Shown one piece after another: positions 1-64,000 of a stretch of DNA of 64,000 bases. Numbering within the stretch: the stretch's first letter is position 1; each line of letters starts with the position of its first letter. The position numbers and the translations under genes were made by a program. This stretch comes from a virus. The stretch lies in IMG/VR virus record IMGVR_UViG_3300032284_002783, positions 1 through 64,000 of that record; one strand, 5' to 3'. The notes beneath the pieces were generated by a model. That model had not been told where the DNA came from. It worked only from the letters and a program-made list of their open reading frames with translations, and searched no databases.

Positions 1-1
1 G

Positions 2-58
2 GGTTTTTATTTTAAACACCGCGAACATGCTGTACAGTTTATACTTACATGGGGATAA
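2..58 (+). CDS. C-terminal fragment of small paralog-family protein (truncated by window edge)
   Basis: Frame from base 2 reads GFYFKHREHAVQFILTWG*, the same C-terminal motif as the next three ORFs. Confidence 0.6.
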   Translation, partial: GFYFKHREHAVQFILTWG

Positions 59-252
59 CAGTTAAAAATTTTCCATGGCAGGCTGTTATAAAGCCTGGAT
101 ACGACTCTATCAATCGTAATCGTATTGTAAATTGGTTGATTATGAATATTGGACTTGAACGTTGTTGGTGGACTTATGTTGGAGTTGAAATGCATGTACT
201 CTTTACCCTTCGTGAAGATCAGATACTATTTAAGTTGACGTGGTATGACTGA
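49..252 (+). CDS. Small hypothetical protein, FxFxxxED..F.L.W family
   Basis: 67 aa, overlapping tandem array, ends FTLREDQILFKLTWYD. Confidence 0.7.
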   Translation: MGITVKNFPWQAVIKPGYDSINRNRIVNWLIMNIGLERCWWTYVGVEMHVLFTLREDQILFKLTWYD

Positions 253-445
253 CATCGAAGCCCTAGCATACGTAAGTATCGATCAAACTCCGGCTGATCT
301 GAATAATCTTGTGCAGATTGGCCTTTGGTGCCAGAAAAATCTTGCACCAAATAGTTATGGTTTTGATCTGCGTAATAACACTTGGAAATTTAGCAGTCAA
401 GAAAATCTCACTTGGTTTTTATTAACATGGGCGTATAATGGTTGA
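245..445 (+). CDS. Small hypothetical protein, FxFxxxED..F.L.W family
   Basis: 66 aa, ends WKFSSQENLTWFLLTWAYNG. Confidence 0.7.
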   Translation: MTDIEALAYVSIDQTPADLNNLVQIGLWCQKNLAPNSYGFDLRNNTWKFSSQENLTWFLLTWAYNG

Positions 446-650
446 TCAAGAGGAATTTGGTTGGCGATATTCAGCGAATATATCCACCGGCACAGTGGAT
501 AAAATGCGTTGGTGTAAACAGACTTTTGGTCAGTTTGGTGAGAGATGGAGTGTGAGATTTGCTGTAAGACATATTTTTATTTTTAAGCGACAGGAAGATC
601 ATGCCATGTTTGTGCTGGCTTGGCATGATGATATTCTAAAACTAGACTAA
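438..650 (+). CDS. Small hypothetical protein, FxFxxxED..F.L.W family
   Basis: 70 aa, ends FIFKRQEDHAMFVLAWHDD. Confidence 0.7.
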   Translation: MVDQEEFGWRYSANISTGTVDKMRWCKQTFGQFGERWSVRFAVRHIFIFKRQEDHAMFVLAWHDDILKLD

Positions 651-2122
651 CCAACTCGTCTTACTTGATCAGAGATTCTTGCATAATATTTGATTAAATC
701 TGCAGCAGCTTGAGCTTTGGCCTGAGGCTGTTGATTTTTATTGATTACAGCAATAGCACTGGCACCGGCAACAGGTATGCCTGGAGATCCTACTAGGTTA
801 CCAAGATATTGATCAAGCAGCTTTGCAGTTTTAGCCAGTGATGAACTGTGATAAAAACTATTAATCATAGTTTCTGTGCCTTTGTTGAACCAACCATCTG
901 ATCCAATGCCCCAGAATGGATACCATTTACCTGCTGCAACAGATGCTTTACCGCCGCTGCCTGTGCTGCAATAAAACGGTATAGTATGTCCTGCAAAGTT
1001 TACCACCACAATTGGTCTACCATCAATGTTGGTGATAAATGTACGGGTATTGTTAGCAGTGGGCATCTGTACAAGATCCACTTGTTGTGTTAATTTTACT
1101 AGATTACCAGCAAGAGTTTTTTGTGGCGTTGATAAGTCTTCTTTTACTGGACGACTAGTAGTTTTACCTCCGGCACTGCGTTTACGTCTAGCAGCGCAGT
1201 GAGCTCGTTGGCTAAATCCGCGCGGACGGCTGCAGTCAATACTACGCTTGTATTTGTTGGTCCAGGTCTCGGTAATTGGAGGTGCTGTGCGTTGAATTCG
1301 CTTGAACCACTCTAGGTTAAAAAACGCAGGCGCCGCGACCACAGCAAAGCCACTAACACGACGATGCATATTAGTATCTCGACGCATTTTACCTTTGCTA
1401 TCTATTATTGGCGGAGACAGACGAAATTTTGCAGATATTGGAGTACGTTTCCCCTGTCCTGTAATCATATTAACTTGTAGATTTTCTCCCATGTCCCAAT
1501 TGAATTGATTGACCAGTGCCTGTGCCATGTCATAATGCACAGCATCCAATGCCGGCCAAACAACAACAATATCCTGTATGGGAATATAAAGCAATCTTAG
1601 ATCATGATCACTTTGACGTGCAGCCATACCAACCATGCGTTGATAGCCAGGATTAATCAGGATCTCGACAGGTTTATCCTTAACAAATACAATGTTATCA
1701 GCTTCTAATAAGATTGATTCTGTAGAGTTCTTTCGGCCACGACGCATGTTAATTTGCCAGCGTGCTAGTTGTCCTTTACGACCCGGTGCCTTGGCAGCTT
1801 TTTGTAGCTGAGCCATGGTAGCATTTTTAGGGATACCATGTCGTTGACTATCCCCTGGGCGACCTGGCCCCTTACCATCTGCAAAATTTTCATCTACAGA
1901 TTTTTTGCTGCGTAGATCTTTTAATCTTTGTCTTAGTCGGTGTAATTCACCGGCGTTGCTTTCGGTTCCTGACAGTCGACGATCATAAAGTATTTGTCTT
2001 ATACGAATTAAGATTTGTTTTTCTTCGGACTCAGATTCACTAATAACATTAGACGCATGATCTACGGCATTGCGATCAAGTTCATTTAGATTTCTTTGAT
2101 ATATTAGATCAGAAATCTTCAT
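647..2122 (-). CDS. Modular hypothetical protein, probable internal head polyprotein
   Basis: 491 aa, MKISDL start, short basic modules separated by hydrophobic-x-E junctions (LNE, VDE, LLE, ITE, VKE). Confidence 0.6.
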   Translation of the reverse strand: MKISDLIYQRNLNELDRNAVDHASNVISESESEEKQILIRIRQILYDRRLSGTESNAGELHRLRQRLKDLRSKKSVDENFADGKGPGRPGDSQRHGIPKNATMAQLQKAAKAPGRKGQLARWQINMRRGRKNSTESILLEADNIVFVKDKPVEILINPGYQRMVGMAARQSDHDLRLLYIPIQDIVVVWPALDAVHYDMAQALVNQFNWDMGENLQVNMITGQGKRTPISAKFRLSPPIIDSKGKMRRDTNMHRRVSGFAVVAAPAFFNLEWFKRIQRTAPPITETWTNKYKRSIDCSRPRGFSQRAHCAARRKRSAGGKTTSRPVKEDLSTPQKTLAGNLVKLTQQVDLVQMPTANNTRTFITNIDGRPIVVVNFAGHTIPFYCSTGSGGKASVAAGKWYPFWGIGSDGWFNKGTETMINSFYHSSSLAKTAKLLDQYLGNLVGSPGIPVAGASAIAVINKNQQPQAKAQAAADLIKYYARISDQVRRVG

Positions 2123-2493
2123 TGGCGTTTCATTTGATTTTGGGCATCATCAATACGCTGCTTACTGTGTTCAATATCTTCTTGAATTCGCAAACGTTGT
2201 TGTAATGAACTTTCAGGAACTGGTTTGTTTTGCTGTTTAAGCTTGTCTATTTCATTGTCGATATCAAACAATGTGCGTTCGTCACTGCGTTTAGCACGGT
2301 TGTAGAAATCAATTTGAGTTTGTAGACTGTTAATATGGATTTCTTTCAATTCGCCATACCAGGCCCAGCGCGGAAGACCACTCGAGTTCCACCACATAAG
2401 AGCAGTGAATATCATAGCAGCGAGAGAGCCCAGCGTAATCAACGGTTTAACTTTACCATCTACTCGGTCTTTCAACCACTGCCAGTTAAACAC
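2119..2493 (-). CDS. Membrane-anchored coiled-coil protein
   Basis: One N-terminal hydrophobic helix followed by a heptad-rich C-terminus. Confidence 0.65.
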   Translation of the reverse strand: MFNWQWLKDRVDGKVKPLITLGSLAAMIFTALMWWNSSGLPRWAWYGELKEIHINSLQTQIDFYNRAKRSDERTLFDIDNEIDKLKQQNKPVPESSLQQRLRIQEDIEHSKQRIDDAQNQMKRQ

Positions 2494-2507
2494 AGTTTAA
2501 CTCCCGT

Positions 2508-4079
2508 TTAAATCCACATATCTGGATTGGTTAGATTATTCATGAATCCACGCCAGAATTGTGGCAGACCTTGTCTACGTGCAAGATTCTTCAGTGTGCT
2601 GTTGACTGCTTCTTCGTCTTTAGGATCGACATAACCAGCAACCGTCTTTTCAATAACCCTACCAAGATCGGTAAGTGCCTCATTGCTATAATCCGGAGAT
2701 GGATCATGCAATGCTGCAAGAGCATCTTTCAAATCTCCGGCAGTTCTAGACATTCTAGCTGCATCTTCTCCTTTACCGGCTGCTTCAGCAGCAGACATTT
2801 CTGCCTGTAACTTGTCTATAGCCTTTGGTAGCAACTTATCTAATGCCGGGTGCAATGCCTGAATAACTTCTGAAGTTGCAGGGCGTGCTCTTTCCTGTGC
2901 ACGACCGGTAACAACGTCTCTAGCAACACCGCCCGGACTTCTAACTGCACCGGGAACATCTTTCTTAGGAGCAGAAATAGATTTTATCACAACTTCCTTG
3001 TCGTGCTTTCCAGTTTCAGGATTGAATACAAACTTTTTAACCGGACCGGGAATTTGTTCGGGCTTAAATTCTTTATGTGTCCATTGACTTGGTTCAAACT
3101 CACGAGATTTCATTAATCGAGAACTGCCAACATAGACCTTTTGAATAGCACCTATAGCTCCGCGAAGTAGATCAAAAAAGTTTTCTCTATTTTGAGAATC
3201 GTATTTGTCAGGTATACCAACACGCTTCATGTTATAGCTGGTAGCAGGTGCGTTGTCAGACAATTTGCCACGACGTCTCTCAGCACTTCTATCAACTTTT
3301 ACAATTGGTTTACCGGTGTCTGGATCTTTTTTGATTTTTGATGTAACTTTTCCAGTCTTTGGATCAACAGTGTCCTCGGTTTCATATTCATCGGGAATTA
3401 ACATGTTATCTACACGCATGTCTTTGCTGAATGCTACAACACGATATCTTAGATTGGTATCGCCTTTGGCATCATATTCCTTGCCGCGTTGTGCAGCTTG
3501 TTCAGTTTTATCTAATATGTACTTTTCATCCGGCTTTGCATATGCAACTCCAAATTTACCAACAATTATCAAAACGTTATCTGGATTGTTTTTAAATTCT
3601 TGATTTTGTAATCTATCTCCCTTACCGATGAAATCCCATTCGGTTGTATCAGATAATTTTTCAAATCTATGTAGGTATTGAAGCAGAGATTTGCCACCGT
3701 TTAAGTATTCAGGTGTTTTTAAAATTTGACCTGGCTTGCTGGCATCTCTTTTTTTTGGCATTCTCTGTCCCGGCTTTGCCAATATTTTGAACAGGGTGGT
3801 TGTCTCTTCTAACGTTTCTTCTTCAACTGTTTCTTCTTCAACAGTGGTCTGTTGATTAATAAACTCGCGTAATATTTGTTCGCCGTACACAAAATACTCT
3901 GTGTTAACATTTAGAGATTCTACAAATGCTCTGTATGCTTTCATTTGATCAGCAGTTGACGATGTTTCAACAGCAGGGCTGGCAGCAACTGATGGAATAT
4001 TGATAACCGGCATTGGCTGTATTTTGCCAAGATTTTCAATCATTTCTGCTAATTTTTGAATTTTGTCTTTCTGCGTCAT
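2508..4079 (-). CDS. Hypothetical late (probably virion) protein
   Basis: 523 aa ORF with AAGGA RBS, TATAAATA upstream and an acidic TVEEE repeat. Confidence 0.7.
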   Translation of the reverse strand: MTQKDKIQKLAEMIENLGKIQPMPVINIPSVAASPAVETSSTADQMKAYRAFVESLNVNTEYFVYGEQILREFINQQTTVEEETVEEETLEETTTLFKILAKPGQRMPKKRDASKPGQILKTPEYLNGGKSLLQYLHRFEKLSDTTEWDFIGKGDRLQNQEFKNNPDNVLIIVGKFGVAYAKPDEKYILDKTEQAAQRGKEYDAKGDTNLRYRVVAFSKDMRVDNMLIPDEYETEDTVDPKTGKVTSKIKKDPDTGKPIVKVDRSAERRRGKLSDNAPATSYNMKRVGIPDKYDSQNRENFFDLLRGAIGAIQKVYVGSSRLMKSREFEPSQWTHKEFKPEQIPGPVKKFVFNPETGKHDKEVVIKSISAPKKDVPGAVRSPGGVARDVVTGRAQERARPATSEVIQALHPALDKLLPKAIDKLQAEMSAAEAAGKGEDAARMSRTAGDLKDALAALHDPSPDYSNEALTDLGRVIEKTVAGYVDPKDEEAVNSTLKNLARRQGLPQFWRGFMNNLTNPDMWI

Positions 4080-4112
4080 GTTTAATCCTTTAGAATTGCA
4101 TACGGTATAGAT

Positions 4113-4120
4113 TATTTATA
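4113..4120 (-). promoter_or_regulatory. T4-type late promoter TATAAATA
   Basis: Exact consensus upstream of 2508..4079. Confidence 0.7.
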
Positions 4121-4162
4121 ACACTTGCTGATATTGTTTACGGGTAATTTCGTGTCAAGTCA

Positions 4163-4196
4163 CAAAAAAAGGGCGATTTATTCGCCCTTTTTTTGT
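4163..4196. terminator. Intrinsic terminator after ompA
   Basis: AAAAAAAGGGCGA-TTTAT-TCGCCCTTTTTTT inverted repeat with U/A tracts on both sides. Confidence 0.8.
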
Positions 4197-4211
4197 CTTA
4201 AGATTTAAGTT

Positions 4212-5177
4212 TTACTGTAGAACGATTTCAACTCTACGGTTTTGTGGCTCACGAGCATTTGGTCCAGTCTGAACCATTAGTCCCTGTTCGCCCTTGCCAA
4301 CTACAGAAATTGCGCTGGCTGGTACGCCTTCAGCAACCAAAGCGTTCTTAACGCTGGTAGCTCTACGTAGGCTTAGTGCCATGTTATAGCTTTCTGGTCC
4401 ACTGGTGTCAGTGTGTCCTGTAGCAGTAATCTGAGCAGTGCCCTTTGAACGATATGCGCTAGCAGCTTGCTTGATTACATTCATGCCTGCGGCAGTGATG
4501 TTGCTCTTGTCCCAATCAAAGAATACCATAAAGCTGGTAGCTGCTGGTGCTGCTGCAACTGGCACTGGTGCCGGAGCCGGAGTATCAAACTTATATGTAA
4601 GGCTCAGCATAACGCCGATGTTGTTGTTAGTCCATTGTGCATTGTTTACACTAGGATTGGTAGTTCCGTAATAACGACCATCGAGATTAACACGAAGGTT
4701 TTCTGTTGCCTTATAACCTACACCGACAATGCCCTGATATGCAAGTGCAGTGCTGCTGAGAGGGCTGTTGCCGTCTACCAGAGCAAGACCTGCGCCTACA
4801 CCAGCATATGGGGTAATAATGCTGTCTGGCATAAAGTCATAAAGAGCATTTACCATAAATGCTAGCTGTCCGACCTGATTGCCAAGTGCAGTGTTTGGAA
4901 CGTTTACGTTAGTTGGATTGTAGCGATAAACAGTTTCGAACTCAACACGTGGTCCGACAAAGTCGTATCCGAACACGCCACCAACTGCCCAACCTGTCTG
5001 TGGTGTAACACCTACAACTGGAGCAGCCATTACGTTTGTATTAGCATTGAAATTGGTCATCCAATTAAGACCACCTTCAATGCCTGTATAAAATCCCTGA
5101 GTCTGAGCGTTAGCAGTCTGGGTCAAAACTAGACCAGCCACAGCGCAACCAAGGGCAAGCTTTAGTACTTTCTTCAT
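4212..5177 (-). CDS. ompA: OmpA-family outer membrane protein (beta-barrel plus OmpA C-terminal peptidoglycan-binding domain)
   Basis: Signal peptide, barrel strands (TPYAGVGAG), Pro/Ala linker, VFFDWDKS, GHTDTSG..YNMALSLRRA, NRRVEI. Confidence 0.93.
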   Translation of the reverse strand: MKKVLKLALGCAVAGLVLTQTANAQTQGFYTGIEGGLNWMTNFNANTNVMAAPVVGVTPQTGWAVGGVFGYDFVGPRVEFETVYRYNPTNVNVPNTALGNQVGQLAFMVNALYDFMPDSIITPYAGVGAGLALVDGNSPLSSTALAYQGIVGVGYKATENLRVNLDGRYYGTTNPSVNNAQWTNNNIGVMLSLTYKFDTPAPAPVPVAAAPAATSFMVFFDWDKSNITAAGMNVIKQAASAYRSKGTAQITATGHTDTSGPESYNMALSLRRATSVKNALVAEGVPASAISVVGKGEQGLMVQTGPNAREPQNRRVEIVLQ

Positions 5178-5305
5178 AATCTTCCTTTCCTGAAGTTAAA
5201 AACAATATATAGCTTAAACTAACTACAAATCAAACTAAATTATTGAATTCTAAATAGTTTTCCAAAAATTGTATTTTTTTTGCAACACTCGTATAATTAG
5301 AGACT

Positions 5306-6061
5306 ATGATTAAATTCCATGCAACCCCCATCTCATTAAATTTGATACATCTAATTGCTACCATAGCCGGTATAGTATGGATATGTATCTCTCCATTTCA
5401 ATACATCAATTTGGTTTTCATATTCGTAGGCTATTTCCTCTTAGCCGGAGTTGGACACGAAATTTTTTATCACAGATATTTTTGTCATAAAAGTTTTGAA
5501 ACATATTTGCCTGTACAGTGGGTTGGACTTGTGTTAGGTGTGTTAGCCGGCCGAGGAAGTCCAACGGATTGGACAGCAATACATAGATATCATCATAAAT
5601 TTGCCGATAGTGATTTAGATCCACACAACCCGCGCAAGGAAAAATGGCGTGCATTTTTTCCTTATTTCTTTTTATATGATCAAAAAATTAATCCATTTAT
5701 TGTAAAAGATCTTTTGAAATCTCCTGTACAACGATTTATCAATAACTATTATAACTTGATTATTATATTGTTTGCAGTGTTATTTGCTGTGATAGATTTG
5801 AATTTATTTTTCTATCTATGGGTTATTCCCATGGCTATCACTGGTTGGATGATTTCTTTGGGAACTGTTCTTAGCCACACATACGGTTATAGAAATTTCA
5901 ACAGTAATGATAAATCGACTAATAACTTTATTATGAGCATTTTGTTATGGGGTCAAGGTTGGCATAACAATCATCATGCACAGCCAACAAGATGGGATTT
6001 AAGGATCAATTGGTGGGAAATAGATCCTTGTGCGTGGGTAATAAGATGTATTAAGCGCTAG
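5306..6061 (+). CDS. Membrane fatty acid (acyl-CoA delta-9-like) desaturase 1
   Basis: His boxes HRYFCH, HRYHH and HNNHH; TM helices; WWEID tail. Confidence 0.9.
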   Translation: MIKFHATPISLNLIHLIATIAGIVWICISPFQYINLVFIFVGYFLLAGVGHEIFYHRYFCHKSFETYLPVQWVGLVLGVLAGRGSPTDWTAIHRYHHKFADSDLDPHNPRKEKWRAFFPYFFLYDQKINPFIVKDLLKSPVQRFINNYYNLIIILFAVLFAVIDLNLFFYLWVIPMAITGWMISLGTVLSHTYGYRNFNSNDKSTNNFIMSILLWGQGWHNNHHAQPTRWDLRINWWEIDPCAWVIRCIKR

Positions 6062-6683
6062 TTGTAGTTGCTTGAGGCCAATTTGGATTATAACCATCTA
6101 CTAGATTTCTATATATTACGTACTGCTCTGTGTTTTGTATTAATGCTTTATAAGGTAGTGGAATAAATTCCCTATAAAATGTTGAGCTTAAACTACCAAA
6201 TAGAAAATATTTGTCTTTGATTTTTTCATACTTGCCCTGACGATTCATCGACATCATTACCCGCTTATTATATTCATTAAAAGTTAGCGCAAATACTTTT
6301 GCACCCTCTTTTTTAGCCCAGTCGATATGAATAGGCATTATGTGTTCTGCCACAACAATGCTTCCTCGATACTTTGGCATTTTCCATGCACGCACAGCAC
6401 CGATTACTACATTAGGATCAAACTCCGCTTTGTAAGATCCACTAGATGCTACAATTTCGTTGTTTTCATCATATAAAAAGCTAAAAATACCATTATCAGA
6501 TTTAAATCTATCAGTTTTTAGTAATAGATACAGCAAGGTGTTATTTTTGTTTTCCCAATCTGTGTATGCCATATTTGCACTGGCAGGTCGTTTGCTGTCC
6601 AATTCACATTTTTTACAGAATGAAAAAATGTCGTTTAATGTTTGATCATCGATGTTTTCAGGATCAACGGTTTTAACCTGCAT
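6051..6683 (-). CDS. GNAT-like hypothetical protein
   Basis: RAWKMPKYRG and WAKKEGAKVFALTFNEYN resemble acetyltransferase motifs A/B. Confidence 0.55.
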   Translation of the reverse strand: MQVKTVDPENIDDQTLNDIFSFCKKCELDSKRPASANMAYTDWENKNNTLLYLLLKTDRFKSDNGIFSFLYDENNEIVASSGSYKAEFDPNVVIGAVRAWKMPKYRGSIVVAEHIMPIHIDWAKKEGAKVFALTFNEYNKRVMMSMNRQGKYEKIKDKYFLFGSLSSTFYREFIPLPYKALIQNTEQYVIYRNLVDGYNPNWPQATTTSA

Positions 6684-7557
6684 TTGTGCCTTTCAATAAT
6701 TCCACTAATTGATTATATTCTATTTTGAAAACGCCGTCCATAGTTTTTCTTTTTTCTTTGAGAATTTGAATATTTGTAATTGAGTTAAAATCTTCTAACT
6801 TATCAATTTGTTCATAGCCGGTATATTTAGGTCTTTCTTCTAATTCAAACATTCTTGTATATACAGACCGGCGACTAGAAAAGGTTCCTAACTTTCCAGG
6901 TAATCTGTTGTTACCCAATTCAACAATAGTTGGATCTAATAAAAATGATAAAAAGGTTTCTGGTGTCCATGAATGAAAGGCACTGGTTCCTTTAAGTAAT
7001 CCTTTTTTGTAAAGATTGCCCCAGCCTTCCCAGGCTTCTTTTTGAGTGTAGTACCATAATCCGCTTGATAAATCTGGAGAAAGATATGGTTCTTCATTAC
7101 CACATAAAACACTGCCTTTTAAATCTAATGCTGCTTTCATTGTAGTAATATATTGATATGTACCAGAATTAGCCATTTCAGCAATTTCCAAAAATTCTCT
7201 GCTATTGACAAATTTATGAAAATCAATGTCTATAACCAATGGTTGCAGATTTCTTTTTTTACAATATCTAAACGCATGATCGAGATCGTGTTGGTTTAAT
7301 TGTGGATGAATGTTAACTATCACAGGAATTATTGGTAATTTGAGAGTTAAAAATGCTTCTAGCATTACTTCGCTGTCAATTCCTCCACTGTACAAAGCGT
7401 ACAAAGTACCTTCTCTGTTATTCCAAATCTCCTGGGCATTGATTAATAATTCTTCGCAATAAGTTTTTGGACTTCTACTCGTAGGAGATATTTCCAGACA
7501 AAAAGTCTCGGCTGTACCATGTGATTTTATAAAATTATTTTTTCGATATTCGATCAT
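6673..7557 (-). CDS. PP-loop (adenine nucleotide alpha-hydrolase) ATPase
   Basis: ALYSGGIDSE PP-loop, C-terminal RPKYTGYE; start placed at the MIEY ATG. Confidence 0.75.
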   Translation of the reverse strand: MIEYRKNNFIKSHGTAETFCLEISPTSRSPKTYCEELLINAQEIWNNREGTLYALYSGGIDSEVMLEAFLTLKLPIIPVIVNIHPQLNQHDLDHAFRYCKKRNLQPLVIDIDFHKFVNSREFLEIAEMANSGTYQYITTMKAALDLKGSVLCGNEEPYLSPDLSSGLWYYTQKEAWEGWGNLYKKGLLKGTSAFHSWTPETFLSFLLDPTIVELGNNRLPGKLGTFSSRRSVYTRMFELEERPKYTGYEQIDKLEDFNSITNIQILKEKRKTMDGVFKIEYNQLVELLKGTNAG

Positions 7558-7643
7558 TATTCTGCACCTGAACATTTATTTTATCATATGAAAGAGGATA
7601 TAATCAACTTTACATTTTGATAGCGTGCTGTATAATTTTTAAT

Positions 7644-8216
7644 ATGAACGAAGAATTTATATTACCTTTTGATAAGGTTGCTATCAGTACCGAAGATGAA
7701 GCATATATCTATAACTTGTTAAAATCACATGACCAGTCAAAAGTGCTTGACTATCATGGATATCTACATCCAAAATTAACATTTAAAACTAAGTTCGCTC
7801 AGGAATTAAAAGCGTTTGGAGACACTATTGGTTTGAGATTAGCAGGAATTTACGCTTTTACGGCCAATGCAAATACCACAACCAGTATACACATCGATGG
7901 TAATATCGAGTCTGGACCGTTGCCTTGGAGAATATGTTGGTATTGCCGAGGAGATGCTGGCACATTAAGCTGGTATCCAACTGATTCAAATACAGTGTTT
8001 GATAATCATGTTGGTGCATACGTATTACCACGTACCATTGAACCAATTGCCTCAGTTAAGCTCAATATGAAAAGTGCTATCATACGCACTGAAATACCTC
8101 ATCTATTAGATTTATCAGGAACCACTGTAGATAGACTGACTATTACTGCTACATTTAAACCATATATAAGTTGGCAAGAATTAAGAGCTAGATTAAACAA
8201 TGTTAAGACTTGCTGA
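7644..8216 (+). CDS. Cupin/2OG-Fe(II) dioxygenase-like protein
   Basis: IHIDG (HxD) ... IPH ... DRLTI pattern; TATAAT just upstream of the ATG at 7644. Confidence 0.55.
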   Translation: MNEEFILPFDKVAISTEDEAYIYNLLKSHDQSKVLDYHGYLHPKLTFKTKFAQELKAFGDTIGLRLAGIYAFTANANTTTSIHIDGNIESGPLPWRICWYCRGDAGTLSWYPTDSNTVFDNHVGAYVLPRTIEPIASVKLNMKSAIIRTEIPHLLDLSGTTVDRLTITATFKPYISWQELRARLNNVKTC

Positions 8217-8748
8217 TCAATCTGATTTCCAAAACATATATGATTTAATTAAATCAAAAACTAAAATTTTTGAATCGCCGTTTATTCCAGATAGCTTTGA
8301 TACTTTCTGCCGCAGATTACAAAGTGGCAACACAACTAGAATTTTTCTATCTTTCAATGATACCATTTTACAAGGTATATTGTTCACAAGATTAATCACC
8401 AATGTGATCCCAGCATGGTATTCGCATTTGATTGTAGTTAAAAACGGATTAACTTTGCGTACGAGTCATTCAGTACAAGCATCGCTGTATGATTCTGCAA
8501 TCGATTATTATGAACAAGAGAATATTAACATGTTTTTCTATGTTCAACCCATAAGATATGAAAAGCTATTGAACAATCCGGTGAGACAATTATCATCAAA
8601 GTTACAAGGATATTCTAGCGTTATAGTAGATAGTATTCCCGCCGGGGTTTCAAATGACTCAATTCTTATAAAAACACTATTACAAGATAGAACACCTGTT
8701 GTAGATGTTAGAGTAATTATGAAAGTAAAGAAGGATCAAATAATATGA
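8200..8748 (+). CDS. GNAT-fold-like hypothetical protein
   Basis: MLRLADQSDFQNIYDL start typical of GNATs; LYDSAIDYYEQE. Confidence 0.45.
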   Translation: MLRLADQSDFQNIYDLIKSKTKIFESPFIPDSFDTFCRRLQSGNTTRIFLSFNDTILQGILFTRLITNVIPAWYSHLIVVKNGLTLRTSHSVQASLYDSAIDYYEQENINMFFYVQPIRYEKLLNNPVRQLSSKLQGYSSVIVDSIPAGVSNDSILIKTLLQDRTPVVDVRVIMKVKKDQII

Positions 8749-9521
8749 TTAATCCGCATTTTATTAAACTTACAATACCTGTACATTGCTTATTATTATT
8801 GTCGTTTTTTATGATACATTGGACAGTGTGGAACATAATTGGAATTCTAATTTTATGGACATTGATTGGCGGGTTTGGTGTAGCTGTAGGGTATCATAGA
8901 TTATTTGGTCATAGAAGTTTTAACACGCATCCTGTAATAGCTAAGATATTAGCTTATTTGGGATTACTAAGCGGAGACGGTAGTTTAATTTTTTGGGTAG
9001 CTTTACATATTGGCATTCATCACAAATATGCTGACAAAGAACAGGACCTACACTCTCCTATAAAGGGTTTATGGAGTTCATTTATCGGATGGCAGAGTAA
9101 AATAAACCAAAACACCATAAGCTTATTACCAGCTAGGGCATTATTAAAAGACAAGTACTATGTGTTTTTACATGATTATTACTACGTTATTTTTTGGTTA
9201 ACGTTCATTATATTGGCAGGCATTAGTTGGCAATTTGCACTAGGAATTTTTATTCCTGCTTCAATACTAAGTCATCATCAAGATAACTTAGTTAATGTGG
9301 GTGGTCATCTACGTAAAGCTGGATATAGGAATTTTGACATAAACGATAATTCAACTAATAATTGGTTTACAGGTTTATTTGTATGGGGTCAAGGTTGGCA
9401 TAATAATCATCATGCTAGACCAAATGATTCAAATTTTGGCGGTCAACAATGGTGGGAATTTGACAGCGCACATAGATTATTAATTCCTCTGATAAGGAGT
9501 AAAAATGAAAGTAATACTTAA
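8745..9521 (+). CDS. Membrane fatty acid desaturase 2
   Basis: HRLFGH, HIGIHH and HNNHH boxes. Confidence 0.9.
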   Translation: MINPHFIKLTIPVHCLLLLSFFMIHWTVWNIIGILILWTLIGGFGVAVGYHRLFGHRSFNTHPVIAKILAYLGLLSGDGSLIFWVALHIGIHHKYADKEQDLHSPIKGLWSSFIGWQSKINQNTISLLPARALLKDKYYVFLHDYYYVIFWLTFIILAGISWQFALGIFIPASILSHHQDNLVNVGGHLRKAGYRNFDINDNSTNNWFTGLFVWGQGWHNNHHARPNDSNFGGQQWWEFDSAHRLLIPLIRSKNESNT

Positions 9522-10881
9522 ACAAAATTGGAACTCAACAGTATCTGGGTCATATAAGATTTATACTATAGGTATTGATACAGAAAAAGTTCTTAGTAAT
9601 ATTACAAATCTACCGCAATGGGTTTCCACTGTAACATCACGCTTTGCAGTTATCGTACTTGATAATGATGAAATAACATTTGCTGCCGTAGATCATCTAT
9701 CAAATTATCCATTGTATTATTCTGATACATTTATCACTGATAATTGGTTTTATGTAGATTCAAATCGTTTGGAATTTACAGAGAATAAAGTTGTATCAAA
9801 GGAGACATGGCTGTTAGCTGGACAAAATTTATCAGCAGATACTTGCTTCAATGAAGTAAAAAGAATAATGCCAAATCATTATCTAAAACAGCAAAAACAA
9901 TATCAGTATAGATGGATGAATAGGTTGCCATATGCCAAAGATAATATACGAGATTTTATCGTAAACAAGTTTCTTGAATTGGAACAGACAGATAATACAT
10001 TAATGTTTAGCGGTGGCGTTGATAGTGTATTCTTAATGAATCTTGTTGTGAAGTATGGAACAAAAAATTGGCGTTTTATTCACATGCACAGCGACAGCGA
10101 TTTTCATAATGAAACTGCTGCGGTTGAATATTTTGAAAAATTTTATAATGTAAAGGTAGAAAAATACAACATCGATAACACTCATCTTTTAACCAGTTCA
10201 CAGATAGATAAAATTAATTACCTAGAAAAACAAACTAATTTTCCTAACTATTGGTATCATGACGAGTTGTATGGGAAATTCATTATGTTTGAAATGGCCT
10301 CGGTAAAAAATGAATTAATTTGGACGGGTGAAGTTGCAGATCAACTATTTGGCAATCCTAAAATCAATGCGTTAGTACCAACATGGCTACAAACTAAGAA
10401 CTCCGATGCAATTGCCGATCTTTGGATTGATACAACCAGATCATTAGTAAAGAGTTGGATCAGTGATGTAAACAAAAATCATGTGATCAAACAAAAGTTA
10501 AATGATCAAAGCGACGGCATATACTGGCAGACAGCATATGATAATATAAAGCGGGATCTAATTAGAATATTAGAAGAAGGGAATATTGAAGATATTGTTG
10601 TGCGTTTCACTAACTACAATTATTTGATTAAAGGACAGTTACGTGTTTGGCCATATTCTCAATTGCCAATGTACAATTTTTGTAACTTGTTTACACACTA
10701 TGAACTTGCTCCAATGGTGTTCAGTTTATCTTCAAACGAGCTGGCACCAAATTCTCTTTTTAAAGGATACCTATATAATTTGTTTCCCAATGATCTACCC
10801 ATTTATGCATGGGAACTTCCTAAAACGGGACCAACTCAAAAAATTAAAAGGCTTTATGATGAATTTATCAGTAAATTTTAA
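9505..10881 (+). CDS. Asparagine synthetase-like amide ligase
   Basis: N-terminal DHLSNYPLYY (GATase-like remnant without N-terminal Cys), FSGGVDS PP-loop, TGEVADQLFG. Confidence 0.75.
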   Translation: MKVILKQNWNSTVSGSYKIYTIGIDTEKVLSNITNLPQWVSTVTSRFAVIVLDNDEITFAAVDHLSNYPLYYSDTFITDNWFYVDSNRLEFTENKVVSKETWLLAGQNLSADTCFNEVKRIMPNHYLKQQKQYQYRWMNRLPYAKDNIRDFIVNKFLELEQTDNTLMFSGGVDSVFLMNLVVKYGTKNWRFIHMHSDSDFHNETAAVEYFEKFYNVKVEKYNIDNTHLLTSSQIDKINYLEKQTNFPNYWYHDELYGKFIMFEMASVKNELIWTGEVADQLFGNPKINALVPTWLQTKNSDAIADLWIDTTRSLVKSWISDVNKNHVIKQKLNDQSDGIYWQTAYDNIKRDLIRILEEGNIEDIVVRFTNYNYLIKGQLRVWPYSQLPMYNFCNLFTHYELAPMVFSLSSNELAPNSLFKGYLYNLFPNDLPIYAWELPKTGPTQKIKRLYDEFISKF

Positions 10882-11299
10882 ATCAATAAAATTCAATAAC
10901 ATAGTAATAGTTTCTAATAGAGCTGCATATGACTGGTATATGCAAAACTTTTTTCCATATTACAGCCAGGTATGGCTTTATTGTGTTGAACCAAATGTAA
11001 TAGATGACGAGTTGTCGTCAGAGTTGAAAAATCAAATTGAGAACAACGAATCTATAAATGTAATTATTTTTGGAATTCAAAACTATACCAAATTTAACAG
11101 AATTAGAACACAGAAAATATTAGTGATGGACAATATAATAATGAAATCAAAATTGTTGAATATGATTAATAGAAGTATAGTTGAAATTATTTCAGGATAC
11201 TGTCAACAATGGTTTAATATAGACAGAATTCCAAATAAAGAAATTTGGACAAATAGCTCATTGTCTAAAAAAGGCGATATATATACGTTGTTAGGATAA
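10856..11299 (+). CDS. Hypothetical protein
   Basis: ORF filling the gap in the operon; start moved to an ATG near the upstream stop. Confidence 0.5.
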   Translation: MMNLSVNFKSIKFNNIVIVSNRAAYDWYMQNFFPYYSQVWLYCVEPNVIDDELSSELKNQIENNESINVIIFGIQNYTKFNRIRTQKILVMDNIIMKSKLLNMINRSIVEIISGYCQQWFNIDRIPNKEIWTNSSLSKKGDIYTLLG

Positions 11300-11304
11300 A
11301 CAAT

Positions 11305-12159
11305 ATGACAGCATGTACATGGACTTTTGGAGAACATGGATTTTATTTTAAACCACTAACAAGATTTCCAGAGATATGGAAACAAGAAGTTTATAATACG
11401 GCCAAACTTATTAGAAATAACACAGATAGAAAAATCTTTGTTTGCATGAGCGGCGGCATTGATAGCGAGATAGTTGCCAGATCTTTTTATGATCAAGATA
11501 TTGATTTTTCAGCTGTAATTTTAGAATATGATAATGAACTTAATACGCATGATATATCTTATGCTAAGAATTTTTGTCAGCAAAGGAACATAAAAACTCA
11601 TATCATAAAAATAAATTTGATAAACTTTATTGAATTAGACATCCCTAATTATATCAAATCTGGATATTATGCAACAAATATTTTTAGATTTATTCAACGT
11701 CGATTAATTGAGGAAGTTGAATTGTTAAATGGATGTGCAGTTTTAGGCGGCGGCGAACAAATATTTGTTGGACATAATAATGAAGTATGTTTAACCAAGT
11801 CACTTGATGCATGGTCCTCCGTTCAATTTGCACAAGAGCTACATACTAATCATTGCGTTGAATTTTTTATGCATAATCCGGAGATACAGTATGCATGGAT
11901 GTGCGAACCAATTATAGAGATAATGACCGCTAATTCAGAATATTATCCTGTTGATTTAAAGATGAGTATAGAGAAAATAATCATTTATCATAGATACTGG
12001 AATGAGATGATTCATAGAAAGAAATATTCAGGCTATGAGAAAATACAATCGTTTAGAGAACAAGTTGAAAAAAAATTGAAAACACAGTTTACAAATTTGA
12101 TCCAATATCACATTCCAATATCTAAAATTAAAAACGATCTTTTGAAAAATCTTAATTAA
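11305..12159 (+). CDS. PP-loop ATPase, paralog of 6673..7557
   Basis: CMSGGIDSE, NTHDISYAKNFC and RKKYSGYE motifs shared with the paralog. Confidence 0.75.
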   Translation: MTACTWTFGEHGFYFKPLTRFPEIWKQEVYNTAKLIRNNTDRKIFVCMSGGIDSEIVARSFYDQDIDFSAVILEYDNELNTHDISYAKNFCQQRNIKTHIIKINLINFIELDIPNYIKSGYYATNIFRFIQRRLIEEVELLNGCAVLGGGEQIFVGHNNEVCLTKSLDAWSSVQFAQELHTNHCVEFFMHNPEIQYAWMCEPIIEIMTANSEYYPVDLKMSIEKIIIYHRYWNEMIHRKKYSGYEKIQSFREQVEKKLKTQFTNLIQYHIPISKIKNDLLKNLN

Positions 12160-12533
12160 AGAAGAGTTATGTTTGAGCCGTTTAATTCGTTAGGATCAAA
12201 TTGGTTAGATTTCCATGTAACCGTCCAACCGTTTGCTCTGAATTTATCAAAAATAGTAGCATCGTTATCGGCATAGAATGTATCGCCGGCTTGTTTGTCG
12301 CTCCACACCCGATGAAAAGACACTGTTTGTTCATCGGGTCGAGTAATAAATGAAACAACTGTTAAGCTGCTTGCTCCGTCAACTCTCTGAGCATAATCAG
12401 TTCCAGCTGTTGCAATATCTTGCATAGCCTTAATTTCTTTTCTAAAATCAGCTAAACCAGCCGGTGTCAAGGGCGTAGATAACCCTTCTTTTGAATAAGA
12501 AATAATGTATTCTTGTAAATTAGCAGTTGTCAT
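12156..12533 (-). CDS. Small hypothetical late protein
   Basis: 125 aa, GGAG RBS, TAAATA upstream (about 12565-12570). Confidence 0.7.
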   Translation of the reverse strand: MTTANLQEYIISYSKEGLSTPLTPAGLADFRKEIKAMQDIATAGTDYAQRVDGASSLTVVSFITRPDEQTVSFHRVWSDKQAGDTFYADNDATIFDKFRANGWTVTWKSNQFDPNELNGSNITLL

Positions 12534-12593
12534 TTAAATCTCCGTAGGATGGTATATTTTGATATATTTATTAAGTCGTAATATAATATTTAT

Positions 12594-13229
12594 ATGTTTA
12601 TTTTTGATCTCAATAAAAAAGACGATGCATTTAAGTGCCAATTCTTATTCAAAGAAACAGAGTTTACAATTCATAGCTTATCCTATGATCCCAGTCCAAT
12701 TAAGCAATCTTGCTATGTAATTGGATATGTTGAGAGCTTACATGCACATGGTTGCGTACTGGAGCACAAAAATGTTGCAGGATCCTTTGTAGATGTAGAA
12801 GCTATTTCAGGTACAGGATTCTATATTACCAGCAGAAGTGATTGCGAATTTACAAGGTTTGCTGAGCCAAATATTCATGCAGAAGGAGCACTAAAATATA
12901 TAGATGGCTGTAGTAATACTGAGCTAATATCTCCGGTTAAAGTTGGTTTACCGACTGTAAACTACTTACATGTTCCTAGCAATACCACCCAAACATCTCA
13001 TATACACAAAAGCGCCAGAGTTGGTTGGATAGCCAAAGGTAATGGCTATGCCGTAACTGACACAGATAGGCACGTTTTATCAGAAAATATTATGTTTTTC
13101 CTTCCGGCATATGAAAATCATTATTTTGAAACCAAGCAGGATTCATTGTCTATAATTGTTTTTCATCCCGATTCTGACATTGGCCCGACCGACGAAAACA
13201 ATAATATGAAGGTAAGAACTCACATATAA
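12594..13229 (+). CDS. Cupin-domain protein
   Basis: LKYIDGCS, QTSHIHKSARVG, ENHYF, FHPDSDIGPTDE. Confidence 0.7.
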   Translation: MFIFDLNKKDDAFKCQFLFKETEFTIHSLSYDPSPIKQSCYVIGYVESLHAHGCVLEHKNVAGSFVDVEAISGTGFYITSRSDCEFTRFAEPNIHAEGALKYIDGCSNTELISPVKVGLPTVNYLHVPSNTTQTSHIHKSARVGWIAKGNGYAVTDTDRHVLSENIMFFLPAYENHYFETKQDSLSIIVFHPDSDIGPTDENNNMKVRTHI

Positions 13230-13232
13230 ATA
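13225..13232 (+). promoter_or_regulatory. Late promoter TATAAATA 5 nt before ATG (leaderless)
   Basis: TATAAATA-ATTTT-ATG. Confidence 0.6.
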
Positions 13233-13237
13233 ATTTT

Positions 13238-14002
13238 ATGTCTATAAAATCACTTGTTCGATCAAATACAATTTATTTGCCCTGGTTACAAATAATTCTC
13301 TCTGCGTTGGCTATTATTGGGGTATGCGTTTTTCCATCAGTTGGAATGTTCTGCATAAGTTTGGTCTTGTATGCCTTAATTGGTTGTTTCGGCATAAGCA
13401 TAGGCTATCATAGATACCTTAGTCACAAATCCTTTACATTTAAGAAATCATGGCTACAATGGCCTTGTATCTTTTTAGGATGCTTAGCTGGCACCGGTAG
13501 TCCTATAGGGTGGGTAGCAGTACACAGAGAGCATCACAGACATAGTGATCGTACCGGAGATCCGCATAGTCCTCATACAATAGGATATAAGAGTCTTCTA
13601 GCAAATTATCAGTATGAATGGAATAAATGGCCAATTAGAGATTTGATTAGCAATCCAACTCATAGATTTATACACGATTACTATTTTATTTTATTAGCAG
13701 TCTGGATAATAGCATGGGCTATTATTGGACTGCCGTTTTTGATATATGTTGTAATTTTACCGATGGTGTTGGCTATTTGGGCAAGTACTATTTCAAATTA
13801 CATCAATCATAAATTTGGTTATAAAAATTACAAAACTATCGACGAAAGTAGAAACTGCTGGTACACAGCATTATTAACTTTTGGCGAGGGCTGGCATAAC
13901 AACCATCATGCTAGACCAAAGAGTTACAGATTTGGTCAAAATTGGTGGGAACTTGATCTTGGTGCTTTTTTAATAGAAAGATTTTTTGCCCGTGATCTTT
14001 AA
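13238..14002 (+). CDS. Membrane fatty acid desaturase 3
   Basis: HRYLSH, HREHH and GEGWHNNHH boxes. Confidence 0.92.
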   Translation: MSIKSLVRSNTIYLPWLQIILSALAIIGVCVFPSVGMFCISLVLYALIGCFGISIGYHRYLSHKSFTFKKSWLQWPCIFLGCLAGTGSPIGWVAVHREHHRHSDRTGDPHSPHTIGYKSLLANYQYEWNKWPIRDLISNPTHRFIHDYYFILLAVWIIAWAIIGLPFLIYVVILPMVLAIWASTISNYINHKFGYKNYKTIDESRNCWYTALLTFGEGWHNNHHARPKSYRFGQNWWELDLGAFLIERFFARDL

Positions 14003-14501
14003 AACCAACCTTCAAATTGATTTGCCAAGACTGGTTAAAGATTTATCTCGCTATATTGATGTCTTCGACCAATTTAATCAATTATCTATTGTATATGATG
14101 AAAATAGATTGGTAGAAAATATCGAACCACATTATGTTGCTATCGGCAAAAGTCCACCAGACATTGATCAATGGAATCTTAACAAAATTTGTCCTTTATT
14201 TGCAAATAGTTATTTTGCGGAAATATTTGATCTAGTTCCATATAAGAAGCAACGTGCTAGAATAATGAGAATGGCACCTCGTAGCACATACAGTATGCAT
14301 GTTGATTCATATAAACGTTTGCATTGGGCTTTAATAACAGATCCTAGCTGTCATTTAACTTTTCAAAATAATGAACAATTTTTTGGTTGGCATATTCCGG
14401 CCAACGGTTTTGCATATCTTGTTGATACCAGAAAGATGCACTCTGCAGTAAATCCCTGGGATCAATATAGATATCATTTTGTTATTGATATAAAGGATTA
14501 A
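13986..14501 (+). CDS. Aspartyl/asparaginyl beta-hydroxylase-like 2OG-Fe(II) oxygenase
   Basis: RARIM..YSMHVD..RLH..VDTRKMHSAVN...RYH. Confidence 0.7.
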   Translation: MPVIFKTNLQIDLPRLVKDLSRYIDVFDQFNQLSIVYDENRLVENIEPHYVAIGKSPPDIDQWNLNKICPLFANSYFAEIFDLVPYKKQRARIMRMAPRSTYSMHVDSYKRLHWALITDPSCHLTFQNNEQFFGWHIPANGFAYLVDTRKMHSAVNPWDQYRYHFVIDIKD

Positions 14502-14503
14502 AC

Positions 14504-14650
14504 ATGAAACTACTAGTATTTCTTATATTATTGGCAATTTTGTTTGTTCTGTTTCCAGCTAAAGTTTTAGCAGCTATAATTTTAATTAGTTCTGGATTTT
14601 TATCGCTGGCTATTTTGGTATTTGTGCTAATTGCTTGTCTTCTTGGATAA
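14504..14650 (+). CDS. Small hydrophobic membrane peptide (48 aa)
   Basis: AAGGA RBS; MKLLVFLILLAILFVLFPAKVLAAIILISSGFLSLAILVFVLIACLLG; below the ORF-track cutoff. Confidence 0.6.
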   Translation: MKLLVFLILLAILFVLFPAKVLAAIILISSGFLSLAILVFVLIACLLG

Positions 14651-14660
14651 TAAAAAAAAT

Positions 14661-14964
14661 GTGCATGTGGTGATTTTGCATCTTCGGTTCAGTTGCGAAC
14701 GATAGACATCAAACAGCTTGCCATGCTTACTTCTATCTGGCCATTATTTCAGACCTGCGCTTTTTCCCAATCACCTCAGGGAAGAACCATAAGACATGAG
14801 CTAGACTCTATACATGCTGTGTGTATGGTTTTCCAATGCTCATCCGGCTTCTTCCTTACCGCGCTGGATTTTAACATGCACTATGATTTCAGCGTCTATG
14901 TTCACAGCAACATGTCAACTTACGTCATGCTTTATACTAGCAAATGTTAACTGATCAGTCTAGC
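14661..14964. ncRNA. Unassigned, multiply pseudoknotted structured RNA candidate (about 300 nt)
   Basis: GC-richer intergenic segment with at least six perfect 6-8 bp complementary pairs, several crossing; strand uncertain (minus favoured by downstream U-run). Confidence 0.55.
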
Positions 14965-15064
14965 GGATTTGTTTGAAATAATTATGTCAAAATATTAATA
15001 AATAATAATGCAGTTCGCGGAATTGGCGTTCCCAACTGCTCTATAACTCAGGAGAATTACAGCA

Positions 15065-15625
15065 ATGTCTAATATTTATTATGTATATGCATATATAAGA
15101 ACTAAAAACTCAGCAACTGCTAACGCAGGTACACCATATTATATTGGTAAAGGTAAAAATCGTCGTGCATGGGAAAAGCATATAGTACCACGGCCAATAG
15201 ACAAAAATTATATAGTTATTGTGGAATCAAATTTAACTGAAGTTGGCGCACTTGCATTAGAGCGCAGATTAATAAAATGGTATGGCGGGAAAGATTTAGA
15301 AACAGGTATATTACTTAATAGGACAGATGGCGGCGATGGCGGATCTAATATTGTTTATGAAAGGACATTAGAGCATAAACAGAATCTGTCAAATGCATTG
15401 AAAGGCAAACCAAAATCTAATGAAATGAAAAAGAAATTGTCCATTACAAACACAGGACGAAAACTATCAGAATCTACGAGGAAGAAAATATCAGAGAATA
15501 ACAAAAACAGGGTATTATCTGACGAAGTATTAGCTAAGCTTAAAATGCCAAGATCTGATGATATAAAAAGAAAAATATCAGAGTCGGTTAAAAACTCTTA
15601 TCGTTTAAGAAGATTAAAACACTGA
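15065..15625 (+). mobile_element. Free-standing GIY-YIG homing endonuclease with NUMOD3-like repeats
   Basis: YYVYAY...[18 protein letters not shown], repeated (H/T)K.KISE modules; TAAATA and AGGAG upstream. Confidence 0.85.
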
Positions 15626-16529
15626 GATTACATGTTTTACATTAGTACCTTGAGGATTATTATGAGTCTTGCGAACTCGTTTCCCTCAACATCCACTGTC
15701 CCCTCATATTGTGAGACAGTCTACTAACAATGTCGCCTTTTTTAAGGTCAGGCAGTAGACCTTTCATGCAGTGCTACTCTACAACTTTTGCACCGTTAGC
15801 CTTGCGAGCTATTCGAGAGCGCTAACCCTCTACGACACATCTGTTACAGACCAACTCCACCTTGCGAGTTTTGTTGGGCTTGGTTCTCTTACGAGCCAAG
15901 CATTAGACATCTTTCACACTACACAGGGCCAGGCTTTGCGTTTTTGTAATCGAAAGTTGGACTTGAACCAACATACGACTGCTTGGAATGCAGTTGCCTA
16001 AACCATTCGGCTATATCGTTTGAACCTACTGTGATGTGCTGGCCCTGTTGCTGCATACCTTGTTAGATACACAATACAACACACCACCTGTATTTCGTCT
16101 TGCAGACTACTTTACCGTTTACCTGGACACTGTCTAGCCTTACGAGCTAGCCAATCCCCTCAAAACTGCCAACCGCCCTTGGCTGCAAAGCCTCGAACTT
16201 GTTTGACTATCCATTATCTATCAGCATTCTGTTGGTTTGCGTGCAAAGGTGATACTTGCGGTATCTTACTCCTCACCGATTGGCTCTGGAGCACATCCTT
16301 TCGGACCTTTACCCAACTGTCCTGCTTACCACCCCTTTCGGATGGCTCCTTTCGGAGCAGACTGGACTTGCATAGTGGACCCTATTGCTAGGTGCTGGTA
16401 GGTAGGCCTTCCAGCTTTGGGTCAGTTGCCTGACTTATTCCATTAATGGCGCTATGCCGCCAATGCTTATTTTACATTTTATAGAACAAAAACTTTGCAC
16501 ATTCGCTTGCGCTTGTGTGCGCCGTCTAT
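15616..16529 (-). ncRNA. GOLLD-like giant ornate RNA (about 900 nt)
   Basis: No credible ORF; about a dozen GNRA-capped hairpins on the minus strand; 3' end CAGUGGAUG..GAGGGAAA..AAUAAUCCUC..UGUAAUCUCAG resembles the GOLLD 3' domain as recalled; own sigma70 promoter. Confidence 0.75.
15948..16020 (-). tRNA. Degenerate tRNA-Gly(UCC)-like domain embedded in the GOLLD-like RNA
   Basis: D arm GCCGAAUGGUUUAGGC, anticodon arm ACUGC-AUUCCAA-GCAGU, T arm GUUGG-UUCAAGU-CCAAC; acceptor stem has two mismatches and no CCA. Confidence 0.6.
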
Positions 16530-16535
16530 GTAGCT

Positions 16536-16564
16536 AATATACAGAGCTTGACCAGCGCTGTCAA
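16536..16564 (-). promoter_or_regulatory. Sigma70-type promoter for the GOLLD-like RNA
   Basis: TTGACA-17 nt-TATATT. Confidence 0.8.
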
Positions 16565-16624
16565 CAGCATTTTTTGATTTTTTTTAATTATTGCTGTCTT
16601 TTTTAAAAAATAGTAAAAACAGCT

Positions 16625-17155
16625 ATGAAAACTAAGTGGGAAATAAGCCTTGCACAAGGTGAATGGTTTGAGGATAATGTCGCATTGCCCTGGTTGTATG
16701 CAAATTTTCCACAATGGTGGATTACGGATTGCAGGCTAGAGAAAAAGTCACAATTTGGTGGTCCAAAAATGCGTACTGCAAATCAAGTATTAACACTGCC
16801 CGATTTTAGATTGGATAATGCAGAAACCAATCAAACTATTTGGATTGATGCCAAATATAAGACTAAGTCTTATAAGCTAGATGATTATCCGGGCGATTAC
16901 TTTACTACAATAGACCCAAGAAGCTATCAAGAATACATGGATTTTATGAAAGTTTGGCCTAACTCAGATTTTTTGATTTTGTTTGGAAAACGAACTACTA
17001 AACTACTTTATATAATGAATCTAAAAACAGCCAAGCCTGTTATGCATTGGTATAATAATGAGCATGTTACAATGGGTAGAAATAGTGTTCCATGTTTTTC
17101 AGAGCGGTATCTAGACCCGGTTGGATCTTGGAATCCAACCCTAATGCCATACTAA
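16625..17155 (+). CDS. PD-(D/E)XK nuclease-like protein
   Basis: GEWFE...LPDF...WIDAKYK. Confidence 0.65.
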   Translation: MKTKWEISLAQGEWFEDNVALPWLYANFPQWWITDCRLEKKSQFGGPKMRTANQVLTLPDFRLDNAETNQTIWIDAKYKTKSYKLDDYPGDYFTTIDPRSYQEYMDFMKVWPNSDFLILFGKRTTKLLYIMNLKTAKPVMHWYNNEHVTMGRNSVPCFSERYLDPVGSWNPTLMPY

Positions 17156-17370
17156 AAGTTATCCCACACCAGCCGCCACATTGTATATTGTTCTTTGTTT
17201 TCAAATTTGAATAATACTTGATCCTTATTGGGTTTAATAGAAGGACAGTTATCATCAAACCATTGGTCTATGTCAGACCAATTTGTTTCCCACCAATCCC
17301 AGTTGAGAACTATTGCGTAATATGGGCCTTCATCTTGTTGATTGTTGTATACTGCTAATTTTGTAGTCAT
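17152..17370 (-). CDS. Small paralog-family protein
   Basis: Ends FKFENKEQYTMWRLVW. Confidence 0.7.
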   Translation of the reverse strand: MTTKLAVYNNQQDEGPYYAIVLNWDWWETNWSDIDQWFDDNCPSIKPNKDQVLFKFENKEQYTMWRLVWDNF

Positions 17371-17600
17371 GAATGTCTCAACAAAAATAAAATATAATCT
17401 TCTTTGCTGTTAAAGTCTATGTGTGCTCCTAGACCATATGCATATTCTCCATAAACAGCGTTATATTCTTTTAATGCAAGATTCACGGTCTCTTCATTTA
17501 AGACCGCATACGGTTGCTGTTGTAATAGACAGCGGAAAAAATTAGATATATGTGGCTTTGAGTGCATAACCAATACGCTTATAGGAACGCGATAGGTCAT
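17367..17600 (-). CDS. Small paralog-family protein
   Basis: ATGA coupling; ends IDFNSKEDYILFLLRHS. Confidence 0.7.
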   Translation of the reverse strand: MTYRVPISVLVMHSKPHISNFFRCLLQQQPYAVLNEETVNLALKEYNAVYGEYAYGLGAHIDFNSKEDYILFLLRHS

Positions 17601-17833
17601 GACCACCTCAACAGGAAAAACGCCGCATCGTGTTCATCTTCAAAATTATATGTAGCAGAATACTTAACAACAGGAGAAAGAATATTCATTCCATAATAAT
17701 GATTCGTGGGGTTCACAGTGAATGTCATGCTAGAGACAAGACGATTAGAATCTTTAAAGCTTTTACAATTATCTTTAGCCCACTCTGGTATTTCGTCGGT
17801 ATCATGATCAATAGTTACAGATATTAAAGCCAT
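17597..17833 (-). CDS. Small paralog-family protein
   Basis: Ends YNFEDEHDAAFFLLRWS. Confidence 0.7.
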   Translation of the reverse strand: MALISVTIDHDTDEIPEWAKDNCKSFKDSNRLVSSMTFTVNPTNHYYGMNILSPVVKYSATYNFEDEHDAAFFLLRWS

Positions 17834-18054
17834 GTTAGTTTAAAAACCATTGCATCTTCTTGATTTGAAAAAATTAATCTATAGCTATCGTCAACAAAGA
17901 CAAAATTCCAAGTCTTTCCAATCTTTCCAAAATTGGTTTGTAACCATTCTCCAACTTCTAGCCTCAAGCTACACCACGATCTACCAATTAACAGCACTGG
18001 ATGGTTTTTAGTCTGGGCCGACCGATCATCTATAGGAAGCTCAACTATAACCAT
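17824..18054 (-). CDS. Small paralog-family protein
   Basis: Ends LIFSNQEDAMVFKLTWL; start at MVIVEL. Confidence 0.7.
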   Translation of the reverse strand: MVIVELPIDDRSAQTKNHPVLLIGRSWCSLRLEVGEWLQTNFGKIGKTWNFVFVDDSYRLIFSNQEDAMVFKLTWL

Positions 18055-18488
18055 GTTAGTGTAAACATAGCACAATCTTCTCGATTTTCAAAGTAAAATC
18101 TGCTAAATCTCATATCAAAAATATATCCACATTCGCCCAAGTTGTGGATGCACCAAAGCTTCGCCTCTCCAGCTTTTTTATAATCGTTAACATAAACCCA
18201 CGGATAGTTTGCTGCCACGATATCGGCGTGCAAAGTAAACTTACGTCTATCATATAAACGCAAGAATTTCTTAAAATGTCCAGGTTGTAGAGGTATTTTT
18301 AATCTGTTATCATATTTACGTTTGGATTTAGACCCGTATCTAATACTGAAAATTTGACCAGTAGGTGCAGTCATTGGCTGTACACCAATAATATCATTAG
18401 CGACAACTGTTGGAACGGCTCTATGGAGTATTGTTGTTACTACCTGTGATATGGATTCTTGTGTTGATACAGTATCAGACATAGACAT
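18045..18488 (-). CDS. gp23 major-capsid motif fused to a paralog-family domain
   Basis: HRAVPTVVANDIIGVQPMTAPTGQIFSIRY plus C-terminal FYFENREDCAMFTLTWL. Confidence 0.7.
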   Translation of the reverse strand: MSMSDTVSTQESISQVVTTILHRAVPTVVANDIIGVQPMTAPTGQIFSIRYGSKSKRKYDNRLKIPLQPGHFKKFLRLYDRRKFTLHADIVAANYPWVYVNDYKKAGEAKLWCIHNLGECGYIFDMRFSRFYFENREDCAMFTLTWL

Positions 18489-18535
18489 GCAAATAGTATA
18501 CGGTCATAACCCTAGGAAATATGATAAATATTTTT

Positions 18536-19408
18536 ATGTGTGTTATAGCAGTGAAATATCTACCAGAAATTGGTTGGATAGGTGTAAAAAATAGAGATCG
18601 CGGATATTATCCAGAAATCAATATACGTAAAAGTACCAAGCATGGCATTGAACGCTGCTATATCTGGGATGCAAATACCAAGTATACAGAAGGTGTAAAC
18701 GAGCACGGCGTTAGTATTATATCGGCTAGCATGGCCACTATTAGTGATGAAAAAGGTGCAGGAACCACTACACACGAAGGTACAAATAAAAATTATATGA
18801 GTCCAGATGGTAAAAAGATTCGCACCGCGCTTTTAGAAAAAACCTGTAAATCTGCATTGGAATGCTTGGTTGAAAAAGAACTTACAGGACATACGTTTGT
18901 TTTTAATGAGAACGAATGCTACATTCTTGAGAGTGGTTACAGAAACGGAACGTTTGTTTATAAGATACAGGAAATACAACCTAATCAAGTCTGCGTTAGA
19001 ACTAATCACGGAATACTGTTGCCATGGGCAGGATATCAACGTGTGCAGACAGATCCTTCGCATAGTCGTAAACGTGTTAGCAGCGAAGTACGTAAGATTA
19101 AAAGTGAACTAGGTATGATTCCTAGCAAAACTGTAAAAGAAGCACTTAACAGTATTATGGATCACAGTGAGCCTAATCCTCAACTTAATCCCTGCAGAAT
19201 AGATGACAGAGATGGTTATATGAAAACCACTGGACAAATAGCTATAGTTCCAAAACATAGAAAACTATATTATCGTCCAATTTGGAGTGCCTTAGAAGTT
19301 GATTTTAATAAAATCAATCACGGGCATAGTAAAACATTTTTTGAAGTAATTGATGTGCCAGCTGATACAGCTAAAGCCAGTGCTAAATTAAAAATTGCAA
19401 AAAGTTAG
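18536..19408 (+). CDS. N-terminal nucleophile (Cys) hydrolase, C45/NRDE-like
   Basis: MCVIAVK...KNRDR...EGVNEHG...RTNHG. Confidence 0.7.
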   Translation: MCVIAVKYLPEIGWIGVKNRDRGYYPEINIRKSTKHGIERCYIWDANTKYTEGVNEHGVSIISASMATISDEKGAGTTTHEGTNKNYMSPDGKKIRTALLEKTCKSALECLVEKELTGHTFVFNENECYILESGYRNGTFVYKIQEIQPNQVCVRTNHGILLPWAGYQRVQTDPSHSRKRVSSEVRKIKSELGMIPSKTVKEALNSIMDHSEPNPQLNPCRIDDRDGYMKTTGQIAIVPKHRKLYYRPIWSALEVDFNKINHGHSKTFFEVIDVPADTAKASAKLKIAKS

Positions 19409-19746
19409 ACGTGAAAACTTTGACCGCACCCGCAACGACCTTTCTCGTTGGGATTAGTGAAAAAGAAACCGTTTGAAAATTCTTCTTCTTTATAGTCCAT
19501 AATTGAGCCAATTAAAAAAAGTATACTTTTTCTGTCTATGAGAATCTTAATATCATCTATAGCAATTACTTCATCTTGTGCATCTATGCTATCGCTGTAT
19601 TCTAATGTATAACTTAGGCCGCTGCAGCCTTTAGTACGAATACCAATTCTGATGCCAGCTGTGTCTTTTGACCTAGCAGCAATCATTTCTTTTATTTTAC
19701 TTGCAGCTAACTCAGTTACCTGTAGTAGCTGAGGACGATTCTTCAT
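19405..19746 (-). CDS. iscA: Fe-S cluster assembly A-type carrier IscA
   Basis: KGCSGLSY...RCGCGQSF; start at MKNRPQ. Confidence 0.92.
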   Translation of the reverse strand: MKNRPQLLQVTELAASKIKEMIAARSKDTAGIRIGIRTKGCSGLSYTLEYSDSIDAQDEVIAIDDIKILIDRKSILFLIGSIMDYKEEEFSNGFFFTNPNEKGRCGCGQSFHV

Positions 19747-21154
19747 GGGCTGGTTCCATTTGCTTTTTGCGATAATCTTCAATAGCAGCTTTAATAGCAT
19801 CTTCAGCTAACACGCTGCAGTGTATTTTTACTGGTGGCAGGCTTAAATGCTGAGCGATATCTGTATTTCTAATACTAGCTGCTTCGTCTAGAGTTTTACC
19901 TTTAACCCATTCAGTTACTAGGCTTGACGCCGCAATCGCTGAACCACAGTTATGAGAACCAACCCTATTTGAGAAAAAAACATGAGCACCATCGTCTAAT
20001 TTTAAATCATATACTATTACAGTCTTACCGTCGCGTTCACATCCTCGTAATTGATTTAGGTGAGTAATTGGCGAGATGTTGACTATTTTGATTCCGTTAT
20101 GTATAAAATTTTGTACTTTTGGTAGTGCAGTTTCTATATCTTCTATTGCTAAAAATAATGAATCGTATCCAGCAGTTGCAAGTTGTTGGCGGCGTTGCTC
20201 TACATAATTAGATTCCTCAGACCTATCTTGCATAAATTTAGGCATACGTTTTGTGTAAACTTCTATGCATTTTTTCTTACCGGGAACGATAAAGTCTGGA
20301 CTAGCAGGACCATTTATGGTTTGAATCCAAATTTTGCCAGCACTCCACACTGCTGCTACATTGTTTTCTTCAAATAAATTAATATATGTTTGTTCGATGC
20401 TAGTAGGTAAAGACCAATCACGGCGTGACATACCTTCCTGCCATTTTTTAATGTACTCACTATCTTGCCATTTTTTTAGGCTCGCTTCACGTTGTTTCTT
20501 TTTCATTGTTACCGGATCTTTACATATGAATCCGGGTTGGTTTTGTGGTAATACAGAATGATCAAAATTTTTGTTCCATTCTTTCATTCTAACACTACTT
20601 TTTTCTTTAAAATTAGCACGATGTCTAATGTTAGTTAATATTCTTAATTCGTGTTCAGTTATTTCATATAGTTCTTGACCAACCTGTAGTTGTTGAGCTT
20701 CAACCGGTTGATTATTTGCATTCCAAAATATATGTTCTTTTGTGCAAATTAGAGAGAATGTGCCAGCATTGATATTTTTTCGGCTGGATTTACGTCTAAA
20801 AGTAACAACTAATAAATCATTAATGTCAACAGAATGCTTGATAATATCTCTTATTTTTTGATTAACAATTCTTTCGCCATTCCAAGCCAGTACTTCGTCT
20901 CCTATATTTAAATCTTTGATTTTTTTAACACAGGTTGGTGTATTAATTGGAGCATTGCTGGTCAAGCAACCAAATGTTTTGAACTTAGCATCTTCAATAA
21001 GTCCTTCTGGACTTACTTTGATTTGCAGCTTCATAACATCTCCGCAAGCCGGAGCTCCTACTAAACCGGTTCCAACATTAGAATCTAGTTTATCAAGTGA
21101 TCCTATATTTCTAGGATTTTCATAATGATCTATTAGCCTACTGCTGTATGTCAT
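19712..21154 (-). CDS. iscU: Fe-S scaffold IscU interrupted by an intein
   Basis: DHYENPRNIG, GAPACGDVM, KTFG|intein|CGSAIAASS, LPPVKIHCS; spliced product about 140 aa. Confidence 0.93.
   Translation of the reverse strand: MTYSSRLIDHYENPRNIGSLDKLDSNVGTGLVGAPACGDVMKLQIKVSPEGLIEDAKFKTFGCLTSNAPINTPTCVKKIKDLNIGDEVLAWNGERIVNQKIRDIIKHSVDINDLLVVTFRRKSSRKNINAGTFSLICTKEHIFWNANNQPVEAQQLQVGQELYEITEHELRILTNIRHRANFKEKSSVRMKEWNKNFDHSVLPQNQPGFICKDPVTMKKKQREASLKKWQDSEYIKKWQEGMSRRDWSLPTSIEQTYINLFEENNVAAVWSAGKIWIQTINGPASPDFIVPGKKKCIEVYTKRMPKFMQDRSEESNYVEQRRQQLATAGYDSLFLAIEDIETALPKVQNFIHNGIKIVNISPITHLNQLRGCERDGKTVIVYDLKLDDGAHVFFSNRVGSHNCGSAIAASSLVTEWVKGKTLDEAASIRNTDIAQHLSLPPVKIHCSVLAEDAIKAAIEDYRKKQMEPAHEESSSATTGN
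19949..20968 (-). mobile_element. Intein (340 aa) with internal Vsr/DUF559-like endonuclease
   Basis: Block A CLTSNAPI, block B CTKEHIF, block F VYDL, block G SHN followed by Cys+1; internal SPDF...CIEV nuclease motif. Confidence 0.9.
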
Positions 21155-21162
21155 AAAAATAT

Positions 21163-21483
21163 TTATGCTTCTTCAATTTCACAGCGAAGTGGGAAGTTGT
21201 TAGTCCTAGCACTTAAAATAGTTTCATCACGCTTTTGTGTTGCAACTTCATGGCTGTATGTGCCTGCGATACCACGACCAGTTTCATGGATGCGTAGTGT
21301 TAGGCTGCTAGCATCATCAAAGCTTTTATGGAAAATATTCATCAACACAAGAATAACGAATTCAACCGTGGTGCTGTCATCATTGTACAGCACCACGTTG
21401 AACATACCAGGCGCACGCATGGTTACTTTTGTAGTAGTGTCAGTTTGTTCTACGGTATCAATAGCAGCCACGCATGCCTCCAA
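21163..21483 (-). CDS. clpS: N-end rule adaptor ClpS
   Basis: VVLYNDDSTTVEFVI..L...IHETGRGIAGTY..EVA.QK...FPL. Confidence 0.92.
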   Translation of the reverse strand: MEACVAAIDTVEQTDTTTKVTMRAPGMFNVVLYNDDSTTVEFVILVLMNIFHKSFDDASSLTLRIHETGRGIAGTYSHEVATQKRDETILSARTNNFPLRCEIEEA

Positions 21484-21485
21484 TA

Positions 21486-21962
21486 TTAGTCTTTTTTACC
21501 TTCAATCAAATTGCCGGTTGGATTAGTTCCAATGGCAATCTTTCGAGGCTTCATTGCTTCGGGTAGCTCATATGCAAAGTCAATAGTGAGCACACCATCT
21601 GACAGGTTACTAGTTGTTACCTGAATGTATGCATTCAAGTAAAAAGTACGACGGAAGCTACGTCCAGCAATACCCTTGTAAAGATATTTCTTATTATCTT
21701 CCTTGGCGATTTTGCCTTCAATAGTTAGTACGCCGTCCTGCAGTGTGATATTGATATCATCTGCAGTAAATCCTGCCACTGCCATACTTAGACGATAGTT
21801 ATTTTCGTCAATCTGCTCTAGATCGTATGGTGGATAGCTTGTACCAGCTGAATTTCTCACCTGATCAAGCATACGGAAAGTAGGTTCAAAACCTACGGCC
21901 ACACGATTGAGATCACGAAAAATATCGTCAAAGTAATCAGTCATTGTAGTAAGTCCTCGCAT
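21486..21962 (-). CDS. ibpA: Small heat shock protein (IbpA/Hsp20)
   Basis: SYPPYDL, MAVAGF, YLYKGIAGRSF, PEAMKPRKI. Confidence 0.93.
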   Translation of the reverse strand: MRGLTTMTDYFDDIFRDLNRVAVGFEPTFRMLDQVRNSAGTSYPPYDLEQIDENNYRLSMAVAGFTADDINITLQDGVLTIEGKIAKEDNKKYLYKGIAGRSFRRTFYLNAYIQVTTSNLSDGVLTIDFAYELPEAMKPRKIAIGTNPTGNLIEGKKD

Positions 21963-22037
21963 GTTTACCTCCTATATTAAGCGAAGTATATTAGTGAAAC
22001 CCTTTTAGGCATCTCACTGGCTAGATTTTATCTAGCA
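21963..22037 (-). promoter_or_regulatory. ROSE-like RNA thermometer in the sHSP 5' UTR
   Basis: Two upstream hairpins, then UACUUCGCU-UAAUAU-AGGAGGUA pairing the U(U/C)GCU motif with the SD. Confidence 0.7.
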
Positions 22038-22043
22038 CTGTAT

Positions 22044-22072
22044 ATATAAGCATAACTAGGTACAGTGTCAAG
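22044..22072 (-). promoter_or_regulatory. RpoH-like heat-shock promoter
   Basis: CTTG-N18-CTTATAT, close to the alphaproteobacterial RpoH consensus. Confidence 0.5.
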
Positions 22073-22077
22073 AGCTG

Positions 22078-22392
22078 TTAGTCGTTTTTTGGCAAATCAA
22101 TAGGTGATTTGTTAATTACCTTTTGTGTCTTAGGCTTTTTCTTACGAGGGGTTTCAATTTCCATAATCTGAGCGTACTTTTTCTTCCAACGAAGTTTAGC
22201 TTCACTCATTCTTTGACGCTTTAGAACACTCTGTGGTGTAAAGTTTTTACGCTTACGCAGTTCTTTATTCACACCTTCGCTATTCATTCTGCGCTTTAGC
22301 TGCGCCATAGCACCTTCTAAATTACCGTTCTTTACAATTACAGTCATACCCTTTTTACGTACACCAGGTTCGTCGTTCATATCATTCTCCAT
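22078..22392 (-). CDS. rpsU: Ribosomal protein bS21
   Basis: VIVKNGNLEGAMAQLKRRMNSEGVNKELRKRKNFTPQS..KR. Confidence 0.82.
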   Translation of the reverse strand: MENDMNDEPGVRKKGMTVIVKNGNLEGAMAQLKRRMNSEGVNKELRKRKNFTPQSVLKRQRMSEAKLRWKKKYAQIMEIETPRKKKPKTQKVINKSPIDLPKND

Positions 22393-22428
22393 AGGTTGTA
22401 TCCTTTTACAATTTATTTTGAAAGAAAT

Positions 22429-23007
22429 CTATTTATTTTTTGGCATTGCGGAAACGATTGCCAATATAGATTTTCCATCTAGTGTAGGAGCTTTTTCAAC
22501 TCTACATTCTCCAAGACCTGCTAAAAAGTTTTCCATTATAGCGAAGCCTTTATCTGTGAAACTTAGCTCACGACCTTTAAACTTGATCACAATTCGTACC
22601 TTAACTTCATCAGCTAAAAATTCTTTAGCATGATTAATTTTAATCTCAAGATCGTGTGTGTCTGTTACAGGACGAAGTTGTATTTCTTTTACTACAGTGG
22701 CATTTTCGCGTGCCTTCTTTTCCTGTTCTTTTCTAGCACGTTTTAAGCTATACACATGCTTGCCAATATCGACTATCTTAACCACAGGAGGTTTAGCCTC
22801 AGCTGTAATTTCAACCAGATCTAACCCCTGATCTCTAGCCATTTTAAGTGCTGCCTTGGCATTTACAACGCCTAGGCTGTTACCTTCTGCATCTAGCAAT
22901 CTTACTTCAGGATATCTAATTTGCTCATTGCAAACCAGCCCGGCACGTACAGGATCTTCATATCTGCGTGCAGATTTAAAATTTGGATTTATATACCTAT
23001 TGTTCAA
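22429..23007 (-). CDS. infC: Translation initiation factor IF3
   Basis: NEQIRYPEVRL, GLDLVEI..AKPPVVKI, VKEIQLRP..HDL, FKGRE. Confidence 0.93.
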   Translation of the reverse strand: MNNRYINPNFKSARRYEDPVRAGLVCNEQIRYPEVRLLDAEGNSLGVVNAKAALKMARDQGLDLVEITAEAKPPVVKIVDIGKHVYSLKRARKEQEKKARENATVVKEIQLRPVTDTHDLEIKINHAKEFLADEVKVRIVIKFKGRELSFTDKGFAIMENFLAGLGECRVEKAPTLDGKSILAIVSAMPKNK

Positions 23008-24245
23008 GATGCTTCTCCAGTAGCTTGGCTAAAAACTTTTAATGGTTTATTCATATTTTCCACAGTCTCCTTTGTAATACATACTTTCCTTACTCCTTCT
23101 TTGTAAAGGCTAGGTAGCTCAAATTGAATATCAACAAGTATATTCTCAATGATACTTCTTAGGCCTCTTGCACCAGTCTTTCTTGCCATTGCCTGTGCAG
23201 CAATTGCTTGCAGACTTTCTTTTGTAAACTCTAATTCAATTTTGTCAAGTGAAAAGAGTTTTTGAAATTGTTTAACTAATGCATTTTTTGGCTTTGACAA
23301 AATTTTAATTAATGCGTCTTCATTCAAATCCTCAAATGCAACAATAATTGGCAAACGTCCTATCATTTCAGGAATGATTCCAAACTTTACCAAATCTTCT
23401 CCTTTGACTTGTTTTATTAAGTCATAGTTGGATGTAGTTGTGTCTGGCATTTTGATGCTGGCATTGAAACCAATCGAAGTATCGTTTTCTCCAACCCTGC
23501 GTTCAATTATTTTATCCAGTCCTTCAAACGCACCGCCAACAATAAACAGGATTTGCTTAGTATTAATTGTTACAAACTCAGCGTTGGGATTTTTGCGACC
23601 GCCGTTTGGTTGTACTTTTACATCACATCCTTCGATCATCTTAAGCAGAGCTTGCTGCACACCTTCGCCGCTTACATCGCGTGTGATTGATGTGTTTTCG
23701 CTCTTTCGACCTTTTTTGTCAATTTCGTCAATATAAACAATGCCGCGTTCAGTCTTGGCAATATCTTGCTCAGCAGCTTGATAAAGTTTAGCGATGCAGT
23801 CTTCTACGTCCAACCCCACATAACCACTTTCAGTTAAACTAGTAGCGTCTACAATTGCCAATGGCAGATCCAACATTCGAGCAACAGTTTGAATAGTATA
23901 AGTTTTACCTGTACCACTGCCACCGATAAAGATCATATTACTTTTATCAATTTCAACTCCGTCAATAACAGGATTATTGATTCGTTTGAAATGATTGTAG
24001 ATAGCTACTGCTAGAGTTTTCTTAGCATAATCTTGCCCAACTACATACTCATCTAACTTATTTTTAATAACCTGTGGATGAGCTTCGGTTTCTTTAACAA
24101 TCTTTGGCTTTTCTTGTTTGATTATTTCGTACGATAGAACGATACATTCGTCGCAAATGTATACGTCATTGCCTGCCACAAGTTTGCTTACTTGAGTTTG
24201 ATTTTTTTCGCAGAAACTGCAAGAATGAATAATTTTATTAGTCAT
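23004..24245 (-). CDS. clpX: ATP-dependent Clp protease ATPase ClpX
   Basis: CSFC/ICDEC zinc finger, [32 protein letters not shown] loop, TGARGLR. Confidence 0.96.
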
Positions 24246-24254
24246 GTGTCCTTC

Positions 24255-25814
24255 TTAATGCTTATATCCATAGTATTCACGATTTGAATCGTACCGTTGA
24301 ATTGGCTTATTTCTCGATATGCGTTCAATTACATCATCGGCATCAAATTTTATTTGTGCCGGAGAATTTTCTGGCTTATCCTGCATTAAGAGTTTAACTT
24401 CCTGTTTAATATCATTGCTTATAGTTGATTGTAGCACAGCAGCATTTTCTGTCAAGTCTTCCGTGACAAAAGATATTTGAGTTTTTTCTGGTTCAATATT
24501 TTTGATTGTTGTTTCTATCTGTTCTATTTGAGTTTTTTGTTCAATAGGTTCTTCTGGCTTGGGTTTTGTATCTGTAAAATTTGCAGAATTTTGCCCGTCT
24601 TCTTGTACTGTTGGCGTCGGTGGCGTTTGTATGTTATTACTCGGCGGAGTTGATGATTTGACTGCTTTTACAAAGCCCAAATTTGCTGCAATTAACATCA
24701 GCACAGCCAAAGGATCAAAAACAAATATAATAACTAGAATCATCCAAGTAACGGATTTTTCTAAAATGTTTTTATCGGCCTCTGTATTATATATAAAGTT
24801 TGCTAGATACTTAATAGGGCCAACTTCGGCTTCAAGTTTTCGATATGAAGATTCCAGGGTAAATTTTTTCTCATTAATTGAGTCAATTTCTTGGTTGCTT
24901 TTTTTAATTATAGTTTGCTGTTCAGTAATAAGTGAGCTGATATCTTCTACTTTTGTTTTACCTACTTGTTCTCTTAAACGATTAATCAATCTATTAGACT
25001 CTGCTACCTGATTTTCTACAGATTGTCTAATTCGAGCAATTTCTTCTCGTGCCAATTTAACACTGGTATTATTTTTATTAATTTCTTCAAGTTTACTAAC
25101 CAGGGCTGTTTTCTCTTCTTTTTTACCCTGCTGCCATTGCTTAACTGCCGCAGCAGTGCCTGGTCCAAATTCGCCATCGGCTTTAGTACCTACTAGCCCC
25201 TGTGCCTTGGTTATCTCTTTAGCATCTATATATTTTTGTAGTTGTTCTTGCTGATGATCTATTTCAGCTATTTGATCTGTAATTATTTTACTTTGTGAAT
25301 CGATTATTTTGCTCTGTTCATCAATTAAAGGTTGAGCTCTTTTATATGCTTCGTCTATACGTTTTTGTTCAGTATCAATTTGACTTTGAATGTTTACATC
25401 GCTGCCTGTTCCCACAGTTTCAAGTTGTTTTAATTTCTGTTCGGCTCGCTCTATACTGTTTTTATTTCTAGATATTTCGTTTTCATAGCGTTCAATTGTA
25501 GCTAGATTTTCTTTCATCTGGCTTGTTTGTTCAACATGGGCCTTGCTTAGAAATCCAAAAATACCAATACTGGTTATTATCATTAAAATAACCACAGCCG
25601 ATGTTAGATATGTTTTTAATAAAAATGGTACTTTATCCCAACTTCTATATAACCAGCTGCTAAGTACTATCTTACTTGCTTCCAGCAACCCTCCCATGAT
25701 TACCACAGGCCAAAATGCACCGGCAAATATTGTTGCTAAACCAAATACACTATAATAGGCTGCAACTGTGCTGAGACATAAAGCACAGATTAACAATAGA
25801 AAGTTTATAAACAT
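24255..25814 (-). CDS. Multi-TM coiled-coil protein with peptidoglycan-binding motif
   Basis: Three N-terminal TMs, ADGEFGPGTAAAVKQWQ, EAEVGPIKY, C-terminal TM FDPLA. Confidence 0.75.
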   Translation of the reverse strand: MFINFLLLICALCLSTVAAYYSVFGLATIFAGAFWPVVIMGGLLEASKIVLSSWLYRSWDKVPFLLKTYLTSAVVILMIITSIGIFGFLSKAHVEQTSQMKENLATIERYENEISRNKNSIERAEQKLKQLETVGTGSDVNIQSQIDTEQKRIDEAYKRAQPLIDEQSKIIDSQSKIITDQIAEIDHQQEQLQKYIDAKEITKAQGLVGTKADGEFGPGTAAAVKQWQQGKKEEKTALVSKLEEINKNNTSVKLAREEIARIRQSVENQVAESNRLINRLREQVGKTKVEDISSLITEQQTIIKKSNQEIDSINEKKFTLESSYRKLEAEVGPIKYLANFIYNTEADKNILEKSVTWMILVIIFVFDPLAVLMLIAANLGFVKAVKSSTPPSNNIQTPPTPTVQEDGQNSANFTDTKPKPEEPIEQKTQIEQIETTIKNIEPEKTQISFVTEDLTENAAVLQSTISNDIKQEVKLLMQDKPENSPAQIKFDADDVIERISRNKPIQRYDSNREYYGYKH

Positions 25815-25817
25815 AAT

Positions 25818-26222
25818 TTATTTAGAGATTTTGCCGGTACCAACTTCTATGAAATCGTGCTCGCGGTCTAAAAATTTGTATCCTGCAGAAATTACATCAA
25901 AGTGCTGGCCAATGAAGTCTAATACTTCTTCTACATTAAATGGTGCACAGCTATACAGGTCAAATTGCATCTTGCTATTGTTTGGTTCTGGCAAATTCCA
26001 TATATGCATTGTGCAATGACTTGTGGTAAGAATCACTGTAGATGTAATTCCTTCATTACCTAAATCATCACACCATGCAGTTACAGGGTCGATCATAATT
26101 CTCATTCTTACATGATTGACCATGCCTTTCATAAATTCAGTTACAAAATTACACTGGTTGGGACCAGGAGGATTTTTAATATCAGCATTAATCAAAAGGT
26201 GCAAGTGCGCTGTTGGTTTCAC
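25818..26222 (-). CDS. speD: S-adenosylmethionine decarboxylase proenzyme
   Basis: GNEGIT..ILTTSHCTMHIW, QFDLYSCAPF. Confidence 0.82.
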   Translation of the reverse strand: MKPTAHLHLLINADIKNPPGPNQCNFVTEFMKGMVNHVRMRIMIDPVTAWCDDLGNEGITSTVILTTSHCTMHIWNLPEPNNSKMQFDLYSCAPFNVEEVLDFIGQHFDVISAGYKFLDREHDFIEVGTGKISK

Positions 26223-26236
26223 CTCTAGTATCCTCC

Positions 26237-27382
26237 TTAGACGCCAGATATTTGTGTTACAGTAATATTTTGTTCAACAGTGGCTATCTTTGTCAATGTA
26301 TCAACACCGGTTGCGGTAATAGTTTCAATTCTTGCAGCGTTTGGTCTATTGGCAAATGCTCCATATGCAGCAAGTGTCGGATCAAATACTTTTCTATTGC
26401 TTTGTAATGTTGATACCATGGCTCTTGCCACAGCTCTTTTTACTGCAGCCGGGCCAACAAGAACATTTCCTGCATCTGGTTCTGTGCTTCTAGCAACAGT
26501 AACAACCTGATCAGGATGCTCATACCCTACTGTAAACTGGAAAGTTGCACATGTTCCATTACCATTAAGATTGCCTGTACGTACAACATTCCCCATAAAG
26601 AATGGAGTGGAGAATTGTTCCATTTCACTAACTGCCTGTACCCAACGCATGTTAGCACGTTCTTTGTTTTCACTTTCTACTAGTGTGATTGGATATCCGC
26701 CATAGTTGCCAACAGGGAATCCAAGCTTGGTTACTGCATTACCACTATTAATTGCCCATGGTTGACCATTGACATTAGTAAGTTGAAGTTTGTTTGCAGC
26801 TGGTTGTGCAGCAACACTAGTGCTAGGAGTGTAAGAGTTAAGCTGACTAACAACACTAGCTAGGTTACCTGCAGTAAACACAATGTTGATACCGTTAATG
26901 ACTACATTATCTCCGGTACCAACTGATGTAAAGCTACCACCAACAACGTTTGGAAAATTTTGATATGTATTTGCGGTTAGCCCAAGCTTAGATAATGCAC
27001 TGCCATTTCCTTCGGCTAGGTAAAATGCTGAACCTTCTGATCCTGGTGCGTTGGCCAAAGTTATGTAAGTTGATGCAATACGCTGATCAGCAATAATATT
27101 TGTAAATTTTGATACGGAATTAATTTTTTGAATAACCGCTGCAAGGTTCATGCTGCTGTCAAATATAATTGTATATCCATTTATGATGATAGTTTCACCG
27201 TCATTCATTACATTTGTGGTTATTGCAACTGTACCAGTTACATGAACTAATCTGTTATAATTTAGGGCTGTAGTACTATCTAAACCCCCGGCTTGATTAC
27301 CGCCTAGAGACGTGTAATCATTAGGAGTAGTATCACTCCAAGTTACTTGATAATATGTAGGGTCTAGTGAAAAAGTAGTCAT
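26237..27382 (-). CDS. Virion structural protein (internal repeats)
   Basis: T/N/G-rich, duplicated IING...LA.V...IN...KLG modules; TATAAATA upstream. Confidence 0.65.
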   Translation of the reverse strand: MTTFSLDPTYYQVTWSDTTPNDYTSLGGNQAGGLDSTTALNYNRLVHVTGTVAITTNVMNDGETIIINGYTIIFDSSMNLAAVIQKINSVSKFTNIIADQRIASTYITLANAPGSEGSAFYLAEGNGSALSKLGLTANTYQNFPNVVGGSFTSVGTGDNVVINGINIVFTAGNLASVVSQLNSYTPSTSVAAQPAANKLQLTNVNGQPWAINSGNAVTKLGFPVGNYGGYPITLVESENKERANMRWVQAVSEMEQFSTPFFMGNVVRTGNLNGNGTCATFQFTVGYEHPDQVVTVARSTEPDAGNVLVGPAAVKRAVARAMVSTLQSNRKVFDPTLAAYGAFANRPNAARIETITATGVDTLTKIATVEQNITVTQISGV

Positions 27383-27411
27383 ACTTCAATCCTTTGTATA
27401 TTTGATTTAAT

Positions 27412-27419
27412 TATTTATA
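27412..27419 (-). promoter_or_regulatory. T4-type late promoter TATAAATA
   Basis: Exact consensus. Confidence 0.7.
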
Positions 27420-27446
27420 CAAAAGAATAAGATGTACTGGGTTTTT

Positions 27447-27881
27447 CTAAACGAAAAATTCAATATGCGGCGTTGTTCCAATCCAGCCTTGTCCGGTTGT
27501 GTAGAGTACTCTGTTAATATTGTGCTCTTTAATAGCACGAGAACATCCTTCACAGGGCATGCTTATAGCCGGATTTCCTGCATGTGTAAGACGAAGTATA
27601 TACATGGTGCTACGGTCAAACAAATGTTGCAGATCTCGTTTTAGAGAATTGTTAATCGCAGCCGTTTCTGCGTGCCAAAAAACAGCATGCGGATTTTTGC
27701 GATATCTAGCCTGAAACGGGTGTGTCTTGCTGCTGTTATAACCAATGCTTAACACCTCACCTCTGTGAGCCAAAATAGCACAAACTCTAGCGCCAGCATG
27801 AGGCGTAGAGTCCTGTGCAAGCTTAAGAGCTAGACGCACAAACCAAAGATCTCTATCAGAAATATCCGTAGATTTATACAT
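27447..27881 (-). CDS. Zinc-dependent cytidine/dCMP-type deaminase
   Basis: HAE ... PCEGC. Confidence 0.85.
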   Translation of the reverse strand: MYKSTDISDRDLWFVRLALKLAQDSTPHAGARVCAILAHRGEVLSIGYNSSKTHPFQARYRKNPHAVFWHAETAAINNSLKRDLQHLFDRSTMYILRLTHAGNPAISMPCEGCSRAIKEHNINRVLYTTGQGWIGTTPHIEFFV

Positions 27882-28698
27882 CTAGCTCAACATATTGCCA
27901 ATTACGGTTTTCCATAGGATAACCCACAGGATTACAAACGTAATTCATATTTGCAATAGTTTTCCAGCTACCATAATGTGTATGCCCGTAGCACCAATAT
28001 TTGATTTTTGGATCACAGACATCTTCCATCATGGTATTAACAAACATACCGTGTAGTTTGGTCCACGAAATATCTTGTGGTCTCAATACACTAAGTTGCC
28101 TATGTGGCAGATGATGCGTTACCACAACCACAGACTCCGGCGAATTGTTTACAGTGTTGATGATATATTCGCGATCTTTTTTAGCTGCATCTTCCACCGA
28201 CCAAGGATCAGCACCTTTTTGGTCCCACATAATCCTACTGTCATGGGTCTGCATCCATTCGAATATTTGATCACCTTTGCTGAAAGGTTCTCCAGCTACA
28301 AAATCATGCCATCCCGTTGCGCCAACAAAGCGTACTCCGTCGATCACAACAGAGTTATGGTTTAGATAATGAATGCCGTGCGACGCACTCCATTTAGCAT
28401 AATGCTGATGGATTTCATCAACCGTTTTTGGATATGGATAAAGTTTTTCAACATCCGGATTAAAGATTCTAGTACGATGAAAGCCAACATTATAAAAATC
28501 ATGATTGCCGGCTACCCAAATTACATTAGCCCAGGAGTCTTTCAACGATTTAATCCATTTACACGTAATCCAAATATCATTGCTGATATCCCCGGCGACC
28601 ACTATGGTATTGCAATCAGGAGAAGCCGGACTCAGCCTATCCGGATCCCATGCGGTGATGTCAACATGGACATCGGATATCAGTGTAAATTTCATCAT
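27874..28698 (-). CDS. Calcineurin-like metallophosphoesterase
   Basis: SDVH, AGD, GNHD, THH, GHTH. Confidence 0.9.
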   Translation of the reverse strand: MMKFTLISDVHVDITAWDPDRLSPASPDCNTIVVAGDISNDIWITCKWIKSLKDSWANVIWVAGNHDFYNVGFHRTRIFNPDVEKLYPYPKTVDEIHQHYAKWSASHGIHYLNHNSVVIDGVRFVGATGWHDFVAGEPFSKGDQIFEWMQTHDSRIMWDQKGADPWSVEDAAKKDREYIINTVNNSPESVVVVTHHLPHRQLSVLRPQDISWTKLHGMFVNTMMEDVCDPKIKYWCYGHTHYGSWKTIANMNYVCNPVGYPMENRNWQYVELDV

Positions 28699-28735
28699 AC
28701 AACTATAGCATACTTGTTTATAAGGTCAAAGTTTT

Positions 28736-29284
28736 TTATTTGAAAAACAAATGACTGCCTATTCTTATCGAATTACGGCCTCCGCCAACACTGTGGTGAT
28801 TGAAATAGATCGCGCCGTTACTTGGATCAGCTAGTTCTCCGCGATAAACCTTGTATGCCGTAAGCTGAACCTTTTGCCATGTCTCGTATTCAATTCGCCA
28901 TTTTGGCGAAATATTAAATCCTGCCCAAATGAATTGGTATGCCTTGCGTCCATTTACATAATTATATTGAAAAACATTTTCACAGATATCGGCACTCCAA
29001 TGCTGAACCTTTGTTCTATTAATTGGTACATGTGCTACAGCTATTTGTTCGTTAACCGTGCCACCCCTTGCTTCAAAATAAAGATTCCATGCTAAACATT
29101 CAACATTTTCTTTGTCAGCGTTTGTTAAATCTTTTGTTTGATCTATATTCAAAGGTAGAACTTCTCGCAAAACAGGAACCAATTTTTTATCATATAAAAT
29201 TGATTGCTCGGCTGCTGATGTTTGCAATGGAAAAACGCACGCATATATGATTATTAAACAGAGAATTTTTAAAAATAATTTCAT
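28736..29284 (-). CDS. Cell wall hydrolase (SleB/Hydrolase_2)
   Basis: Signal/TM segment; CLAWNLYFEARG, QFIW, GAIYF, IGSHLF. Confidence 0.85.
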   Translation of the reverse strand: MKLFLKILCLIIIYACVFPLQTSAAEQSILYDKKLVPVLREVLPLNIDQTKDLTNADKENVECLAWNLYFEARGGTVNEQIAVAHVPINRTKVQHWSADICENVFQYNYVNGRKAYQFIWAGFNISPKWRIEYETWQKVQLTAYKVYRGELADPSNGAIYFNHHSVGGGRNSIRIGSHLFFK

Positions 29285-29425
29285 TAAGATCCTTATTAGT
29301 CGGAGGCTGGAATTTTTTTCCAATCAAATAAAATATACTATGATATTCACCGACCGTTGTGTTGGTGATATTATTTAAAAATCACGTTTGTGACTTAAAA
29401 CTCAGTATAACTTAACTGAGTATTT

Positions 29426-29875
29426 TTAGGCGATGTAGAGAGAACTGCGGCCAGAATGTTCTCTGACCTCTACTGTCTTTATGATCAGTCGAGATATATT
29501 ACTTTCATTCAAGTGATTTTGAATAAAAAGAAAAACATGCTCTGCAAACTTTTCTATTCCTACACCTGGCATGGTTTTTAGATTGATTATACCAAGATCG
29601 CATAATCTATTGAATTCGTCGATTGCCGGATCATCATCACTTATTATAGTTGTGTTATGAAATGTAGATCTTAGATAATCATTTATAATTATTTCCAATG
29701 AACAAGGAACATTAGTTAAATCTTGATCTAAATTAAAACTTTCAAAAACTATTTTAACCGATATATTAAATCCTTTTAAGATTTTATCCCGATCGTCTAT
29801 AGCCCGAAAATTTCTTACTACACACGATAGATTCTCATTATGATCATATGTAATGGTAGATACATATCGTCCCAT
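29426..29875 (-). CDS. QueD/6-pyruvoyl-tetrahydropterin synthase-like protein, catalytic motifs degenerate
   Basis: YVST.TY..S.....R, TFHNTTIISDDDP, GIEKFAE, VEVREH; the C..HG motif is replaced by DKILKG. Confidence 0.6.
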   Translation of the reverse strand: MGRYVSTITYDHNENLSCVVRNFRAIDDRDKILKGFNISVKIVFESFNLDQDLTNVPCSLEIIINDYLRSTFHNTTIISDDDPAIDEFNRLCDLGIINLKTMPGVGIEKFAEHVFLFIQNHLNESNISRLIIKTVEVREHSGRSSLYIA

Positions 29876-29963
29876 ATTTTATTGTAAATGAAAAATTTGA
29901 TTTTGCAAATCAGCATTGATTTTAACAATCATTCTTGTATACTAGAAAAAACATGAGGAAAAA

Positions 29964-30317
29964 ATGAATAAGATCGGTGAGCAAGATCTAAAAGACTGGA
30001 ATACCTATATCAACAAACTTTGGTCAGAACCGGAAACATTTTTCAAACCAAAGAAAGCTCGGCAAGATGAACAACAGATTTTAGATCTGCACGGCATGAC
30101 GATTCAAACTGCCTTTAATAAAACTAGACAGTTTGTTCAGCGTCATTACGATATTGGTTCAAAACTTATTACAGTTATCACAGGCAAGAGCGGCAAGATT
30201 GCCGAAGAGTTTCCTCACTGGCTAAACAATCTTCCTTGCATTCACAGCTATGAACAACTAGAAGATAGCAGGGGACAAAGCGGTGCTTACATTATTCGGC
30301 TGAAAAAATCTAATTAA
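29964..30317 (+). CDS. Stand-alone Smr-domain endonuclease
   Basis: LDLHGMT...VITGKSG...PHWL...GQSGAYII.LK. Confidence 0.88.
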   Translation: MNKIGEQDLKDWNTYINKLWSEPETFFKPKKARQDEQQILDLHGMTIQTAFNKTRQFVQRHYDIGSKLITVITGKSGKIAEEFPHWLNNLPCIHSYEQLEDSRGQSGAYIIRLKKSN

Positions 30318-30670
30318 TCTTGGTGTCTAAACCAAAGAAATGTAGCGTCCTCAAGGAAGCTGTTAATGTCGCCTATAAATTCAGCCGTGTGGGCCCAGTG
30401 CCATTGACCTGTCTTTTTATTATTGAATGGCAGACCATTAAACGTCGTGTTAGGCAAATCTAACCTTACGTTACTAGTAAAATCACAAACCCAATTGTTA
30501 GCATACAAACTATGCATTACACCTCTGTCACTTTGTTCCAAAATGATATTAGGACTTGAACATTGATAGGTAAGACAGCCATATTGTTTACTACCTACCA
30601 TGTATTCGGGCAAACGAATAGTATTATCCACAAATAGTAGTTTATCGGCGTATTCAATTGGAAATTTCAT
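30314..30670 (-). CDS. Hypothetical protein
   Basis: ORF directly behind TTGACA-16-TATAGT. Confidence 0.6.
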   Translation of the reverse strand: MKFPIEYADKLLFVDNTIRLPEYMVGSKQYGCLTYQCSSPNIILEQSDRGVMHSLYANNWVCDFTSNVRLDLPNTTFNGLPFNNKKTGQWHWAHTAEFIGDINSFLEDATFLWFRHQD

Positions 30671-30727
30671 CAAAATACTATAACATATTCTAAAATCATG
30701 TCAACTGTTAAGTAGATAGATAATTTT

Positions 30728-30760
30728 TGCTGCAACTGCTAAATATGTTGCACTGCACAA
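30728..30760. promoter_or_regulatory. PhaR-like operator (TGC-N-GCA repeats) with overlapping TAAATA
   Basis: TGCTGCAACTGCTAAATATGTTGCACTGCACAA. Confidence 0.45.
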
Positions 30761-30796
30761 TAAAATCTATTATATAATAAACAGGAGGTAGTTATT

Positions 30797-30958
30797 ATGT
30801 GTAAGAGAGTGAACCGTTGGTTTAAAAAGGTATGGAAAAACATGTCTCAAGATCCAATTGAAGCATATCTCAGCCAAGCCACAGATTCTGTGGATTTGGA
30901 GCATCGTATGCGTACCGTAACCTATCGTATGATTAACAAACCTACATGGAGACAGTAA
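30797..30958 (+). CDS. DUF3563-like small protein (53 aa)
   Basis: AGGAGG RBS; EAYLSQATDSVDLEHRMR. Confidence 0.7.
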   Translation: MCKRVNRWFKKVWKNMSQDPIEAYLSQATDSVDLEHRMRTVTYRMINKPTWRQ

Positions 30959-30959
30959 A

Positions 30960-31127
30960 ATGGAAAATATGCGTGAAATGAACGAAACACTAGTAAAGTA
31001 CATGGTAGAGTCAACTCGTCAAGCTGTTGAGTTTGGTCAGAAGGCTTGGACCGACTATGTTGAACTATCCAAGACTATTATGAATAAAGTTCCAGGTATG
31101 GATACTTGGACTAAAAACAAGAAGTAA
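30960..31127 (+). CDS. Small amphipathic helical protein, possibly phasin-like (55 aa)
   Basis: GGAG RBS; MENMREMNETLVKYMVESTRQAVEFGQKAWTDYVELSKTIM. Confidence 0.55.
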   Translation: MENMREMNETLVKYMVESTRQAVEFGQKAWTDYVELSKTIMNKVPGMDTWTKNKK

Positions 31128-31145
31128 AAACTACTAAAAACTTAC

Positions 31146-31176
31146 AAAAAAAGCTAGCTGAAAAGCTAGCTTTTTT
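31146..31176. terminator. Bidirectional intrinsic terminator
   Basis: AAAAAAGCTAGC-TGAAAA-GCTAGCTTTTTT. Confidence 0.8.
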
Positions 31177-31179
31177 CTT

Positions 31180-31413
31180 ATCGTAGGCTGCTCAATGTCA
31201 GCTTGTGGAGCTTTTCCAACAGTTACTTTGGATTCTTATCTTCACCGTATCAGGTTGTCATCTTCGGTGAATAGTTGGTTGTGTCCCTTTAACGATGTCC
31301 GGTACTCCGATCCGCTCAACCCTGCACGTTGCTCTCACTCACACTTTATAAGGTCTGATTAATAAATCGCCTTACACCCTGTACGTCTGCGTGTCTATCC
31401 ACGCCGCTACGAT
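31180..31413 (-). ncRNA. Unassigned tRNA-like structured RNA (about 234 nt)
   Basis: Ends pair AUCGUAG/CUACGAU; D-like hairpin GCGUG-GAUAGA-CACGC; T-like hairpin GCUG-ACAUUGAG-CAGC; TATTAATA 5 nt upstream, terminator downstream. Confidence 0.6.
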
Positions 31414-31443
31414 ATGTATATTAATACATAACAGTTTGAAAAA

Positions 31444-32091
31444 CTACAATAATACTAATTTTTCATGTTTAACTATACACTTAGGATCAACATAAATTTC
31501 CCAGCCTTTTTCCTGTGCTGTCCAACAAAATCCAACATCCTCAGCACAGAAATCATGGAAGGTTTCGTTTGAAATCCATCGTGGTTGAAACCATGGATAA
31601 TCTAATGATTCCATCACTCCTTTTTTGATTGCAATAAAACCAAATCCTGTATAGCTGACCTTAAATAGAGCAGATTTTGTTTTTAAATCATCGTCATTTA
31701 AGAACTTAAATGTCCCATAATCTTTTAAATGTGCATAGTTGAGGTTTTCTACTACAGGATAATTGATGCCGTCACTCATATGATATAATCCAGCAACAAT
31801 GTCTCTATTGTGATTTAACAATGTTAGTATAGAATCAGCCGACCATACAACATCTGAATCAATCCATATTTGATAGTCATAGTCTATTTGTCCTTGCCAC
31901 GGTTTTTGTTTTTTACCATTAAGATTATTACCGCCTAAAATTCTATTTCGACAATAATAAACAACGGGATCATAATCCATGCAATATGCATAAGATATGT
32001 TATTCTGTGATAGAAGATTTATTGTATGATTCCAACTATTAAACCAGTTGTTTGAAAAAGATTTACCCGGCAGACAGAATATAATTCTCAT
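31444..32091 (-). CDS. GT-A fold glycosyltransferase
   Basis: WIDSD, YTGFGF, AEDVGFC. Confidence 0.8.
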   Translation of the reverse strand: MRIIFCLPGKSFSNNWFNSWNHTINLLSQNNISYAYCMDYDPVVYYCRNRILGGNNLNGKKQKPWQGQIDYDYQIWIDSDVVWSADSILTLLNHNRDIVAGLYHMSDGINYPVVENLNYAHLKDYGTFKFLNDDDLKTKSALFKVSYTGFGFIAIKKGVMESLDYPWFQPRWISNETFHDFCAEDVGFCWTAQEKGWEIYVDPKCIVKHEKLVLL

Positions 32092-32819
32092 TATCTGTTT
32101 TCTCTCCAGGGGAATCCCATAGGGTACTTTGATTTCATAACTGAATTACCTTGAATAAAAAAGTCAGCTGTAACACTACCTGGGTTTCCGTCTAATCTAT
32201 AACAAACAGTGGCCTTACCAGTGCATTTATAGTTTGGATCATATTGATCAATTATTGAATAAAATCTTCTATCGCCGCCCCATCCGCTATACCATGCAGA
32301 TGCTAGGCCTACAATAGTTTCTTTTCTAATACAATAAGTAGATGTATCAACTAATCTATGTTGATCTGAAAGATATATAGGCCAACGTCCTAGGCTTTCA
32401 CAATCATCATCACAAATATAGTTAAGATTGCTATCATATATTTTTCTCAAACTATGACACCAATGTAAATTGTAGCAATTAATAGTGTCTATCATCGTTT
32501 GCACGTGATCGGGTAAGAACCAATTATCTTCATCACAATATAAAATATAATCATGATTAAACAAAAAACTAGCTGCTGCTAGTATTCGATGTCCATACCA
32601 TCCATCTTTTCCAGTATTTTCAGGTAAAACACAATGCTTGACGGCGGGATATTTTTTTAATATCTCTAGTGACCTACCAGCAAATTCTGGACCATCTATA
32701 ATAGACCAAACATCTATCTTATCAATTATTCTATTAAATTTTTGATTTGTAGCCCCATTTAAGGCTTGAACCAGTTTTTCCGTACCTATAGTTGGTATGA
32801 CGATTACAGCAGATACCAT
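32091..32819 (-). CDS. GT2-family glycosyltransferase
   Basis: VIPT, IIDG, CDEDNW, GGDRRF. Confidence 0.82.
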   Translation of the reverse strand: MVSAVIVIPTIGTEKLVQALNGATNQKFNRIIDKIDVWSIIDGPEFAGRSLEILKKYPAVKHCVLPENTGKDGWYGHRILAAASFLFNHDYILYCDEDNWFLPDHVQTMIDTINCYNLHWCHSLRKIYDSNLNYICDDDCESLGRWPIYLSDQHRLVDTSTYCIRKETIVGLASAWYSGWGGDRRFYSIIDQYDPNYKCTGKATVCYRLDGNPGSVTADFFIQGNSVMKSKYPMGFPWRENR

Positions 32820-32854
32820 ACCAAATTATAGCCAATGCCGCATAAATTTCCTAG

Positions 32855-33583
32855 TTAAAAATACCACACAAAGTTCTTAACGTATGAATCTCGATCGATT
32901 TCATTTAATGATAAAAACTCTTCTTCCATTTTGCGCCATTTATCCATCAATGGTATTGAAATAGATGGATACCAATAACATCCAAGAGCATTTCTGCTCC
33001 AAGGAAATCTTCCTTTTATTCTAAACTCGTTGAGCATATCAATGACTATCCAACGAAGATTGCTGCCAGAATCAATACTTAAACTATTTCTATCAAAAGA
33101 TGTAGTGCTTAGCCATTCTCTAACCTTTAGTCGTATAGGCAATGGTGCTAGTCCAATGGTTGTATTAACGACATTACTAGTCCAAACCATAGAACTGCTT
33201 CGATGTGCTTGATCTATTACACCAGGAATACCCCGTCTGATAGGCACCAAATGATCTCTGGTTCCCATCCATGGTAATATGCTACAAGCATGATTAACAC
33301 GATTTCCAGAATGAATAACTGGTTCAGACAAAACACTAGAATAAAAACATCTGTAATCAGCAGTTGGAATTTTAGATTTTCTAAATCTTACAGCTTGTCG
33401 TGAAGATAGATAAGATGGAGGTTCCCAGAGACCAATAACATCTTTTTCTATAGTTGGAGTTTTGATTTCACCATAAACACCCTGTGCAAATCTTTCATTT
33501 CTTTTCTGTTTGTGTACTAGATGCTTTTTAACATCTTTAGGCAGCTGATCTGTCGCTAGGTACATTGGCTGTTTCGGTCTCAA
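32855..33583 (-). CDS. Hypothetical protein, possible HNH-like nuclease
   Basis: CFY...TRDHLVP...SNVVN; weak match. Confidence 0.5.
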   Translation of the reverse strand: MRPKQPMYLATDQLPKDVKKHLVHKQKRNERFAQGVYGEIKTPTIEKDVIGLWEPPSYLSSRQAVRFRKSKIPTADYRCFYSSVLSEPVIHSGNRVNHACSILPWMGTRDHLVPIRRGIPGVIDQAHRSSSMVWTSNVVNTTIGLAPLPIRLKVREWLSTTSFDRNSLSIDSGSNLRWIVIDMLNEFRIKGRFPWSRNALGCYWYPSISIPLMDKWRKMEEEFLSLNEIDRDSYVKNFVWYF

Positions 33584-34538
33584 TAAAGATTTTTTTACCG
33601 TGTTTGCGAAGTTTGAATCCTTTTACATATAGCTCATTTTTTGAATCAAATGTAGCATTCTGCAGGCCGTATGCAAACTGTTCAATATGCCCGATACTAT
33701 AACCATAAACATGGTTGATTCCAAGAATATGAAGAATAAGATTTTTAATTCTAACCATGCTGAGATCTTTGATTTTTGTCCAATCAAGCATATTAGATTC
33801 AATTTCAGCATTTTTCAAATCATTCTCGGCTAATGCTGTGGTCAATTCCCAGGCTTCGCCTAGTAACTCAATACTTTTGTTAATATTGATATCTGCAATA
33901 TCAAATCTTTCAGCGATCACTGGCCACACAGCATGACGAATATAGTTTCGATCATATTTCAAATCTGCATTACTCGTATCTTCACAATGTTTGATGTCAT
34001 TCATTGCAGCATATGCCTCAATGGTGCTACGACTCACGTTAAGTAAAGGTCGAATAACATTTACATCTGCATCGTACCAGCAAGTTGTAACAGCAGGCAT
34101 ACTCTTAAGTCCGCGAATGCCACTGCCGCGGAATAGTTTTAGAAAGAATGTTTCAATTTGATCATTCATATGATGCGCCAACACTAGGCTGTCTGCACCT
34201 GTTGCACAGAATGCCCTATAACGTGCTTGTCTAGCAGCATACTCAACATTTTTACCAAAGACATCAATTGATACCTTTTGTACTGTACATTTAAGACCAA
34301 GATTAGCACAGGTGTGCTCTACCATAATGGCCCACTCGGCACTTTGTGGATGAATGCCGTGATCAATGTGCATGACTTCAAAAATGTCAGGTAGGTTATT
34401 TTTGTTTTGTGCTAACCAATGTAGAAGTACCATGCTGTCAATGCCACCACTGACACCAATAATACATTTCTTTGAATCTTTGATAGAAGATTCAAACCAT
34501 TCCAAATTGATTAACTGCATTTGAGGTTCCATTTGCAT
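33537..34538 (-). CDS. tilS: tRNA(Ile)-lysidine synthetase (C-terminally short)
   Basis: SGGIDSMVL, IDHGIH, AARQARY, AHHMNDQIETFF, RGSGIRGL, RPLL, EDTSN, RNYIR. Confidence 0.92.
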   Translation of the reverse strand: MQMEPQMQLINLEWFESSIKDSKKCIIGVSGGIDSMVLLHWLAQNKNNLPDIFEVMHIDHGIHPQSAEWAIMVEHTCANLGLKCTVQKVSIDVFGKNVEYAARQARYRAFCATGADSLVLAHHMNDQIETFFLKLFRGSGIRGLKSMPAVTTCWYDADVNVIRPLLNVSRSTIEAYAAMNDIKHCEDTSNADLKYDRNYIRHAVWPVIAERFDIADININKSIELLGEAWELTTALAENDLKNAEIESNMLDWTKIKDLSMVRIKNLILHILGINHVYGYSIGHIEQFAYGLQNATFDSKNELYVKGFKLRKHGKKIFIETETANVPSDRSAA

Positions 34539-34563
34539 AGAATATACTGAATTAAAATATAAA

Positions 34564-35016
34564 TCAAGGCAATAATGCTGTATCGACTAATTTTTTCAAC
34601 TTATTAGCAGCTCGTTCGCTGGCAAATAACTGTTCAACTCCCCAATGCAGGGGTTTTGGCAAATCATCAATAGTGGTCCACATATAATCACAGCTTTCCC
34701 AGTTCAACTTTGGATGAAAAGTTTTTTCGATTATACTTACATATGTATAAAACTTGAAACGCGGTGCATGCGTTTCATTGGTATAGAGTAAATGCAAATC
34801 ACGAGGAATTTGATATCCTACCTCTTCGCGGCATTCTCTTATTGCTGCAACCTTTGGATCTTCATTACCATCTACTCCGCCCCCGGGAAAGCACCATGTT
34901 AAAGGTGTCGGAACAAAGTCTGATCTTTTAATCAGTAGAAATTTCTTGCTCTCTGGTACAAAGAGTAAACAGCCTGCACCATATTTTGTTGGATATAAAA
35001 GATCATTTGAACGCAT
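34564..35016 (-). CDS. Nudix hydrolase
   Basis: GGGVDGNEDPKVAAIRECREEVG Nudix box. Confidence 0.92.
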   Translation of the reverse strand: MRSNDLLYPTKYGAGCLLFVPESKKFLLIKRSDFVPTPLTWCFPGGGVDGNEDPKVAAIRECREEVGYQIPRDLHLLYTNETHAPRFKFYTYVSIIEKTFHPKLNWESCDYMWTTIDDLPKPLHWGVEQLFASERAANKLKKLVDTALLP

Positions 35017-35024
35017 ACCAATAT

Positions 35025-36383
35025 TTATCTTTCAACAGCAGGCATCTTTTTTAGCTCTTGAATTTCCTTTCTATAAATTGCACGCATTTTCTCTTTGTCT
35101 TTTAGAATAGCATTATAATCTGCGATAATTGCCTTAAATTCTTTTATTTTATCCACAGTTTCTGCATAACTATCCTTAGCCCAACGATAAGAAGGTAAAG
35201 AGCTAAGACGATCAACTTGTCCATCATCTAGTGTAATGCCTTTGGTAATCTTCCTTATTTTGTCGACGACATCTTGTTTGTCCTTAGCTTTGGTCAAAAA
35301 TGCAGGCAACCCTTGATCCATACATTCCTTTATTGCAAGATACCAATTCAAATTGCGGTTAGCATCTGCTAGCAGTTTTTCATATCTAACTTTATAAAAA
35401 CCAAGTCTCCATTCAACAAAGTCTCTAATCAACTTTTCAGCAGACTCATATTGCTTGATAGACGTACCATTCCAATCAAGAACAACAATTCGTTCGGTTG
35501 TTTTACTACGTAGTTTTAAGAAGTCAATTGCCTTGTCTTTTGTCCAACCATCAATACTTCCACGTTTAAACTTGATTTCAACTCGTATATTCTTTGTGCT
35601 TTTATCCGTATAATTTTGAATCTGATCCTCGTCCTCCATACGATTTAAACGCTCTTTGAATTTTTCCAAGTTAAGAGTTGGAGGCAGTTCGGTAACTATA
35701 ACGCTGCTCCCATCAATTTCTACTTTACCAGAAAACTCATAGCTATTATTGCCAAGAGATTTTACTGTGGCATTAAGAAAATCATAATACGGTAACAGCT
35801 CAGGTAATTTCTTTTTGTCGTCAAGTGCTGCAAGTGTAGCGTCAATGAGTGCATCGAGGGATCTGGGTAATATTTCTGTACTCCAACCAACAGCAATACC
35901 ACTAACTCCATTAAGAAGAACTATCGGAATAAGTGGCAAAAAGTGTTTAGGTTCTAATACTGATCCATCGTAGTTTTCTTTTAAAGGAATAATGTCATAA
36001 TCCTGATATATTAAATTCTCAGTATGAGTACTTTTCTTTACATATGTATATCGAGGAGCACCCCAATCAGTTGGACCAACTCTGGTGCCAAATGCACCAA
36101 TACCATGAAGCAAGGTAACGTTGTTGCAATAGGGTGCAGCCATCAAACTTATAGTATCACATGCTGCTGCATCTCCGTGTAGATAAACGTTCTCGCTGAT
36201 CATTCTACCAGCCAAGCTAATTGTTTTAATCTTGTCTGATTGACTTTTCATTACGAACAACGCTTTACGCTGTGCATCTTTTAAACCATCGCTAACTGAC
36301 GGAATGCCGCGGCTTTGACAGACATAAATGCTGTAGTCTCGGCTGGTGTCTTTGATAAAGGTAGTTGTGTCTTTGTATGTCAT
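35025..36383 (-). CDS. Type II DNA topoisomerase, GyrA/gp52-like subunit
   Basis: RGIPSVSDGLK..QRK, YLHGD, GAPRYT active-site Tyr, SGIAVGW. Confidence 0.93.
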   Translation of the reverse strand: MTYKDTTTFIKDTSRDYSIYVCQSRGIPSVSDGLKDAQRKALFVMKSQSDKIKTISLAGRMISENVYLHGDAAACDTISLMAAPYCNNVTLLHGIGAFGTRVGPTDWGAPRYTYVKKSTHTENLIYQDYDIIPLKENYDGSVLEPKHFLPLIPIVLLNGVSGIAVGWSTEILPRSLDALIDATLAALDDKKKLPELLPYYDFLNATVKSLGNNSYEFSGKVEIDGSSVIVTELPPTLNLEKFKERLNRMEDEDQIQNYTDKSTKNIRVEIKFKRGSIDGWTKDKAIDFLKLRSKTTERIVVLDWNGTSIKQYESAEKLIRDFVEWRLGFYKVRYEKLLADANRNLNWYLAIKECMDQGLPAFLTKAKDKQDVVDKIRKITKGITLDDGQVDRLSSLPSYRWAKDSYAETVDKIKEFKAIIADYNAILKDKEKMRAIYRKEIQELKKMPAVER

Positions 36384-36392
36384 TTCTTTTGC

Positions 36393-36635
36393 CTAGTTTG
36401 AAAGTTGATATAAAACAAGATCTTCCATGGTTTCAAATTCAATGAACCACTTTATGTATGTATATACAGAATCTGCATGAATACTCCTCCAAACTTTAGC
36501 TGTTGGAGCATGTTGTCTACACCAAGATTCTGCCTTAACAGTTTCAGTATAGTCAATAAATGGCAGATAAGAATCTAGATCTATATCAGTTATGACTCTT
36601 TTTTCATTTATTGTGAGTTTATATTCATTAGTCAT
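36393..36635 (-). CDS. Small paralog-family protein
   Basis: AESWCRQH...IEFETMEDLVLYQL. Confidence 0.6.
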   Translation of the reverse strand: MTNEYKLTINEKRVITDIDLDSYLPFIDYTETVKAESWCRQHAPTAKVWRSIHADSVYTYIKWFIEFETMEDLVLYQLSN

Positions 36636-36729
36636 TTATCATTGATTTTACTGGATTTCTAATAGATTTTGCAAGTGCTTTATTGAAACTTGAATGTTGT
36701 AAATAGTGTGCTAGCAAGGAGTAATAGAT

Positions 36730-37518
36730 ATGGATAGGTTTTCATTACCAACACAAGAACAAGTAGAATTAATTATTGGCAGAGCACAGACTGTTGGGAC
36801 ACCAATACGAGCTGTTGCAGATTCTTTAAGAATTGGACCAACGATTGCTATTCAAAATCTATCAACTGTACAAACAGATAGTGCCGTACAGGCCGCTGTA
36901 GCCGCAATGCAAATTCAATTAGATCGCGATTGGCAAGCTGCTTGGGGAACTACAGCAACACTGATGTTTTACTCACGCAATCAAAGCATTCCTTCGACAT
37001 ATTGGCCAATTTATATTCTTGATACTACCGATACCAGCGGAGCATTAGGTTATCATGATGAGCTAGTCGGCGGTCGTCCATATGGTCGTGTATTTGCCAA
37101 AACTGCAGCACAATACGGTTATAGTTGGACTGTAACATTAAGTCATGAATTGCTGGAAATGATGGCCGATCCTTATGTTAACCTTACAGTCTTTAATCAA
37201 ACAACTTCAAAGGCAGGTCGCTTATATGCTTATGAAGTAGGGGATCCTGTTGAAGCAGATATGTATGGATACAGAATCAACAACATTTTAGTAAGTGACT
37301 TTGTGTTTCCTAGTTGGTTTGATACTTATGCAACAGCTAGAGGCACACGTTACGATCAAACAAATCATGTGTCAGCACCATTTCAGATCTTAACTGGAGG
37401 ATATATGAGTGTGTTTAATGTTACCAATGGATCAGGTTGGACAATGATCACACACAATAATATCGAAACAGCAGAGCCTCCTCTAAGCGATAGAAATCGT
37501 TGGCTTAGAGACGATTAA
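36730..37518 (+). CDS. Zincin-like metalloprotease
   Basis: GALGYHD, SHELLEMMADP, EVGDPVE; TAAATA and AGGAG upstream. Confidence 0.7.
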   Translation: MDRFSLPTQEQVELIIGRAQTVGTPIRAVADSLRIGPTIAIQNLSTVQTDSAVQAAVAAMQIQLDRDWQAAWGTTATLMFYSRNQSIPSTYWPIYILDTTDTSGALGYHDELVGGRPYGRVFAKTAAQYGYSWTVTLSHELLEMMADPYVNLTVFNQTTSKAGRLYAYEVGDPVEADMYGYRINNILVSDFVFPSWFDTYATARGTRYDQTNHVSAPFQILTGGYMSVFNVTNGSGWTMITHNNIETAEPPLSDRNRWLRDD

Positions 37519-39401
37519 AGGCTAATCCAGTCTTTACGATCATCAGCTCTATCAGCATTGAATATAAGATCCAATGCATCTGATAGATTTCCATCGTCTA
37601 CAATAGGTATTAATTTTGGACTAGCTAGACTGTGAATCCAGTCGGCTTCTTCTAAACTACCCAATCCCTTAGCTCGTGTTGGCTTTGGACAGTTCTTCCA
37701 ATCATCTGGATTATACTGTTGATAATCATCTGCATACCAATAAAACCTCTTCTTGCCTTTTTCTTGTATGATAAATGGTGTTTGAAACGCATAGAAAAAT
37801 GCTGGAAGCTTAGGGTCAAATAACTCAGGCCAATGCAAATAAAAGAAATTTATAAGCAAGGCCGTGATGTTAGCACCGTCTGGATCTTGGTCAGCTGCTA
37901 GATATACTTTACCATAGCGTAAATCTTCTCTAACTGCAGTCTGACCTAATCCTACGCCTATTGCAGCCATCAAGTCTGTAATTATTTGATTTTCAATGAT
38001 AATTTTTGCACTTTCACCCCGAACATTAAGAATCTTACCTCGTAATGGTAGTGCTCCATATATTTCGGGATCTCTCACAGCGCTAACCATTGTTTTAGCA
38101 CTATCACCTTCTGTAATAAGCAAAATACATTTAGTTCTGTCTTTACCGTTAGCATCCAGTAATTTTGGAACCTTTGCACGTAATAGCTTACGATTAGCCT
38201 TTGCTAAATCAGCATCCTCTTTTTTCTGCGTACGAGCCGCACAACGTTCATAAATTGCATTAACCCAAGATTTATGCTGTTTAATGATCGTTTTAAAGGT
38301 GTTTTCATTCTCTAGTGTTTGCTTAATCCATTTATCAACATCATCATTGATAAGTCGAGTTTTACTTTGACTATCAAAGTTAGGAGCATGCATAAAGGTC
38401 ACATTATAAATTAACAACCCTTCGCTTATGTCAGACCTATTTGGTGTTAGTCCGCGTCTCTTATTTTCACGTTCTAATGCCTTTAGCATACCACCAAAGA
38501 ATAATCTCTTGAATGTATCTATATGCTGACCTCCATTGAATGCAGGAATATCATTAACTGTACTGTGTATATATTCACCGTCTTTGGCAAAACCGGGTAC
38601 TAGATAGTAGTCACTTTTAAACTTGTCGCCGCTAATGTTTATAGTAGCAACGTCGCAATCACTAAAAAGTGTTTTTTCAATATTTTTACCAACAGTAACA
38701 CGTTCACCATTGAATAGAAACTTGATGCGTGGATGATTAGCGGCAACTTCAAACACTCTAGCCTTAATAAAATCTAATGGAATAAGTGCCTTCTTGAATA
38801 CAGTTGAACTTAGGGTGAACTTAACATAAGTGCCTGTTTTGCCATTACTGCTGCTGGTAATCTTAGGTTTACCAATTTCTAGCTCAGGTATAAGTTCTGA
38901 TCCTTCATGAAATGACTGTTGAAATCTCTTACCATCTCTCCTAATATCGACTGAGAACTCAGTAGAGCAGCTTACAACGACACTAGCTCCTATACCATTG
39001 GTACCTCTGACTTCTTCTCTGGTACCAAAGTTACGTCCCGCTCGCGCCTGTGTTAAGGCTAGTGTTGCCTTGTGCATTCGTTCATTTTCGTCGTAGTCAA
39101 TTGGAATACCGCGGCCGTCATCGCTAACTGAAAATGTTAATGTAGATGGATCATAAGTGATTTCTATTTTACTGCCGTGATTATGACCAACAACCTCGTC
39201 TAGCGCATTGTCGAACACTTCTCTAAAAGCACAATATGCAGCAGGTGTCCAAGAACTATCAACTGCTTCAAGCTTTGATCCGGTCCAGTTTACGATAGTT
39301 TGGTTGTGAACATTTCTACTGCCCAAATACATTTCTGTGCGATTTCGATGGTGCTGCCAGTCAGTTAGTTTAATGATTTCGTTTGATATTTTTTCAGCCA
39401 T
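37515..39401 (-). CDS. Type II DNA topoisomerase, GyrB/gp39+60-like subunit
   Basis: EVFDNALD, DDGRGIP, GTNGIG, EGDSA, PLRGKILN, DQDPDG, KGLG. Confidence 0.95.
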   Translation of the reverse strand: MAEKISNEIIKLTDWQHHRNRTEMYLGSRNVHNQTIVNWTGSKLEAVDSSWTPAAYCAFREVFDNALDEVVGHNHGSKIEITYDPSTLTFSVSDDGRGIPIDYDENERMHKATLALTQARAGRNFGTREEVRGTNGIGASVVVSCSTEFSVDIRRDGKRFQQSFHEGSELIPELEIGKPKITSSSNGKTGTYVKFTLSSTVFKKALIPLDFIKARVFEVAANHPRIKFLFNGERVTVGKNIEKTLFSDCDVATINISGDKFKSDYYLVPGFAKDGEYIHSTVNDIPAFNGGQHIDTFKRLFFGGMLKALERENKRRGLTPNRSDISEGLLIYNVTFMHAPNFDSQSKTRLINDDVDKWIKQTLENENTFKTIIKQHKSWVNAIYERCAARTQKKEDADLAKANRKLLRAKVPKLLDANGKDRTKCILLITEGDSAKTMVSAVRDPEIYGALPLRGKILNVRGESAKIIIENQIITDLMAAIGVGLGQTAVREDLRYGKVYLAADQDPDGANITALLINFFYLHWPELFDPKLPAFFYAFQTPFIIQEKGKKRFYWYADDYQQYNPDDWKNCPKPTRAKGLGSLEEADWIHSLASPKLIPIVDDGNLSDALDLIFNADRADDRKDWISL

Positions 39402-39468
39402 TGGTTAACACTTTGTTTTTATTTGTCTAAGCATACTTAAAAGTAGCATAAAGTCAAATAAGCAAAAA

Positions 39469-39498
39469 TATTGGAGGTAAGTTTCCTTACCTCCAATA
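39469..39498. terminator. Hairpin, probable terminator
   Basis: TATTGGAGGTAAG-TTTC-CTTACCTCCAATA. Confidence 0.65.
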
Positions 39499-39709
39499 AC
39501 ATTTGCCTAAATTAATTTAATCATTTACAAATTTAGATCAATTCTATCGCCTCAAGGACGATGGCTGATCCTATATAATTTATATTCTACAATCTAAAGT
39601 AAAAAAGTATTTATCTAATATTTTTAATCATCATAATCAATAAAATGGTAGGTTATTCTGTTTCAAGGAAACCTACCAAAACCCATTTAAAAAATTATGG
39701 GCATCTGGT

Positions 39710-39877
39710 ATGGGCAAACCAAATTTTATAAAAGGTAAGACCGCATGGAACAAAGGAAAAAATAATCCTAATGCTGCCGAAAACGGTAAAAAAGGAGCAT
39801 TATTACAATCTATCAAGGTCATTGGTCGAAAACGAAAATATAATGATGACGGTACATGGTCATGGTATTACCCATAA
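39710..39877 (+). pseudogene. Remnant of homing endonuclease DNA-binding tail
   Basis: 55 aa KGKTAWNKGK..GRKRKY.DDGTWSW; no nuclease domain upstream. Confidence 0.5.
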
Positions 39878-39880
39878 TAA

Positions 39881-39908
39881 AATAAGGGAGCATTAATGCT
39901 CCCTTATT
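39881..39908. terminator. Intrinsic terminator after tmRNA
   Basis: AATAAGGGAGCA-TTAA-TGCTCCCTTATT. Confidence 0.8.
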
Positions 39909-40220
39909 TGATCTTTTCTGTTTCTAAGAAGACCGATCTCAATCTTAGGCTACTGCCTGAAGAAACGGAGCATTATCATTTGCTGCGTTTATTGTTTTTG
40001 ATCTATAAAGCGATCATCCTGCTATCTACTTCAATACCTTCAGCGCCAATCGATCCCAGTTATCCCCCATCAAAAGCACAGCCCGCTTTGCCTTTTCAGC
40101 TTATCCAAAAAACGACCTAGCATGTTTGCAACCATGTTATCCAGGCGTCTGTGCTTGTGGTGGAGGATTGGGGAGTTGAACCCCAGTCTTGATCACCTAT
40201 ATATTGCTATCAACAACAGC
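39909..40220 (-). ncRNA. ssrA: Two-piece (circularly permuted) tmRNA
   Basis: Acceptor piece with T arm and AUCCUCC-A-CCA (ends 40158); intervening segment; coding piece starts GGGGGAU (40068) giving G3:U70; tag (A)ANDNAPFLQAVA* at 39945-39986. Confidence 0.92.
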
Positions 40221-40225
40221 TAGTA

Positions 40226-40233
40226 TATTTATA
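40226..40233 (-). promoter_or_regulatory. T4-type late promoter for tmRNA
   Basis: Exact TATAAATA. Confidence 0.75.
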
Positions 40234-40258
40234 ACACAGATTTTTTAAAAATCAAGAC

Positions 40259-40822
40259 TTATTTGCGGCCTTTATTAAGTGGAGGATTTATTGCATCAAT
40301 ATATAATAATTCTAAATCTTTCTGTATGGCAGCATTTACAGTGGCCTTTGTCCATCCTATGTTAACTGGCACTTGTACCAATGGACATTTTTTCGCCCAG
40401 AGACTAACCTTTTCTTGCATTACATCATTATGCAAGCTGGTTCTTATAAACCAATCTGTGTCGTCTTTACCATAATTATGCGTACATAGCCTACCAAATC
40501 TATTTGTGCTTTTAGGTATTGGTTGCGGCCATTGAACACTTGAATACAAGTAATCAGTGCCAATACTAACTTCGCCAACTAATAAACAATTGGTAGATTT
40601 TATTCCTAAAGGTTGGCTAGTTTCACCAACTTTCATAATATCAATGCCACTAACAATAAAATAAATCCAACTATTATGTGTGGACCATAATAGAGCGTCA
40701 TCTATGTTATAAAGTTGCCAGCCATAATTATCATCGGAGTATTCATGATATACATCACAAACTTTTTTAAATCCATCGCTGATATAATTATAGACGTTGT
40801 TTGATATAAATTTTTCAGACAT
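40259..40822 (-). CDS. Hypothetical protein, GIY-YIG-like
   Basis: WIYFIV...KVGET...R...E...PPLN. Confidence 0.55.
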   Translation of the reverse strand: MSEKFISNNVYNYISDGFKKVCDVYHEYSDDNYGWQLYNIDDALLWSTHNSWIYFIVSGIDIMKVGETSQPLGIKSTNCLLVGEVSIGTDYLYSSVQWPQPIPKSTNRFGRLCTHNYGKDDTDWFIRTSLHNDVMQEKVSLWAKKCPLVQVPVNIGWTKATVNAAIQKDLELLYIDAINPPLNKGRK

Positions 40823-41699
40823 TTTTATAAGTCATCATGCTTAGGTATTGCCAACAAAATGTTGCCGCAGCTAACGATGTGATATCACTGTGATCATAAG
40901 GAGGAGAAACTTCCACACAATCCATGCCAACAAAATTAATATCTTTACATAGATCTAAAAGTTCTCTCATCCATACAGTTGTAAGCCCTGCAATTTCTGG
41001 TGTTCCAGTTCCCGGAGCAAATGCTGGATCTAAACAATCAATATCTAATGATAGATAAACAGGTGCGTCACCTACAGTAGCTTTAATTATTTCATGCATA
41101 GCCAATGGCGACCACCTCAAGGCTCGCTGAGCTGAAAATGTATGTCCGCCTGCTTTTTGAAGAAATTGCCTTGCAGTTTGATCAGCAGGACTTCTTATTC
41201 CAATACTGATAGTTTTACGTGGATCAATTAGTTGTTCACATATAGCATTATACAGCCATGTGCCGTGTCCTATTGGTTCTCCAAAATGATTGTCCCATGT
41301 ATCACAATGTGCATCAAAATGTAATACTGCAAGATTTTGATGCCTCTTAGATAGACTACGCAATATTCCCAATGTTATTGAATGATCTCCGCCTAATGTT
41401 ACACAGTGCATGGATTTTAATCTATCCATTGCCATCTCTACTTCCTGTAACATCCTCATTGTATTTCCAGATGTCAACGAAATATTACCAACATCGCAAG
41501 TGGTTGTAGTTAAATCAACTGGATATAACTCATGCTGTCCGTCGGTGAGCATAAGGCTTGTTTGTCTGATAGCATTAGGGCCCATTCGGGCACCACTTCT
41601 AAAAGAAGTGGCACCGTCGGTGGGTGCTCCAACTACTGCATAGGGTTTGAGAGCAGTTCCAACATTACAAAATGTCGGAAAATTCTGAAATGGTAACAT
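40815..41699 (-). CDS. speB: Agmatinase (ureohydrolase)
   Basis: RSGARMGP, GGDHSIT, DAHCD, SLDIDCLDPAFAPGTGTPE, EVSPPYD. Confidence 0.9.
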   Translation of the reverse strand: MLPFQNFPTFCNVGTALKPYAVVGAPTDGATSFRSGARMGPNAIRQTSLMLTDGQHELYPVDLTTTTCDVGNISLTSGNTMRMLQEVEMAMDRLKSMHCVTLGGDHSITLGILRSLSKRHQNLAVLHFDAHCDTWDNHFGEPIGHGTWLYNAICEQLIDPRKTISIGIRSPADQTARQFLQKAGGHTFSAQRALRWSPLAMHEIIKATVGDAPVYLSLDIDCLDPAFAPGTGTPEIAGLTTVWMRELLDLCKDINFVGMDCVEVSPPYDHSDITSLAAATFCWQYLSMMTYKNV

Positions 41700-42043
41700 T
41701 ATTCAGTGATTAATGAACTTGTTGTACCTGTTTTAGGTACGGTTAAGCCAGTTGTTGCCTGCAGATATCCAGCCTTAGCTTCACTATTGCTCTTTACCAT
41801 ACATACAACGTGCTGTGGATTTAAACGATATTTTCCATCTTTGTCTGCCCCGAGCATGAAGAATGGCATCATCTGTACACCTGGTTGTCCAGTTGGGCTT
41901 TGACTTAATACCATTAGCATTGGTTTAGATACCACAACTGAGTTGTCGGATGCAGTTTCAATAAACTTAGCAATAAGCTCATCACCGTTGCTAATTTTTA
42001 TCGAAACAATATCATTATTTTCAATTGGTTTTTCTACTAACAT
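41699..42043 (-). CDS. Conserved phage hypothetical protein (Sm-like fold suspected)
   Basis: IVSIKISNGDELIAK...YLQATTGL. Confidence 0.6.
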   Translation of the reverse strand: MLVEKPIENNDIVSIKISNGDELIAKFIETASDNSVVVSKPMLMVLSQSPTGQPGVQMMPFFMLGADKDGKYRLNPQHVVCMVKSNSEAKAGYLQATTGLTVPKTGTTSSLITE

Positions 42044-42095
42044 GTTAGATACTCCTGTTTATTGAAGTATATATTGTTAGATCATTGATTGTCGA

Positions 42096-42989
42096 TTACC
42101 ATTTAGGAATACCATTTAAGTACCAACCACCGTTGCGAGTTTTAGCTTGTGCTACACAAAAACCAGCAACTTTGTATGGATTACCTTTTTGAAATGGATG
42201 ATTGGCCTGTGATCGGCTGCCAGGGCCAACATACGATACGTGTACCCATGTATTGCCAGGTATTGTTTCTCTTTCAAATAACAGTTGATCAAATGCAAGA
42301 TTATTTTGTATCCATACAGCCATGTCGTAATGCTTGTTTGGATAATTTGGAATTTGTAAATCAGCAGCCTGGCCATACGTATGCTGGCCGCCTTGTTCCC
42401 AATTACGAACTGTGTTAGTTAATCTCACACCGGGAAACTGAGCTCGTAATGGTTCAAGAATATTCACACAAAGTAATTTTAAATTAGCAACTATTTCACC
42501 TGGTTTTAAAGGTCCATTACCATTTTTCCACATCTGTCTCGTTACCCACCACTGCGAGTCTTTGAGAAGTATTCCGGGTGTTCTGGTTACACTGCCTAGA
42601 TCAAAGTTGTCACTTAATCTTAATGATGGCGGAAATTCACTTAGATTTTCAACTCCGCCTGTGTCATTGCTAATTGATGAATTTTGTTTACCACTTGCCG
42701 GAGTTATTTCAGACGGGGTGCTAGCTGCTGTGGCATCTAAGTCTGACTGTGTAATAGTACCATTTGCTACTAATTTTTGATTCAGTGCTGCTATTTGATT
42801 ACTTGCTTGAGTAGGATCTTGGAATAATAAACTTTCGCCGTCTGTGTATGCTTGCATGGTTGCCAGTACACTGGAAGGTATTCCTCTAGCTTGTGGTGGC
42901 TGGTACAAAGCCACAGGTACTTGATTAACATATACGTCGGGGCTGTACCAAACATCTTGGCCGATATAACTAGGAGGATTTAAAGGCAT
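42096..42989 (-). CDS. Peptidase M15-domain protein (virion-associated peptidoglycan hydrolase)
   Basis: NILEPLR, QHTYGQAADL, WVHVSY; TATAAATA at 43007-43014. Confidence 0.8.
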   Translation of the reverse strand: MPLNPPSYIGQDVWYSPDVYVNQVPVALYQPPQARGIPSSVLATMQAYTDGESLLFQDPTQASNQIAALNQKLVANGTITQSDLDATAASTPSEITPASGKQNSSISNDTGGVENLSEFPPSLRLSDNFDLGSVTRTPGILLKDSQWWVTRQMWKNGNGPLKPGEIVANLKLLCVNILEPLRAQFPGVRLTNTVRNWEQGGQHTYGQAADLQIPNYPNKHYDMAVWIQNNLAFDQLLFERETIPGNTWVHVSYVGPGSRSQANHPFQKGNPYKVAGFCVAQAKTRNGGWYLNGIPKW

Positions 42990-43015
42990 AGAATTAACTC
43001 CTAGTATATTTATAC

Positions 43016-43279
43016 TTAATTTTTATTGAAATATTTTTCTAACTCAGTATAACCGCCAACATATTCGCCATCTAACCAAATTTGAGGCACGGTTCTAGCA
43101 TGTGGAGCTCTTTCAAGCAACTGTTCTTTAGTTACATATTGTTGATTATCACCGATAGGTCCTTCGTTAAACCCTGGACTTATCATATATTCAACATATT
43201 CTATCCCCTTAATTTGGAATAAAGATTTAGCCTTTGTGCAATATGGGCAATTAGTTTTGGTATAAATTTCAGCTTTCAT
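43016..43279 (-). CDS. Glutaredoxin
   Basis: CPYC, TVPQI, YVGGY; start at MKAEIY. Confidence 0.92.
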   Translation of the reverse strand: MKAEIYTKTNCPYCTKAKSLFQIKGIEYVEYMISPGFNEGPIGDNQQYVTKEQLLERAPHARTVPQIWLDGEYVGGYTELEKYFNKN

Positions 43280-44018
43280 TTTTTGTTTCCTTGTGTTTAT
43301 GTACGGTAATTTTACCACGTGAATCTGTTTTCATCCAAACGCTATCATCTGGTATTACCTCTTTTGCATATTGAAAATGCCAGGCCCATTTAGTGAAATA
43401 GTTTACAGTTGGAATAGAGCAATGTTGGCGTTTAATATTTTGATTACTAACAATTAAATTCCAAAAAACTCTATCACCTGCTAGATACAAATCCTTACTG
43501 GTGATCCAATGTGTCATCAACGGCATTAAGTTGCGAGTCATAAACAAACAATTTGTATCGCAAAAATCCATTCCATTACTTTCAATGGTGTCAGTGTATA
43601 AAAATTTATTGTCAAATGATGAATAGATATTTCTTGTGGCTGATACAAGATCACATTTAGATTTTTGACATATATCAACCATCATGCTAATATGTCCTGG
43701 CTCATATGAGTTATCAGCATCTAGGAATGCCACAGCATCATAACCTTGGCTAAATGCACTTATGGCACCTATTGCTCTCGGTGTAGCACCTGCATCATTA
43801 TGATTCGTATTAAGATTGATCACTTGTCCGTTACGCAGATAAATCGATTTACTTTTTAATCTCTTATATGTATCGGCAACAATAATATGATATGGTGTGT
43901 GCCAGCTTACTTTGTCTGGGTGAGGTACCGCATATGTTTGAGCCTCTACACCAGATAGGCTACGACTAAAAACGTAGCTGGGTTCATCGTGATATGGAGT
44001 AACAACGGCAACTAGCAT
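43269..44018 (-). CDS. GT2-family glycosyltransferase
   Basis: VVTPY, FLDADN, DTNC, GDRVF. Confidence 0.8.
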   Translation of the reverse strand: MLVAVVTPYHDEPSYVFSRSLSGVEAQTYAVPHPDKVSWHTPYHIIVADTYKRLKSKSIYLRNGQVINLNTNHNDAGATPRAIGAISAFSQGYDAVAFLDADNSYEPGHISMMVDICQKSKCDLVSATRNIYSSFDNKFLYTDTIESNGMDFCDTNCLFMTRNLMPLMTHWITSKDLYLAGDRVFWNLIVSNQNIKRQHCSIPTVNYFTKWAWHFQYAKEVIPDDSVWMKTDSRGKITVHKHKETKNES

Positions 44019-45151
44019 TAAAGACTGATACCCTTGAAACTTGTTTCATTGACGTCCATTTTAGCGTCGCCGATCTTGTAAGATGAAAGCTCAACTTCTT
44101 GAGGTGCCACTTGAACTTCTTTACCACTGATCCATTTTGTTGTCCAAGGCAACGGATTTGTTTTTACATGATATGGACTTTCTAGTCCGGCACTATCCAT
44201 TCTCATACCGGCAATGTATTCAACATATGACATTAATAGATCAGCATTAAGACCAATCATGCTGCCATCCTTAAACAAATATTTGGCCCAGGTCTTTTCT
44301 TGATCAACAACCTGCACAAACATAGCAGTACATTCTGCAGTAGTTTCTTTAGCAATCTTTGCAAAGTCGGGATCATCTTTAGGTAACAACTTAAGCAGTG
44401 TTTGTGTGCTGCCAAGATGTAGGTTTTCATCTCTGCAGATGAACTTAATAATCTTAGCATTTCCTTCCATTTTCTTTAGCTCGGCAAACGCCCATGCACA
44501 GGCAAAGCTCACATAGAACCTAACACCCTCAAGTGCATTAACGCTGTTTAAACATAGCCAAAGTTTTTTCTTTAACTCATAAACATCAACAACAACAGTT
44601 TGTCCATTAACCGTGTGCTTGCCTTCGCCTAGTAAATGATAATATTGTGCAGCAGATATCAAATCATCGTAATATTTGGTAATATCTTTACTGCAATCTA
44701 CTATTTCTTTTATATCCATCATACCATCAAATACCTTGCTGGGATCGCTATAGATATTTCTGATAATATGCGTGTAGCTCTTAGAATGAATAGTTTCAAA
44801 GAAACTCCAAGTCTGAATCCAAATCTCAAGTTCTGGCAGGCTGCACACTGGTAGGAACGCAAGATTAGGTGCACGTCCTTGCACACTGTCAAGGATAATC
44901 TGTCTCTTTAGATTACTGGTAAAAATATGTTGCTCATGTGGTGTCAGACTACGGAAATCTTTTTGATCCTTAGCGATGTCAACTTCTGCAGGTCGCCAAA
45001 AGAAACTTAATTGATTTTCTGTAAGGCGATCAAATACTCGATACTTAATATTATCGTAACGAGCCACAGTAGTTGTTCCTGCAGGGTCTAAAAAGGCCTG
45101 CACTTTAGAATTGTCTGTGCGATTATTGCTATCTAGCACTTGAAAAGTCAT
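44018..45151 (-). CDS. nrdB: Class Ia ribonucleotide reductase beta subunit
   Basis: FFWRPAEV, DSVQGR, ETIHSKSY, LEGVRFYVSF, RDENLH, APQEVELSSY. Confidence 0.96.
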   Translation of the reverse strand: MTFQVLDSNNRTDNSKVQAFLDPAGTTTVARYDNIKYRVFDRLTENQLSFFWRPAEVDIAKDQKDFRSLTPHEQHIFTSNLKRQIILDSVQGRAPNLAFLPVCSLPELEIWIQTWSFFETIHSKSYTHIIRNIYSDPSKVFDGMMDIKEIVDCSKDITKYYDDLISAAQYYHLLGEGKHTVNGQTVVVDVYELKKKLWLCLNSVNALEGVRFYVSFACAWAFAELKKMEGNAKIIKFICRDENLHLGSTQTLLKLLPKDDPDFAKIAKETTAECTAMFVQVVDQEKTWAKYLFKDGSMIGLNADLLMSYVEYIAGMRMDSAGLESPYHVKTNPLPWTTKWISGKEVQVAPQEVELSSYKIGDAKMDVNETSFKGISL

Positions 45152-45167
45152 TGGTTGATCCTAACGG

Positions 45168-47489
45168 TTAAAGAACGCAGCTATCGCAGTCGGAATTATC
45201 TGATGCTGCGGGCATCTCTACATTATTTTCTGTGGCAATGAGCTTGTCAACTTGTACTTCACCCTGGCCGTCATTGGTATTCATATAGTACCAAGTTTTA
45301 TGACCCCATTTGTAGCCTAAAAGCATATGCTTTAATAGTTCACTCATAGGCAGTTGCTGGTCAGGATAATGTTCTGGATTATAGCTGGCGTTTACGCTAA
45401 TTGATTGGTCAATGTATTTTTGTAAAACAGCAGCAATCTTTAGATAACCTTCTGGTGATTTTTGATCCCAGAGAAGATCATATCTATTCTTCAATCTTCT
45501 ATACTCTGGTACTACCTGTTTTAACACACCATCTTTACTTTGCTTAATGCTAATGTAGCTACGCGGAGGTTCAATTCCATTTGTAGCATTTGAAATCTGA
45601 CTAGAACTTTCGCTTGGCATCAATGCCATTAGAGTTGAATTACGAATGCCATATTTCTTCGCAGCTTCGCGTAGTTTGTTCCATGGCATACGTTCTTTGT
45701 ACTTTACTAAATCATCAACTTCCTTTTTCCTAGTATCTATTGGCATTATACCCTTCTTATACTTGGTATAATCTGCTCCGCCGCATTCACCTTGTTCTTT
45801 AGCAAGATCAATACTTGCCTTGATCAGATAATAACTCCATGCCTCTGCGTATTCATCTACTAGAGGCAGAGCATCAGAATCAGTATATTTCAATCCATTC
45901 TTAGCTAGCCAGTATGCAAAATTGATAATACCAACACCTAATGGCCTGTAAAGTAATGTATGTTTTTCAGCTGCTAGAATTGGATATCTTTGATAGCTTA
46001 AGAGTGCGTCCAGCCCACGAACAGCAAGTGTGCACGGCTTTTCAAAATCTTTAGGTTCTCTAATCTTACCCCAATTAATAGCGCTTAATGTACAAAGGGC
46101 AATAAGACCTTCTGAATCATTAACATCGTTTAATGGTTTAGTTGGCAGAGTAATCTCAGCGCAAAGGTTACTCTGCCTAACAGGTGCAATGTCCTCAAGG
46201 AATGAACTATGAGTGTTAGCATGGTCAACGTTCATAAGATATACACGACCTGTATTTTTTCTTTCCTGCATAAATGATGTAAAAAGATCAATTGCCTTTA
46301 CAGTCTTCTTTCTCAACTTGGTATTACGCTCAGCAGCTTCATACAGTTCTTTAAACTTATCTTGATCAGAAAAGAATGCATCGTACAAATCTGGTACATC
46401 GCTAGGGGAGAACAATGTAAGGTTACCCCCGGCTATGAGTCTCTCATATGCCAGTTTATTAAACTGCACACCGTAGTCCATATGTCTAGCACGATTCTCT
46501 TCAGTACCTTTATTATTCTTTAGAACAATTAAGTCCTCAAACTCATAATGCCAGAATGGAAAATACAGTGTAGCTGCACCACCTCTAATACCGCCTTGGT
46601 TGCAACTCTTAACTGCTGACTGGAATAGTTTAATGAATGGAACAATACCTGTGTGATAGGCATCGCCCTTTCTAATTGGACTACCTATTGCACGTATGCG
46701 ACCAGCATTGATTCCTATGCCGGCTTTTTGACTGACGTATTTGACGATGCTGCTAGTTGTAGCATTGATTGAGTCAAGACTATCATCGCATTCAATCAAT
46801 ACACAACTTGAGAACTGACGTTGAGGTGTTCTTACTCCTGCCATTACCGGAGTTGGCAAGCTTATATCATGTGTGCTAATAGCATCATAATAATCTTTAA
46901 TCCATTTAAGTCTTGTTTCTTTTGGATAACGGGAAAAGAGTGTGGCGGCAATTAAAATATATGCCATTTGAGGAGTTTCAAAAAGTTGACCGGTGACCCG
47001 ATTCTTTACTAGATATTTGCCGCGCCATTGCTCCATTGCAGCATAAGTCATATCAAAGTCTCTATCATGATCGAGATATGTATCCATGACATTCCATTCG
47101 TCAGCAGAGAATGCAGACAGTAATTCTTGATCATAGTATCCAACACCAACGACCTTATTCACATGATCAGCAAGCTTAATTGGATTAATTCCGTCATATA
47201 CTTCTTTACGAATGTGATAATTAATTAACCGACCAGCAACAAATTGATAGTTTGGATTATCTTCAGATATTAGATCAGCTGCTGCCTTAATCAAAGTCTC
47301 TTGAATGTCTCTAGTTTTGATTCCAGGATAAAATTGTAATTGGCTTTTAATTTCAACTTCGCTTGCAGATACTCCGCTGATTCCTTCTGTGGCCCACATC
47401 ACCTGACGATGTATTTTGTCAATATTTAAAAGTTCTTTATGTCCGTCTCGCTTGATTACAAATATTTCACTCGTTTTGACGGTAGCCAT
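45168..47489 (-). CDS. nrdA: Class Ia ribonucleotide reductase alpha subunit
   Basis: ATP cone VIKRDG, QFSSC, SNLCAE, MPSESSS, C-terminal CDSC; no intein or intron. Confidence 0.97.
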   Translation of the reverse strand: MATVKTSEIFVIKRDGHKELLNIDKIHRQVMWATEGISGVSASEVEIKSQLQFYPGIKTRDIQETLIKAAADLISEDNPNYQFVAGRLINYHIRKEVYDGINPIKLADHVNKVVGVGYYDQELLSAFSADEWNVMDTYLDHDRDFDMTYAAMEQWRGKYLVKNRVTGQLFETPQMAYILIAATLFSRYPKETRLKWIKDYYDAISTHDISLPTPVMAGVRTPQRQFSSCVLIECDDSLDSINATTSSIVKYVSQKAGIGINAGRIRAIGSPIRKGDAYHTGIVPFIKLFQSAVKSCNQGGIRGGAATLYFPFWHYEFEDLIVLKNNKGTEENRARHMDYGVQFNKLAYERLIAGGNLTLFSPSDVPDLYDAFFSDQDKFKELYEAAERNTKLRKKTVKAIDLFTSFMQERKNTGRVYLMNVDHANTHSSFLEDIAPVRQSNLCAEITLPTKPLNDVNDSEGLIALCTLSAINWGKIREPKDFEKPCTLAVRGLDALLSYQRYPILAAEKHTLLYRPLGVGIINFAYWLAKNGLKYTDSDALPLVDEYAEAWSYYLIKASIDLAKEQGECGGADYTKYKKGIMPIDTRKKEVDDLVKYKERMPWNKLREAAKKYGIRNSTLMALMPSESSSQISNATNGIEPPRSYISIKQSKDGVLKQVVPEYRRLKNRYDLLWDQKSPEGYLKIAAVLQKYIDQSISVNASYNPEHYPDQQLPMSELLKHMLLGYKWGHKTWYYMNTNDGQGEVQVDKLIATENNVEMPAASDNSDCDSCVL

Positions 47490-47598
47490 GCCTCATATCC
47501 CCTTATTATTTTTACTCTTTGTTCTCTTTAAGAATAACATATTTAACAGAAATTGACCGCGGTTGTCATTTCAACAACGAGTATTTTTTAAGGAAATA

Positions 47599-48066
47599 TT
47601 ATTTTAAAATATAGTGATTTTTGCCGTCATACGAATAGGTTTGTTGAACATAAAAATCATTCTCGGCGTCATTAACTGATACTATTTTCTTGTACTCATA
47701 GTTCATAAGCCATTTGTTGTCAACTGATAAGATTATTTTCTGCTGGCTGCGTACATCATCTTTTATTAATTTTAATACACATCGGTCAGGGTTCCATCTT
47801 TCATCTTCGCCAAGTATTAATGTATAGAACATACCAAGCGAAATAGCACTATCATCAAATTCATTTGAATGAATCAATTGCCAAGCATCTGGCCAAGATG
47901 AACACATATCCCAATCTAATACTCTAGTACTCACCGGAGTTTTACTCCAAAAATCTGTAATTATTTTACAATGATCGTAATCTGATTTATCAGAATTTAG
48001 CTGAAGCCTTACATCTTTCCAAGCTTTAAGAAGATTTTTTGATCCTTGTAAAAAAGGATTAATCAT
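47599..48066 (-). CDS. Hypothetical protein
   Basis: 155 aa ORF, TAAATA upstream. Confidence 0.65.
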   Translation of the reverse strand: MINPFLQGSKNLLKAWKDVRLQLNSDKSDYDHCKIITDFWSKTPVSTRVLDWDMCSSWPDAWQLIHSNEFDDSAISLGMFYTLILGEDERWNPDRCVLKLIKDDVRSQQKIILSVDNKWLMNYEYKKIVSVNDAENDFYVQQTYSYDGKNHYILK

Positions 48067-48155
48067 ATATCTACCATTTCTACGTTCAACAATGCATATT
48101 TATTACGAAAGACTTTATAATGTTAGAGTTATATTTTTGCATTTATTAATTTTTA

Positions 48156-48488
48156 TCATGTTGACCAAGGTAAAGAAGGAATAGAGTACTTTGCTTCTTT
48201 CTGTGCAGCAATGTTATCAGCAAGCTGTTGTTGATTAGCTTGAGTTTGCTCAGGTGTCCACGATGCTAATATCCAGTTTATAACCTGTTCTTCGGTTAGA
48301 TTAGAATACGGAATGAATGAGTTGCCTGGTACGTAGGTAAGAAATGTATAACCGCGAGGATTTATTGCTGTATAGATGCCGTCTGTTGCTGTGTAAGACC
48401 AGTAAACCTTAACAGCTACATTTTGCTGTCCATTTTCATTTGCGGCTACAACCATTGATGTTGGTTTGAGTGTATAAGTAATAGACAT
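48156..48488 (-). CDS. Tail-fibre-associated small protein
   Basis: TAATG-coupled start MSITY; FIPYSNLTEEQVINWI...LPW motif typical of fibre-adjacent phage genes. Confidence 0.6.
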   Translation of the reverse strand: MSITYTLKPTSMVVAANENGQQNVAVKVYWSYTATDGIYTAINPRGYTFLTYVPGNSFIPYSNLTEEQVINWILASWTPEQTQANQQQLADNIAAQKEAKYSIPSLPWST

Positions 48489-49300
48489 TAGCTTATTCTC
48501 CACGACATTATTGTAGTATATGACGGTTGTCCAGGCGAAGACCCTTCCCACGATCCATTTGAAACGATAAACACAAATTGATTGTATCCTGTTGCATCGA
48601 GGTAAGAGCCTGCTTTTGCAGCCTTATAAAGTATTTGGAAATTTACACCATCATAACTAAATCCATATGATATGTTAGTTCCATCATCTGTGATCTGTAC
48701 CCAAGTTGGATATACTGGAAAAGCAGAATAATAAGTCTGCCTAACATTATTATGATAGTTGTTTATATCAGACAACTGTTGAATCAAATAATATCCCTGA
48801 CTGTTTGCAGCCATTGAGAACAGCATATACTCAATTTTGTTTGATGCAGAATCACGCCAACCAAGACCAAAGTCGTGAAATGAATTTGGATCAGATGATG
48901 TTGCGATCAATGCTGTTGCGGTATAAGGAGCAGAAGGAACTTATGCCGTATATAATGCATGATTCTGTCCCAATGGATTTTGATCGTTAACAATCATAGT
49001 AACACCTGCAGCATTGTCAGTTACTAATGCAGTACCTTGGTTTAGCCAATTGGTGAAACCGGTATTAGCTTGTGTAGGTACAGTAAGTGACATTGCCTGT
49101 GCAAAAAGTCCATTGCTGCTAGCCGCAGCTGGTCCTGTGGGACCAGAGGCGCCCGTTGGTCCTGTGATACCAGTAGGACCGGTGGCTCCTACACCAGTAG
49201 GGCCCGTTGTGCCTGCTGACCCTGCAGCACCTGCCGGGCCGGTTGGACCTGTGCCTCCGGAACCTACCGGACCGGTTGGACCTGTATTACCAACTGTTAA
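48488..49300 (-). pseudogene. Collagen-repeat tail fibre C-terminal part; no start codon and an in-frame TAA
   Basis: GPTG repeats continue in frame via HALYTA*VPSAPY (TAA at 48941-48943) into ORF 48488..48910. Confidence 0.6.
49130..49292 (-). repeat. Collagen-like Gly-X-Y repeat
   Basis: [54 protein letters not shown]. Confidence 0.85.
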
Positions 49301-49324
49301 TGATTGTTACCAAGATCAATAATA

Positions 49325-50449
49325 TTAGACAAAGACGTCTCCTATGCTATCATTATCCGTAGTACCAGGACCCCAATAAACCGGCTCTGCCCCGCTAAGA
49401 AGATTGCAGTTCATAAATTGGCACTGTGTTGAAACTTCGCCGGGATTTGTACTTAAAACTTTAATAGCCATCTCATCTATATCATAAAATCTGCATTGAT
49501 TTAATGTAGTAAAATATGGACCGTTAAAGTTTGCTGCTAATCCTAGCGTCATACCCGACCAACATTGAGTAAATGTGCATCTGGTAAATCCTGTAAATTT
49601 TACAGGATCATCGGAGTATACACAATAAGTTACATTTGTAAAAATACAACCTAGGAAATCAATAGTATAGGTGATTCCGGTGTTGCCTATACTGTTCAAT
49701 GTGACAGCCGCAAACGAGTTAAGTAAACCATCTCCTAATTGATAACCACCTTTAAATTTTACAGTATCAATTTTGCAATTTTGATAACGTGTCATTTCTA
49801 GTATGGTTAAATGGTTTCCGTTTGTATCAAATGTCAAATCTGAAATATTAATGTGTTTTGGATAATAACCATTTAATCCAATATTGGCTCCTGTGGCACC
49901 TACACTATCTACGGTTTGTGCCATAGATGTTTGAGTGGTTCCAGCAGCACAACGAATGATAGTTTTGTCAATTCCTGCGCCAACAATAGACACATATGGA
50001 TATAATAAAATTGAATCAGAAATTATATATACGCCAGCCGGAAAATATAGCACCACATGTTTTGGAATATCAGAATCTTCTAATTCGTTTACTGCATAAA
50101 ATAAATCTGCAATAGCTGCGTTTATTGCAGCAGTATCATCTGTTACTCCGTCTCCTATAACACCAAAATCTTTTATGCTTACAAAATCATTAAGTTTTTC
50201 ACCAATGGGGCGATTTATACTAGATATAATATTTGCGCCCAACGGTGACCATGTATTTTTAATTATATCACTGTTGTTTGACCATTGTGTTAATACCTGT
50301 GTATTAAATCCAAATCCACTGGTGTTTCCAATGAAAAGCTCTCTGGTATCTAAACACCATCCAAATTCGCCCTCTGCTAATGCAGTTGGTAAATCAGTTT
50401 TCAAACCTCTACGATGTTGAATTCGTGAAATACTAGTTATTGCCACCAA
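49325..50449 (-). CDS. Tail fibre/spike with pectate-lyase-like beta-helix
   Basis: IQHRRG..LP.LAEGEFG..DTRELFIG N-domain; SIKDFGVIGDGVTDDTAAI, LYFPAGVY. Confidence 0.8.
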   Translation of the reverse strand: MVAITSISRIQHRRGLKTDLPTALAEGEFGWCLDTRELFIGNTSGFGFNTQVLTQWSNNSDIIKNTWSPLGANIISSINRPIGEKLNDFVSIKDFGVIGDGVTDDTAAINAAIADLFYAVNELEDSDIPKHVVLYFPAGVYIISDSILLYPYVSIVGAGIDKTIIRCAAGTTQTSMAQTVDSVGATGANIGLNGYYPKHINISDLTFDTNGNHLTILEMTRYQNCKIDTVKFKGGYQLGDGLLNSFAAVTLNSIGNTGITYTIDFLGCIFTNVTYCVYSDDPVKFTGFTRCTFTQCWSGMTLGLAANFNGPYFTTLNQCRFYDIDEMAIKVLSTNPGEVSTQCQFMNCNLLSGAEPVYWGPGTTDNDSIGDVFV

Positions 50450-50603
50450 AAAATCCTTATAATAGTATATTTATTAATCTTTATATCATTTAATCTATCA
50501 CAATAATTAACATATTGAATATATTAGACAATTTTGAAAAAAATTGATGCTTTTATACATAGATCATGTTTAGACTTTTCAGTATTTTACAGTATGCTAT
50601 AGC

Positions 50604-50786
50604 ATGAAGATCACATATAGAAAATGGAACAAAATTAACGATGTTCCATATGTAATTTTAGATTGGGCAAAGTATATTGGTGGCCAAAATATTACTGTGG
50701 TAGATGTGAATGAGTTAGTAACTGATTATGACGAATATGTGTCTAAACTTGATGATATTGAGCAACACGAATCCACCATTGATTAA
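50604..50786 (+). CDS. Small hypothetical protein
   Basis: 60 aa ORF behind a -10-like element. Confidence 0.45.
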   Translation: MKITYRKWNKINDVPYVILDWAKYIGGQNITVVDVNELVTDYDEYVSKLDDIEQHESTID

Positions 50787-51426
50787 CAGCTTCGTCCATT
50801 TCGTCCCCTCTAATAACCCAATATTGAGGTTCTAGATCTTTTGAACACATTAAAATAACACCTTGATTAATATCAGTGTTGTGTATTTTATTATGTGCTG
50901 ATAAGTATGCTGCTAATTGAACCTTATAATCTTCAATTTGTTGATCAGTCTTTAGTCTATTGGTTTGCTTGAAATCGATAATACTAGGTACACCTTGATA
51001 CACACCAACCATATCTGAAGTTCCTGCATATAGACCAGGATAATATAATTGTGTTTCTAGTGCCCAAAATTCATCAAGAAACGGCTTAAGAAAATTTTCT
51101 AAAATTATTCCAGCCATCTTGTAGCCTTGTTTATGATAATAGTTTGTACCGGACTGAGGATTTAATCCTTTGAGATGTTTTTCTAGATATGAGTGCATTA
51201 GGGTTCCGCGAAATGCAGCTTCATTTTTAATTTCCTCGGCCTTTTTATGTCCTAATCTTCTGGCCCATGCTTCCAGTGCTTTCTTCTTTTCTTCGCTTTT
51301 TGTTTTATCTAAAATAGTAGTAACGCTTGGTAGTTTATTACCATCTGGATCTATGTATACTCGACCATTTGGTCCACCATCTTCTCTAACCAAAGAAGCA
51401 TAGGTATATTTTTGTACATGTTTCAT
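50743..51426 (-). CDS. PD-(D/E)XK exonuclease (Cas4/RecB/lambda-exo-like)
   Basis: LPSVTTIL, RGTLMH..LE, YAGTSD, IIDFKQ, QLAAY. Confidence 0.88.
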   Translation of the reverse strand: MKHVQKYTYASLVREDGGPNGRVYIDPDGNKLPSVTTILDKTKSEEKKKALEAWARRLGHKKAEEIKNEAAFRGTLMHSYLEKHLKGLNPQSGTNYYHKQGYKMAGIILENFLKPFLDEFWALETQLYYPGLYAGTSDMVGVYQGVPSIIDFKQTNRLKTDQQIEDYKVQLAAYLSAHNKIHNTDINQGVILMCSKDLEPQYWVIRGDEMDEAVNQWWIRVAQYHQV

Positions 51427-51438
51427 GATATATTATAG

Positions 51439-51921
51439 CTATGCTAGTTTTGAAACTCTATCTTTCTCTAGATTAATCAATTCAGAGCTGCTACCAATTT
51501 TGACATAGACGCTATTTGTTTTTAAATGTGACATTGTTGTATTGTTGACAGCGATATTATTTGAACTAACACGAATACATAGATTATCTAATTCTTGCCA
51601 ATACCACGTTGGCGATATTTGAAGTTCGCTCTTGCCTGTTTTCACCCAATAGTAATCCCCTTGATATTGCCATATAGGTTTCCATTGTTCCAATTTAGGA
51701 TCATGAAGTGTTTGCATTTTATCAGCAATAAGTTCAGCCACTGTACCTTTACCATAATTGCCAAACTCTTTTATTTCTATAAGTCCTCGTATAATATCTG
51801 GTTTTTCAGGTAAACCTTTTATTTCATCAATAGACATTGATTCGATCGAACGTACTAGATTTATTATCTTAGTTTTTTTACTAGCTAGAAGTAAATGACC
51901 AGGACCGTACATAGATCTCAT
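51439..51921 (-). CDS. Hypothetical protein
   Basis: 160 aa ORF in the operon. Confidence 0.6.
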   Translation of the reverse strand: MRSMYGPGHLLLASKKTKIINLVRSIESMSIDEIKGLPEKPDIIRGLIEIKEFGNYGKGTVAELIADKMQTLHDPKLEQWKPIWQYQGDYYWVKTGKSELQISPTWYWQELDNLCIRVSSNNIAVNNTTMSHLKTNSVYVKIGSSSELINLEKDRVSKLA

Positions 51922-51924
51922 ATG

Positions 51925-54420
51925 TTACCACTGCACTGACCACATCAAGGTATTATTAGTTGCCGGATTGGTTAATCGGTTTATGGTATAACCTAGATTA
52001 GTAAAATAGGATATGATAGTATCCATGCGTTCATTATATGGACGAGACAATTGACTGTTAGTTAATGCAAGTCCTTTCCATGCGGCAAAATAATCACGAC
52101 TTGAATAGTATGGATTTAACACAAATGTTCCGGTTCCTGTACCAATTGTTGCAACTGCTGTAGCTGTTGTTCCAACTGCAAAAAACGGAGCTGATAATGT
52201 CACCGACGGCACAGATGAATATCCTTGACCAGTATCAGTTAATGAAATACTTGCAACAGAATATGCTCTAATTGGAACTAACACCGGTGGTATAGGAGTA
52301 ATAGGTTGATATGTTCCTGGTATCAAATAAATGATAGGATCTGAAACATAGTTGTCTCCAATATTGTCTACAACAATATTATCAACCCCTGTTCCATTTA
52401 ATAGAGAAACCGCAGTAGCTAATCCATCTATAGTTACCTTTGGCGGAACGTTGTATCCGCTGCCGCTGTTAGTCACTATGATGTTAGCTAATGGTGTCGC
52501 AGTTAATACAGCACTAGTTTGTGCACCATTTCCGTTTCCAACAATGGTAATTGTAGGAGTTCCGGTGTAGCCTACTCCAGGAGTTAACACATCTATAGAT
52601 GTAATTTGACCGCCAACTATGTTGGCCAAGAGTGTTGCATCAACCGATGCTCCACCACCGCTGGCTGTAACTGTTGCATAGGTATAACCAGTGCCCGGTG
52701 AAATCATAGATACAGAATTCAATGTTGTTGGAATTAAGAACGCTTCACCGGTTGCGCCGGTTCCGTTTGATAACGTAACCGTTGGAATACTAGTATAACC
52801 GTATCCTGTTTTTTCAATGACAAACCCATCTACACTACCTGCGTTAAGAGTGGCTCTCGCCATTGCAGTTTGTCCTGTTGAGCTAGGTGATGATATTGTA
52901 ACAACCGGAGGTACAACATATCCCGATCCAGCTGTTTGTACATTGATGCTGCTAACACCCATCAACAAATTAAAGGCTGCAAGAGTTCCGCTGCCGCCAA
53001 TTACAGGATTATTAACTGTGCCAGGTAATGCTGTAAATGCTCCGCCGTCCTCTAACGTATAAGTTAATATCCCGCCAAACGTGTCAACTGTTTGCACTTT
53101 AATCCATGCATTTCTTGATGCTGTTCCGCCACTTACTAACAAGCTGTCACCGGCCTGATAATTAGCTCCAGGACTGACTAATTGTACATTAACAACTGTC
53201 ATGGTAATTAATCCTGCAGATGCTCCGCTGCCCTGTGTATCAATTGACACAGCAGGAGTCTGAGTATATGTTGATCCACCGTCAAATGTTAAGGTAATAT
53301 TTCCTACACCAGTTGGTTGTAGCATAACAGTAGCAGATGCACCCGAACCGGTATCAAAATCAACACCTGATACATCAAGATATCCATAGCCTGCGTTAGT
53401 AATTATAATTTCATTTACGCTGCCTCCATACAAGGTTGCAGTTGCAGTTGCACCAGTTCCTGTTGTGCTGTTTATTACTATTTTTGGTGGTGATACATAG
53501 TTAGTACCTGCATTGCTGATTGCAATAGATTTAATACCAAAGCTTAAATTTACTGTGCAGCCTGTTCCTCCACCGGGAGATACTGTTGTAGTCGCTGCGA
53601 CAACACTTGGTAATGTGTTGTATGCTCCACTATTTGCAACAGCCACAGCTAATATTGCACCTGTGTTGTTTACATCGGTTACCTGAATAGTAGTTGGAGT
53701 GCCTACGCCGCCTATTACAGATAGCAAATCACCTATTCTATAATTCTGTCCGGTAGCTGCAATAGTTGCGGATACACAAGCAAATGTTATTGCTCCTGCT
53801 ACTGCGCCGGTTCCTGTAGGAACTATTTGCACAGTAGGTAAATCTGTGTATCCGCCGCCGGAAGTTGTATTGTTAATAGCAACTAGGCTTCCATAGCTAG
53901 CAAGATATGCTGTTGCAGCAGCAGTAGTAGTAGGATTACCACCTGAAAAATTTACTGCAGGCGCTTGTAAATATCCGCTGCCTTGATTTGTTAATGTTAT
54001 AGAGTTTACGCTGGACGTAATTGAAATAGATACAGGCATGCCAGACACAGCATTAGCAAAACTGGTAGCAAGTTTGATATGATCGTAATCAACAAAAATT
54101 ACATAATAATAAGCAGTGTTTGTCAATGGACCAGGTAAAGTTCCAGTAGAAGATAAGGTAACACAATCTCCTGTTGAAAGTCCGTGATTAGGAACATAAA
54201 AAATTCCTGTAGAAGGATCCACTGTCCATACTTCACTAGGAGCAGGTGAACTTTCTGTCATTGGTGTTCCATCTGATACAGTGCAATCAAAAAAGCCTAA
54301 TTTTACTGCTGATAAAATTGCTGATTCAATTGCTCTAGCTTCGTCGTGCACAACTGTTTCACGAATAGGATTTTGTCTTGCATCACTAGCCGATATAAAA
54401 ATAGTCGAACTCTGCGCCAT
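51925..54420 (-). CDS. Virion structural protein with repeated beta modules (baseplate/tail)
   Basis: Many I.ITN.GSGY...P.V.I repeats, G/T/A-rich. Confidence 0.8.
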   Translation of the reverse strand: MAQSSTIFISASDARQNPIRETVVHDEARAIESAILSAVKLGFFDCTVSDGTPMTESSPAPSEVWTVDPSTGIFYVPNHGLSTGDCVTLSSTGTLPGPLTNTAYYYVIFVDYDHIKLATSFANAVSGMPVSISITSSVNSITLTNQGSGYLQAPAVNFSGGNPTTTAAATAYLASYGSLVAINNTTSGGGYTDLPTVQIVPTGTGAVAGAITFACVSATIAATGQNYRIGDLLSVIGGVGTPTTIQVTDVNNTGAILAVAVANSGAYNTLPSVVAATTTVSPGGGTGCTVNLSFGIKSIAISNAGTNYVSPPKIVINSTTGTGATATATLYGGSVNEIIITNAGYGYLDVSGVDFDTGSGASATVMLQPTGVGNITLTFDGGSTYTQTPAVSIDTQGSGASAGLITMTVVNVQLVSPGANYQAGDSLLVSGGTASRNAWIKVQTVDTFGGILTYTLEDGGAFTALPGTVNNPVIGGSGTLAAFNLLMGVSSINVQTAGSGYVVPPVVTISSPSSTGQTAMARATLNAGSVDGFVIEKTGYGYTSIPTVTLSNGTGATGEAFLIPTTLNSVSMISPGTGYTYATVTASGGGASVDATLLANIVGGQITSIDVLTPGVGYTGTPTITIVGNGNGAQTSAVLTATPLANIIVTNSGSGYNVPPKVTIDGLATAVSLLNGTGVDNIVVDNIGDNYVSDPIIYLIPGTYQPITPIPPVLVPIRAYSVASISLTDTGQGYSSVPSVTLSAPFFAVGTTATAVATIGTGTGTFVLNPYYSSRDYFAAWKGLALTNSQLSRPYNERMDTIISYFTNLGYTINRLTNPATNNTLMWSVQW

Positions 54421-54794
54421 TATTTTGCTTCTCCACTGTGGACGGCTTTCTTTGCTGCTTTTTTAGCAATACGATCAATTTTTTCTTCTGATTTTTCCTG
54501 TTGTGATTTCGAAGGTGTACTATCAGGCTGATCAGTTTTTAGTTCAATGTCATCAACGCCGCTGCGTTTAACAATTGAGTCAAACGGCGGCTTTGATAAA
54601 ATTTCACTGACATTATGAGAAGTTATGTCGTAGCCAATTTTTCTCAAAAAGGTTAACACTCCTTCTTCTGTCTCTGTTTTTTTCATAGGAATTTTGTTAA
54701 TGCCTTTTTGTTTATAGGCCATGAGGACATCCATGAGATCATTTTTGATTTCATCGGCTGTACTATCCTCATTTAGAATTTCGCAAATACGCAT
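54420..54794 (-). CDS. Hypothetical (head-associated) protein
   Basis: MRICEILNE start, coupled in the operon. Confidence 0.65.
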   Translation of the reverse strand: MRICEILNEDSTADEIKNDLMDVLMAYKQKGINKIPMKKTETEEGVLTFLRKIGYDITSHNVSEILSKPPFDSIVKRSGVDDIELKTDQPDSTPSKSQQEKSEEKIDRIAKKAAKKAVHSGEAK

Positions 54795-57370
54795 TAATTT
54801 CCTTTGATCATTGTATCAATAACTTTGTCAAATGTGTCAGGTTCTATTAACTTGACGTTGTCAATAGTTTTTTGATTTACATCAACCCAATAATCTCTGG
54901 TGTTTTGACTTTCGAACATCTTTTTACTCAACTTACCATTACGTGTGTAAATTACACCGTATGGTGTGATATTCTTAATAGCGGCTAATGTTTCAGCTTT
55001 TTGATTAGTTTTAATTTGCTCAAGAAGACTGTTAATGCCTTGTTTCATTTCATAAACAAGTACACTAGATGCTTCATCGATCTCTCTTTTTACTGTAGAC
55101 ATTTTATCAATTATTGCTTGGCCTTCTAAACCATAACCAATAGCTAATGGATCTTTAATTGTTCCTGCTGTTACTGATTCAGCAAATTTTGCCTTATGTA
55201 ATTCTAGTTGGCGTGCTAGGTTTTCCAGCATTTTATTCTTGTTTTCAACTAAAGCTTTTGTTTGGTTAAACTTTTCAGTTGATTCGCCAAACTGCTTCCA
55301 GGCACGACCATAAAGTACTGACATGCCTTTCTTAGGTCCATATTGCTTGATGAATCTAGCTTTATTGCTCTTGATCCAATGTTCTGCTTCCTTGCCAGGA
55401 GGAGCTTTCTCACGAACTACTGTTTCTTCCAATTTCTTTTCAATTGATGCAATGATTTCATCTCTCTTTTTAATGCCTTTTTTAGTGAGATGCTTGCCAG
55501 TCCAGTATGCTTTGCCCATCTTCTTTACTTGAGCTGTGGCAACTGCGCCCGGATCTTTAGCTTTCTTAGCTTCACTTACTTCTTTCTTTGCGCGACCAAG
55601 TGGCTCTTCTGGAGCAACTTCTGGTTCCTCGCCTTTTGCAGCAGGCTCTTCTGCAGGTAATTCTGGTTCACCGGTTGGTTGTGACTTTTCAAGATCACTG
55701 GTAGCACCCGGTATTTGTCCTGCTTGTATAGCAGCTACAGCAGTATCAATAGCTTCTTTAGTTTTACTTGCTACTGACAGCAACTCTTCCAGTGCAGTCT
55801 TAACTACTGTGTTGTAACCATTAGCTGCATCACCACCAAAGTGAATACGCAGAGTATCTACCAATGGCATAAGGTCTTCTACACTTAGCTTAGATGTAGT
55901 TTCAGCTATTTTTTGAATAGCATCGCTCATGTCCTGTGCTGTTAAAATTGCCTTGGCTCTTTGTAGATCTTCAGTTTGCTCAGCTTCTAATAATTTTGCT
56001 TCATTCATTTTTCTTTTCATTTCTGCACGACCTTCGTCAAAATGACTGTCCAATCCATGTTGTTCAAACTGCACGTATTCTAAATAGTGCTTGCAGGAGC
56101 TAATGCATTCACTAGCTGTGGTTAGTTTCATAGCTACCCAACCTTCTAGTTTTTCTCCTGGCTGTATCATGTTGAAAAGTTTGATACTGTATTCAACAAT
56201 TAACATGCAGTTTTCTCTAGCTACACTGCCACTGGTCTCCCCCAATTCCATTTCGCCATCCATGCCTTCTGGAAGCTTCTCTGGTTCAAACTTCTTGTAA
56301 TAATCTAGATAATGAAATATCTTATCTAGGTAGTTTGCAGCCTTTGTTAGGTTAGCTGCGATCCAAGGTTGTATTTCATTGTATGGATCAATTTGCTTAA
56401 GCATGCTCATTGCGTATTTGGCATTGCGATATAATTCACTGCGTGCCATGCTAGCTTGATACTCATAATCAACCTGCTGATTCATAGCACTTTCCAAAAT
56501 TTGCTGTGTGTGTTTAGCCATAGGTCTTCCTTTGTTTTCTGTAATCGTTTCATCAACACCAGTCTCATGCACATTATGCAGACCAGGCGTTGGAGTTTCA
56601 TGTGTGTTGTTAGCTGTCATTATTGTAATTTTTTCTTTAATTTTCTTAGGCATCAATTGACGTTGAGCTAAACGAATTATTCTCTTGTCATTATCGCTTA
56701 GAAAACCAAATTCACCTTTTGACAACATTAGTTTACTGCCTACGCGATTGAAGGCATTAGTCTCTACAGGGTTTGGCCCTTTAAAATCTATCATTTCGGC
56801 TGCTAATTTTTCATAATATGGCAAATTACTGCTGTAACCTTTCGAACCAATATCAGATGATGTTTTACTCTTGTGTAAAACATCATTAACAACCGCATCG
56901 GCGTCAGACATATCGTCTACATATCTAGTTTCAAAATCCTTGCTTTCAACTTCATTTTTGAAAAGTTTTATCGCATATCTATGAGGGGCTGCTATTTCTT
57001 TATAAACCCTAACCTCGTGTTCCGGTGTTCCCATAGATTTAACCAGCTGCATGCTGGATATTGGAATCTTGCTTTCTTTAACTTTTCTTCTACGACGTTT
57101 TGGAGCTATTTCTTTTAGCATTATTTTAACAGCTTCAAGTATTAGCAAAGTTTGTGTATATTCGGGATTAGTTTGATAGCTATTGAAGCTACTGGTTTCA
57201 ATTATTTGATCTCTACGCTTTTCATATGAAATCTTAGTTTCAACTAGTTGTTTGGTAAAAAACTTATTAGACGGATCAAAGTTTAACTTAATACCATGTA
57301 TAGTTTCTAAGGTGTGAAAAATTTGATTCAACCTTGCATGTTCAGATTTTTCAAACTGATTTAGATACAT
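54794..57370 (-). CDS. Large modular head/prohead-core-like protein
   Basis: 858 aa, duplicated helical domain, acidic Pro/Glu linker ending EEPLGRAKKE. Confidence 0.65.
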   Translation of the reverse strand: MYLNQFEKSEHARLNQIFHTLETIHGIKLNFDPSNKFFTKQLVETKISYEKRRDQIIETSSFNSYQTNPEYTQTLLILEAVKIMLKEIAPKRRRRKVKESKIPISSMQLVKSMGTPEHEVRVYKEIAAPHRYAIKLFKNEVESKDFETRYVDDMSDADAVVNDVLHKSKTSSDIGSKGYSSNLPYYEKLAAEMIDFKGPNPVETNAFNRVGSKLMLSKGEFGFLSDNDKRIIRLAQRQLMPKKIKEKITIMTANNTHETPTPGLHNVHETGVDETITENKGRPMAKHTQQILESAMNQQVDYEYQASMARSELYRNAKYAMSMLKQIDPYNEIQPWIAANLTKAANYLDKIFHYLDYYKKFEPEKLPEGMDGEMELGETSGSVARENCMLIVEYSIKLFNMIQPGEKLEGWVAMKLTTASECISSCKHYLEYVQFEQHGLDSHFDEGRAEMKRKMNEAKLLEAEQTEDLQRAKAILTAQDMSDAIQKIAETTSKLSVEDLMPLVDTLRIHFGGDAANGYNTVVKTALEELLSVASKTKEAIDTAVAAIQAGQIPGATSDLEKSQPTGEPELPAEEPAAKGEEPEVAPEEPLGRAKKEVSEAKKAKDPGAVATAQVKKMGKAYWTGKHLTKKGIKKRDEIIASIEKKLEETVVREKAPPGKEAEHWIKSNKARFIKQYGPKKGMSVLYGRAWKQFGESTEKFNQTKALVENKNKMLENLARQLELHKAKFAESVTAGTIKDPLAIGYGLEGQAIIDKMSTVKREIDEASSVLVYEMKQGINSLLEQIKTNQKAETLAAIKNITPYGVIYTRNGKLSKKMFESQNTRDYWVDVNQKTIDNVKLIEPDTFDKVIDTMIKGN

Positions 57371-57441
57371 AATAACCTAGCTCCTGGCCATACGACCATA
57401 TATATTATAGGTTATTTATCAATTTTATGATATGATTTAAC

Positions 57442-57768
57442 TTACAAACTAAAACTTGTACCACATCCACAGCTTGAAGAAGCTTCTGGTATATCCACAA
57501 TAAACATGCTACCCATTAGATCAGTTCGGTAGTCAATAGTAGCATGCCCTATGATTTCTAAACTAATTTTATCAATTAACAATTGACTATCATGACAAGG
57601 GTACTGAAAATCATCCTCTGCAGCTACCTTATCCAATGACCACACCTTGCTAAAACCGTTACAACCGCCGCTAGTTATAGCTAAACGGACATATTGTCCT
57701 GCATTTTGTTTTGATATTTTATCAATTTGGTTTTTTGCTGCTTCTGTAATATTAATATTATCTGACAT
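57442..57768 (-). CDS. Second HesB/IscA-family Fe-S carrier
   Basis: GGCNGF...SSCGCGTSF. Confidence 0.88.
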   Translation of the reverse strand: MSDNINITEAAKNQIDKISKQNAGQYVRLAITSGGCNGFSKVWSLDKVAAEDDFQYPCHDSQLLIDKISLEIIGHATIDYRTDLMGSMFIVDIPEASSSCGCGTSFSL

Positions 57769-58399
57769 TTGCTAGATTTTTGATTTGCCTTTTAGCGGTC
57801 ATAGCTTTATCAAGACTGGCTTGATATCTGCTCTCATATATATCTTGTTTTATTTTATCCGTATTTTTTTGGAGCTTTCTTTTATATACAAGTGCATCAA
57901 TTTTATGGGCAGTATAAATGTCATCTTGTTCAAACAATTTTCTAATTTCTTTACAATTAGTAAATTTACCATTGTTCAATGCTCTAACCACAGCTAATGC
58001 AGTTTCATAAAGGCTTATATCATCTGCTATCACATCATTGGTTATTGAATGATATATGCTATAATATTGTTTACCAGCTAAACGTTTGGCATTTTCTTTT
58101 ATCATTATTTGATATCGTCCGACATTTACACCGTCTTTGACTCTTTCAGTTTGAATGGCTTCAACGAGCTCTTTATCTACACTTTCATGTAATGTTACAG
58201 GAGTAGGCAAATTATTCAATTTAGTTAGAATGTTAGCCATGGCCGAAATATCAGCTTGTGTAGGCACTCCGGGACCTGCTAATTCAACAGGTGAAGTTCC
58301 TTCTACATGGTGTTGTGTTGGAGCCGGTGCTACGGGATTTCCATTAAGAATATTCAACAGGCGAGACATAGCATCTTTATCTTGTTGGCTAACTGTCAT
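57758..58399 (-). CDS. Hypothetical protein
   Basis: 213 aa, AGGAGG RBS. Confidence 0.7.
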   Translation of the reverse strand: MTVSQQDKDAMSRLLNILNGNPVAPAPTQHHVEGTSPVELAGPGVPTQADISAMANILTKLNNLPTPVTLHESVDKELVEAIQTERVKDGVNVGRYQIMIKENAKRLAGKQYYSIYHSITNDVIADDISLYETALAVVRALNNGKFTNCKEIRKLFEQDDIYTAHKIDALVYKRKLQKNTDKIKQDIYESRYQASLDKAMTAKRQIKNLANVR

Positions 58400-58401
58400 G
58401 T

Positions 58402-58632
58402 TTATCCTCCTAGCATATCATCTATTGGGGTCGAAACGAAATAAAGTTTGTCTTGCATTTTGACTCTAGTCAATATACCTCTATTAACCAGATTTTTGGC
58501 TAGTTCTTTTTCTCTTTCTGTAAGACTTTCTTTAGGTAACGGCTTTTGATATTCTTTTACCTTTTCTAAAAGAATATTTTCTTCGTTGCTAACTGGTTGC
58601 AAAATACTGCCGGCTATTTCTATAAATTTCAT
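58402..58632 (-). CDS. Small winged-helix-like hypothetical protein
   Basis: LTEREKELAKNLVNRGIL. Confidence 0.6.
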   Translation of the reverse strand: MKFIEIAGSILQPVSNEENILLEKVKEYQKPLPKESLTEREKELAKNLVNRGILTRVKMQDKLYFVSTPIDDMLGG

Positions 58633-59318
58633 GCTTGTGTCATTTTTTTAGCTGTTTGAATTAAAAATGCTCCTAATCCAACTGCTGTATCTAATTTTGG
58701 TTCGATATCTGCTGGTATTTCATTCTTAGCTTTCATGTCATTAATGACAGTGTTTAAGCCAATTAACACCTGCCCAACTGTTGCCAATCTAGCAGCACCG
58801 GGATTGTTTTTATATTCACCGGCTATGTTAGCTCTCATAAGTTGTTGAAACATATTTGTAGCATCGGCTTCTTCTAATACGTCTCCAGATATTTCTTCAG
58901 GTTCTGTAGGTTCGCAAATATTGGTGGTACTTAATCCTGCAAGCTGCATCATACGATTTAGAGGATTTAACGGCTGCATAGTTCCCATAACAGCCTCAGA
59001 CAACGAAGTATTTAAGACCATTTTCAGTTTACCTTCGTATAATATTCCAACGGTATTATTTGGACCTTGTGGAATTTCAACTGTAACTTCATTGCCTTTA
59101 TAAACGGCTGTATCGCCTTTTGTCCAATTACTATCATTCATATCGATTGCCTCCGAAACTTGTAAAGGGTGTTTAGCATTTCGGCTCCATCTATCATGTA
59201 CACTATTCCATTCGGCTTCATTAACAGTGTCTTGTGGGGCCATAAGTCTACGAGCTTTCATATCTTCCTCCAAGTTTTTAATAAAATCTTTGTTTAGATA
59301 ATCACGTAAGGAACTCAT
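58629..59318 (-). CDS. Hypothetical (head-associated) protein
   Basis: 229 aa, RMMQLAGL motif, multiple xxE junctions. Confidence 0.65.
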   Translation of the reverse strand: MSSLRDYLNKDFIKNLEEDMKARRLMAPQDTVNEAEWNSVHDRWSRNAKHPLQVSEAIDMNDSNWTKGDTAVYKGNEVTVEIPQGPNNTVGILYEGKLKMVLNTSLSEAVMGTMQPLNPLNRMMQLAGLSTTNICEPTEPEEISGDVLEEADATNMFQQLMRANIAGEYKNNPGAARLATVGQVLIGLNTVINDMKAKNEIPADIEPKLDTAVGLGAFLIQTAKKMTQA

Positions 59319-59470
59319 TTGCGTTCCTTACTAATTGGAAAAAATGTTTTTTGTAGCGTTGAGGATTTTTCAACAGATGCGGGTTTCCAAACGGTTTTCA
59401 ATTTACCATTTTTGCGTATAATTTTTTTTACTTTTGATATTGGTGGTCCAAAAAGCTCATCGAGGATCAT
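59315..59470 (-). CDS. Small basic protein (51 aa)
   Basis: MILDELFG start; TAAATA upstream; ATGA coupling. Confidence 0.5.
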   Translation of the reverse strand: MILDELFGPPISKVKKIIRKNGKLKTVWKPASVEKSSTLQKTFFPISKERK

Positions 59471-59504
59471 AAGTTTACCTGTTGTCAACAAGATATTTAT
59501 CAAA

Positions 59505-59533
59505 AAGAAAGGCGCATCTTCTGCGCCTTTCTT
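59505..59533. terminator. Intrinsic terminator
   Basis: AAGAAAGGCGCA-TCTTC-TGCGCCTTTCTT. Confidence 0.75.
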
Positions 59534-59552
59534 GAACAATATAACTCTAATA

Positions 59553-60170
59553 TTAGAGTGATGTTCTTCGTTGTGCAATGACGTTACGTGCGTTGTCACT
59601 ACCGCTAACAACGAATGTGCTTACGCCAACTGGTGTAGCTAGATCCTGTACAGCAACTCCGTCGAGTACGTTTAGGAACTGATAACCTAGTTCATTGCTT
59701 TCTGCGGCTGAGCTGACATTCCATAGAAGTGTCTTTTCAGTTGCAATGTTTACAGTTGTTACAGTAAATGTTCCATTGAAGTCACTACCGAGGTTAGTTG
59801 CATTCAAGAAAGCACTGTATGTGCTTGTGTTTGGATTTTCATTTACTGAGCTTACGCTGATAGCAACTGGGTTAGCGCGAGTAGCAAAAAGCTGAATCAA
59901 AAGATTCAAGTTGTTCTGCTTCTTTAGAGCGTCTACGTAAGATGCCTGTGTGTTATATGTAACTGGGTTACCAGAACCGTCAATTACTGTAACTGGCTGC
60001 CAAGTTGTGTATCCCTGTTGTGTGTAGAGATAAGCAACTGGAGTTGTTACGTTGGTCTGTGCCATTGGCACTACGGTCTTAACGGTATAGAAATCCATTT
60101 TGCCGGTGAGGAACTCACCACCATGGACTCCGCCATTTACCTTATCATTTGTACCTGTATTATAGGACAT
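59553..60170 (-). CDS. Probable abundant virion protein
   Basis: T/N/V-rich; AAGGAG RBS, TAAATA upstream, own terminator. Confidence 0.7.
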   Translation of the reverse strand: MSYNTGTNDKVNGGVHGGEFLTGKMDFYTVKTVVPMAQTNVTTPVAYLYTQQGYTTWQPVTVIDGSGNPVTYNTQASYVDALKKQNNLNLLIQLFATRANPVAISVSSVNENPNTSTYSAFLNATNLGSDFNGTFTVTTVNIATEKTLLWNVSSAAESNELGYQFLNVLDGVAVQDLATPVGVSTFVVSGSDNARNVIAQRRTSL

Positions 60171-60226
60171 AAAAGTTCTCCTTTGTTAAAATGCAAGTGT
60201 TTTTGCAATATTATTTAGCTGAGGAG

Positions 60227-60985
60227 TTATTTTTTACGCTTCTTAGCGCTTTTATTAGTTTTTCTTGGTTTTCTATGTATTTGTTGCTGCATAGGTGCAA
60301 AGAAACTTTGCCCAGGTGGCATTCTTTTAATTACAGCACCCATAGGAGACGCTACACTGGCTATTGATCCAGCACCCGATGCTCCTCCGCTTGCTGTTTC
60401 ATTTACAGTCTCTAAACGTATGCATTCTTTTAAGCTGTTATCAACAGCTTCTTTTTGCTTTTTCAATAGTTCTACAACTTTATCAATATTACCTGCATCC
60501 AACTCTTTTTGTATAGCTGTTTTGATCTGCTGGACCAACGGCGAATCATTTCTGTTTAAATGTTCTATTGCTTGTTTTACCTTTTCAATATCAATCTGTG
60601 GGGGTTTAGTAGCTGCAGTTTTTGTTTTGTTCTTATCTGATATTGTAGATTTTTTAGTGACATCTTTCTTTGTCGTTGCAGATGACGCCGGAGCAGATGT
60701 TGGTTGTTTTGCTCGTGCAACGGCTTTATCTATAACTTCTTTACCTAAACCGGCTTGAGTAAAAATATTTTTAATGTCATCCTTGTTTATAAGGATATTT
60801 GCTATAGAATCTGCTGTTATTTTTTTATCTTTTAACTTTGTTCCAACAAGTTTTACAAATTCATCGGCTATTGCTTTGATTTTGTTGGCACTTAAGCCGT
60901 CTTGCTCTTCTAGGAATCTATTTTCATAAAGATTTTTAAGTACTGCTTGACGAAGAATATCAATTTTAAATTCAGTATATCTCAT
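60227..60985 (-). CDS. Hypothetical (internal head-type) protein
   Basis: MRYTEF start; ETASGGASGAGSIASV module. Confidence 0.65.
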   Translation of the reverse strand: MRYTEFKIDILRQAVLKNLYENRFLEEQDGLSANKIKAIADEFVKLVGTKLKDKKITADSIANILINKDDIKNIFTQAGLGKEVIDKAVARAKQPTSAPASSATTKKDVTKKSTISDKNKTKTAATKPPQIDIEKVKQAIEHLNRNDSPLVQQIKTAIQKELDAGNIDKVVELLKKQKEAVDNSLKECIRLETVNETASGGASGAGSIASVASPMGAVIKRMPPGQSFFAPMQQQIHRKPRKTNKSAKKRKK

Positions 60986-60986
60986 T

Positions 60987-61628
60987 TCAAAATCCTAAAT
61001 CTTTTAAGGCACCGTCAAGAGCGGCCTTAGCTTTTTCTAAGTCATCTTTACTTGCCCCTGTAACATCAACCGGGGCTGCTGTAGCCGCCGGAGAAGGTGT
61101 AGGAGTCGGTGTTGGAGCAGGTGTAGGAGTCGGTGTAGGTGTTGGAGCAGGTGTAGGGGTTGGTGGTTGAGTATTAGGATTAGGATCTTCTATATTTTTC
61201 GTTTCAATTTTTTTATTAAGCCATTTAATGCATGATAATCTTACTATATATTCGCATATCTGTTTTGATATATTAGCTCTTTGTTCTTTAGTACCAACCG
61301 AATCAGCACCGCCAATTGGTTCATCAATTTTCAAATATGTAGATTGGTATTCATTCCATTTTCCGGCTACAACAGATTTGATAAATGGCTCTAACTTTTT
61401 ATCTTTTATAATGTCTCTTATGTCATCATTGTCAAAGTCAAAAGTATTTTTAATTGTCATAAACCTATATAAACTTCTCCAGGTTACTTCATCCCACTCT
61501 TCGCCTTGTCGACCACGCCAATCATCAAGTTTTCTTAAATTATCTTGAACATATCGATTTAAGATGTTCTTACCCTGTTCATTTGGTTTTTTCCAAAAAT
61601 CAAGAAAACCTTCATTCATCTTAGTCAT
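60987..61628 (-). CDS. Hypothetical protein with Pro-Thr linker
   Basis: MTKMNEG start; PTPTPAPTPT repeat about 61090-61170. Confidence 0.7.
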   Translation of the reverse strand: MTKMNEGFLDFWKKPNEQGKNILNRYVQDNLRKLDDWRGRQGEEWDEVTWRSLYRFMTIKNTFDFDNDDIRDIIKDKKLEPFIKSVVAGKWNEYQSTYLKIDEPIGGADSVGTKEQRANISKQICEYIVRLSCIKWLNKKIETKNIEDPNPNTQPPTPTPAPTPTPTPTPAPTPTPTPSPAATAAPVDVTGASKDDLEKAKAALDGALKDLGF

Positions 61629-61870
61629 GAATTTTTCCTTATTTCTTTTATTTTGCGAACAAACTTTTTTTGATCTGCACTGGCAATACTTCTGTGTAAT
61701 CTTTTTACTAAATCTTCTGCTATTTCAGGTTCATAGCTTTCTCTAATTAATGTTATAAGATTTAAAGCACTGGCAATTAAATGCACAGCTCTGCTTTCAA
61801 TAATTGCATGCTTGTTTTTAGCAGGAACTATACTGTCTAATTCTTCAATAATACTTTTGATGTTGTCCAC
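61625..61870 (-). CDS. Conserved phage hypothetical protein (81 aa)
   Basis: GTG start; SIIEELD...IESRA..LI.SA.NL. Confidence 0.6.
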   Translation of the reverse strand: MDNIKSIIEELDSIVPAKNKHAIIESRAVHLIASALNLITLIRESYEPEIAEDLVKRLHRSIASADQKKFVRKIKEIRKNS

Positions 61871-61944
61871 AATAAGACCTATTCTTTTAACACAATATTT
61901 ATGAGTAATTAACCATAAATATACCAATAATATAGGAGTCAAAA

Positions 61945-62667
61945 ATGAGTTTAGCACCGGAAAATTTCCGTGTAATTGCCGATAGAATTGAGCAATTGAT
62001 GAACGAAGCCGAAAAAATTGACGGAGAACCAAGTGCCGACGATAATAATCGTAAATCACTAGATGATTTGTTAAGCAGTCCAGCCGGAGCTAAAAAATTA
62101 GCTGATCAAATTGATAAAAATAAACTTGTTAATATTTTAAAACTTGATACAGCAGACGGCGACGATTTATGGATGAGCATCCAAAATTTAAGCAAAGACA
62201 GTCCAACTATTAGCAAAGAAAACAGTTTAGCTATTTTGAAGGCTTTTCAAAAGTTAGCTCCAAAAAGTGGCAGTGAAGATGCACTATCTATTAATGAAGC
62301 TTTCTTGATTGAAAAATATAATAAAAACTTTGATGACCCTGTAGGATGGTCAATTGTAGAAAAAACAATAAAAAAAGCCAGTGAAATCAGTCCTCTAGCG
62401 AAGGATTATGCACTACATCTAGCCAACACACTAACTAAAGGTAGTAAAAACAGAAACCTCGACGAGGGATTAGAAGGTGTTTTCAACGCTGTAATATATG
62501 CTGTTTCTATTGCCGAAACTGGCGATCGTTCTGCACTGTTGCACATGATAGATGATTTTGAAACCAAATATGAAGGCGATACATATGCGTTTGATCAGAA
62601 TCTCTGGAACGACCTAATGAAAAATCTCAAAGGTTCAGCTAAAGAAGTATTGGTAAGAGCAAAATAA
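61945..62667 (+). CDS. Hypothetical acidic protein
   Basis: AGGAG RBS, TAAATA upstream. Confidence 0.7.
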   Translation: MSLAPENFRVIADRIEQLMNEAEKIDGEPSADDNNRKSLDDLLSSPAGAKKLADQIDKNKLVNILKLDTADGDDLWMSIQNLSKDSPTISKENSLAILKAFQKLAPKSGSEDALSINEAFLIEKYNKNFDDPVGWSIVEKTIKKASEISPLAKDYALHLANTLTKGSKNRNLDEGLEGVFNAVIYAVSIAETGDRSALLHMIDDFETKYEGDTYAFDQNLWNDLMKNLKGSAKEVLVRAK

Positions 62668-64000
62668 TTAGCGTCTAATTAAAGCTGTAAGGCTACTAAG
62701 GTCCTTAATACTTTTGATTTCGCCCGTTGGTGCAGAGTCAGGTTTGCTACCAGAATTGTTTTTACGTCTTAAATCTGCAAAAACATCAGCGGTTGTATTT
62801 GTTCTTACAACATCCTGAGATTCGTCATCTATATTGAAAATCTTAAGAGTGTTTGGATCAAATCCCAGTGCCACTTTGCTTCCTACACCGCTGCTACTTC
62901 TAGTCTTCAAAAACTGTATCTGATATTGTCCGCGCTCTTTCATTGCCGCACTAGCAAAAATTGAGATAACATTATCAGCTGTTTGAATCTTTGAAATACC
63001 ACCCGATATATGGCTGTGATCATGTTCCTGCTCTTGCACAGCACCTCTGTTAAGCTGAGCAGCAGTTTGACCAATCATCTGTCTTTCAACCATTAGACCT
63101 CTAAGCTCTTCGGTGACGAACTTATCCTTCACAAACAGATTAGACACATCAATCTTCTTGTTATTTGGAAATAATAGATCCAAATAGTCTACTACTAATA
63201 CGTCTGGTTTACGCTGTGTCTTGATCTCATAGTTTTTCAAATAAGCCTTGATATCATTTACAGTGCTACCCTGCGGCATTTGCTTGACATGCAAGCTACC
63301 ACTCTTGTGTCCTATTTGCTTAACTTTGATTTCAACTTCGTCTATTCTTCTAAAAACTTCTTTAGTTGGTACTTCACTGCACATACTATCCATACGCATA
63401 GAGCACAGTTCTTCACTTAGTTCCAGCGTTATGTAGATAACATTAAGACCTTGTCTGCTAAAGTTAATAGCTAGATTTTGCAAGAACAAACTTTTACCAA
63501 CACCAGATCCTGCACACCAAATAGTTATTTCACCTCTATTAACTCCGCCATAAAGTTTGTCATCTACATTCTTCCAGCCAGTAGTAACCTGTCCGTTTTT
63601 ATCTTTAATTCTTAGCAGTCTTGATCTAGGATCTTCAAAGTAGTTTGTACCAATATCACTTTGCAAGCTGATTAATATAGCTTCTCTTACACGCTTTTCA
63701 ACTTCGCCGTAGTTGCCTTTTTCAATTAAATCTGCTGCATTGATAACTGCATTTGCTAGAGCTCTGTTTTTGCAAAACTCTTCTATTTCATCAAGAAATG
63801 CTTCTTGATGCTGAGGTCCAATATCAGATATATGCGTAAAATCTAAACTAGTTTCTGCATTAACCTGCTCAACTTTAGGTAATACGTTATATTCATTTGC
63901 ATGCTTTATCATAAATCTTACCGCAGGGCGCAGTTTATTAACAAAATAGTCTGCATTTAAGATATTTTGACATCTAGCGAAGATTTCACTAGAGCTCAGC
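62668..64000 (-). CDS. Replicative DnaB/gp41-like helicase (5' end beyond window)
   Basis: GSGVGKS, ITLELSE, VVDYLDL, AAQLNR, KTRSS; frame stays open past 63912 to the edge. Confidence 0.93.
   Translation of the reverse strand, partial: LSSSEIFARCQNILNADYFVNKLRPAVRFMIKHANEYNVLPKVEQVNAETSLDFTHISDIGPQHQEAFLDEIEEFCKNRALANAVINAADLIEKGNYGEVEKRVREAILISLQSDIGTNYFEDPRSRLLRIKDKNGQVTTGWKNVDDKLYGGVNRGEITIWCAGSGVGKSLFLQNLAINFSRQGLNVIYITLELSEELCSMRMDSMCSEVPTKEVFRRIDEVEIKVKQIGHKSGSLHVKQMPQGSTVNDIKAYLKNYEIKTQRKPDVLVVDYLDLLFPNNKKIDVSNLFVKDKFVTEELRGLMVERQMIGQTAAQLNRGAVQEQEHDHSHISGGISKIQTADNVISIFASAAMKERGQYQIQFLKTRSSSGVGSKVALGFDPNTLKIFNIDDESQDVVRTNTTADVFADLRRKNNSGSKPDSAPTGEIKSIKDLSSLTALIRR

Follow-up and report, generated by a model that had tools for sequence, protein, structure and literature searches.

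Does an enzyme-dense island in a phage genome encode one pathway, or is it a gathering of independent genes? The question is raised by 9.3 kb (positions 5306-14650) of the window, by which we mean the whole 64,000-nucleotide stretch of an IMG/VR virus record analysed here. The island encodes three desaturases, three SGGxDS enzymes, two GNAT-fold proteins, two AspH-like oxygenases and a cupin (Table 1). It is best explained as the form that a widespread and mosaic set of enzymes, carried largely by viruses, takes in one phage. The conserved core of that set combines at least one SCD-type membrane desaturase with a GNAT-fold acyltransferase and a stand-alone AsnB-type PP-loop amide synthetase.

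The island and its enzymes

The source record (76.6 kb; CheckV completeness 18%) is part of the genome of a giant, uncultured phage whose closest known relatives are 470-490-kb phages of Rhizobiaceae; T4-type topoisomerase II, RNR and baseplate genes in the window indicate phage origin. As an earlier note on this DNA had described, the island is densely packed, AT-rich and of mixed orientation: both strands are used, gene ends overlap tightly, and GC is 0.31-0.34 at 6-12 kb, compared with about 0.35-0.42 elsewhere. A full-length OmpA-like gene lies immediately upstream. The genes are arranged as three units: Des1 with GNAT210 and PP300; a six-gene plus-strand unit that begins with ox199 and includes GNAT182, Des2, Asn458 and PP284; and a unit of cupin211 (the first gene), Des3 and AspH171. 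Promoter-like sites, each with 11 of 12 matches, stand ahead of ox199 (7609-7636) and cupin211 (12559-12587). Within the first unit, the Des1 and GNAT210 genes are convergent with an 11-bp overlap; the PP300 gene extends 11 bp into the start of GNAT210, an arrangement suggestive of translational coupling.

Table 1. Features of the island, in window coordinates, with the evidence for each assignment.
Feature	Position	Strand	Evidence
Des1, SCD/DesC-type membrane desaturase, 251 aa	5306..6061	+	Pfam FA_desaturase E 2.5e-22
GNAT210, GNAT-fold acyltransferase	6051..6683	-	AF2 pLDDT 87; Foldseek and VIA top matches all GNAT, Z 10-13
PP300, stand-alone AsnB-type synthetase domain, SGGIDS PP-loop	6673..7575	-	AF2 pLDDT 92.7; VIA
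ox199, HxD...H oxygenase-like	7644..8216	+	Atlas model near Asp_Arg_Hydrox and 2OG-FeII_Oxy_3 clusters, TM 0.62-0.70
GNAT182, second GNAT-fold protein	8200..8748	+	Atlas model, TM 0.65-0.69 to GNAT clusters
Des2, SCD-type membrane desaturase, 258 aa	8745..9521	+	Pfam FA_desaturase E 1.8e-16
Asn458, AsnB-like, SGGVDS, remnant N-terminal domain, Cys nucleophile absent	9505..10881	+	Family profile vs AsnB
Orphan ORF, about 147 aa, putative gene	10856..11299	+	
PP284, PP300 paralogue, stand-alone AsnB-type synthetase domain, SGGIDS	11305..12159	+	PP300-family HMM E 6e-76
Orphan ORF, 125 aa	12156..12533	-	
cupin211, cupin-like, HxH...H pattern	12594..13229	+	Marginal Pfam matches to AraC_binding and Cupin_2
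Des3, SCD-type membrane desaturase, 254 aa	13238..14002	+	Pfam FA_desaturase E 7.8e-19
AspH171, minimal Asp/Asn beta-hydroxylase-family oxygenase, 171 aa	13986..14501	+	Pfam Asp_Arg_Hydrox 27.2 bits (cut-off 22.6)
48-aa ORF, extremely hydrophobic	14504..14650	+	Sequence and hydropathy

All three desaturases are intact, as the earlier note had claimed: their FA_desaturase matches exceed the Pfam cut-off, their HxxxxH, HxxHH and HNNHH boxes are complete (with an HxxxHH variant in Des2), and each has three or four hydrophobic spans (four in Des1). Des3 aligns with mouse SCD1 (4ymk; E 6e-14) across every box, and its relatives are encoded on 485 viral stretches. The three proteins share only 35-39% identity with one another, compared with 51-64% with their respective orthologues in other phages (for example, 51% for Des1 in viral locus L003 and 64% for Des2 in L044); they are thus old, separate lineages maintained as distinct functions.

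Three SGG(I/V)DS proteins were also found as reported, one of which had been singled out as asparagine-synthetase-like. The class assignment stands and extends to the other two: PP300, PP284 and Asn458 are all synthetase-domain enzymes of the AsnB class, and none has a functional glutaminase. Over its full length, the PP300 model matches the synthetase domains of human ASNS (VIA Z 14.6), AsnB (13.3), beta-lactam synthetase (12.5), CarA (11.9) and TsnB9 (10.6) above the remaining PP-loop classes (Z 9-10), and 8wex, an N-acetyl sugar amidotransferase, comes low in the ranking (Z 5.5). PP284 is 27% identical to PP300 and has weak QueC, NadE and TilS PP-loop matches; neither protein, at about 300 aa, has an Ntn glutaminase domain or a Pfam Asn_synthase match. 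Asn458 scores far below the cut-off of TIGR01536 (E 3.7e-10), and its family profile matches AsnB (1ct9; E 1.3e-10) and TsnB9 (E 4.6e-6); the family is rare, with only 40 representatives among 1.84 billion. The shared class limits the chemistry to adenylation of a carboxylate and subsequent conversion to an amide, rather than the thio transfer that had been offered as an option.

Both GNAT-like proteins are supported by fold, and their sequences are unrelated to each other. GNAT210 has no Pfam match, its family profile matches 3t9y (E 5e-4), and the family is confined to viral and metagenome data. Its nearest structures are short-chain N-acetyltransferases, including protein N-acetyltransferases, rather than long-chain acyl types. 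These neighbours, together with the lack of an ACP in the 76.6-kb record, give no support to the earlier proposal that the island makes or attaches an N-acyl group; a 2Fe-2S ferredoxin is likewise absent from the record, and both absences are weak evidence because the record is only about 18% of the genome.

The two HxD...H oxygenases were recovered as AspH171, by Pfam, and ox199, by its Atlas model. AspH171 relatives occur in 25 of the 80 desaturase-anchored loci described below, and the ox199 family is virus-only. Despite its marginal Pfam matches, the cupin is conserved beside the module in 13 viral loci; AspH-type or cupin oxygenases are the usual companions of the core trio. The membrane peptide of the earlier note exists as a very hydrophobic ORF, but lies outside the conserved module: it has no homologue, and in the related viral loci a single comparable small hydrophobic ORF, 3.4 kb from the module, was seen, with none recurring nearby. 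Two further ORFs were missing from the earlier list. The ORF at 10856..11299 matched nothing in Pfam, PHROG or NCBIfam, family searches with that at 12156..12533 gave no match, and neither has a homologue in the first 82 related loci.

Conservation of the trio across viral loci

One explanation is that independent auxiliary genes have gathered in a plastic region, with desaturases that raise host phospholipid unsaturation as cyanophage vFADs do, and AsnB-like enzymes, GNATs and oxygenases that have unrelated targets. Lone phage desaturases of this kind are known, the vFADs being delta-9 desaturases that act on C16 (Roitman et al., ISME J 2017, PMC5776448), and T4-like marine phages carry large hypervariable islands of unrelated enzymes (PMC7029224). 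The earlier note had named independently scattered homologues as the pattern that would argue against a pathway. We found instead that the association of desaturase, GNAT and PP-loop enzyme is conserved across many viral contigs, in three sets of loci retrieved with Des3 (80 loci), GNAT210 (54) and PP300 (the best 44). GNAT210 is present in 45 and PP300 in 39 of the 80 Des3-retrieved loci; a desaturase lies within 8 kb in 49 of the 54 GNAT210-retrieved viral loci, and PP300 is present in 30; among the best 44 PP300-retrieved loci, a desaturase is found in 38 and GNAT210 in 26. All three families occur together in 46 of 141 non-redundant loci, although such counts overstate independence because the loci are phylogenetically related.

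Within the non-redundant set, GNAT210 directly adjoins a desaturase in 29 of 66 cases, 2.6 times the expectation from shuffled gene order (11.1). GNAT182 is paired likewise: four non-redundant loci have it, and in every one the next gene downstream is a desaturase. The order ox199-GNAT182-Des is kept in viral loci L044 and L168, and L051 and L118 share the order GNAT-Des-PP300-AspH with overlapping ends. This linkage of two unrelated GNAT families, one of them seen only in viral and metagenome data, argues against independent auxiliary genes, and membrane fluidity alone poorly explains the three to eight old desaturase paralogues found per phage. Other observations favour independence: gene order across loci is highly mosaic, direct PP300-desaturase adjacency is not enriched (17 against 13.7 expected), and PP300 occurs without a desaturase in 25, and a desaturase alone in 26, of the 141 loci. 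PP300 relatives in alphaproteobacterial and Bdellovibrionota genomes are mostly desaturase-free. On balance, we consider it unlikely that the genes are independent. The conserved association indicates that the neighbourhood is not due to chance, and therefore that the island is more than a lone desaturase auxiliary gene, as had been proposed. The trio recurs in other viral contigs, well above a hundred of them, and looks like a real, uncharacterised virus pathway; we found no description of it in the literature searched.

A possible pathway and its alternatives

We tentatively propose, with a probability of about 0.4, that the trio tailors a membrane-resident acyl compound bearing an amine and a carboxylate. 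The single substrate would carry free amine and carboxylate groups as well as an acyl chain; lipo-amino acids, or lipids of the infected cell that contain an amino acid, would be examples. The GNAT would acylate the amine, and the AsnB-type enzyme would adenylate the carboxylate and convert it to an amide. With no glutaminase domain present, it would presumably draw on free ammonia or a different amine. Double bonds and hydroxyls at different chain positions could come from the oxygenases and the three anciently diverged di-iron desaturases, and the phage might benefit from a remodelled envelope or from a lipid product during infection. The folds, catalytic motifs and conserved linkage are directly supported. 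We infer the substrate, the order of the steps and the benefit to the phage, and the short-chain neighbours of GNAT210, the lack of an ACP or ferredoxin, the unenriched PP300 adjacency and the mosaic gene order all count against acyl-compound tailoring.

Alternatively, the enzymes could modify a ribosomal peptide (RiPP-like) or a virion protein such as a tail fibre, with AsnB-like enzymes altering a carboxylate or forming a lactam, AspH-type enzymes hydroxylating Asp/Asn, and GNATs capping an amine. Consistent with this, related loci often also encode SPASM and B12 radical SAM enzymes, methyltransferase-like proteins and Mtd_N receptor-binding proteins, protein N-acetyltransferases are among the structural neighbours of GNAT210, and nitrilobacillins provide an example of an AS-like enzyme and hydroxylases acting on a peptide C-terminus (PMC13060819). 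Nonetheless, the partners that define the module are integral-membrane desaturases of acyl chains, radical SAM genes are absent from the window's island, neither a leader-peptide recognition gene nor a protease gene was found, and no precursor-like small ORF is conserved near the module, the 48-aa ORF being unique to the window. Nothing connects the island genes to virion proteins, the target of the acylation suggested earlier, and we regard peptide or virion modification as distinctly improbable.

Least probable of all is remodelling of host envelope glycolipids (lipid A, LPS or capsule sugars) to block superinfection, in which AsnB-like enzymes would amidate uronic or Kdo carboxylates, GNATs would acetylate amino sugars, the cupin would act on sugar nucleotides and the AspH-type enzyme would act on lipid A acyl chains as does LpxO, which like OlsC is an AspH family member: glycosyltransferases and sugar-nucleotide enzymes are missing from the island, 8wex scores poorly against PP300, and we know of no precedent for SCD-type desaturation of lipid A chains. 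The points in its favour are the OmpA-like gene beside the island, the LPS-related genes that abound in pelagimyophage host-recognition clusters and are proposed to alter the host surface (PMC7029224), and the island of Pelagibacter phage Mosig, where a desaturase gene, AspH genes and a remote relative of GNAT210 (HMM E 5e-7) lie beside tail-fibre genes; no tail-fibre gene was identified adjoining the window's island.

Comparison with known systems

PP300 shares its SGGxDS loop with the class that includes AsnB, beta-lactam synthetase, carbapenam synthetase and TsnB9; PP300 and PP284 differ from this class in being about 300 aa long and in lacking the Ntn glutaminase domain. In the JamABC/TtuABC terminal-alkyne and polyyne cassettes, an acyl-activating enzyme is similarly paired with a membrane enzyme of the desaturase family, which edits an acyl chain while it is tethered. 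Activation there relies on an ANL ligase, and the cassettes have an ACP of their own, whereas the phage record has no ACP and activation in the island falls to PP-loop amide synthetases. Aminolipid and lipid A tailoring by OlsC, LpxO (AspH family) and the N-acyltransferase OlsB brings together the same hydroxylase and N-acyltransferase classes on an amino-acid-bearing membrane lipid; the likeness is one of functional analogy only, and AspH171 is a minimal, soluble form.

The host-recognition-cluster islands of pelagimyophages and cyanomyophages are, like the window's island, enzyme-dense, non-syntenic and found in T4-like phages (PMC7029224). Such islands, that of Mosig for example, have AspH, radical SAM, acetyltransferase and desaturase genes close to receptor-binding genes, and are described as related to LPS or host recognition; the desaturase-GNAT-AsnB-type trio is not singled out there. 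The vFADs and the island desaturases are both phage-encoded, short and DesC/SCD-type with three His boxes. However, the vFADs are single cyanomyophage genes closely related to host desC (PMC5776448), whereas the island has three anciently diverged paralogues tied to GNAT, AsnB-type or oxygenase partners.

The asnO-ngg pathway, which makes N-acetylglutaminylglutamine amide (Sagot et al. 2010, as outlined in PMC8070244), resembles the island in that the genes of a GNAT acyltransferase and an asparagine-synthetase-like enzyme are neighbours. According to that account, Ngg is a GNAT-peptide ligase fusion and AsnO retains its glutaminase domain, whereas the island has single-domain GNATs, AsnB-like enzymes without a working glutaminase, and membrane desaturases as a constant partner. 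As described there, the asnO-ngg enzymes act on a single small amino-acid substrate, capping its amine and its carboxylate, and provide a precedent for a GNAT and an AsnB-like enzyme acting together in this way.

The phage record and the layout of the island

The island (5306-14650) lies on a single IMG/VR virus record of 76,657 bp, whose completeness is estimated at ~18% (CheckV). The window encodes T4-type topoisomerase II subunits, a class I ribonucleotide reductase and baseplate-wedge-like proteins; the large topoisomerase subunit has its nearest relatives, at 49-54% identity, in Sinorhizobium phage Phosso and Agrobacterium phage Atu_ph07, which are phages of 470-490 kb. Given the estimated completeness and this kinship, the record represents part of the genome of an uncultured, very large phage. 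ARAGORN detected a permuted (two-piece type) tmRNA gene with the tag peptide AANDNAPFLQAVA; permuted tmRNAs are typical of Alphaproteobacteria, and this one would agree with a topoisomerase whose affinity is to Rhizobiaceae phages.

GC content is 0.31-0.34 over 6-12 kb, as against about 0.35-0.42 in the remaining window. From the ORF list, the island is predicted to comprise three transcription units, each densely packed. In unit A, which is convergent, the desaturase gene Des1 faces PP300 and GNAT210, with 11-bp overlaps, and the six genes of unit B overlap at their ends. A sigma-70-like site matching at 11/12 positions lies in the short gap that precedes unit B, and another in that before unit C; these are two of the three best such matches in 12 kb; because the total number of sigma-70-like matches is no higher than chance, we treat them only as a hint of promoters. 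The sole match to the record in a sequencing-run search was the likely source DNA run, with no RNA sequencing run listed, and megablast of GenBank phages with the island as query returned nothing. Immediately downstream are a tRNA-Gly(TCC) gene and a homing-endonuclease-like gene with a NUMOD3 motif, the latter having relatives in other viral loci. Elsewhere in the window are a 147-aa ORF whose match to the model of the major capsid protein Gp23 is limited to positions 1-48, and a row of genes for Hsp20, a complete translation initiation factor (IF3) and a ClpX-like ATPase.

Features of the island and its surroundings in the window
Feature	Position	Strand	Unit
OmpA-like outer-membrane protein	4212-5177	-	
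Des1 (desaturase)	5306-6061	+	A
GNAT210 (GNAT fold)	6051-6683	-	A
PP300 (PP-loop)	6673-7575	-	A
Sigma-70-like site	7609-7636		
ox199 (oxygenase-like)	7644-8216	+	B
GNAT182 (GNAT fold)	8200-8748	+	B
Des2 (desaturase)	8745-9521	+	B
Asn458 (PP-loop)	9505-10881	+	B
Orphan ORF	10856-11299	+	B
PP284 (PP-loop)	11305-12159	+	B
Lone orphan ORF	12156-12533	-	between B and C
Sigma-70-like site	12559-12587		
cupin211 (cupin-like)	12594-13229	+	C
Des3 (desaturase)	13238-14002	+	C
AspH171 (oxygenase-like)	13986-14501	+	C
48-aa hydrophobic ORF	14504-14650	+	C
Homing-endonuclease-like gene	15065-15625	+	
tRNA-Gly(TCC)	15946-16021	-	
147-aa ORF	18045-18488	-	
IscA-like Fe-S biosynthesis gene	19405-19800	-	
NifU/IscU gene with Hint module	19712-21154	-	
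Hsp20, IF3, ClpX-like ATPase	21486-24245	-	
Permuted tmRNA	39854-40251	-	

Predicted activities of the island proteins

All three desaturases pass the cut-off of the Pfam FA_desaturase model (PF00487; Des1 80.3, Des2 61.2 and Des3 68.9 bits; cut-off 29.7), and each has HxxxxH, HxxHH (or HxxxHH) and HNNHH motifs and 3-4 hydrophobic spans. The His columns are invariant across 18 desaturase sequences, and Des3 aligns with mouse SCD1 (4ymk) through every His box (E 6e-14). By sequence, Des1-3 are members of the FA_desaturase family and of the SCD/DesC delta-9 type, their regiospecificity being a prediction. They score 68-97 bits against the NCBIfam DesA-family equivalog NF049918, below its 400-bit cut-off, and are classed as related to DesA but not as DesA equivalogs. 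Pairwise identity among the three is 35-39%, a FastTree phylogeny of 203 sequences places them in three separate lineages, and each has its own orthologue in other phage contigs (51% and 56% in L003; 64% in L044). Tandem desaturases are common in related loci, with up to eight genes per locus and 65 desaturase-desaturase adjacencies where 21 were expected; expected values here and below come from shuffling gene order within each locus after removal of redundant loci, which left 141. We regard Des1-3 as old paralogues, and because they belong to separate old lineages with their own orthologues, and tandem desaturases are frequent, distinct specificities are a better fit to the pattern than gene dosage. 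A predicted complex of Des1 with GNAT210 scored 0.25, below the mark, and was counted neither for nor against an association.

PP300, PP284 and Asn458 all carry the SGGxDS PP-loop motif. A Pfam search with PP300 gave no match, but an AF2 model built from a 24-sequence family alignment (A2; pLDDT 92.7) matches human asparagine synthetase best (Z 14.6, 268 residues aligned), followed by E. coli AsnB (Z 13.3), beta-lactam synthetase (12.5) and carbapenam synthetase (11.9); the hydroxyamidotransferase TsnB9 scores 10.6. Matches to the AsnB class extend over 243-268 of the 300 residues, whereas LarE, NAD synthetase, TilS and tRNA thiolases match the nucleotide-binding core only (Z 8-10). PP284 is a paralogue of PP300 (27% identical). 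The Asn458 family is rare (40 representatives among 1.84 billion); its profile matches AsnB (1ct9) at E 1.3e-10 and TsnB9 at 4.6e-6, Asn458 itself scores 18.1 bits against Pfam Asn_synthase, below the cut-off of 21, and a single-sequence PDB search with it found nothing useful. These structural, paralogue and profile matches identify all three proteins as predicted carboxylate-adenylating amide synthetases of the AsnB class (AsnB, beta-LS, CarA, TsnB9). The earlier note had named amide or thio transfer for PP-loop enzymes in general; the amide half stands for all three, and the thio half falls, with TilS, TtuA, LarE and MnmA matching PP300 in the nucleotide-binding core only and ranking below the AsnB class. 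PP300 and PP284 lack the N-terminal Ntn glutaminase domain, and Asn458 begins MKVIL, with no Cys right after Met, and its alignment to TIGR01536 starts only at position 97 of the model; a working glutaminase is thus predicted to be absent from each.

The GNAT fold is clear in the AF2 model of GNAT210 (family alignment A1; pLDDT 87), with a Foldseek E of about 1e-6 and VIA Z scores of 10-13 over 140-155 residues, and the closest structures are ordinary short-chain N-acetyltransferases. GNAT182 is assigned the same fold from its Atlas model (TM 0.65-0.69 to GNAT clusters). Neither protein matches a Pfam Acetyltransf_* model, hhalign found no sequence relationship between GNAT182 and the GNAT210 family, and the GNAT210 family profile matches a single PDB GNAT (E 5e-4). 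In the CoA pyrophosphate-binding motif Q/R-x-x-G-x-G/A, R106 alone is invariant across 24 GNAT210-family sequences, and the Gly positions vary. AspH171 matches Pfam Asp_Arg_Hydrox (PF05118; 27.2 bits, cut-off 22.6). ox199 belongs to a virus-only family and has no Pfam match; its predicted structure falls close to clusters of the AspH and prolyl-hydroxylase types, with TM 0.70 to one where PF05118 is present in 13% of the members. Single-sequence PDB searches with GNAT182 and ox199 found nothing useful, and the assignment of cupin211 as a cupin from its sequence is marginal. No homologues were found for the 48-aa ORF or the two orphan ORFs, all putative genes. The 48-aa ORF had been listed as a membrane peptide of the island; across related viral loci, a single small, very hydrophobic ORF was found outside larger genes, 3.4 kb from the module, and the idea that the 48-aa ORF is a precursor or membrane partner conserved with the module was rejected. 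These three ORFs are not part of the conserved system.

Conservation and distribution of the enzyme set

The core trio of desaturase, GNAT and AsnB-type enzyme co-occurs whichever protein is used to collect loci. Relatives of Des3 were found in 485 viral stretches, and the best 80 of these loci have 1-8 desaturase genes each, with a GNAT210 homologue in 45/80 and a PP300 homologue in 39/80. Loci collected with GNAT210 have a desaturase within 8 kb in 49/54 cases and PP300 in 30/54, and the best 44 loci collected with PP300 have a desaturase in 38 and GNAT210 in 26. All three families are present in 46 of the 141 non-redundant loci. The scattering of homologues that, according to the earlier note, would argue against a system was thus not observed. 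GNAT210 is directly beside a desaturase in 29/66 cases (11.1 expected), and PP300 in 17 cases (13.7 expected), which is no enrichment. Four non-redundant loci have GNAT182, and in every one of them the next gene is a desaturase. In two loci (L051, L118) the genes run GNAT-desaturase-PP300-AspH with overlapping ends, and unit B has a like order of GNAT182, Des2 and then Asn458. Locus counts are inflated by shared contig ancestry, yet two GNAT families with no relation to each other both show the pairing with a desaturase.

In addition, related loci have SPASM and B12 radical SAM enzymes, more AspH genes, Mtd_N receptor-binding proteins and three families that recur beside the module (e.g. in L005-L016 and L022-L031): fam5 and fam6, which are Pfam-less with an invariant HxD...H, and the methyltransferase-like fam3, with a GGWxG motif. 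fam6 adjoins PP300 in 11/16 cases, with 1.6 expected; a PDB profile search with fam5 found nothing. None of these extra families is present in this window. The neighbourhood of the related loci matches the hypervariable "host recognition cluster" described in pelagimyophages and cyanomyophages (PMC7029224). The window also has an IscA-like gene beside a NifU/IscU gene interrupted by a Hint (intein-like) module, and IscA-like homologues directly follow AspH171 in five other loci (L011, L014, L017-L019); the phage may provide its many iron enzymes with iron or Fe-S assembly.

Only 35 relatives of GNAT210 were found in a collection of 5.8 billion proteins, all of them metagenomic and without a name or Pfam domain; relatives at 75-86% identity exist. 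Neither GNAT210 nor PP300 gave a tblastn match in 50,697 GenBank phage records. A metagenome scan with GNAT210 found no relative, and a pattern scan of 185,579 species genomes, which as a pattern method is not proof of absence, found none either. Family pattern scans used subset alignments (A3, A4), the full alignments (A1, A2) being too diverse and a single-protein scan of viral contigs with PP300 insufficient. Members of the GNAT210 family were found only in viral contigs and metagenome data, bar two contigs (L215, L216) assigned to MAGs of Crocinitomicaceae and of Neomarinimicrobiota (335 kb for the second). Each has the full phage-type island with its Mtd_N receptor-binding gene and is probably a phage contig that was binned wrongly. 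The cultured Pelagibacter phage Mosig (L001, 7387-13640) has a weak GNAT210-family member (HMM E 5e-7) in an enzyme island beside tail-fibre genes, together with a desaturase, two AspH genes and a fam3 member; with this distant version, Mosig may offer a cultured handle.

PP300 homologues also occur in cells, namely in MAGs of Alphaproteobacteria and Bdellovibrionota and in an isolate, Bradyrhizobium denitrificans LMG 8443; they usually form tandem pairs, and in most cases no desaturase accompanies them. The chromosomal operon of LMG 8443 (L229:6999-12458) encodes a GT4 glycosyltransferase, a glutamine-synthetase-like ligase, two PP300 homologues and a GNAT (Acetyltransf_7), with no desaturase; the GNAT has no sequence relationship to GNAT210 or GNAT182. 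Experiments could start from this pairing of PP300 and GNAT in a cultured bacterium. Immediately upstream of the island is a full-length OmpA-like gene (321 aa; beta-barrel and OmpA C-terminal domain), and an OmpA-domain gene follows tandem PP300 homologues in several alphaproteobacterial MAGs; since the OmpA domain alone matches, this may be coincidence.

Possible products and known systems

Each of the enzyme families is already known, as are phage desaturases and enzyme-rich hypervariable islands. Our literature searches found no description of the desaturase-GNAT-AsnB-type trio, the GNAT210 family or multi-lineage desaturase sets, and nothing relevant on phage together with desaturase and PP-loop or asparagine synthase. 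We contribute the reciprocal co-occurrence figures, a second pairing of a GNAT with a desaturase, the division of the desaturases into three lineages, the relatives of PP300 in cells and the precedent of N-acetylglutaminylglutamine amide (NAGGN). Hitherto, a phage lipid desaturase has been viewed as a solitary, host-like auxiliary gene for adjusting membrane fluidity; in this system, a conserved enzyme set carried largely by viruses is centred on the desaturases. This conservation, with the near-exclusively viral and metagenomic occurrence of GNAT210, suggests that the phage directs the making or editing of a particular lipid-like compound in the course of infection. Confirmation would bring a new product class to phage-host biology and a new substrate scope to AsnB-type enzymes, and would account for the oxygenases and other enzymes long seen, but so far unexplained, in arrays within the hypervariable islands of large phages from aquatic habitats.

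From the folds, catalytic motifs and conserved linkage, we infer the following mechanism. The GNAT would N-acylate an amine; the AsnB-type enzyme would adenylate and amidate a carboxylate, with ammonia or an amine as the nitrogen source, since no glutaminase is present; and the desaturases would act on an acyl chain in the membrane. We propose, with a probability of roughly 40%, that the island tailors a lipo-amino acid or an amino-acid-containing lipid, because this is the simplest chemistry in which each of the three core enzymes has a part. The AspH-family enzymes LpxO and OlsC hydroxylate lipid acyl chains. Activity of phage desaturases on C16 lipid chains has been documented (PMC5776448), and a GNAT and AsnB-like pair working on one small substrate is described for the asnO-ngg pathway to NAGGN (PMC8070244). 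Our estimate is no higher because GNAT210 has an acetyl-type look, PP300 often occurs without a desaturase, gene order is mosaic, and the 76.6-kb record has no ferredoxin and no ACP (PF00550, E <= 1), although an ACP could lie elsewhere in a genome of which the record is ~18%. A tentative and somewhat less probable idea is a virus-specific pathway of large uncultured phages that operates in the infected cell, in which a dedicated GNAT caps an amine, glutaminase-less AsnB-type enzymes amidate a carboxylate and several anciently diverged desaturases set the double bonds, yielding uncharged unsaturated or hydroxylated lipo-amino-acid amides, or host aminolipids re-tailored likewise. Such a pathway would make a new class of phage lipid and put the asparagine-synthetase fold to a new use in lipid chemistry.

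Alternatively, these may be independent auxiliary genes in a plastic region; mosaic gene order favours this explanation and the recurrent linkage of the trio speaks against it, and we consider it unlikely, if the strongest of the rivals. Less likely again is peptide or virion tailoring: an AS-like enzyme and hydroxylases acting on a RiPP are documented (PMC13060819), and a scan for small hydrophobic ORFs, as one kind of candidate precursor, found none that recurs near the module. Remodelling of an envelope glycolipid seems improbable.

The island differs in gene content from two known systems. JamABC-type acyl-ACP desaturase cassettes have a dedicated ACP beside the desaturase, and none was found in the record. 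In the asnO-ngg pathway, the GNAT is fused to a peptide-ligase domain and AsnO is glutamine-dependent, whereas GNAT210 (210 aa) and GNAT182 (182 aa) are single-domain proteins and the AsnB-like proteins of the island have no glutaminase domain.

Follow-up and report, generated by a model that had tools for sequence, protein, structure and literature searches.

A GC-enriched non-coding block beside the GOLLD RNA of a large T4-like freshwater phage and the homing endonuclease gene lying between them

Does the stretch of about 300 nt that adjoins the GOLLD RNA of a large T4-like freshwater phage form a structured RNA of its own, and, if not, how is it best explained? The question was raised by a reading of the bare sequence, which placed a compact, ribozyme-like RNA with several pseudoknots at positions 14661–14964. 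The DNA analyzed here, referred to below as the window, comprises the first 64 kb (64,000 nt) of the IMG/VR record IMGVR_UViG_3300032284_002783. The record is 76.7 kb long, and its completeness of 18% (CheckV) indicates that only part of a very large phage genome is represented. The T4-like gene set of the window includes topoisomerase II subunits, class I ribonucleotide reductase, and a DnaB-type helicase, and pieces resembling the tail-sheath gp18 and the capsid gp23 were also found.

The stretch lies next to GOLLD, as the original prediction stated. The Rfam model RF02032 was matched on the minus strand at 15619–16087 with 202.6 bits, an interval corresponding to the GOLLD linker and conserved 3′ domain; because model positions 1–416 of 416 all fall within it, the neighboring block is not a missing part of GOLLD. 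A tRNA-Gly (UCC) is encoded inside the linker at 15946–16021 on the same strand (ARAGORN; Rfam tRNA model, 51.2 bits). The variable 5′ domain and the promoter occupy 16088–16564, also on the minus strand, according to a promoter scan, RNA contigs, and nhmmer. The promoter is near-consensus (TTGACA-17-TATATT at 16564–16536, 11 of 12 matches), and the 5′ domain showed nhmmer similarity to the 5′ domains of loci L098 and L100. The structure of the GOLLD 14-mer nanocage has been solved, and its function is unknown. In the solved structure, the 833-nt RNA terminates in the conserved 3′ region (10.1101/2024.12.08.627333). On the other side of the block, a 48-codon hydrophobic ORF from the ORF list (14504–14650, plus strand) has a gene-like codon score (0.24) and GC3 (0.16) and is the last member of an upstream plus-strand gene island convergent with GOLLD. 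The flanking proteins of 171 and 176 aa had no relatives in IMG/VR, and a search of JGI metagenomes with the 176-aa protein gave two weak, unrelated loci only. Relatives of the block itself were recognized at 88–94% identity in three sequencing runs (X2, X4, and X6) and on one JGI contig. The data from the runs are contigs (Logan) placed on the window, from which strand, ends, and absence are not readable.

All six perfect complementary pairs from which the fold had been constructed are present in the sequence. Helix A pairs 14661–14668 with 14874–14881, B pairs 14669–14675 with 14769–14775, C pairs 14702–14707 with 14894–14899, D pairs 14800–14807 with 14957–14964, E pairs 14785–14791 with 14824–14830, and F pairs 14796–14801 with 14838–14843. 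The two local hairpins (TTCCC/GGGAA and CGCTG/CAGCG) were found as well. Together, helices A–F pair only 82 of the 304 nt, and other helices are crossed by C, D, and F. Bases 14800–14801 are claimed by both D and F, and the 3′ arm of D (14957–14964) falls outside the block common to an endonuclease-free relative, the alignment of which ends at 14944. The number of inverted pairs in 14661–14964 was 22 at k = 6 against 12.2 in dinucleotide shuffles (observed count reached in 11 of 500), 9 against 3.2 at k = 7 (15 of 500), and 2 against 0.76 at k = 8 (90 of 500, not significant). The 304-nt windows of the genome itself are a fairer null than shuffles, and the observed counts at k = 6, 7, and 8 were matched by 27%, 16%, and 38% of such windows in the same phage. 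GOLLD is a proven structured RNA; four 304-nt pieces of it contained fewer perfect pairs at k = 6 and k = 7, and one had three at k = 8. Perfect complementarities of 6–8 nt in a 300-nt stretch of this genome are uninformative.

A fold energy lower than that of shuffled sequence was not seen for the block on either strand. The MFE z-scores were +0.26 (plus strand) and +0.13 (minus strand) for 14661–14964 and −0.96 and −0.23, respectively, for 14651–15064. All ten 120-nt sub-windows of the stretch had z above −1.2, and the 3′ domain of GOLLD, taken as a control, gave −1.70. In the MFE fold of the plus strand, 14701–14706 paired with 14732–14737 instead of forming helix C, alternative partners being easily found. 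Two substitutions in X2 (14735 A>G and 14737 C>T) preserve this MFE stem through G-U pairs, which could be read in favor of a folded plus-strand RNA; however, the stem is not among helices A–F. The Rfam searches were in line with the statement that the RNA could not be matched to a class and gave no assignment for the stretch. With Rfam 15 at gathering thresholds, no match was obtained in 14640–15064. At E ≤ 10 (351 nt given), the only three matches scored 14.6–16.3 bits against gathering scores of 40–115 and belonged to eukaryotic snoRNA and miRNA families and a Brucella sRNA. With E up to 10 allowed, none of the ribozyme or intron models of Rfam matched the block. The block and GOLLD are not complementary to each other over any extended length, and a 21-nt direct repeat with 81% identity (14676–14696 and 16409–16429) is within chance.

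With pair counts ordinary for the genome and no signal in the fold energy, the multi-pseudoknot, ribozyme-like fold is unsupported. A plus-strand RNA of about 300 nt folded through helices A–F is very improbable, even though the pairs and hairpins exist, their counts at k = 6 and 7 modestly exceed those of dinucleotide shuffles, and the block encodes no protein and has changed little between relatives. In addition to the low paired fraction, the conflict between D and F, and the position of the D arm, the plus strand is pyrimidine-rich, opposite to the GOLLD and tmRNA transcripts. The helices are chance-level complementarities and form no part of the explanation preferred below. The outcome is negative for the claim of a ribozyme, and 14661–14964 does not belong on a list of ribozyme candidates.

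The stretch also contains a plus-strand frame free of stop codons over 98 codons (stop to stop, 14654–14950), of which 85 codons follow a TTG (14693–14950) that has no Shine-Dalgarno sequence. A stop-free run of 98 codons was reached in just 2% of shuffles of the stretch, and three of the five X2 substitutions in 14718–14747 fall on third positions of the frame, as would be expected of a small protein gene; the frame nevertheless lies on the pyrimidine-rich strand, where composition makes stop codons rarer. Its codon score of −0.11 (genes, 0.44 ± 0.13) is below those of all 86-codon chunks of real genes (mean 0.44, minimum 0.004), and its GC3 is 0.49 versus 0.28 in genes. Searches of Pfam and PHROG gave no family match for the frame. 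When 1.84 billion representatives were searched exhaustively with phmmer, only three sequences were returned: P0001, the repeat artefact P0002, and P0003, a weak match spread over several stretches. P0002 was rejected as a protein relative, its score having accumulated from one weak match that recurs throughout a repeat protein. Word searches with shorter ORFs and with the other frame revealed no protein relatives, and the back-translated 98-codon frame had no match in IMG/VR or in GTDB genomes.

The relatives show that the frame is broken repeatedly. P0001, an ORF of 58 residues, comes from a close relative represented by a JGI contig of 1018 nt; it follows the frame of the window as far as ...CAFS and then the next frame to the stop of that frame, which indicates one extra base in the C-run near 14765–14767. 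The same relative has an A-run of six at 14652–14659, where the window has eight. Comparison of 14717–14747 with the loose end of the X2 contig implies one base fewer in X2 near 14745–14749, and gaps occur in the X6 and X4 contig pieces over the block. Homopolymer runs in the block vary in length among relatives. Non-synonymous variants were found at 14724 and 14727, the former site displaying all four bases (T in the window, A in X6 and X4, C implied by P0001, and G in X2). As the reading frame is not conserved, the block at 14651–14944 is non-coding, and the ORF at 14693–14950, the conservation of which had been left as a question by the original prediction, was judged not to be a gene. The protein-gene reading, whether of 85 or of 98 codons, is largely refuted and hardly credible.

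The composition of the block is like that of an RNA gene. Its core has a GC content of 0.43, and the whole gap has 0.40. Among the 17 ORF-free gaps of at least 80 nt in the window, most have a GC content of 0.19–0.31 and three have 0.34–0.38; the four that reach 0.40 are GOLLD (0.45), the permuted tmRNA (0.40), the gap with the block (0.40), and 31128–31443 (0.41). The GC and AT skews of the block have the same sign as those of GOLLD, with C exceeding G on the plus strand (GC skew of about −0.2 over 14700–14899), and purines prevail on the minus strand, as they do in the GOLLD and tmRNA transcripts. The GC content and skews thus favor an RNA-like element on the minus strand, that of GOLLD, and not on the plus strand for which the fold had been proposed.

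The block is separated from GOLLD by a free-standing GIY-YIG/NUMOD3 homing endonuclease gene at 15065–15625 on the plus strand. Its product matched Pfam NUMOD3 (5.3e-05) and phrog_314, annotated as 'homing endonuclease' (1.1e-14); a GIY...YIG motif is visible in the translation, while for the GIY-YIG model of Pfam no match at E 0.01 was obtained. The catalytic motif, the NUMOD module, and presence/absence among relatives were all found. The stop codon of the gene is located inside the last 7 nt of GOLLD, the TGA being part of the GOLLD terminal ...CUCAGUGU read on the opposite strand. A group I intron housing the endonuclease was considered and rejected, as no intron model matched and no interrupted gene was seen.

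The original prediction also suggested that the stretch had adjoined GOLLD before the endonuclease was inserted, and this is borne out in DNA by a contig from another study (X2 record 1, 1434 nt). The contig covers 14748–14944 and 15708–16604, with 168 letters between 14944 and 15708 versus 763 in the window. About 89 of the 168 letters are expected to be the GOLLD 3′ end of X2 with its variable hairpin, which leaves about 80 nt; the junction lengths indicate that, in endonuclease-free relatives, a spacer of about 80 nt separates the 3′ end of GOLLD from the block. The X2 relative is without the endonuclease gene, and the net insertion in the window phage is 595 nt, that is, the 561-nt ORF and little more. 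Because the endonuclease ORF ends in the GOLLD terminus and X2 is without the gene, the insertion point is placed exactly at the end of GOLLD, which suggests the conserved 3′ terminus of GOLLD as a candidate homing target.

Between the block and the gene are an AT-rich junction (14945–14997), which does not align to the endonuclease-free relative and contains the 3′ arm of helix D, and the upstream part of the endonuclease cassette (14998–15064, plus strand) with a conserved motif, a hairpin, and a ribosome-binding site. About 20–30 nt starting at 14998, 67 nt upstream of the endonuclease start, match three loci (L121, L122, and L123) of the jumbo phage G001 (360 kb). The motif precedes a paralogue of the endonuclease (36–44% identical) in L122 and L123, and L121 gave no tblastn match. 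Its position upstream of paralogues in two of the three loci assigns the motif to the mobile cassette, for which it (14998–15030) probably serves as promoter or as a regulatory hairpin.

Free-standing GIY-YIG (Seg-type) homing endonucleases occur in the RNA-gene region of T4-like phages, and T4 segB, for example, is found within the tRNA cluster, next to small stable RNAs C and D. The window cassette resembles the segB type in being a GIY-YIG/NUMOD3 gene among stable-RNA genes of a T4-like phage, present in some relatives and absent from others. It differs in that it abuts the GOLLD 3′ terminus and separates GOLLD from an uncharacterized non-coding block. The insertion at the GOLLD terminus is a clean natural presence/absence polymorphism, which could help to show whether GOLLD depends on the sequence downstream of it.

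The block diverges less among relatives than the flanking genes do. In X6, divergence was 6–7% in the block, 3–7% in GOLLD, and 16–20% in flanking genes (contig pieces of similar depth), and in X2 it was 8.6%, 6.9%, and 14% (adjacent gene), respectively. Across the metagenomic relatives, the ranges were 6–9% for the block, 3–7% for GOLLD, and 14–20% for flanking genes. The left edge of the low-divergence tract lies at about 14748 in X2 and at or before 14685 in X6; since the X2 segment 14718–14747 is already about 17–20% diverged, the edges of the low-divergence block differ between relatives. Such a pattern of edges would fit recombination as well as selection.

Beyond these relatives, blastn against GenBank phages gave no match to the stretch, and IMG/VR contained no match to exact patterns taken from the block or from the 5′ domain of GOLLD. 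A 20-mer had only two chance matches in GTDB genomes (Desulfovibrio and Oscillospiraceae MAGs). For a comparison with other GOLLD loci, a pattern for the GOLLD 3′ end gave 119 loci in IMG/VR, in 56 of which GOLLD was recognized by an iterated nhmmer profile; 52 loci had enough downstream sequence, and none of them showed similarity to the block downstream of GOLLD. The nearest GOLLD phages examined (G001–G003) have only GOLLD in common with the window, their flanks being non-syntenic, and no copy of the block was found anywhere in their records. The block thus appears to be confined to a narrow clade of close relatives.

Alternatively, the block may be a neutral hitch-hiker without a function of its own, with low divergence and raised GC content resulting from a recent exchange of GOLLD together with its flank, for instance by endonuclease-started gene conversion between co-infecting phages, or it may be a decaying remnant of something formerly located after GOLLD, such as a tRNA island or a gene. 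We regard this as somewhat unlikely. In favor of this reading, the tract of low divergence takes in GOLLD together with the block, divergence increases to either side of the tract, the position of its left edge varies, and a mobile endonuclease is situated in its middle; the four-base site at 14724, the homopolymer indels, the want of a fold signal and of deeper homologues, and the tRNA genes found in the same slot at other GOLLD loci are also consistent with it. A neutral origin is less easily reconciled with the GC content of the block, which stands at 0.43 against 0.19–0.31 in most spacers of the phage, with its persistence at 8.6% divergence in the endonuclease-free relative, and with an RNA-library contig that covers the block, none being found for most neighboring genes. 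Neither was any remnant of a tRNA found. No tRNA was detected in the block by ARAGORN with default settings or -ps80, the tRNA model of Rfam likewise gave no match with E up to 10 allowed, and a decayed tRNA array was rejected because no tRNA-like element is detectable even at relaxed thresholds.

The block is present in one aquatic RNA library. A 179-nt contig of X4 (record 7; depth 7.6, about 12% diverged) covers 14739–14902, and similarly diverged GOLLD variants occur in the same run at depths of 22–77. Most flanking genes had no contig in X4, a weak hint only, as contigs show presence and not absence. The contig over the block is a hint of expression only, with strand and ends not given by contigs. 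GOLLD itself is covered at 15608–16475 by RNA-library contigs from aquatic metatranscriptomes at summed depths of hundreds to thousands. These abundant contigs stop near 15608–15731, and the depth over the block is about 1% or less of the total GOLLD depth. RNA contigs of GOLLD (15608–16475) and of the block (14739–14902) are separate, although contigs cannot show transcript ends. The promoter and terminator scan found neither for a minus-strand unit over the block. In a single study, four aquatic metatranscriptome runs contained GOLLD and several variants at very high abundance (contig depths summing to as much as about 6,600), with an RNA cover of about 870 nt that is consistent with full length including the variable 5′ domain.

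The explanation that we tentatively prefer, while not calling it probable, is that the block is a clade-restricted non-coding segment of the GOLLD locus, expressed, as a trailer or as a small RNA, from the strand of GOLLD, maintained under some constraint, and cut off from GOLLD by the endonuclease cassette. In endonuclease-free relatives, the block starts about 80 nt beyond the 3′ end of GOLLD, and in the window phage the two are separated by the inserted GIY-YIG cassette (net about 595 nt), which sits exactly at the conserved 3′ terminus of GOLLD. The block would most likely be transcribed from the minus strand; it would be either a trailer, made when transcription from the strong GOLLD promoter reads through, or a clade-specific small RNA, and its high GC content and slow divergence would reflect the importance of the RNA or of the DNA. 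It resembles GOLLD in its adjoining position, in GC content and skews, and in its similarly low divergence among relatives; it differs in lying beyond the 3′ end of the RF02032 model, in having no fold-energy signal, and in not being conserved across GOLLD-bearing phages (52 loci and G001–G003). Counting against this explanation are the last two of these differences, the ending of the GOLLD RNA contigs near 15608–15731, the block depth of about 1% or less, the lack of a minus-strand promoter or terminator in the scan, the four-base site at 14724, the variable homopolymers, and the differing tract edges.

A more specific proposal, which is distinctly unlikely, would make the block a previously undescribed clade-restricted ncRNA of the GOLLD strand that functions with the GOLLD nanocage, its unit having been split by the homing endonuclease. 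Such an RNA would be, for example, a cargo or partner processed from a common precursor with GOLLD. Elements linked to GOLLD, such as tRNAs in the linker or just downstream, are clues to its cargo or partners, and a low-divergence non-coding block in the same slot that also occurs in an RNA library would be one more candidate partner, in a narrow clade and without a demonstrated fold.

In endonuclease-free relatives, the block lies between the last plus-strand ORF (stop at 14650) and the 3′ end of the minus-strand GOLLD, and it might serve as a zone of termination or insulation between them, its unstructured, C-rich and G-poor plus-strand RNA acting as a rut-like loading site for Rho. It would then end the plus-strand operon before antisense transcription into GOLLD, stop read-through from GOLLD, or both. 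Such a role, which we consider improbable, agrees with the excess of C over G on the plus strand (skew of about −0.2 over 14700–14899), a fold no better than random, and the A8/T8 run at 14652–14659. However, the intrinsic terminator scan found none in 14651–15064 on either strand, the T8 run (minus strand, 14659–14652) being preceded by a 4-bp stem only, and the excess of C over G is the mirror of a G-rich minus strand, as in GOLLD itself. Rho dependence is not readable from sequence.

At the 52 GOLLD loci compared, the distance from the GOLLD 3′ end to the next ORF had a median of about 120 nt, and a quarter of the loci had 350–560 nt of ORF-free, GC-raised sequence after GOLLD. Many of these ORF-free stretches are tRNA genes on the GOLLD strand (ARAGORN). 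A tRNA-Met follows the GOLLD 3′ end at about 21 nt (17–27) on the GOLLD strand in at least 9 of the 52 loci, and arrays of three to four tRNAs follow it in L098 and L027. These findings agree with a published description of GOLLD as 'often near tRNA islands' and as an RNA whose linker may contain tRNAs (bioRxiv 10.1101/2024.12.08.627333). The block shares with these tRNA genes and islands an ORF-free, GC-enriched character and a place directly after the GOLLD 3′ end, and probably also the strand; it differs in having no detectable cloverleaf and no similarity to any of the downstream stretches. It is thus located in the 'tRNA slot' of GOLLD without being tRNA-like. What remains of the locus is a modestly interesting uncharacterized non-coding neighbor of GOLLD and a clean endonuclease insertion at the GOLLD 3′ terminus.

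Several further observations were made at these loci and in the window. The loci with tRNA-Met are L033, L035, L064, L068, L077, L081, L102, L105, and L109 (and L040), and the spacing between GOLLD and tRNA-Met is strikingly fixed across many unrelated IMG/VR contigs. In L022, L045, and L063, ARAGORN reported 'tRNA-???' elements with abnormal anticodon loops 11–17 nt after GOLLD, and BLAST revealed a second related copy about 180 nt further on; these elements may be tRNA mimics or pseudo-tRNAs linked to GOLLD. L056 carries a phage tmRNA gene about 160–556 nt after GOLLD on the opposite strand, and the permuted tmRNA of the window phage is located at 39854–40251. The 316-nt ORF-free gap at 31128–31443 (GC 0.41) is the only other RNA-gene-like gap of the window and had no Rfam match at gathering thresholds. 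The highest GC content of the window, 0.52–0.55 against a mean of 0.37, was found at 48900–49300, around the ORFs 48488–48910 (minus strand) and 49014–49322 (plus strand).

Follow-up and report, generated by a model that had tools for sequence, protein, structure and literature searches.

A GOLLD RNA gene with a tRNA-like module in its J13/15 linker, encoded on a fragment of a probable jumbo phage

A stretch of about 910 bases that is devoid of protein-coding genes codes for a genuine member of the GOLLD family of large RNAs. It lies in the analyzed window, which is 64,000 nt long and covers positions 1 to 64,000 of IMG/VR record IMGVR_UViG_3300032284_002783. The RNA thus belongs to a known family, not to a new one. 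The best explanation, in which we have high confidence, is a minus-strand GOLLD RNA gene of about 911 nt that has its own sigma-70 promoter and belongs to a very large T4-like phage, of which the record is a fragment. GOLLD RNAs are among the largest and most elaborate RNAs of bacteria and phages, and their cage structure was solved only in 2025. The J13/15 linker of this RNA contains a cloverleaf that resembles a tRNA-Gly(UCC). Embedded tRNAs and pseudo-tRNAs in GOLLD have already been published, and a single copy adds little; the systematic differences between these modules and real tRNAs, however, sharpen the notion of a "tRNA in the cage" into a testable choice between a stored tRNA and a tRNA mimic. 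The features of the locus are listed in Table 1.

Table 1. Features of the GOLLD locus (window coordinates).
Feature	Position	Strand	Details
Whole GOLLD RNA	15619..16529	-	about 911 nt with the embedded module; both ends predicted
Sigma-70-type promoter	16536..16564	-	-35 TTGACA 16564-16559, 17-nt spacer, -10 TATATT 16541-16536
5' leader hairpin, then U-run and A/U-rich spacer before the conserved core	16483..16535	-
Conserved structured 5' domain	16088..16466	-	holds the four GNRA hairpins and the GUCC-GAAA-GGAU hairpin
Covarying loop-to-strand pairing in 5' domain	16370..16457	-	16457-16453 (GCAUA) with 16374-16370 (UAUGC)
GUCAG-GCAA-CUGAC hairpin	16434-16421	-
GCUCC-GAAA-GGAGC hairpin	16358-16345	-
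GAUAC-CGCAA-GUAUC hairpin	16265-16251	-	5-bp stem, 5-nt loop
CUAGC(U)C-GUAA-GGCUAG hairpin	16150-16134	-
P13/P14 hairpin, first element of the 3' domain	16031..16087	-	model positions 1-62
Linker-closing pseudoknot (probably P15), 5' strand	16039..16046	-	bulge on the 3' side of P14
tRNA-Gly(UCC)-like cloverleaf in J13/15 linker	15948..16020	-	Rfam RF00005, 51.2 bits (cut-off 29)
Linker-closing pseudoknot, 3' strand	15925..15932	-	covariation in relatives
Second long-range pseudoknot (probably P17)	15729..15911	-	15911-15906 (GAUGUC) with 15734-15729 (GACAUU)
Remaining 3' domain	15619..15924	-	helix 15924-15916 with 15774-15766, downstream hairpins to terminal GUAAUCUCAG motif
Two adjacent hairpins, placed as L21a/L21b	15797..15830	-	model positions about 229-264; both stems covary

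A first-pass annotation had described the region as GOLLD-like and had proposed an Rfam search as the check. This search was positive. The GOLLD model (RF02032), which represents only the 3' half of the RNA, matches 15619-16087 on the minus strand with 202.6 bits (gathering score 150, E = 1e-55), and the match spans model positions 1-416 of 416. Large-RNA families other than GOLLD gave no match even at E <= 1. At this threshold, GOLLD and tRNA were the only matches between 14300 and 16800, and the gap at 14.5-15.06 kb matches no Rfam family. An nhmmer comparison of 14480-15070 with all of the roughly 180 fetched loci had no match either. If the region were not GOLLD, it might be a large RNA of a new kind, several small protein genes, or a group I intron linked to the homing endonuclease next to it. 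An ORF resembling an HNH or homing endonuclease indeed adjoins the 3' end of the RNA, and the antisense strand has stop-free frames of up to 118 codons. However, no group I intron was found around this ORF (Rfam, E <= 1, 14300-16800), and one related DNA contig retains the RNA while the endonuclease ORF is absent. The longest ORFs with a start codon in 15626-16624, on either strand, do not exceed 76 aa, and the top two are open in only 6/57 and 21/57 relatives, which bears out the initial remark that there is no credible ORF. As far as sequence goes, a non-GOLLD identity is refuted by the full-length match far above the cut-off and by extensive RNA covariation, and its remaining probability is negligible. 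The neighboring 176-aa protein (16625-17155) had no relatives in the search of related loci.

An unbiased scan for covariation in 58 relatives independently recovered all helices of the 3' domain. The named structure reaches 95.4% pairing, compared to 80.3% in shuffles (0/500 reach the observed value) and to 35-47% with slid partners. Helices 1 and 2 of P13/P14 are 97.5% and 92.4% paired in relatives, with compensatory changes present. Two pseudoknots go beyond the Rfam consensus structure. Neither is scored by the GOLLD model. The one that closes the linker is outside this consensus; it has 8 pairs here, extending to 10 bp (16048-16039 with 15932-15923), and 99% of its cells are paired across 51 distinct sequences, three pairs having changed on both sides. 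By eye, this pseudoknot is also present in unrelated GOLLD loci. The second, which is not nested in the consensus, connects the GAAAG-NNNNN-CUAAU strand to the strand following P16 closure; five of its six pairs covary among the 58 relatives.

Two adjacent hairpins of the 3' domain probably correspond to L21a and L21b, as judged from their model positions. The first has a UUAGCG loop with GC at 15822-15821, and the second has a GCAA loop with a C-G closing pair. In the cage formed by the env-38 GOLLD RNA, L21a and L21b are symmetric intermolecular kissing loops (PMC12286853). For such contacts, L21a has a GC or CG dinucleotide, and L21b is conserved. The published L20-J13/15 kissing loop was not recovered by the covariation scan of the 58 relatives. 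A 4-bp contact proposed by covariation (16254-16251 with 15649-15646) is probably spurious, given the poor alignment at these positions.

The 5' domain, of about 380-440 nt, is located upstream of the part modeled by Rfam and would be the counterpart of the published helices P1-P12. Homologous 5' domains were detected in 57 loci (nhmmer). For 12 close relatives, RNAalifold predicts 98 pairs, 74 of them with compensatory changes, and the covariation term is -23 kcal/mol. The 448-nt 5' part of the RNA folds better than 100/100 shuffles (z = -3.2). The four hairpins that had been named at the outset all exist, and all sit in the 5' domain, outside the part covered by the GOLLD model; the fourth, however, which had been read as a GCAA tetraloop, is in fact GAUAC-CGCAA-GUAUC with a 5-nt loop. 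Four GNRA loops are directly closed by at least 4 pairs, while 0.73 are expected, and 13/2000 dinucleotide shuffles reach four. An additional hairpin, GUCC-GAAA-GGAU at about 16308-16297, is invariant. The pairing of GCAUA with UAUGC comprises five consecutive pairs, three of them covarying in 58 sequences, and is also visible in the RNAalifold prediction for the 12 relatives; it may form within one molecule or between molecules.

The alignable, covarying 5' domain is shared within a well-populated GOLLD subgroup in large aquatic and soil phages. When compared with 88 generic GOLLD loci of the lake or marine type, which were fetched by a 3'-end pattern, this domain had no nhmmer similarity, and the 3' half of the RNA had one weak match. 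The subgroup was found in at least 87 viral contigs, as opposed to 3 matches in 185,579 species genomes; two of these three cellular matches are to Alphaproteobacteria.

A strong sigma-70 promoter had been claimed upstream of the RNA. The motif is near-consensus, matching 11/12 positions, and it recurs at the homologous place in 20/58 non-redundant relatives. Since a promoter scan overall had no excess of sites over shuffles, the motif gains weight only because its position is conserved. An A-rich stretch lies upstream of it. Transcription is predicted to start near 16529, which would set the 5' end, while the 3' end is placed at about 15619, where the Rfam match ends. As judged from the promoter, the RNA may be expressed early and at a high level. 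The leader region (16483-16535) is poorly conserved, and its hairpin has a fold of -14.2 kcal/mol, which is not better than shuffles. By eye only, the hairpin seems to be shared by three relatives with long leaders (Phosso, L098 and L115). An attenuator function of the hairpin and U-run was considered and dropped for these two reasons, the apparent sharing and the unexceptional fold. Neither scan nor folding revealed a convincing terminator for the GOLLD RNA; on the minus strand, the terminator scan returned just two sites, one being the leader hairpin at 16512-16497 and the other the T-arm of the tRNA-like module, and the tail beyond 15619 folds weakly (z = -0.7).

The source record is a virus fragment of 76.7 kb with a CheckV completeness of 18%, and it probably stems from a phage of the 400-kb class. 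It codes for topoisomerase II, ribonucleotide reductase, and tail and virion proteins. Among isolates, its topoisomerase II is closest to that of Sinorhizobium phage Phosso (53.9% aa identity), followed by that of Agrobacterium phage Atu_ph07 (49.4%). The origin of the record is best explained by a T4-like phage of very large size with relatives among the jumbo phages of Rhizobiales. The same GOLLD subgroup was found in phages of Sinorhizobium, Phaeobacter and Ruegeria, and the window contains a permuted tmRNA, 24 kb from the GOLLD gene. The proposal of a probable alphaproteobacterial phage in the first-pass annotation is reasonably supported by the two nearest isolates, the subgroup members, the two alphaproteobacterial matches among the three cellular ones, and the permuted tmRNA.

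Is the cloverleaf in the linker an ordinary tRNA gene? In one reading, it is a genuine gene for tRNA-Gly(UCC) that GOLLD carries, as in the published idea of an "inhibited storage" that provides a timed tRNA supply (PMC12990946). The tRNA would be uncleavable within the cage, and cage opening would give access to RNase P, RNase Z and CCA addition. Linked tRNAs are shown as exposed in Fig. 4c of PMC12286853. The Rfam score of the module falls within the range of real phage tRNAs, and ARAGORN also calls it (15946-16021, anticodon UCC). Its anticodon loop is a canonical 7-nt loop with U33 and A37, and its T-loop is good. Covariation in relatives extends to all four arms, namely the D, anticodon and T stems and, in the acceptor stem, the four inner pairs. 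Furthermore, GOLLD genes, which occupy phages or prophages, usually lie within or next to tRNA arrays, and those of the subgroup sit in dense arrays, with 1039 other tRNAs in about 90 loci. In the 76.7-kb record, the module is the sole tRNA-like gene and there is no array; as the record represents only about 18% of the genome, an array may be present elsewhere in the phage.

The acceptor end does not fit this reading well. The acceptor stem has an A.A and a U.U non-pair, and its first pair is A1:U72. Its 3' strand ends at the discriminator U73 (15948), followed by ACA instead of CCA. Glycine identity in bacteria (E. coli GlyRS) is determined by G1:C72, C2:G71, G3:C70 and U73. The module has U73, and C35/C36 as read from the sequence, like a bacterial tRNA-Gly, but it lacks both a fully paired 7-bp acceptor stem and the G1:C72/C2:G71/G3:C70 set. 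A precursor that is devoid of CCA could still be matured by the host, through RNase Z and the CCA-adding enzyme. An encoded CCA is the rule for other tRNAs of the same loci (696/724, 96%) and rare among linker modules (2/39, 5%; p = 1e-42). At least two acceptor mismatches are present in 54% of linker modules compared to 2% of the other tRNAs, and non-canonical anticodon loops in 13% compared to 0.4%. Some relatives in the subgroup have decayed D or T loops, or short linkers. In addition, anticodons differ between module bodies of 92-98% identity, with switches between GUU and UUU among them. The identity of Asn and Lys tRNAs resides largely in the anticodon, so these switches could reflect functional recruitment rather than drift.

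Contigs from RNA libraries bridge both borders of the module, a hint against a released tRNA. One contig of 67 nt matches 15986-16052 of the window without a difference, and longer ones span 15708-16102 and 15915-16102. These metatranscriptome contigs stem from a single study, and the relatives they represent are 90-99% alike; DNA carry-over is possible, and the cleaved fraction cannot be read from them. Outside 15629-16438 there is no contig cover, which does not indicate absence of transcripts, the relatives sharing only the RNA. For the pseudo-tRNA inside the GOLLD RNA of Mycobacterium aubagnense, no separate Northern signal was seen (PMC6582537). Weighing both sides, we consider a stored tRNA-Gly possible, if doubtful.

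The acceptor mismatches, the absence of CCA and the fast-changing anticodons would also be expected if the module were what is left of an ancient tRNA insertion, now decaying in a tolerant, disordered linker and devoid of a role of its own. The J13/15 linker has no fixed length and shows up as disordered in the cryo-EM map (PMC12286853), no linker tRNA was found among the 88 generic GOLLD loci (0/88), and the short linkers or degraded D and T loops of some subgroup members point in the same direction. Yet an ARAGORN-detectable tRNA is kept at the same position in 41/58 non-redundant relatives of the subgroup. In an alignment dominated by ARAGORN-detectable cases, pairing in the D, anticodon and T stems reaches 93-100%, with compensatory changes in 3/3, 5/5 and 3/5 pairs, which points to selection on the fold. 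We therefore consider a mere remnant improbable.

We lean, by a modest degree of confidence, towards a third interpretation, in which the module is a retained, built-in tRNA-like part of the RNA that mostly stays attached, rather than an ordinary tRNA gene. It is read as a built-in part because its fold is kept while it has neither an encoded CCA nor a well-paired acceptor stem.

The RNA consists of a structured 5' domain of about 440 nt, followed by the family-defining 3' domain of about 470 nt, with P13/P14 tied by a pseudoknot to the end of the variable J13/15 linker. In the two GOLLD cages solved by cryo-EM, those of env-38 and Streptococcus agalactiae, the linker faces inward (PMC12286853, PMC12990946). 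By homology, 10 to 14 copies of the RNA would form a closed, protein-free cage, with caps made of 5' domains, equatorial rings made of 3' domains, and the linker pointing into the cavity. The tRNA-like module might thus be displayed inside the cage, one per subunit. This multimer is extrapolated from two distant family members, and most published contacts between subunits could not be placed on the window RNA. Our preferred guess is that the cage presents tRNA-shaped RNA to tRNA-binding factors during infection, or shields it from them.

It is tempting to speculate one step further. The linker module could be a selected tRNA mimic of the whole viral subgroup, with 10-14 CCA-less bodies per cage acting as a decoy or trap, or as a docking site. 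Bodies with a weak acceptor stem and intact elbows and anticodon loops would face the cage interior. There they might trap anticodon nucleases, other tRNA-cleaving defenses, RNase P or modification enzymes; alternatively, they might dock tRNA-directed host factors and bring them into the cage. We rate this specific proposal as rather unlikely, but if true, it would be the first function for GOLLD.

Among characterized systems, the GOLLD RNA of env-38 (833 nt; a 14-mer D7 nanocage, PDB 9MEE; Kretsch et al. 2025, PMC12286853) shares with the window RNA the full-length match to the 3'-domain model, the two-domain organization with a 5' domain of about 420-440 nt, the phage origin, the variable J13/15 linker with its closing pseudoknot, and hairpins at the putative L21a and L21b positions. 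The window RNA is about 80 nt longer because the tRNA-like module occupies its linker, whereas env-38 has a 42-nt disordered linker and an upstream tRNA-Met. The window RNA also differs in having its own sigma-70 promoter and no flanking tRNA array within 76.7 kb. The GOLLD RNA of S. agalactiae (700 nt), from a Firmicute prophage, forms a dodecamer (PDB 9L0R), and the 3' domain by itself yields a decamer (PDB 9LMF); the oligomer number varies with the 5'-domain helices and P21 hairpins that are present (PMC12990946). It belongs to the same family and has the same 3' domain, but lacks P9, P11a-c and P21b. With hairpins at both P21a/b positions, the window RNA appears closer to env-38 than to S. 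agalactiae in this respect. ROOL RNA (RF03087) likewise is large, comes from phages, lies near tRNAs and builds a cage from RNA alone, with its linker facing inward. It is, however, unrelated in sequence and fold, and the window has no ROOL match even at E <= 1.

The closest precedent for the module comes from mycobacteria. A Mycolicibacterium GOLLD RNA, as cited in PMC12990946, carries a tRNA-Phe in J13/15, and that of M. aubagnense carries a pseudo-tRNA there (PMC6582537). In both settings a tRNA-shaped element occupies the same topological place and an HNH endonuclease gene is nearby, and the mycobacterial element was likewise termed a pseudo-tRNA and described as having no separate transcript. 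The mycobacterial case differs in host phylum, in anticodon and in its location in a horizontally acquired chromosomal tRNA cluster, whereas the window stems from a jumbo phage. Moreover, the degeneracy described here is subgroup-wide (39 distinct modules compared to 724 neighboring tRNAs).

Within the subgroup, unannotated GOLLD genes are present in phage Phosso (PV764938, 186.6 bits), Phaeobacter phage MD18 (MT270409, 169.6 bits) and Roseobacter phage DSS3P8 (KT870145, 150.7 bits). Together with their hosts (Phosso/S. meliloti, MD18/P. inhibens and DSS3P8/R. pomeroyi), these are cultured pairs, so the choice between a stored tRNA and a tRNA mimic is accessible to ordinary phage genetics. The 5' domains of all three can be aligned with that of the window (about 68% mean column identity). 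Phosso has the promoter position and the linker tRNA in common with the window; MD18 has a linker tRNA, annotated as tRNA-Arg, and DSS3P8 has none. In MD18 and DSS3P8, an alpha-type tmRNA is located directly downstream and tRNA arrays are located upstream; the window differs in that 24 kb separate its tmRNA from the GOLLD gene and in that it has no array.

The window encodes on its minus strand a true GOLLD RNA with a two-domain architecture, two pseudoknots and a conserved promoter, so that the interpretation in the first-pass annotation stands. The covariance-model check proposed there was positive (RF02032; see the table), and no Rfam family besides GOLLD and tRNA was detected in 14300-16800 at E <= 1. 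Because the Rfam model is confined to the conserved 3' half of the RNA, evidence beyond the model was sought. A pattern derived from P13/P14, the first hairpin of the 3' domain, retrieved 87 viral contigs, many of them longer than 300 kb. The alignment comprises 58 full-length homologues, with near-duplicates dropped (hereafter the subgroup: loci alignable with the window RNA including the 5' domain).

In the 3' domain, the 3'-side bulge of P14 pairs with the end of J13/15 (the variable linker following P13/P14), which turns the linker into a closed loop. This helix is 99% paired among 51 distinct sequences, with three compensatory positions, and equivalent complementarity is seen in unrelated GOLLD loci. 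It is probably P15 of the published nomenclature, in which L15 is J13/15 (PMC12990946). For the named structure as a whole, pairing reaches 95.4%, compared to 80.3% in shuffles (0 of 500 as high) and 35-47% with slid partners. An unbiased search for covarying antiparallel column runs recovered all helices of the 3' domain and revealed the second pseudoknot.

Coordinates of features (window positions unless a locus is given)
Feature	Position	Strand	Details
Region lacking ORFs > 85 aa	14501-15064		about 560 nt
HNH or homing-endonuclease-like ORF	15065-15625	plus	186 aa; PHROG 314, E = 1e-14
RF02032 (GOLLD) match	15619-16087	minus	202.6 bits (gathering score 150), E = 1e-55; model positions 1-416 of 416
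Second pseudoknot	15911-15906 with 15734-15729	minus	6 pairs, 5 covarying
Linker-closing helix (first pseudoknot)	16046-16039 with 15932-15925	minus	P14 bulge with linker end
Nested tRNA match (Rfam)	15948-16020		51.2 bits
tRNA-Gly(UCC) (ARAGORN)	15946-16021		
GNRA hairpins	16434-16421, 16358-16345, 16265-16251, 16150-16134	minus	
Loop-to-strand pairing	16457-16453 with 16374-16370	minus	5 bp, covarying
Start of conserved core	near 16466	minus	
Predicted transcription start	near 16529	minus	placed from promoter position
Promoter	16564-16536	minus	TTGACA-17-TATATT, 11/12 consensus positions
147-aa ORF	18045-18488	minus	phrog_138, E = 8e-11
480-aa ORF	19712-21154	minus	NifU/IscU-like
Permuted tmRNA	39945-40220 (ARAGORN 39854-40251)	minus	RF04321, 82.6 bits
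GOLLD, Phosso locus	L090 2468-2936		186.6 bits
GOLLD, MD18 locus	L091 2528-2995		169.6 bits
GOLLD, DSS3P8 locus	L092 2526-2959		150.7 bits
Permuted tmRNA, MD18 locus	L091 3206-3621		
Permuted tmRNA, DSS3P8 locus	L092 3130-3516		

Homologues of the 5' part were detected by nhmmer in 57 loci. For the 12 closest relatives, RNAalifold predicts 98 pairs in this part, 74 of them with compensatory changes, and the fold of the 5' 448 nt beats 100 of 100 shuffles (z = -3.2). All four hairpins listed in the first-pass annotation were located, and all belong to the 5' domain; one had been misdrawn and is corrected to GAUAC-CGCAA-GUAUC (16265-16251), in which 5 bp close a 5-nt loop. The reported richness in GNRA loops is real: four have at least four direct closing pairs against 0.73 expected, a count reached in 13 of 2000 dinucleotide shuffles. 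Likewise, a credible ORF is indeed absent, as start-codon ORFs on both strands of about 16564-15616 do not exceed 76 aa; the two longest across 15616-16564 are open in only 6 and 21 of 57 relatives. The first hairpin of the core pairs through its loop with a downstream single strand (CAUAG/CUAUG in the window; UAUAG/CUAUA and CUUAG/CUAAG in relatives). This could be an intramolecular pseudoknot or an inter-subunit kissing contact. The leader between promoter and core is poorly conserved and contains a hairpin.

A tRNA-like module sits within the loop that the first pseudoknot closes. Such a module, beginning 9-17 nt past P13, occurs in 41 of the 58 non-redundant subgroup loci, and in none of 88 generic GOLLD loci. 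Its anticodon, Gly in the window, differs across the subgroup (Asn, Lys, Thr, Ser, Arg, Leu, Ile, Gln, His), and different anticodons sit on bodies that are 92-98% identical. That tRNAs occur inside the GOLLD linker is already known (PMC12286853). We add that a degenerate character is common to the whole viral subgroup, gauged against the real tRNA genes of the same phages. The tRNA arrays around the loci served as internal control (39 distinct linker modules, 724 distinct other tRNAs). CCA is encoded in 5% of the modules versus 96% of the other tRNAs (p = 1e-42); at least one acceptor mismatch is found in 82% versus 14% (p = 6e-20), at least two in 54% versus 2% (p = 1e-20), and a non-canonical anticodon loop in 13% versus 0.4% (p = 1e-5). 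G+C is also lower (41% versus 53.5%; non-deduplicated, 64 modules versus 1039 other tRNAs). The window module matches this pattern: CCA is lacking, and the acceptor stem contains A.A and U.U non-pairs.

From this comparison, we lean towards a module that mostly remains attached and acts as a tRNA-shaped part. A functionless remnant appears improbable: next to the acceptor mismatches, pairing is 93-100% in the D, anticodon and T stems as well as in the inner four acceptor pairs, and compensatory changes are numerous, so that the L-shaped fold is being maintained. The 5' strand of the outer acceptor and a nearly invariant linker motif, AGUAGGUU, overlap in most relatives. The module might instead be a real stored tRNA, which we regard as possible though distinctly less likely; PMC12990946 describes a tRNA-Phe located in J13/15 in Mycolicibacterium and puts forward the idea of "inhibited storage", while the internal pseudo-tRNA of the M. 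aubagnense GOLLD gave no separate Northern signal (PMC6582537). Three aquatic metatranscriptome runs contain contigs 90-99% alike and covering 15708-16438; these stem from relatives in a single study with possible DNA admixture, and are no measure of the window phage. Some of the contigs extend across the edges of the embedded tRNA (67 nt identical to the window over 15986-16052; 487 nt over 15708-16102; 188 nt over 15915-16102), a hint that GOLLD RNAs of this type exist uncleaved.

By analogy to solved relatives (PMC12286853, PMC12990946), the RNA copies would assemble without protein into a 10-14-mer cage whose caps consist of 5' domains and whose rings consist of 3' domains. The linker would point into the cavity, and so would the tRNA-like body. 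As a working guess, the cage may present tRNA-shaped RNA to tRNA-binding host or phage factors, or shield it from them.

The strong sigma70 promoter noted previously is retained in position in 20 of 58 relatives (counted strictly as TTGAC[AT]-16..18-TAnnnT at the homologous place). In many relatives lacking this motif, the RNA lies directly 3' of a tRNA gene, where tRNA processing presumably generates the 5' end of the RNA. As to the early, high expression proposed, a promoter of host-type consensus may mean early, strong transcription in a T4-like phage. No convincing terminator was found downstream of 15619. The HNH-like ORF is convergent with the GOLLD gene and has its stop codon right next to the RNA 3' end. 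In a related DNA contig (run X2), 168 nt replace 14945-15707; as this contig lacks the ORF yet keeps the RNA, the ORF is consistent with a mobile insertion. An HNH endonuclease also occurs in mycobacterial GOLLD clusters (PMC6582537). The adjacent region 14501-15064 has no Rfam match at E <= 1 and no nhmmer similarity among about 180 GOLLD loci; a related DNA contig matches 14900-14944. On the other side, the first ~60 residues of the 147-aa ORF align with a short segment of major head protein PHROGs, the remainder of the capsid protein being absent, and the 480-aa ORF matches an Fe-S scaffold PHROG in two separated stretches.

CheckV rates the 76.7-kb IMG/VR virus record, of which the window is the first 64 kb, as 18% complete, which suggests a genome of roughly 400 kb. 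It codes for topoisomerase II and ribonucleotide reductase (both subunits each), proteins of the tail and virion, and a clamp-loader-like ATPase. The nearest matches of the topoisomerase large subunit are those of Sinorhizobium phage Phosso (469 kb, 53.9% aa) and Agrobacterium phage Atu_ph07 (490 kb, 49.4%). Subgroup GOLLD RNAs are encoded by Phosso, Phaeobacter phage MD18 and Roseobacter phage DSS3P8; their GenBank records lack a GOLLD annotation, and that of MD18 annotates only the embedded module, as tRNA-Arg. A search of 185,579 species genomes for the subgroup pattern gave only three hits, in Thalassospira xianhensis, Pseudaminobacter soli and one gammaproteobacterial MAG contig. The record also carries a permuted (two-piece) tmRNA with the tag AANDNAPFLQAVA. 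This distribution and the tmRNA make the alphaproteobacterial host suggested earlier likely, though not proven. The three cultured alphaproteobacterial phages are ready experimental systems, and the value of the finding lies in the subgroup-level view of the linker module together with cultivable relatives that allow tests.

The subgroup loci (L093-L179) are very tRNA-rich, with 1039 ARAGORN tRNAs spread over about 90 loci, none longer than 15 kb (96-97% of the tRNAs with encoded CCA), unlike the window's record, where the embedded module is the only tRNA. MD18 and DSS3P8 have an alpha-type permuted tmRNA within about 200 nt downstream of GOLLD, whereas the two are 24 kb apart in the window.

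Follow-up and report, generated by a model that had tools for sequence, protein, structure and literature searches.

The window analysed here is a 64,000-nucleotide stretch of a viral contig of approximately 76.7 kb from IMG/VR (18% complete according to CheckV) and carries a GOLLD RNA on its minus strand. The first-pass annotation had placed a tRNA-like element inside a giant RNA, and that RNA was identified as GOLLD (Rfam RF02032) at 15619-16087 (-) with a score of 202.6 bits (E = 1e-55; Rfam gathering cut-off 150 bits), the match covering the full model, positions 1-416, in the cmscan output. In size and elaboration GOLLD ranks near the top of the RNAs known from bacteria and phages, and it forms RNA-only cages. 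A putative sigma-70-like promoter, called purely by consensus match at 11 of 12 positions (TTGACA, 17-nt spacer, TATATT; 16536-16564 (-)), lies upstream on the GOLLD strand, so the whole RNA is estimated at roughly 910 nt (15619-16528 (-)), with a 5' end placed from the promoter-like site and a 3' end taken as the end of the Rfam match. The interval between the promoter-like site and the Rfam match forms the variable 5' domain (16088-16528 (-)), which is outside the Rfam model and across which only short open reading frames of 54-70 aa were listed.

The phage setting of this GOLLD was confirmed by the source of the window, an IMG/VR viral contig with genes encoding a ribonucleotide reductase, a GyrB-like protein, an intein-bearing IscU and a permuted tmRNA, while a tail-sheath-like Pfam match was weak (23.8 bits, below the cut-off of 27). 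No tRNA besides the one embedded in GOLLD was found on the contig of approximately 76.6 kb, and the GOLLDs of relatives were located in large tRNA arrays. The nearest named GOLLD homologues were those of Sinorhizobium phage Phosso (469 kb) and the roseophages MD18, DSS3_MAL1 and DSS3P8, so the host of the window phage is likely alphaproteobacterial. Adjoining the 3' end of GOLLD on the opposite strand is an open reading frame of 186 aa (15065-15625 (+)) with NUMOD3 (23.5 bits), a homing-endonuclease DNA-binding motif, and a homing endonuclease at this site could drive the cassette exchange between relatives that is described below. An HNH endonuclease is also present at mycobacterial GOLLD loci (PMC6582537). 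The permuted tmRNA of the window was located at 39854-40251 (-) with the tag AANDNAPFLQAVA, the GOLLD gene of the roseophages (L003-L005) is immediately upstream of the phage tmRNA, and beta-type tmRNAs were present in two IMG/VR relatives (L147 and L151). GOLLD, tRNA arrays and tmRNA seem to travel together.

A 10-bp helix formed by positions 15923-15932 and 16039-16048 had been described in the first-pass annotation as displaying the tRNA-like module. Read from the minus strand, the 5' arm ACAGGGCCAG (16048-16039) and the 3' arm CUGGCCCUGU (15932-15923) were perfectly complementary over all ten pairs, and the pairing covaried across relatives. Pairs 4-10 were paired in 98-100% of 92 unique relatives with four pairs covarying, while pairs 1-3 were weaker; the outer 3 bp, which include the last three nucleotides of the 3' arm, overlap the Rfam pseudoknot helix of the 3' domain (5' strand 15916-15925 (-), partner 15774-15765; cmscan structure line). 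When the Rfam pseudoknot helix was scored against these outer 3 bp, the landmark search caught 16 sequences only. The first Rfam hairpin (16031-16087 (-), cmscan alignment) contains the 5' arm in its internal loop; its basal stem pairs GUGGUGUG (16087-16080) with CACAUCAC (16038-16031) and appears among relatives in the variants GGTGTG/CACATC, GGAGTG/CACTTC and GGCGTG/CACGTC. The closing of this basal stem falls between the two arms, which makes the 10-bp helix an arm of a pseudoknot rather than a simple stalk. It was also retained in 18 unique members without a recognisable tRNA, DSS3P8 included, and hence belongs to GOLLD itself, where it is a conserved pseudoknot arm closing a variable linker. 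The helix of the first-pass annotation was accordingly real but was not a stalk made for the tRNA.

Inside the linker, a tRNA-like module was located at 15948-16020 (-). ARAGORN called a tRNA-Gly(tcc) at 15946-16021 (-) and the Rfam tRNA model matched 15948-16020 with 51.2 bits (cut-off 29; E = 4.6e-8 when the whole window is searched), in agreement with the cloverleaf with a UCC anticodon and D, anticodon and T arms that had been drawn from the letters. The module comprises the acceptor 5' strand (16020-16014), D arm (16011-15996), anticodon arm (15994-15978), T arm (15972-15956), acceptor 3' strand (15955-15949) and a discriminator U (15948), all on the minus strand. Standard pairs made up three of four positions in the D stem and all five in both the anticodon and T stems, the T loop was UUCAAGU and the D loop contained GG. 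The anticodon (15985-15987 (-)) lies within the loop AUUCCAA (15989-15983), which places an A at position 32. The acceptor stem read A1-U72, A2.A71, C3-G70, G4-C69, A5-U68, U6.U67 and A7-U66, and was thus not an intact 7-bp stem, having mismatches at A2.A71 and U6.U67. The discriminator U is followed by ACA, so the CCA is absent. The two acceptor mismatches, the A at position 32 and the missing CCA, each read directly from the sequence, were all as the first-pass annotation had given them. Standing where a CCA tail would be is an A-rich linker end, ACAAAAACGCAAAGC (15933-15947 (-)), which was conserved across the clade and matched the Rfam consensus stretch AAAGCAAAAG. The bacterial GlyRS identity set consists of G1-C72, C2-G71, G3-C70, U73, C35 and C36; U73, C35 and C36 were present in the module, and its acceptor positions were A-U at 1:72, A.A at 2:71 and C-G at 3:70. 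A minimum-energy fold of 15923-16048 kept the outer helix and the T arm but not the full cloverleaf, an outcome that is uninformative for tRNAs.

In the cmscan alignment the module falls in an unstructured stretch and an insert after model position 62 of GOLLD. In Phosso, MD18, MAL1 and 70 IMG/VR members the insertion is at the same site, after the first Rfam hairpin and before the 3'-domain pseudoknot. Members of the clade were taken from GenBank phages and from IMG/VR, where a broad pattern scan gave mostly chance matches and was filtered by nhmmer; they numbered 113, of which 92 were unique. A homologous tRNA module was found in the same place in 74 of the 92 unique members (80%), and was lost or scrambled in the other 18, with remnants visible in DSS3P8, for example. 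Across an alignment of 68 modules, the outer helix and the D, anticodon and T stems were 98.3% paired compared to 79% in shuffles, and two-sided changes occurred at 17 of 24 pairs, a level matched by none of 500 shuffles; slid controls gave 25-47%. The fold is thus no product of chance, and selection acts on it. When all 74 unique modules were taken, pairing in the D, anticodon and T stems stood at approximately 98% and compensatory changes were numerous. Also kept were the T loop, G18G19, U33 in 57 of 61 seven-nucleotide anticodon loops and a purine at position 37 in 60 of 61. Acceptor pairs 4-7 were paired in 92-99% of the modules, while pairs 1:72, 2:71 and 3:70 were paired in only 53%, 23% and 61%, respectively. 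The arms have therefore not decayed uniformly among the homologues, and decay was confined to the top of the acceptor. As the D, anticodon and T stems were kept while the acceptor end decayed, this pattern favours a mimic over a decoding tRNA.

The extent of the acceptor loss was evident from a control set of 579 unique free class-I tRNAs taken from the same phage loci and passed through the same parser. A full 7/7 acceptor stem was found in 2 of the 74 embedded modules (3%) and 439 of the 579 free tRNAs (76%), and at least two acceptor mismatches in 54 (73%) and 80 (14%), respectively. CCA was encoded by five embedded modules (7%) as against 550 free tRNAs (95%), and anticodon loops of eight nucleotides numbered 11 in either set (15% of embedded modules, 2% of free tRNAs). 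Rfam tRNA scores of embedded modules ranged from below 53 up to 68 bits, and those of free tRNAs from 53 to 78 bits among the matches listed. Good-looking tRNAs did occur among the embedded modules, including L147 (68.1 bits) and L153, and CCA was present in L153, L166, L133 and L198. With these few near-perfect tRNAs the class is mixed, and the first-pass proposal of a mimic in place of a decoding tRNA was supported by the bulk of the 74 modules, in which elbow and anticodon arm are kept as the acceptor decays.

The linkers of two GOLLD relatives contained a circularly permuted tRNA (L149:7584-7731 (+) and L084:4736-4881 (+)), arranged in the order T arm, acceptor 3' strand with ACCA, closing loop, acceptor 5' strand, D arm and anticodon arm, and minimum-energy folding alone recovered all four arms in these. 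Two more weak tRNA matches (39160-39225 and 69591-69658) were located on the 116-kb contig (G001) of L207, the closest relative of the window. They aligned over tRNA model positions 4-67 and 3-68 only, without acceptor ends, and may be further acceptor-less look-alikes outside GOLLD.

The anticodon was not conserved among orthologues of the window module. L207 had the same scaffold, acceptor 3' strand and U73 with the anticodon UUU, and contigs from RNA libraries carried UCA, position 15985 being T rather than G on the plus strand. Since U73 is common to the UCC, UUU and UCA scaffolds, it is a feature of the scaffold and not a glycine signal. Clade-wide, the embedded modules displayed 13 different anticodons in addition to the 8-nt loops, with Lys, Arg, Asn and Leu predominant. 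Modules reading Leu (UAG) or Ser (UGA, GCU) had no long variable arm, while the free Leu and Ser tRNAs of those loci were 82-91 nt. Between close relatives the changes were concentrated in the loop or the module. Outside the loop L213 and L191 were identical at all but 3 of 498 positions, but the loops read AUUUUGA and AUUGAUAA; the 30 differences between L147 and L151 were every one within the module; and in pairs with a GOLLD core differing by 1.0%, module segments differed by 7-29%.

Many of the embedded anticodons were redundant with those of nearby tRNAs. Of 39 unique loci that contained five or more free tRNAs, 17 also encoded a canonical tRNA with the embedded anticodon, compared to 50 of 422 for the free tRNAs measured against one another (Fisher p = 3e-6), these loci being partial and the relatives not phylogenetically independent. 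The free partners had full acceptor stems and CCA, and in most pairs the embedded and partner 7-nt loops were identical or had one to two differences, with two pairs differing more. The modules with UCU were the exception, as no redundancy with a free tRNA occurred in any of their loci. Fifty-nine tRNA hits were obtained in the complete Phosso genome (L217-L222) and none was a free Arg-UCU, so the UCU module there could fill a decoding gap. The GenBank record of Phosso (PV764938; L002, 33.5 kb) annotates neither its GOLLD (186.6 bits) nor the embedded UCU module, and the tRNA hits of this phage include two CUA (amber-reading) tRNAs. An embedded CUA anticodon, likewise an amber reader, was observed in L130 (6467-6584 (+)) together with a free canonical CUA tRNA with CCA in the same locus; the look-alike of L130 copies even a suppressor tRNA.

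Contigs assembled from RNA libraries were located on 15708-16438, including 16087-16438 of the 5' domain. Those from four aquatic metatranscriptome runs of one study crossed the module unbroken (for example 15708-16102), so an unexcised form exists if these contigs derive from RNA, and excision alongside it is still compatible with them. None fell on 15450-15695 or 16475-16650, and as the contigs come from relatives in which the flanks may differ, they are silent on transcript ends and expression. In three of the runs contigs joined 16103 straight to 16394, omitting 290 nt of the 5' domain, which indicates that this study also sampled coexisting relatives whose 5' domain is far shorter.

We consider it somewhat better than an even chance, roughly 55%, that the module is a tethered, non-decoding tRNA look-alike in the linker of a phage GOLLD. 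It would be a tRNA-derived and tRNA-shaped module built into the variable linker J13/15, inside the part closed by the GOLLD pseudoknot helix, that keeps the D and T arms forming the elbow and a canonical anticodon arm, and that appears to have given up the features needed for aminoacylation, namely a fully paired acceptor stem of 7 bp and a CCA end. We infer that it most probably remains attached to GOLLD and takes no part in decoding. By homology with the solved GOLLD cages, in which the linker faces the cage interior, the module would face inward as well, with one copy per chain. The fast-changing part would be the anticodon loop or the whole cassette, which often appears to copy the loop of a nearby canonical tRNA. 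Such an element would offer a specific anticodon arm together with the elbow for a tRNA-recognising factor to bind, with a host tRNA-cleaving defence nuclease as the foremost candidate. A role as bait against tRNA-targeting factors would fit both the anticodon turnover and the loop copying. More tentatively, and in our estimation improbable, the GOLLD cage may act as a multivalent bait in which each chain tethers, inside the cage, the anticodon arm and elbow of whichever tRNA is under attack by defence nucleases of the local hosts or by other tRNA-recognising factors, the cassette being swapped or its loop rewritten as hosts change.

Several observations run against a tethered look-alike. In a minority of relatives the tRNA is good and its acceptor stem nearly full, and some of these encode CCA. 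The window module itself has just two acceptor mismatches and its CCA could be supplied by the host CCA-adding enzyme, and the UCU modules are non-redundant, that of Phosso being one that could fill a decoding gap. These same points lend themselves to an unlikely alternative, that of a genuine decoding tRNA-Gly(UCC) which GOLLD stores or carries and which is freed by RNase P and 3' processing, with CCA added by the host enzyme. The module was called by both ARAGORN and Rfam; its U33, A37, U73, C35 and C36 suit a Gly reader; and GenBank labels the MD18 and MAL1 modules, the D loop of which has an A after GG, as tRNA-Arg. Ideas of 'inhibited storage' and of exposed cargo have also been published for GOLLD (PMC12990946, PMC12286853). 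The acceptor of the window module, however, has the A2.A71 and U6.U67 mismatches and lacks G1-C72, C2-G71 and G3-C70 of the Gly set, and acceptor tops are unpaired clade-wide. The module does not encode CCA, although 95% of the canonical tRNAs in these phages do. As the same scaffold with U73 bears UUU and UCA in the nearest relatives, the identity of the module cannot track its anticodon, and the bridging contigs likewise argue against release.

Very unlikely, in our assessment, is a processing signal in which RNase P and/or RNase Z, attracted by the tRNA shape, would nick the linker and the 10-bp helix would then keep the domains together, as in a two-piece tmRNA. The conserved helix does bracket the linker and would hold both pieces, the permuted versions with ACCA in the closing loop (L149, L084) resemble permuted tmRNA genes, and a permuted tmRNA is encoded by the same phages. 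Such a signal would have no need of a canonical anticodon loop, yet U33 and the purine at position 37 persist, and resident tRNAs have their loops copied by the modules. In addition, the decaying part is the very acceptor helix that RNase P requires, the helix is kept in the 20% of members without a module, and contigs run through the module without a break. It is highly improbable that the module is a functionless relic of a tRNA gene which inserted into a disordered and tolerant linker and now drifts. In favour of a relic are the variability of the linker, its dispensability for cage structure (PMC12286853) and the 18 of 92 unique members that lost or scrambled the module. Against it stand the pairing and compensatory change of the three stems in 68-74 unique sequences, the conserved T loop and G18G19, a decay limited to the acceptor top and loop changes that far exceed flank divergence and converge on the loops of real tRNAs.

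A kissing loop was rejected because the longest complement of the anticodon loop within its own GOLLD averaged 5.48 nt, compared to 5.50 nt with loops swapped among members. A second pairing ("helix X"), between UUCGC, located 5' of and including acceptor positions 1-4, and GCGAA of the linker end, was possible in 52 of 59 relatives of the UUCGC/GCGAA class, 5 of 7 of the UUGCA/UGCAA class and 3 of 17 of the UUGCG/CGCAA class; it was absent from the window and from L207 and so does not explain the window element. Mutual information of the linker end with the remaining columns mostly reflected phylogeny and was uninformative.

tRNAs in GOLLD linkers have precedents. The linker has been described as variable, disordered and facing the cage interior, with the remark that "phage-encoded tRNAs are sometimes present" there (Kretsch et al. 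2025, PMC12286853), a tRNA-Phe is placed in J13/15 of a Mycolicibacterium GOLLD (reviewed in PMC12990946), and the pseudo-tRNA of the M. aubagnense GOLLD gave no separate signal on a northern blot (PMC6582537). The homo-oligomeric nanocage with an inward linker is known only for the env-38 and S. agalactiae GOLLDs (PMC12286853, PMC12990946). With linker tRNAs and pseudo-tRNAs already published, the window element belongs to a known GOLLD feature, a point that the first-pass annotation had not raised, sharing the family, the insertion site and the phage setting of the published cases and the degenerate tRNA fold of the mycobacterial pseudo-tRNA. It differs from published linker tRNAs in coming from a clade of aquatic, alphaproteobacterial-type phages in which 80% of unique members have the module. 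In the GOLLD papers that we consulted, no account was found of a systematic loss of the acceptor top and CCA, of anticodon turnover or of resident tRNA loops being copied. The linker tRNA is the sole part of GOLLD with a recognisable biochemical "meaning", and the acceptor loss, fast anticodon change and copying of resident tRNAs lead to predictions that can be tested in the culturable phages MD18, DSS3P8 and Phosso. If the multivalent-bait reading were true, it would give GOLLD a concrete role in countering host defence.

Defences that target tRNAs are well documented and phage-encoded tRNAs counter them, acting as free, chargeable molecules that replace the cleaved host tRNAs (PMC10264068, PMC11555353, PMC12409363). 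The GOLLD module resembles those tRNAs in being phage-borne, in lying within or near tRNA arrays in the relatives and in its fast-changing anticodon loop. Unlike them, it is covalently embedded and has neither CCA nor a sound acceptor stem, so that if it takes part in such a conflict at all it would do so as bait. The two-piece (permuted) tmRNA is similar in that a tRNA-shaped domain is wired into a larger structured RNA, a likeness that extends to the permuted modules of L149 and L084. The tmRNA, however, has an intact, alanine-charged acceptor end and no anticodon arm, which is the opposite of the GOLLD module. The TYMV TLS and mascRNA, a viral 3' tRNA-like structure and a tRNA-like processing signal, are located at or define the ends of their RNAs and are aminoacylated or cleaved. 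The GOLLD module is comparable to these as a tRNA mimic within a larger RNA that could be recognised by tRNA-recognising enzymes, whereas its position is internal.
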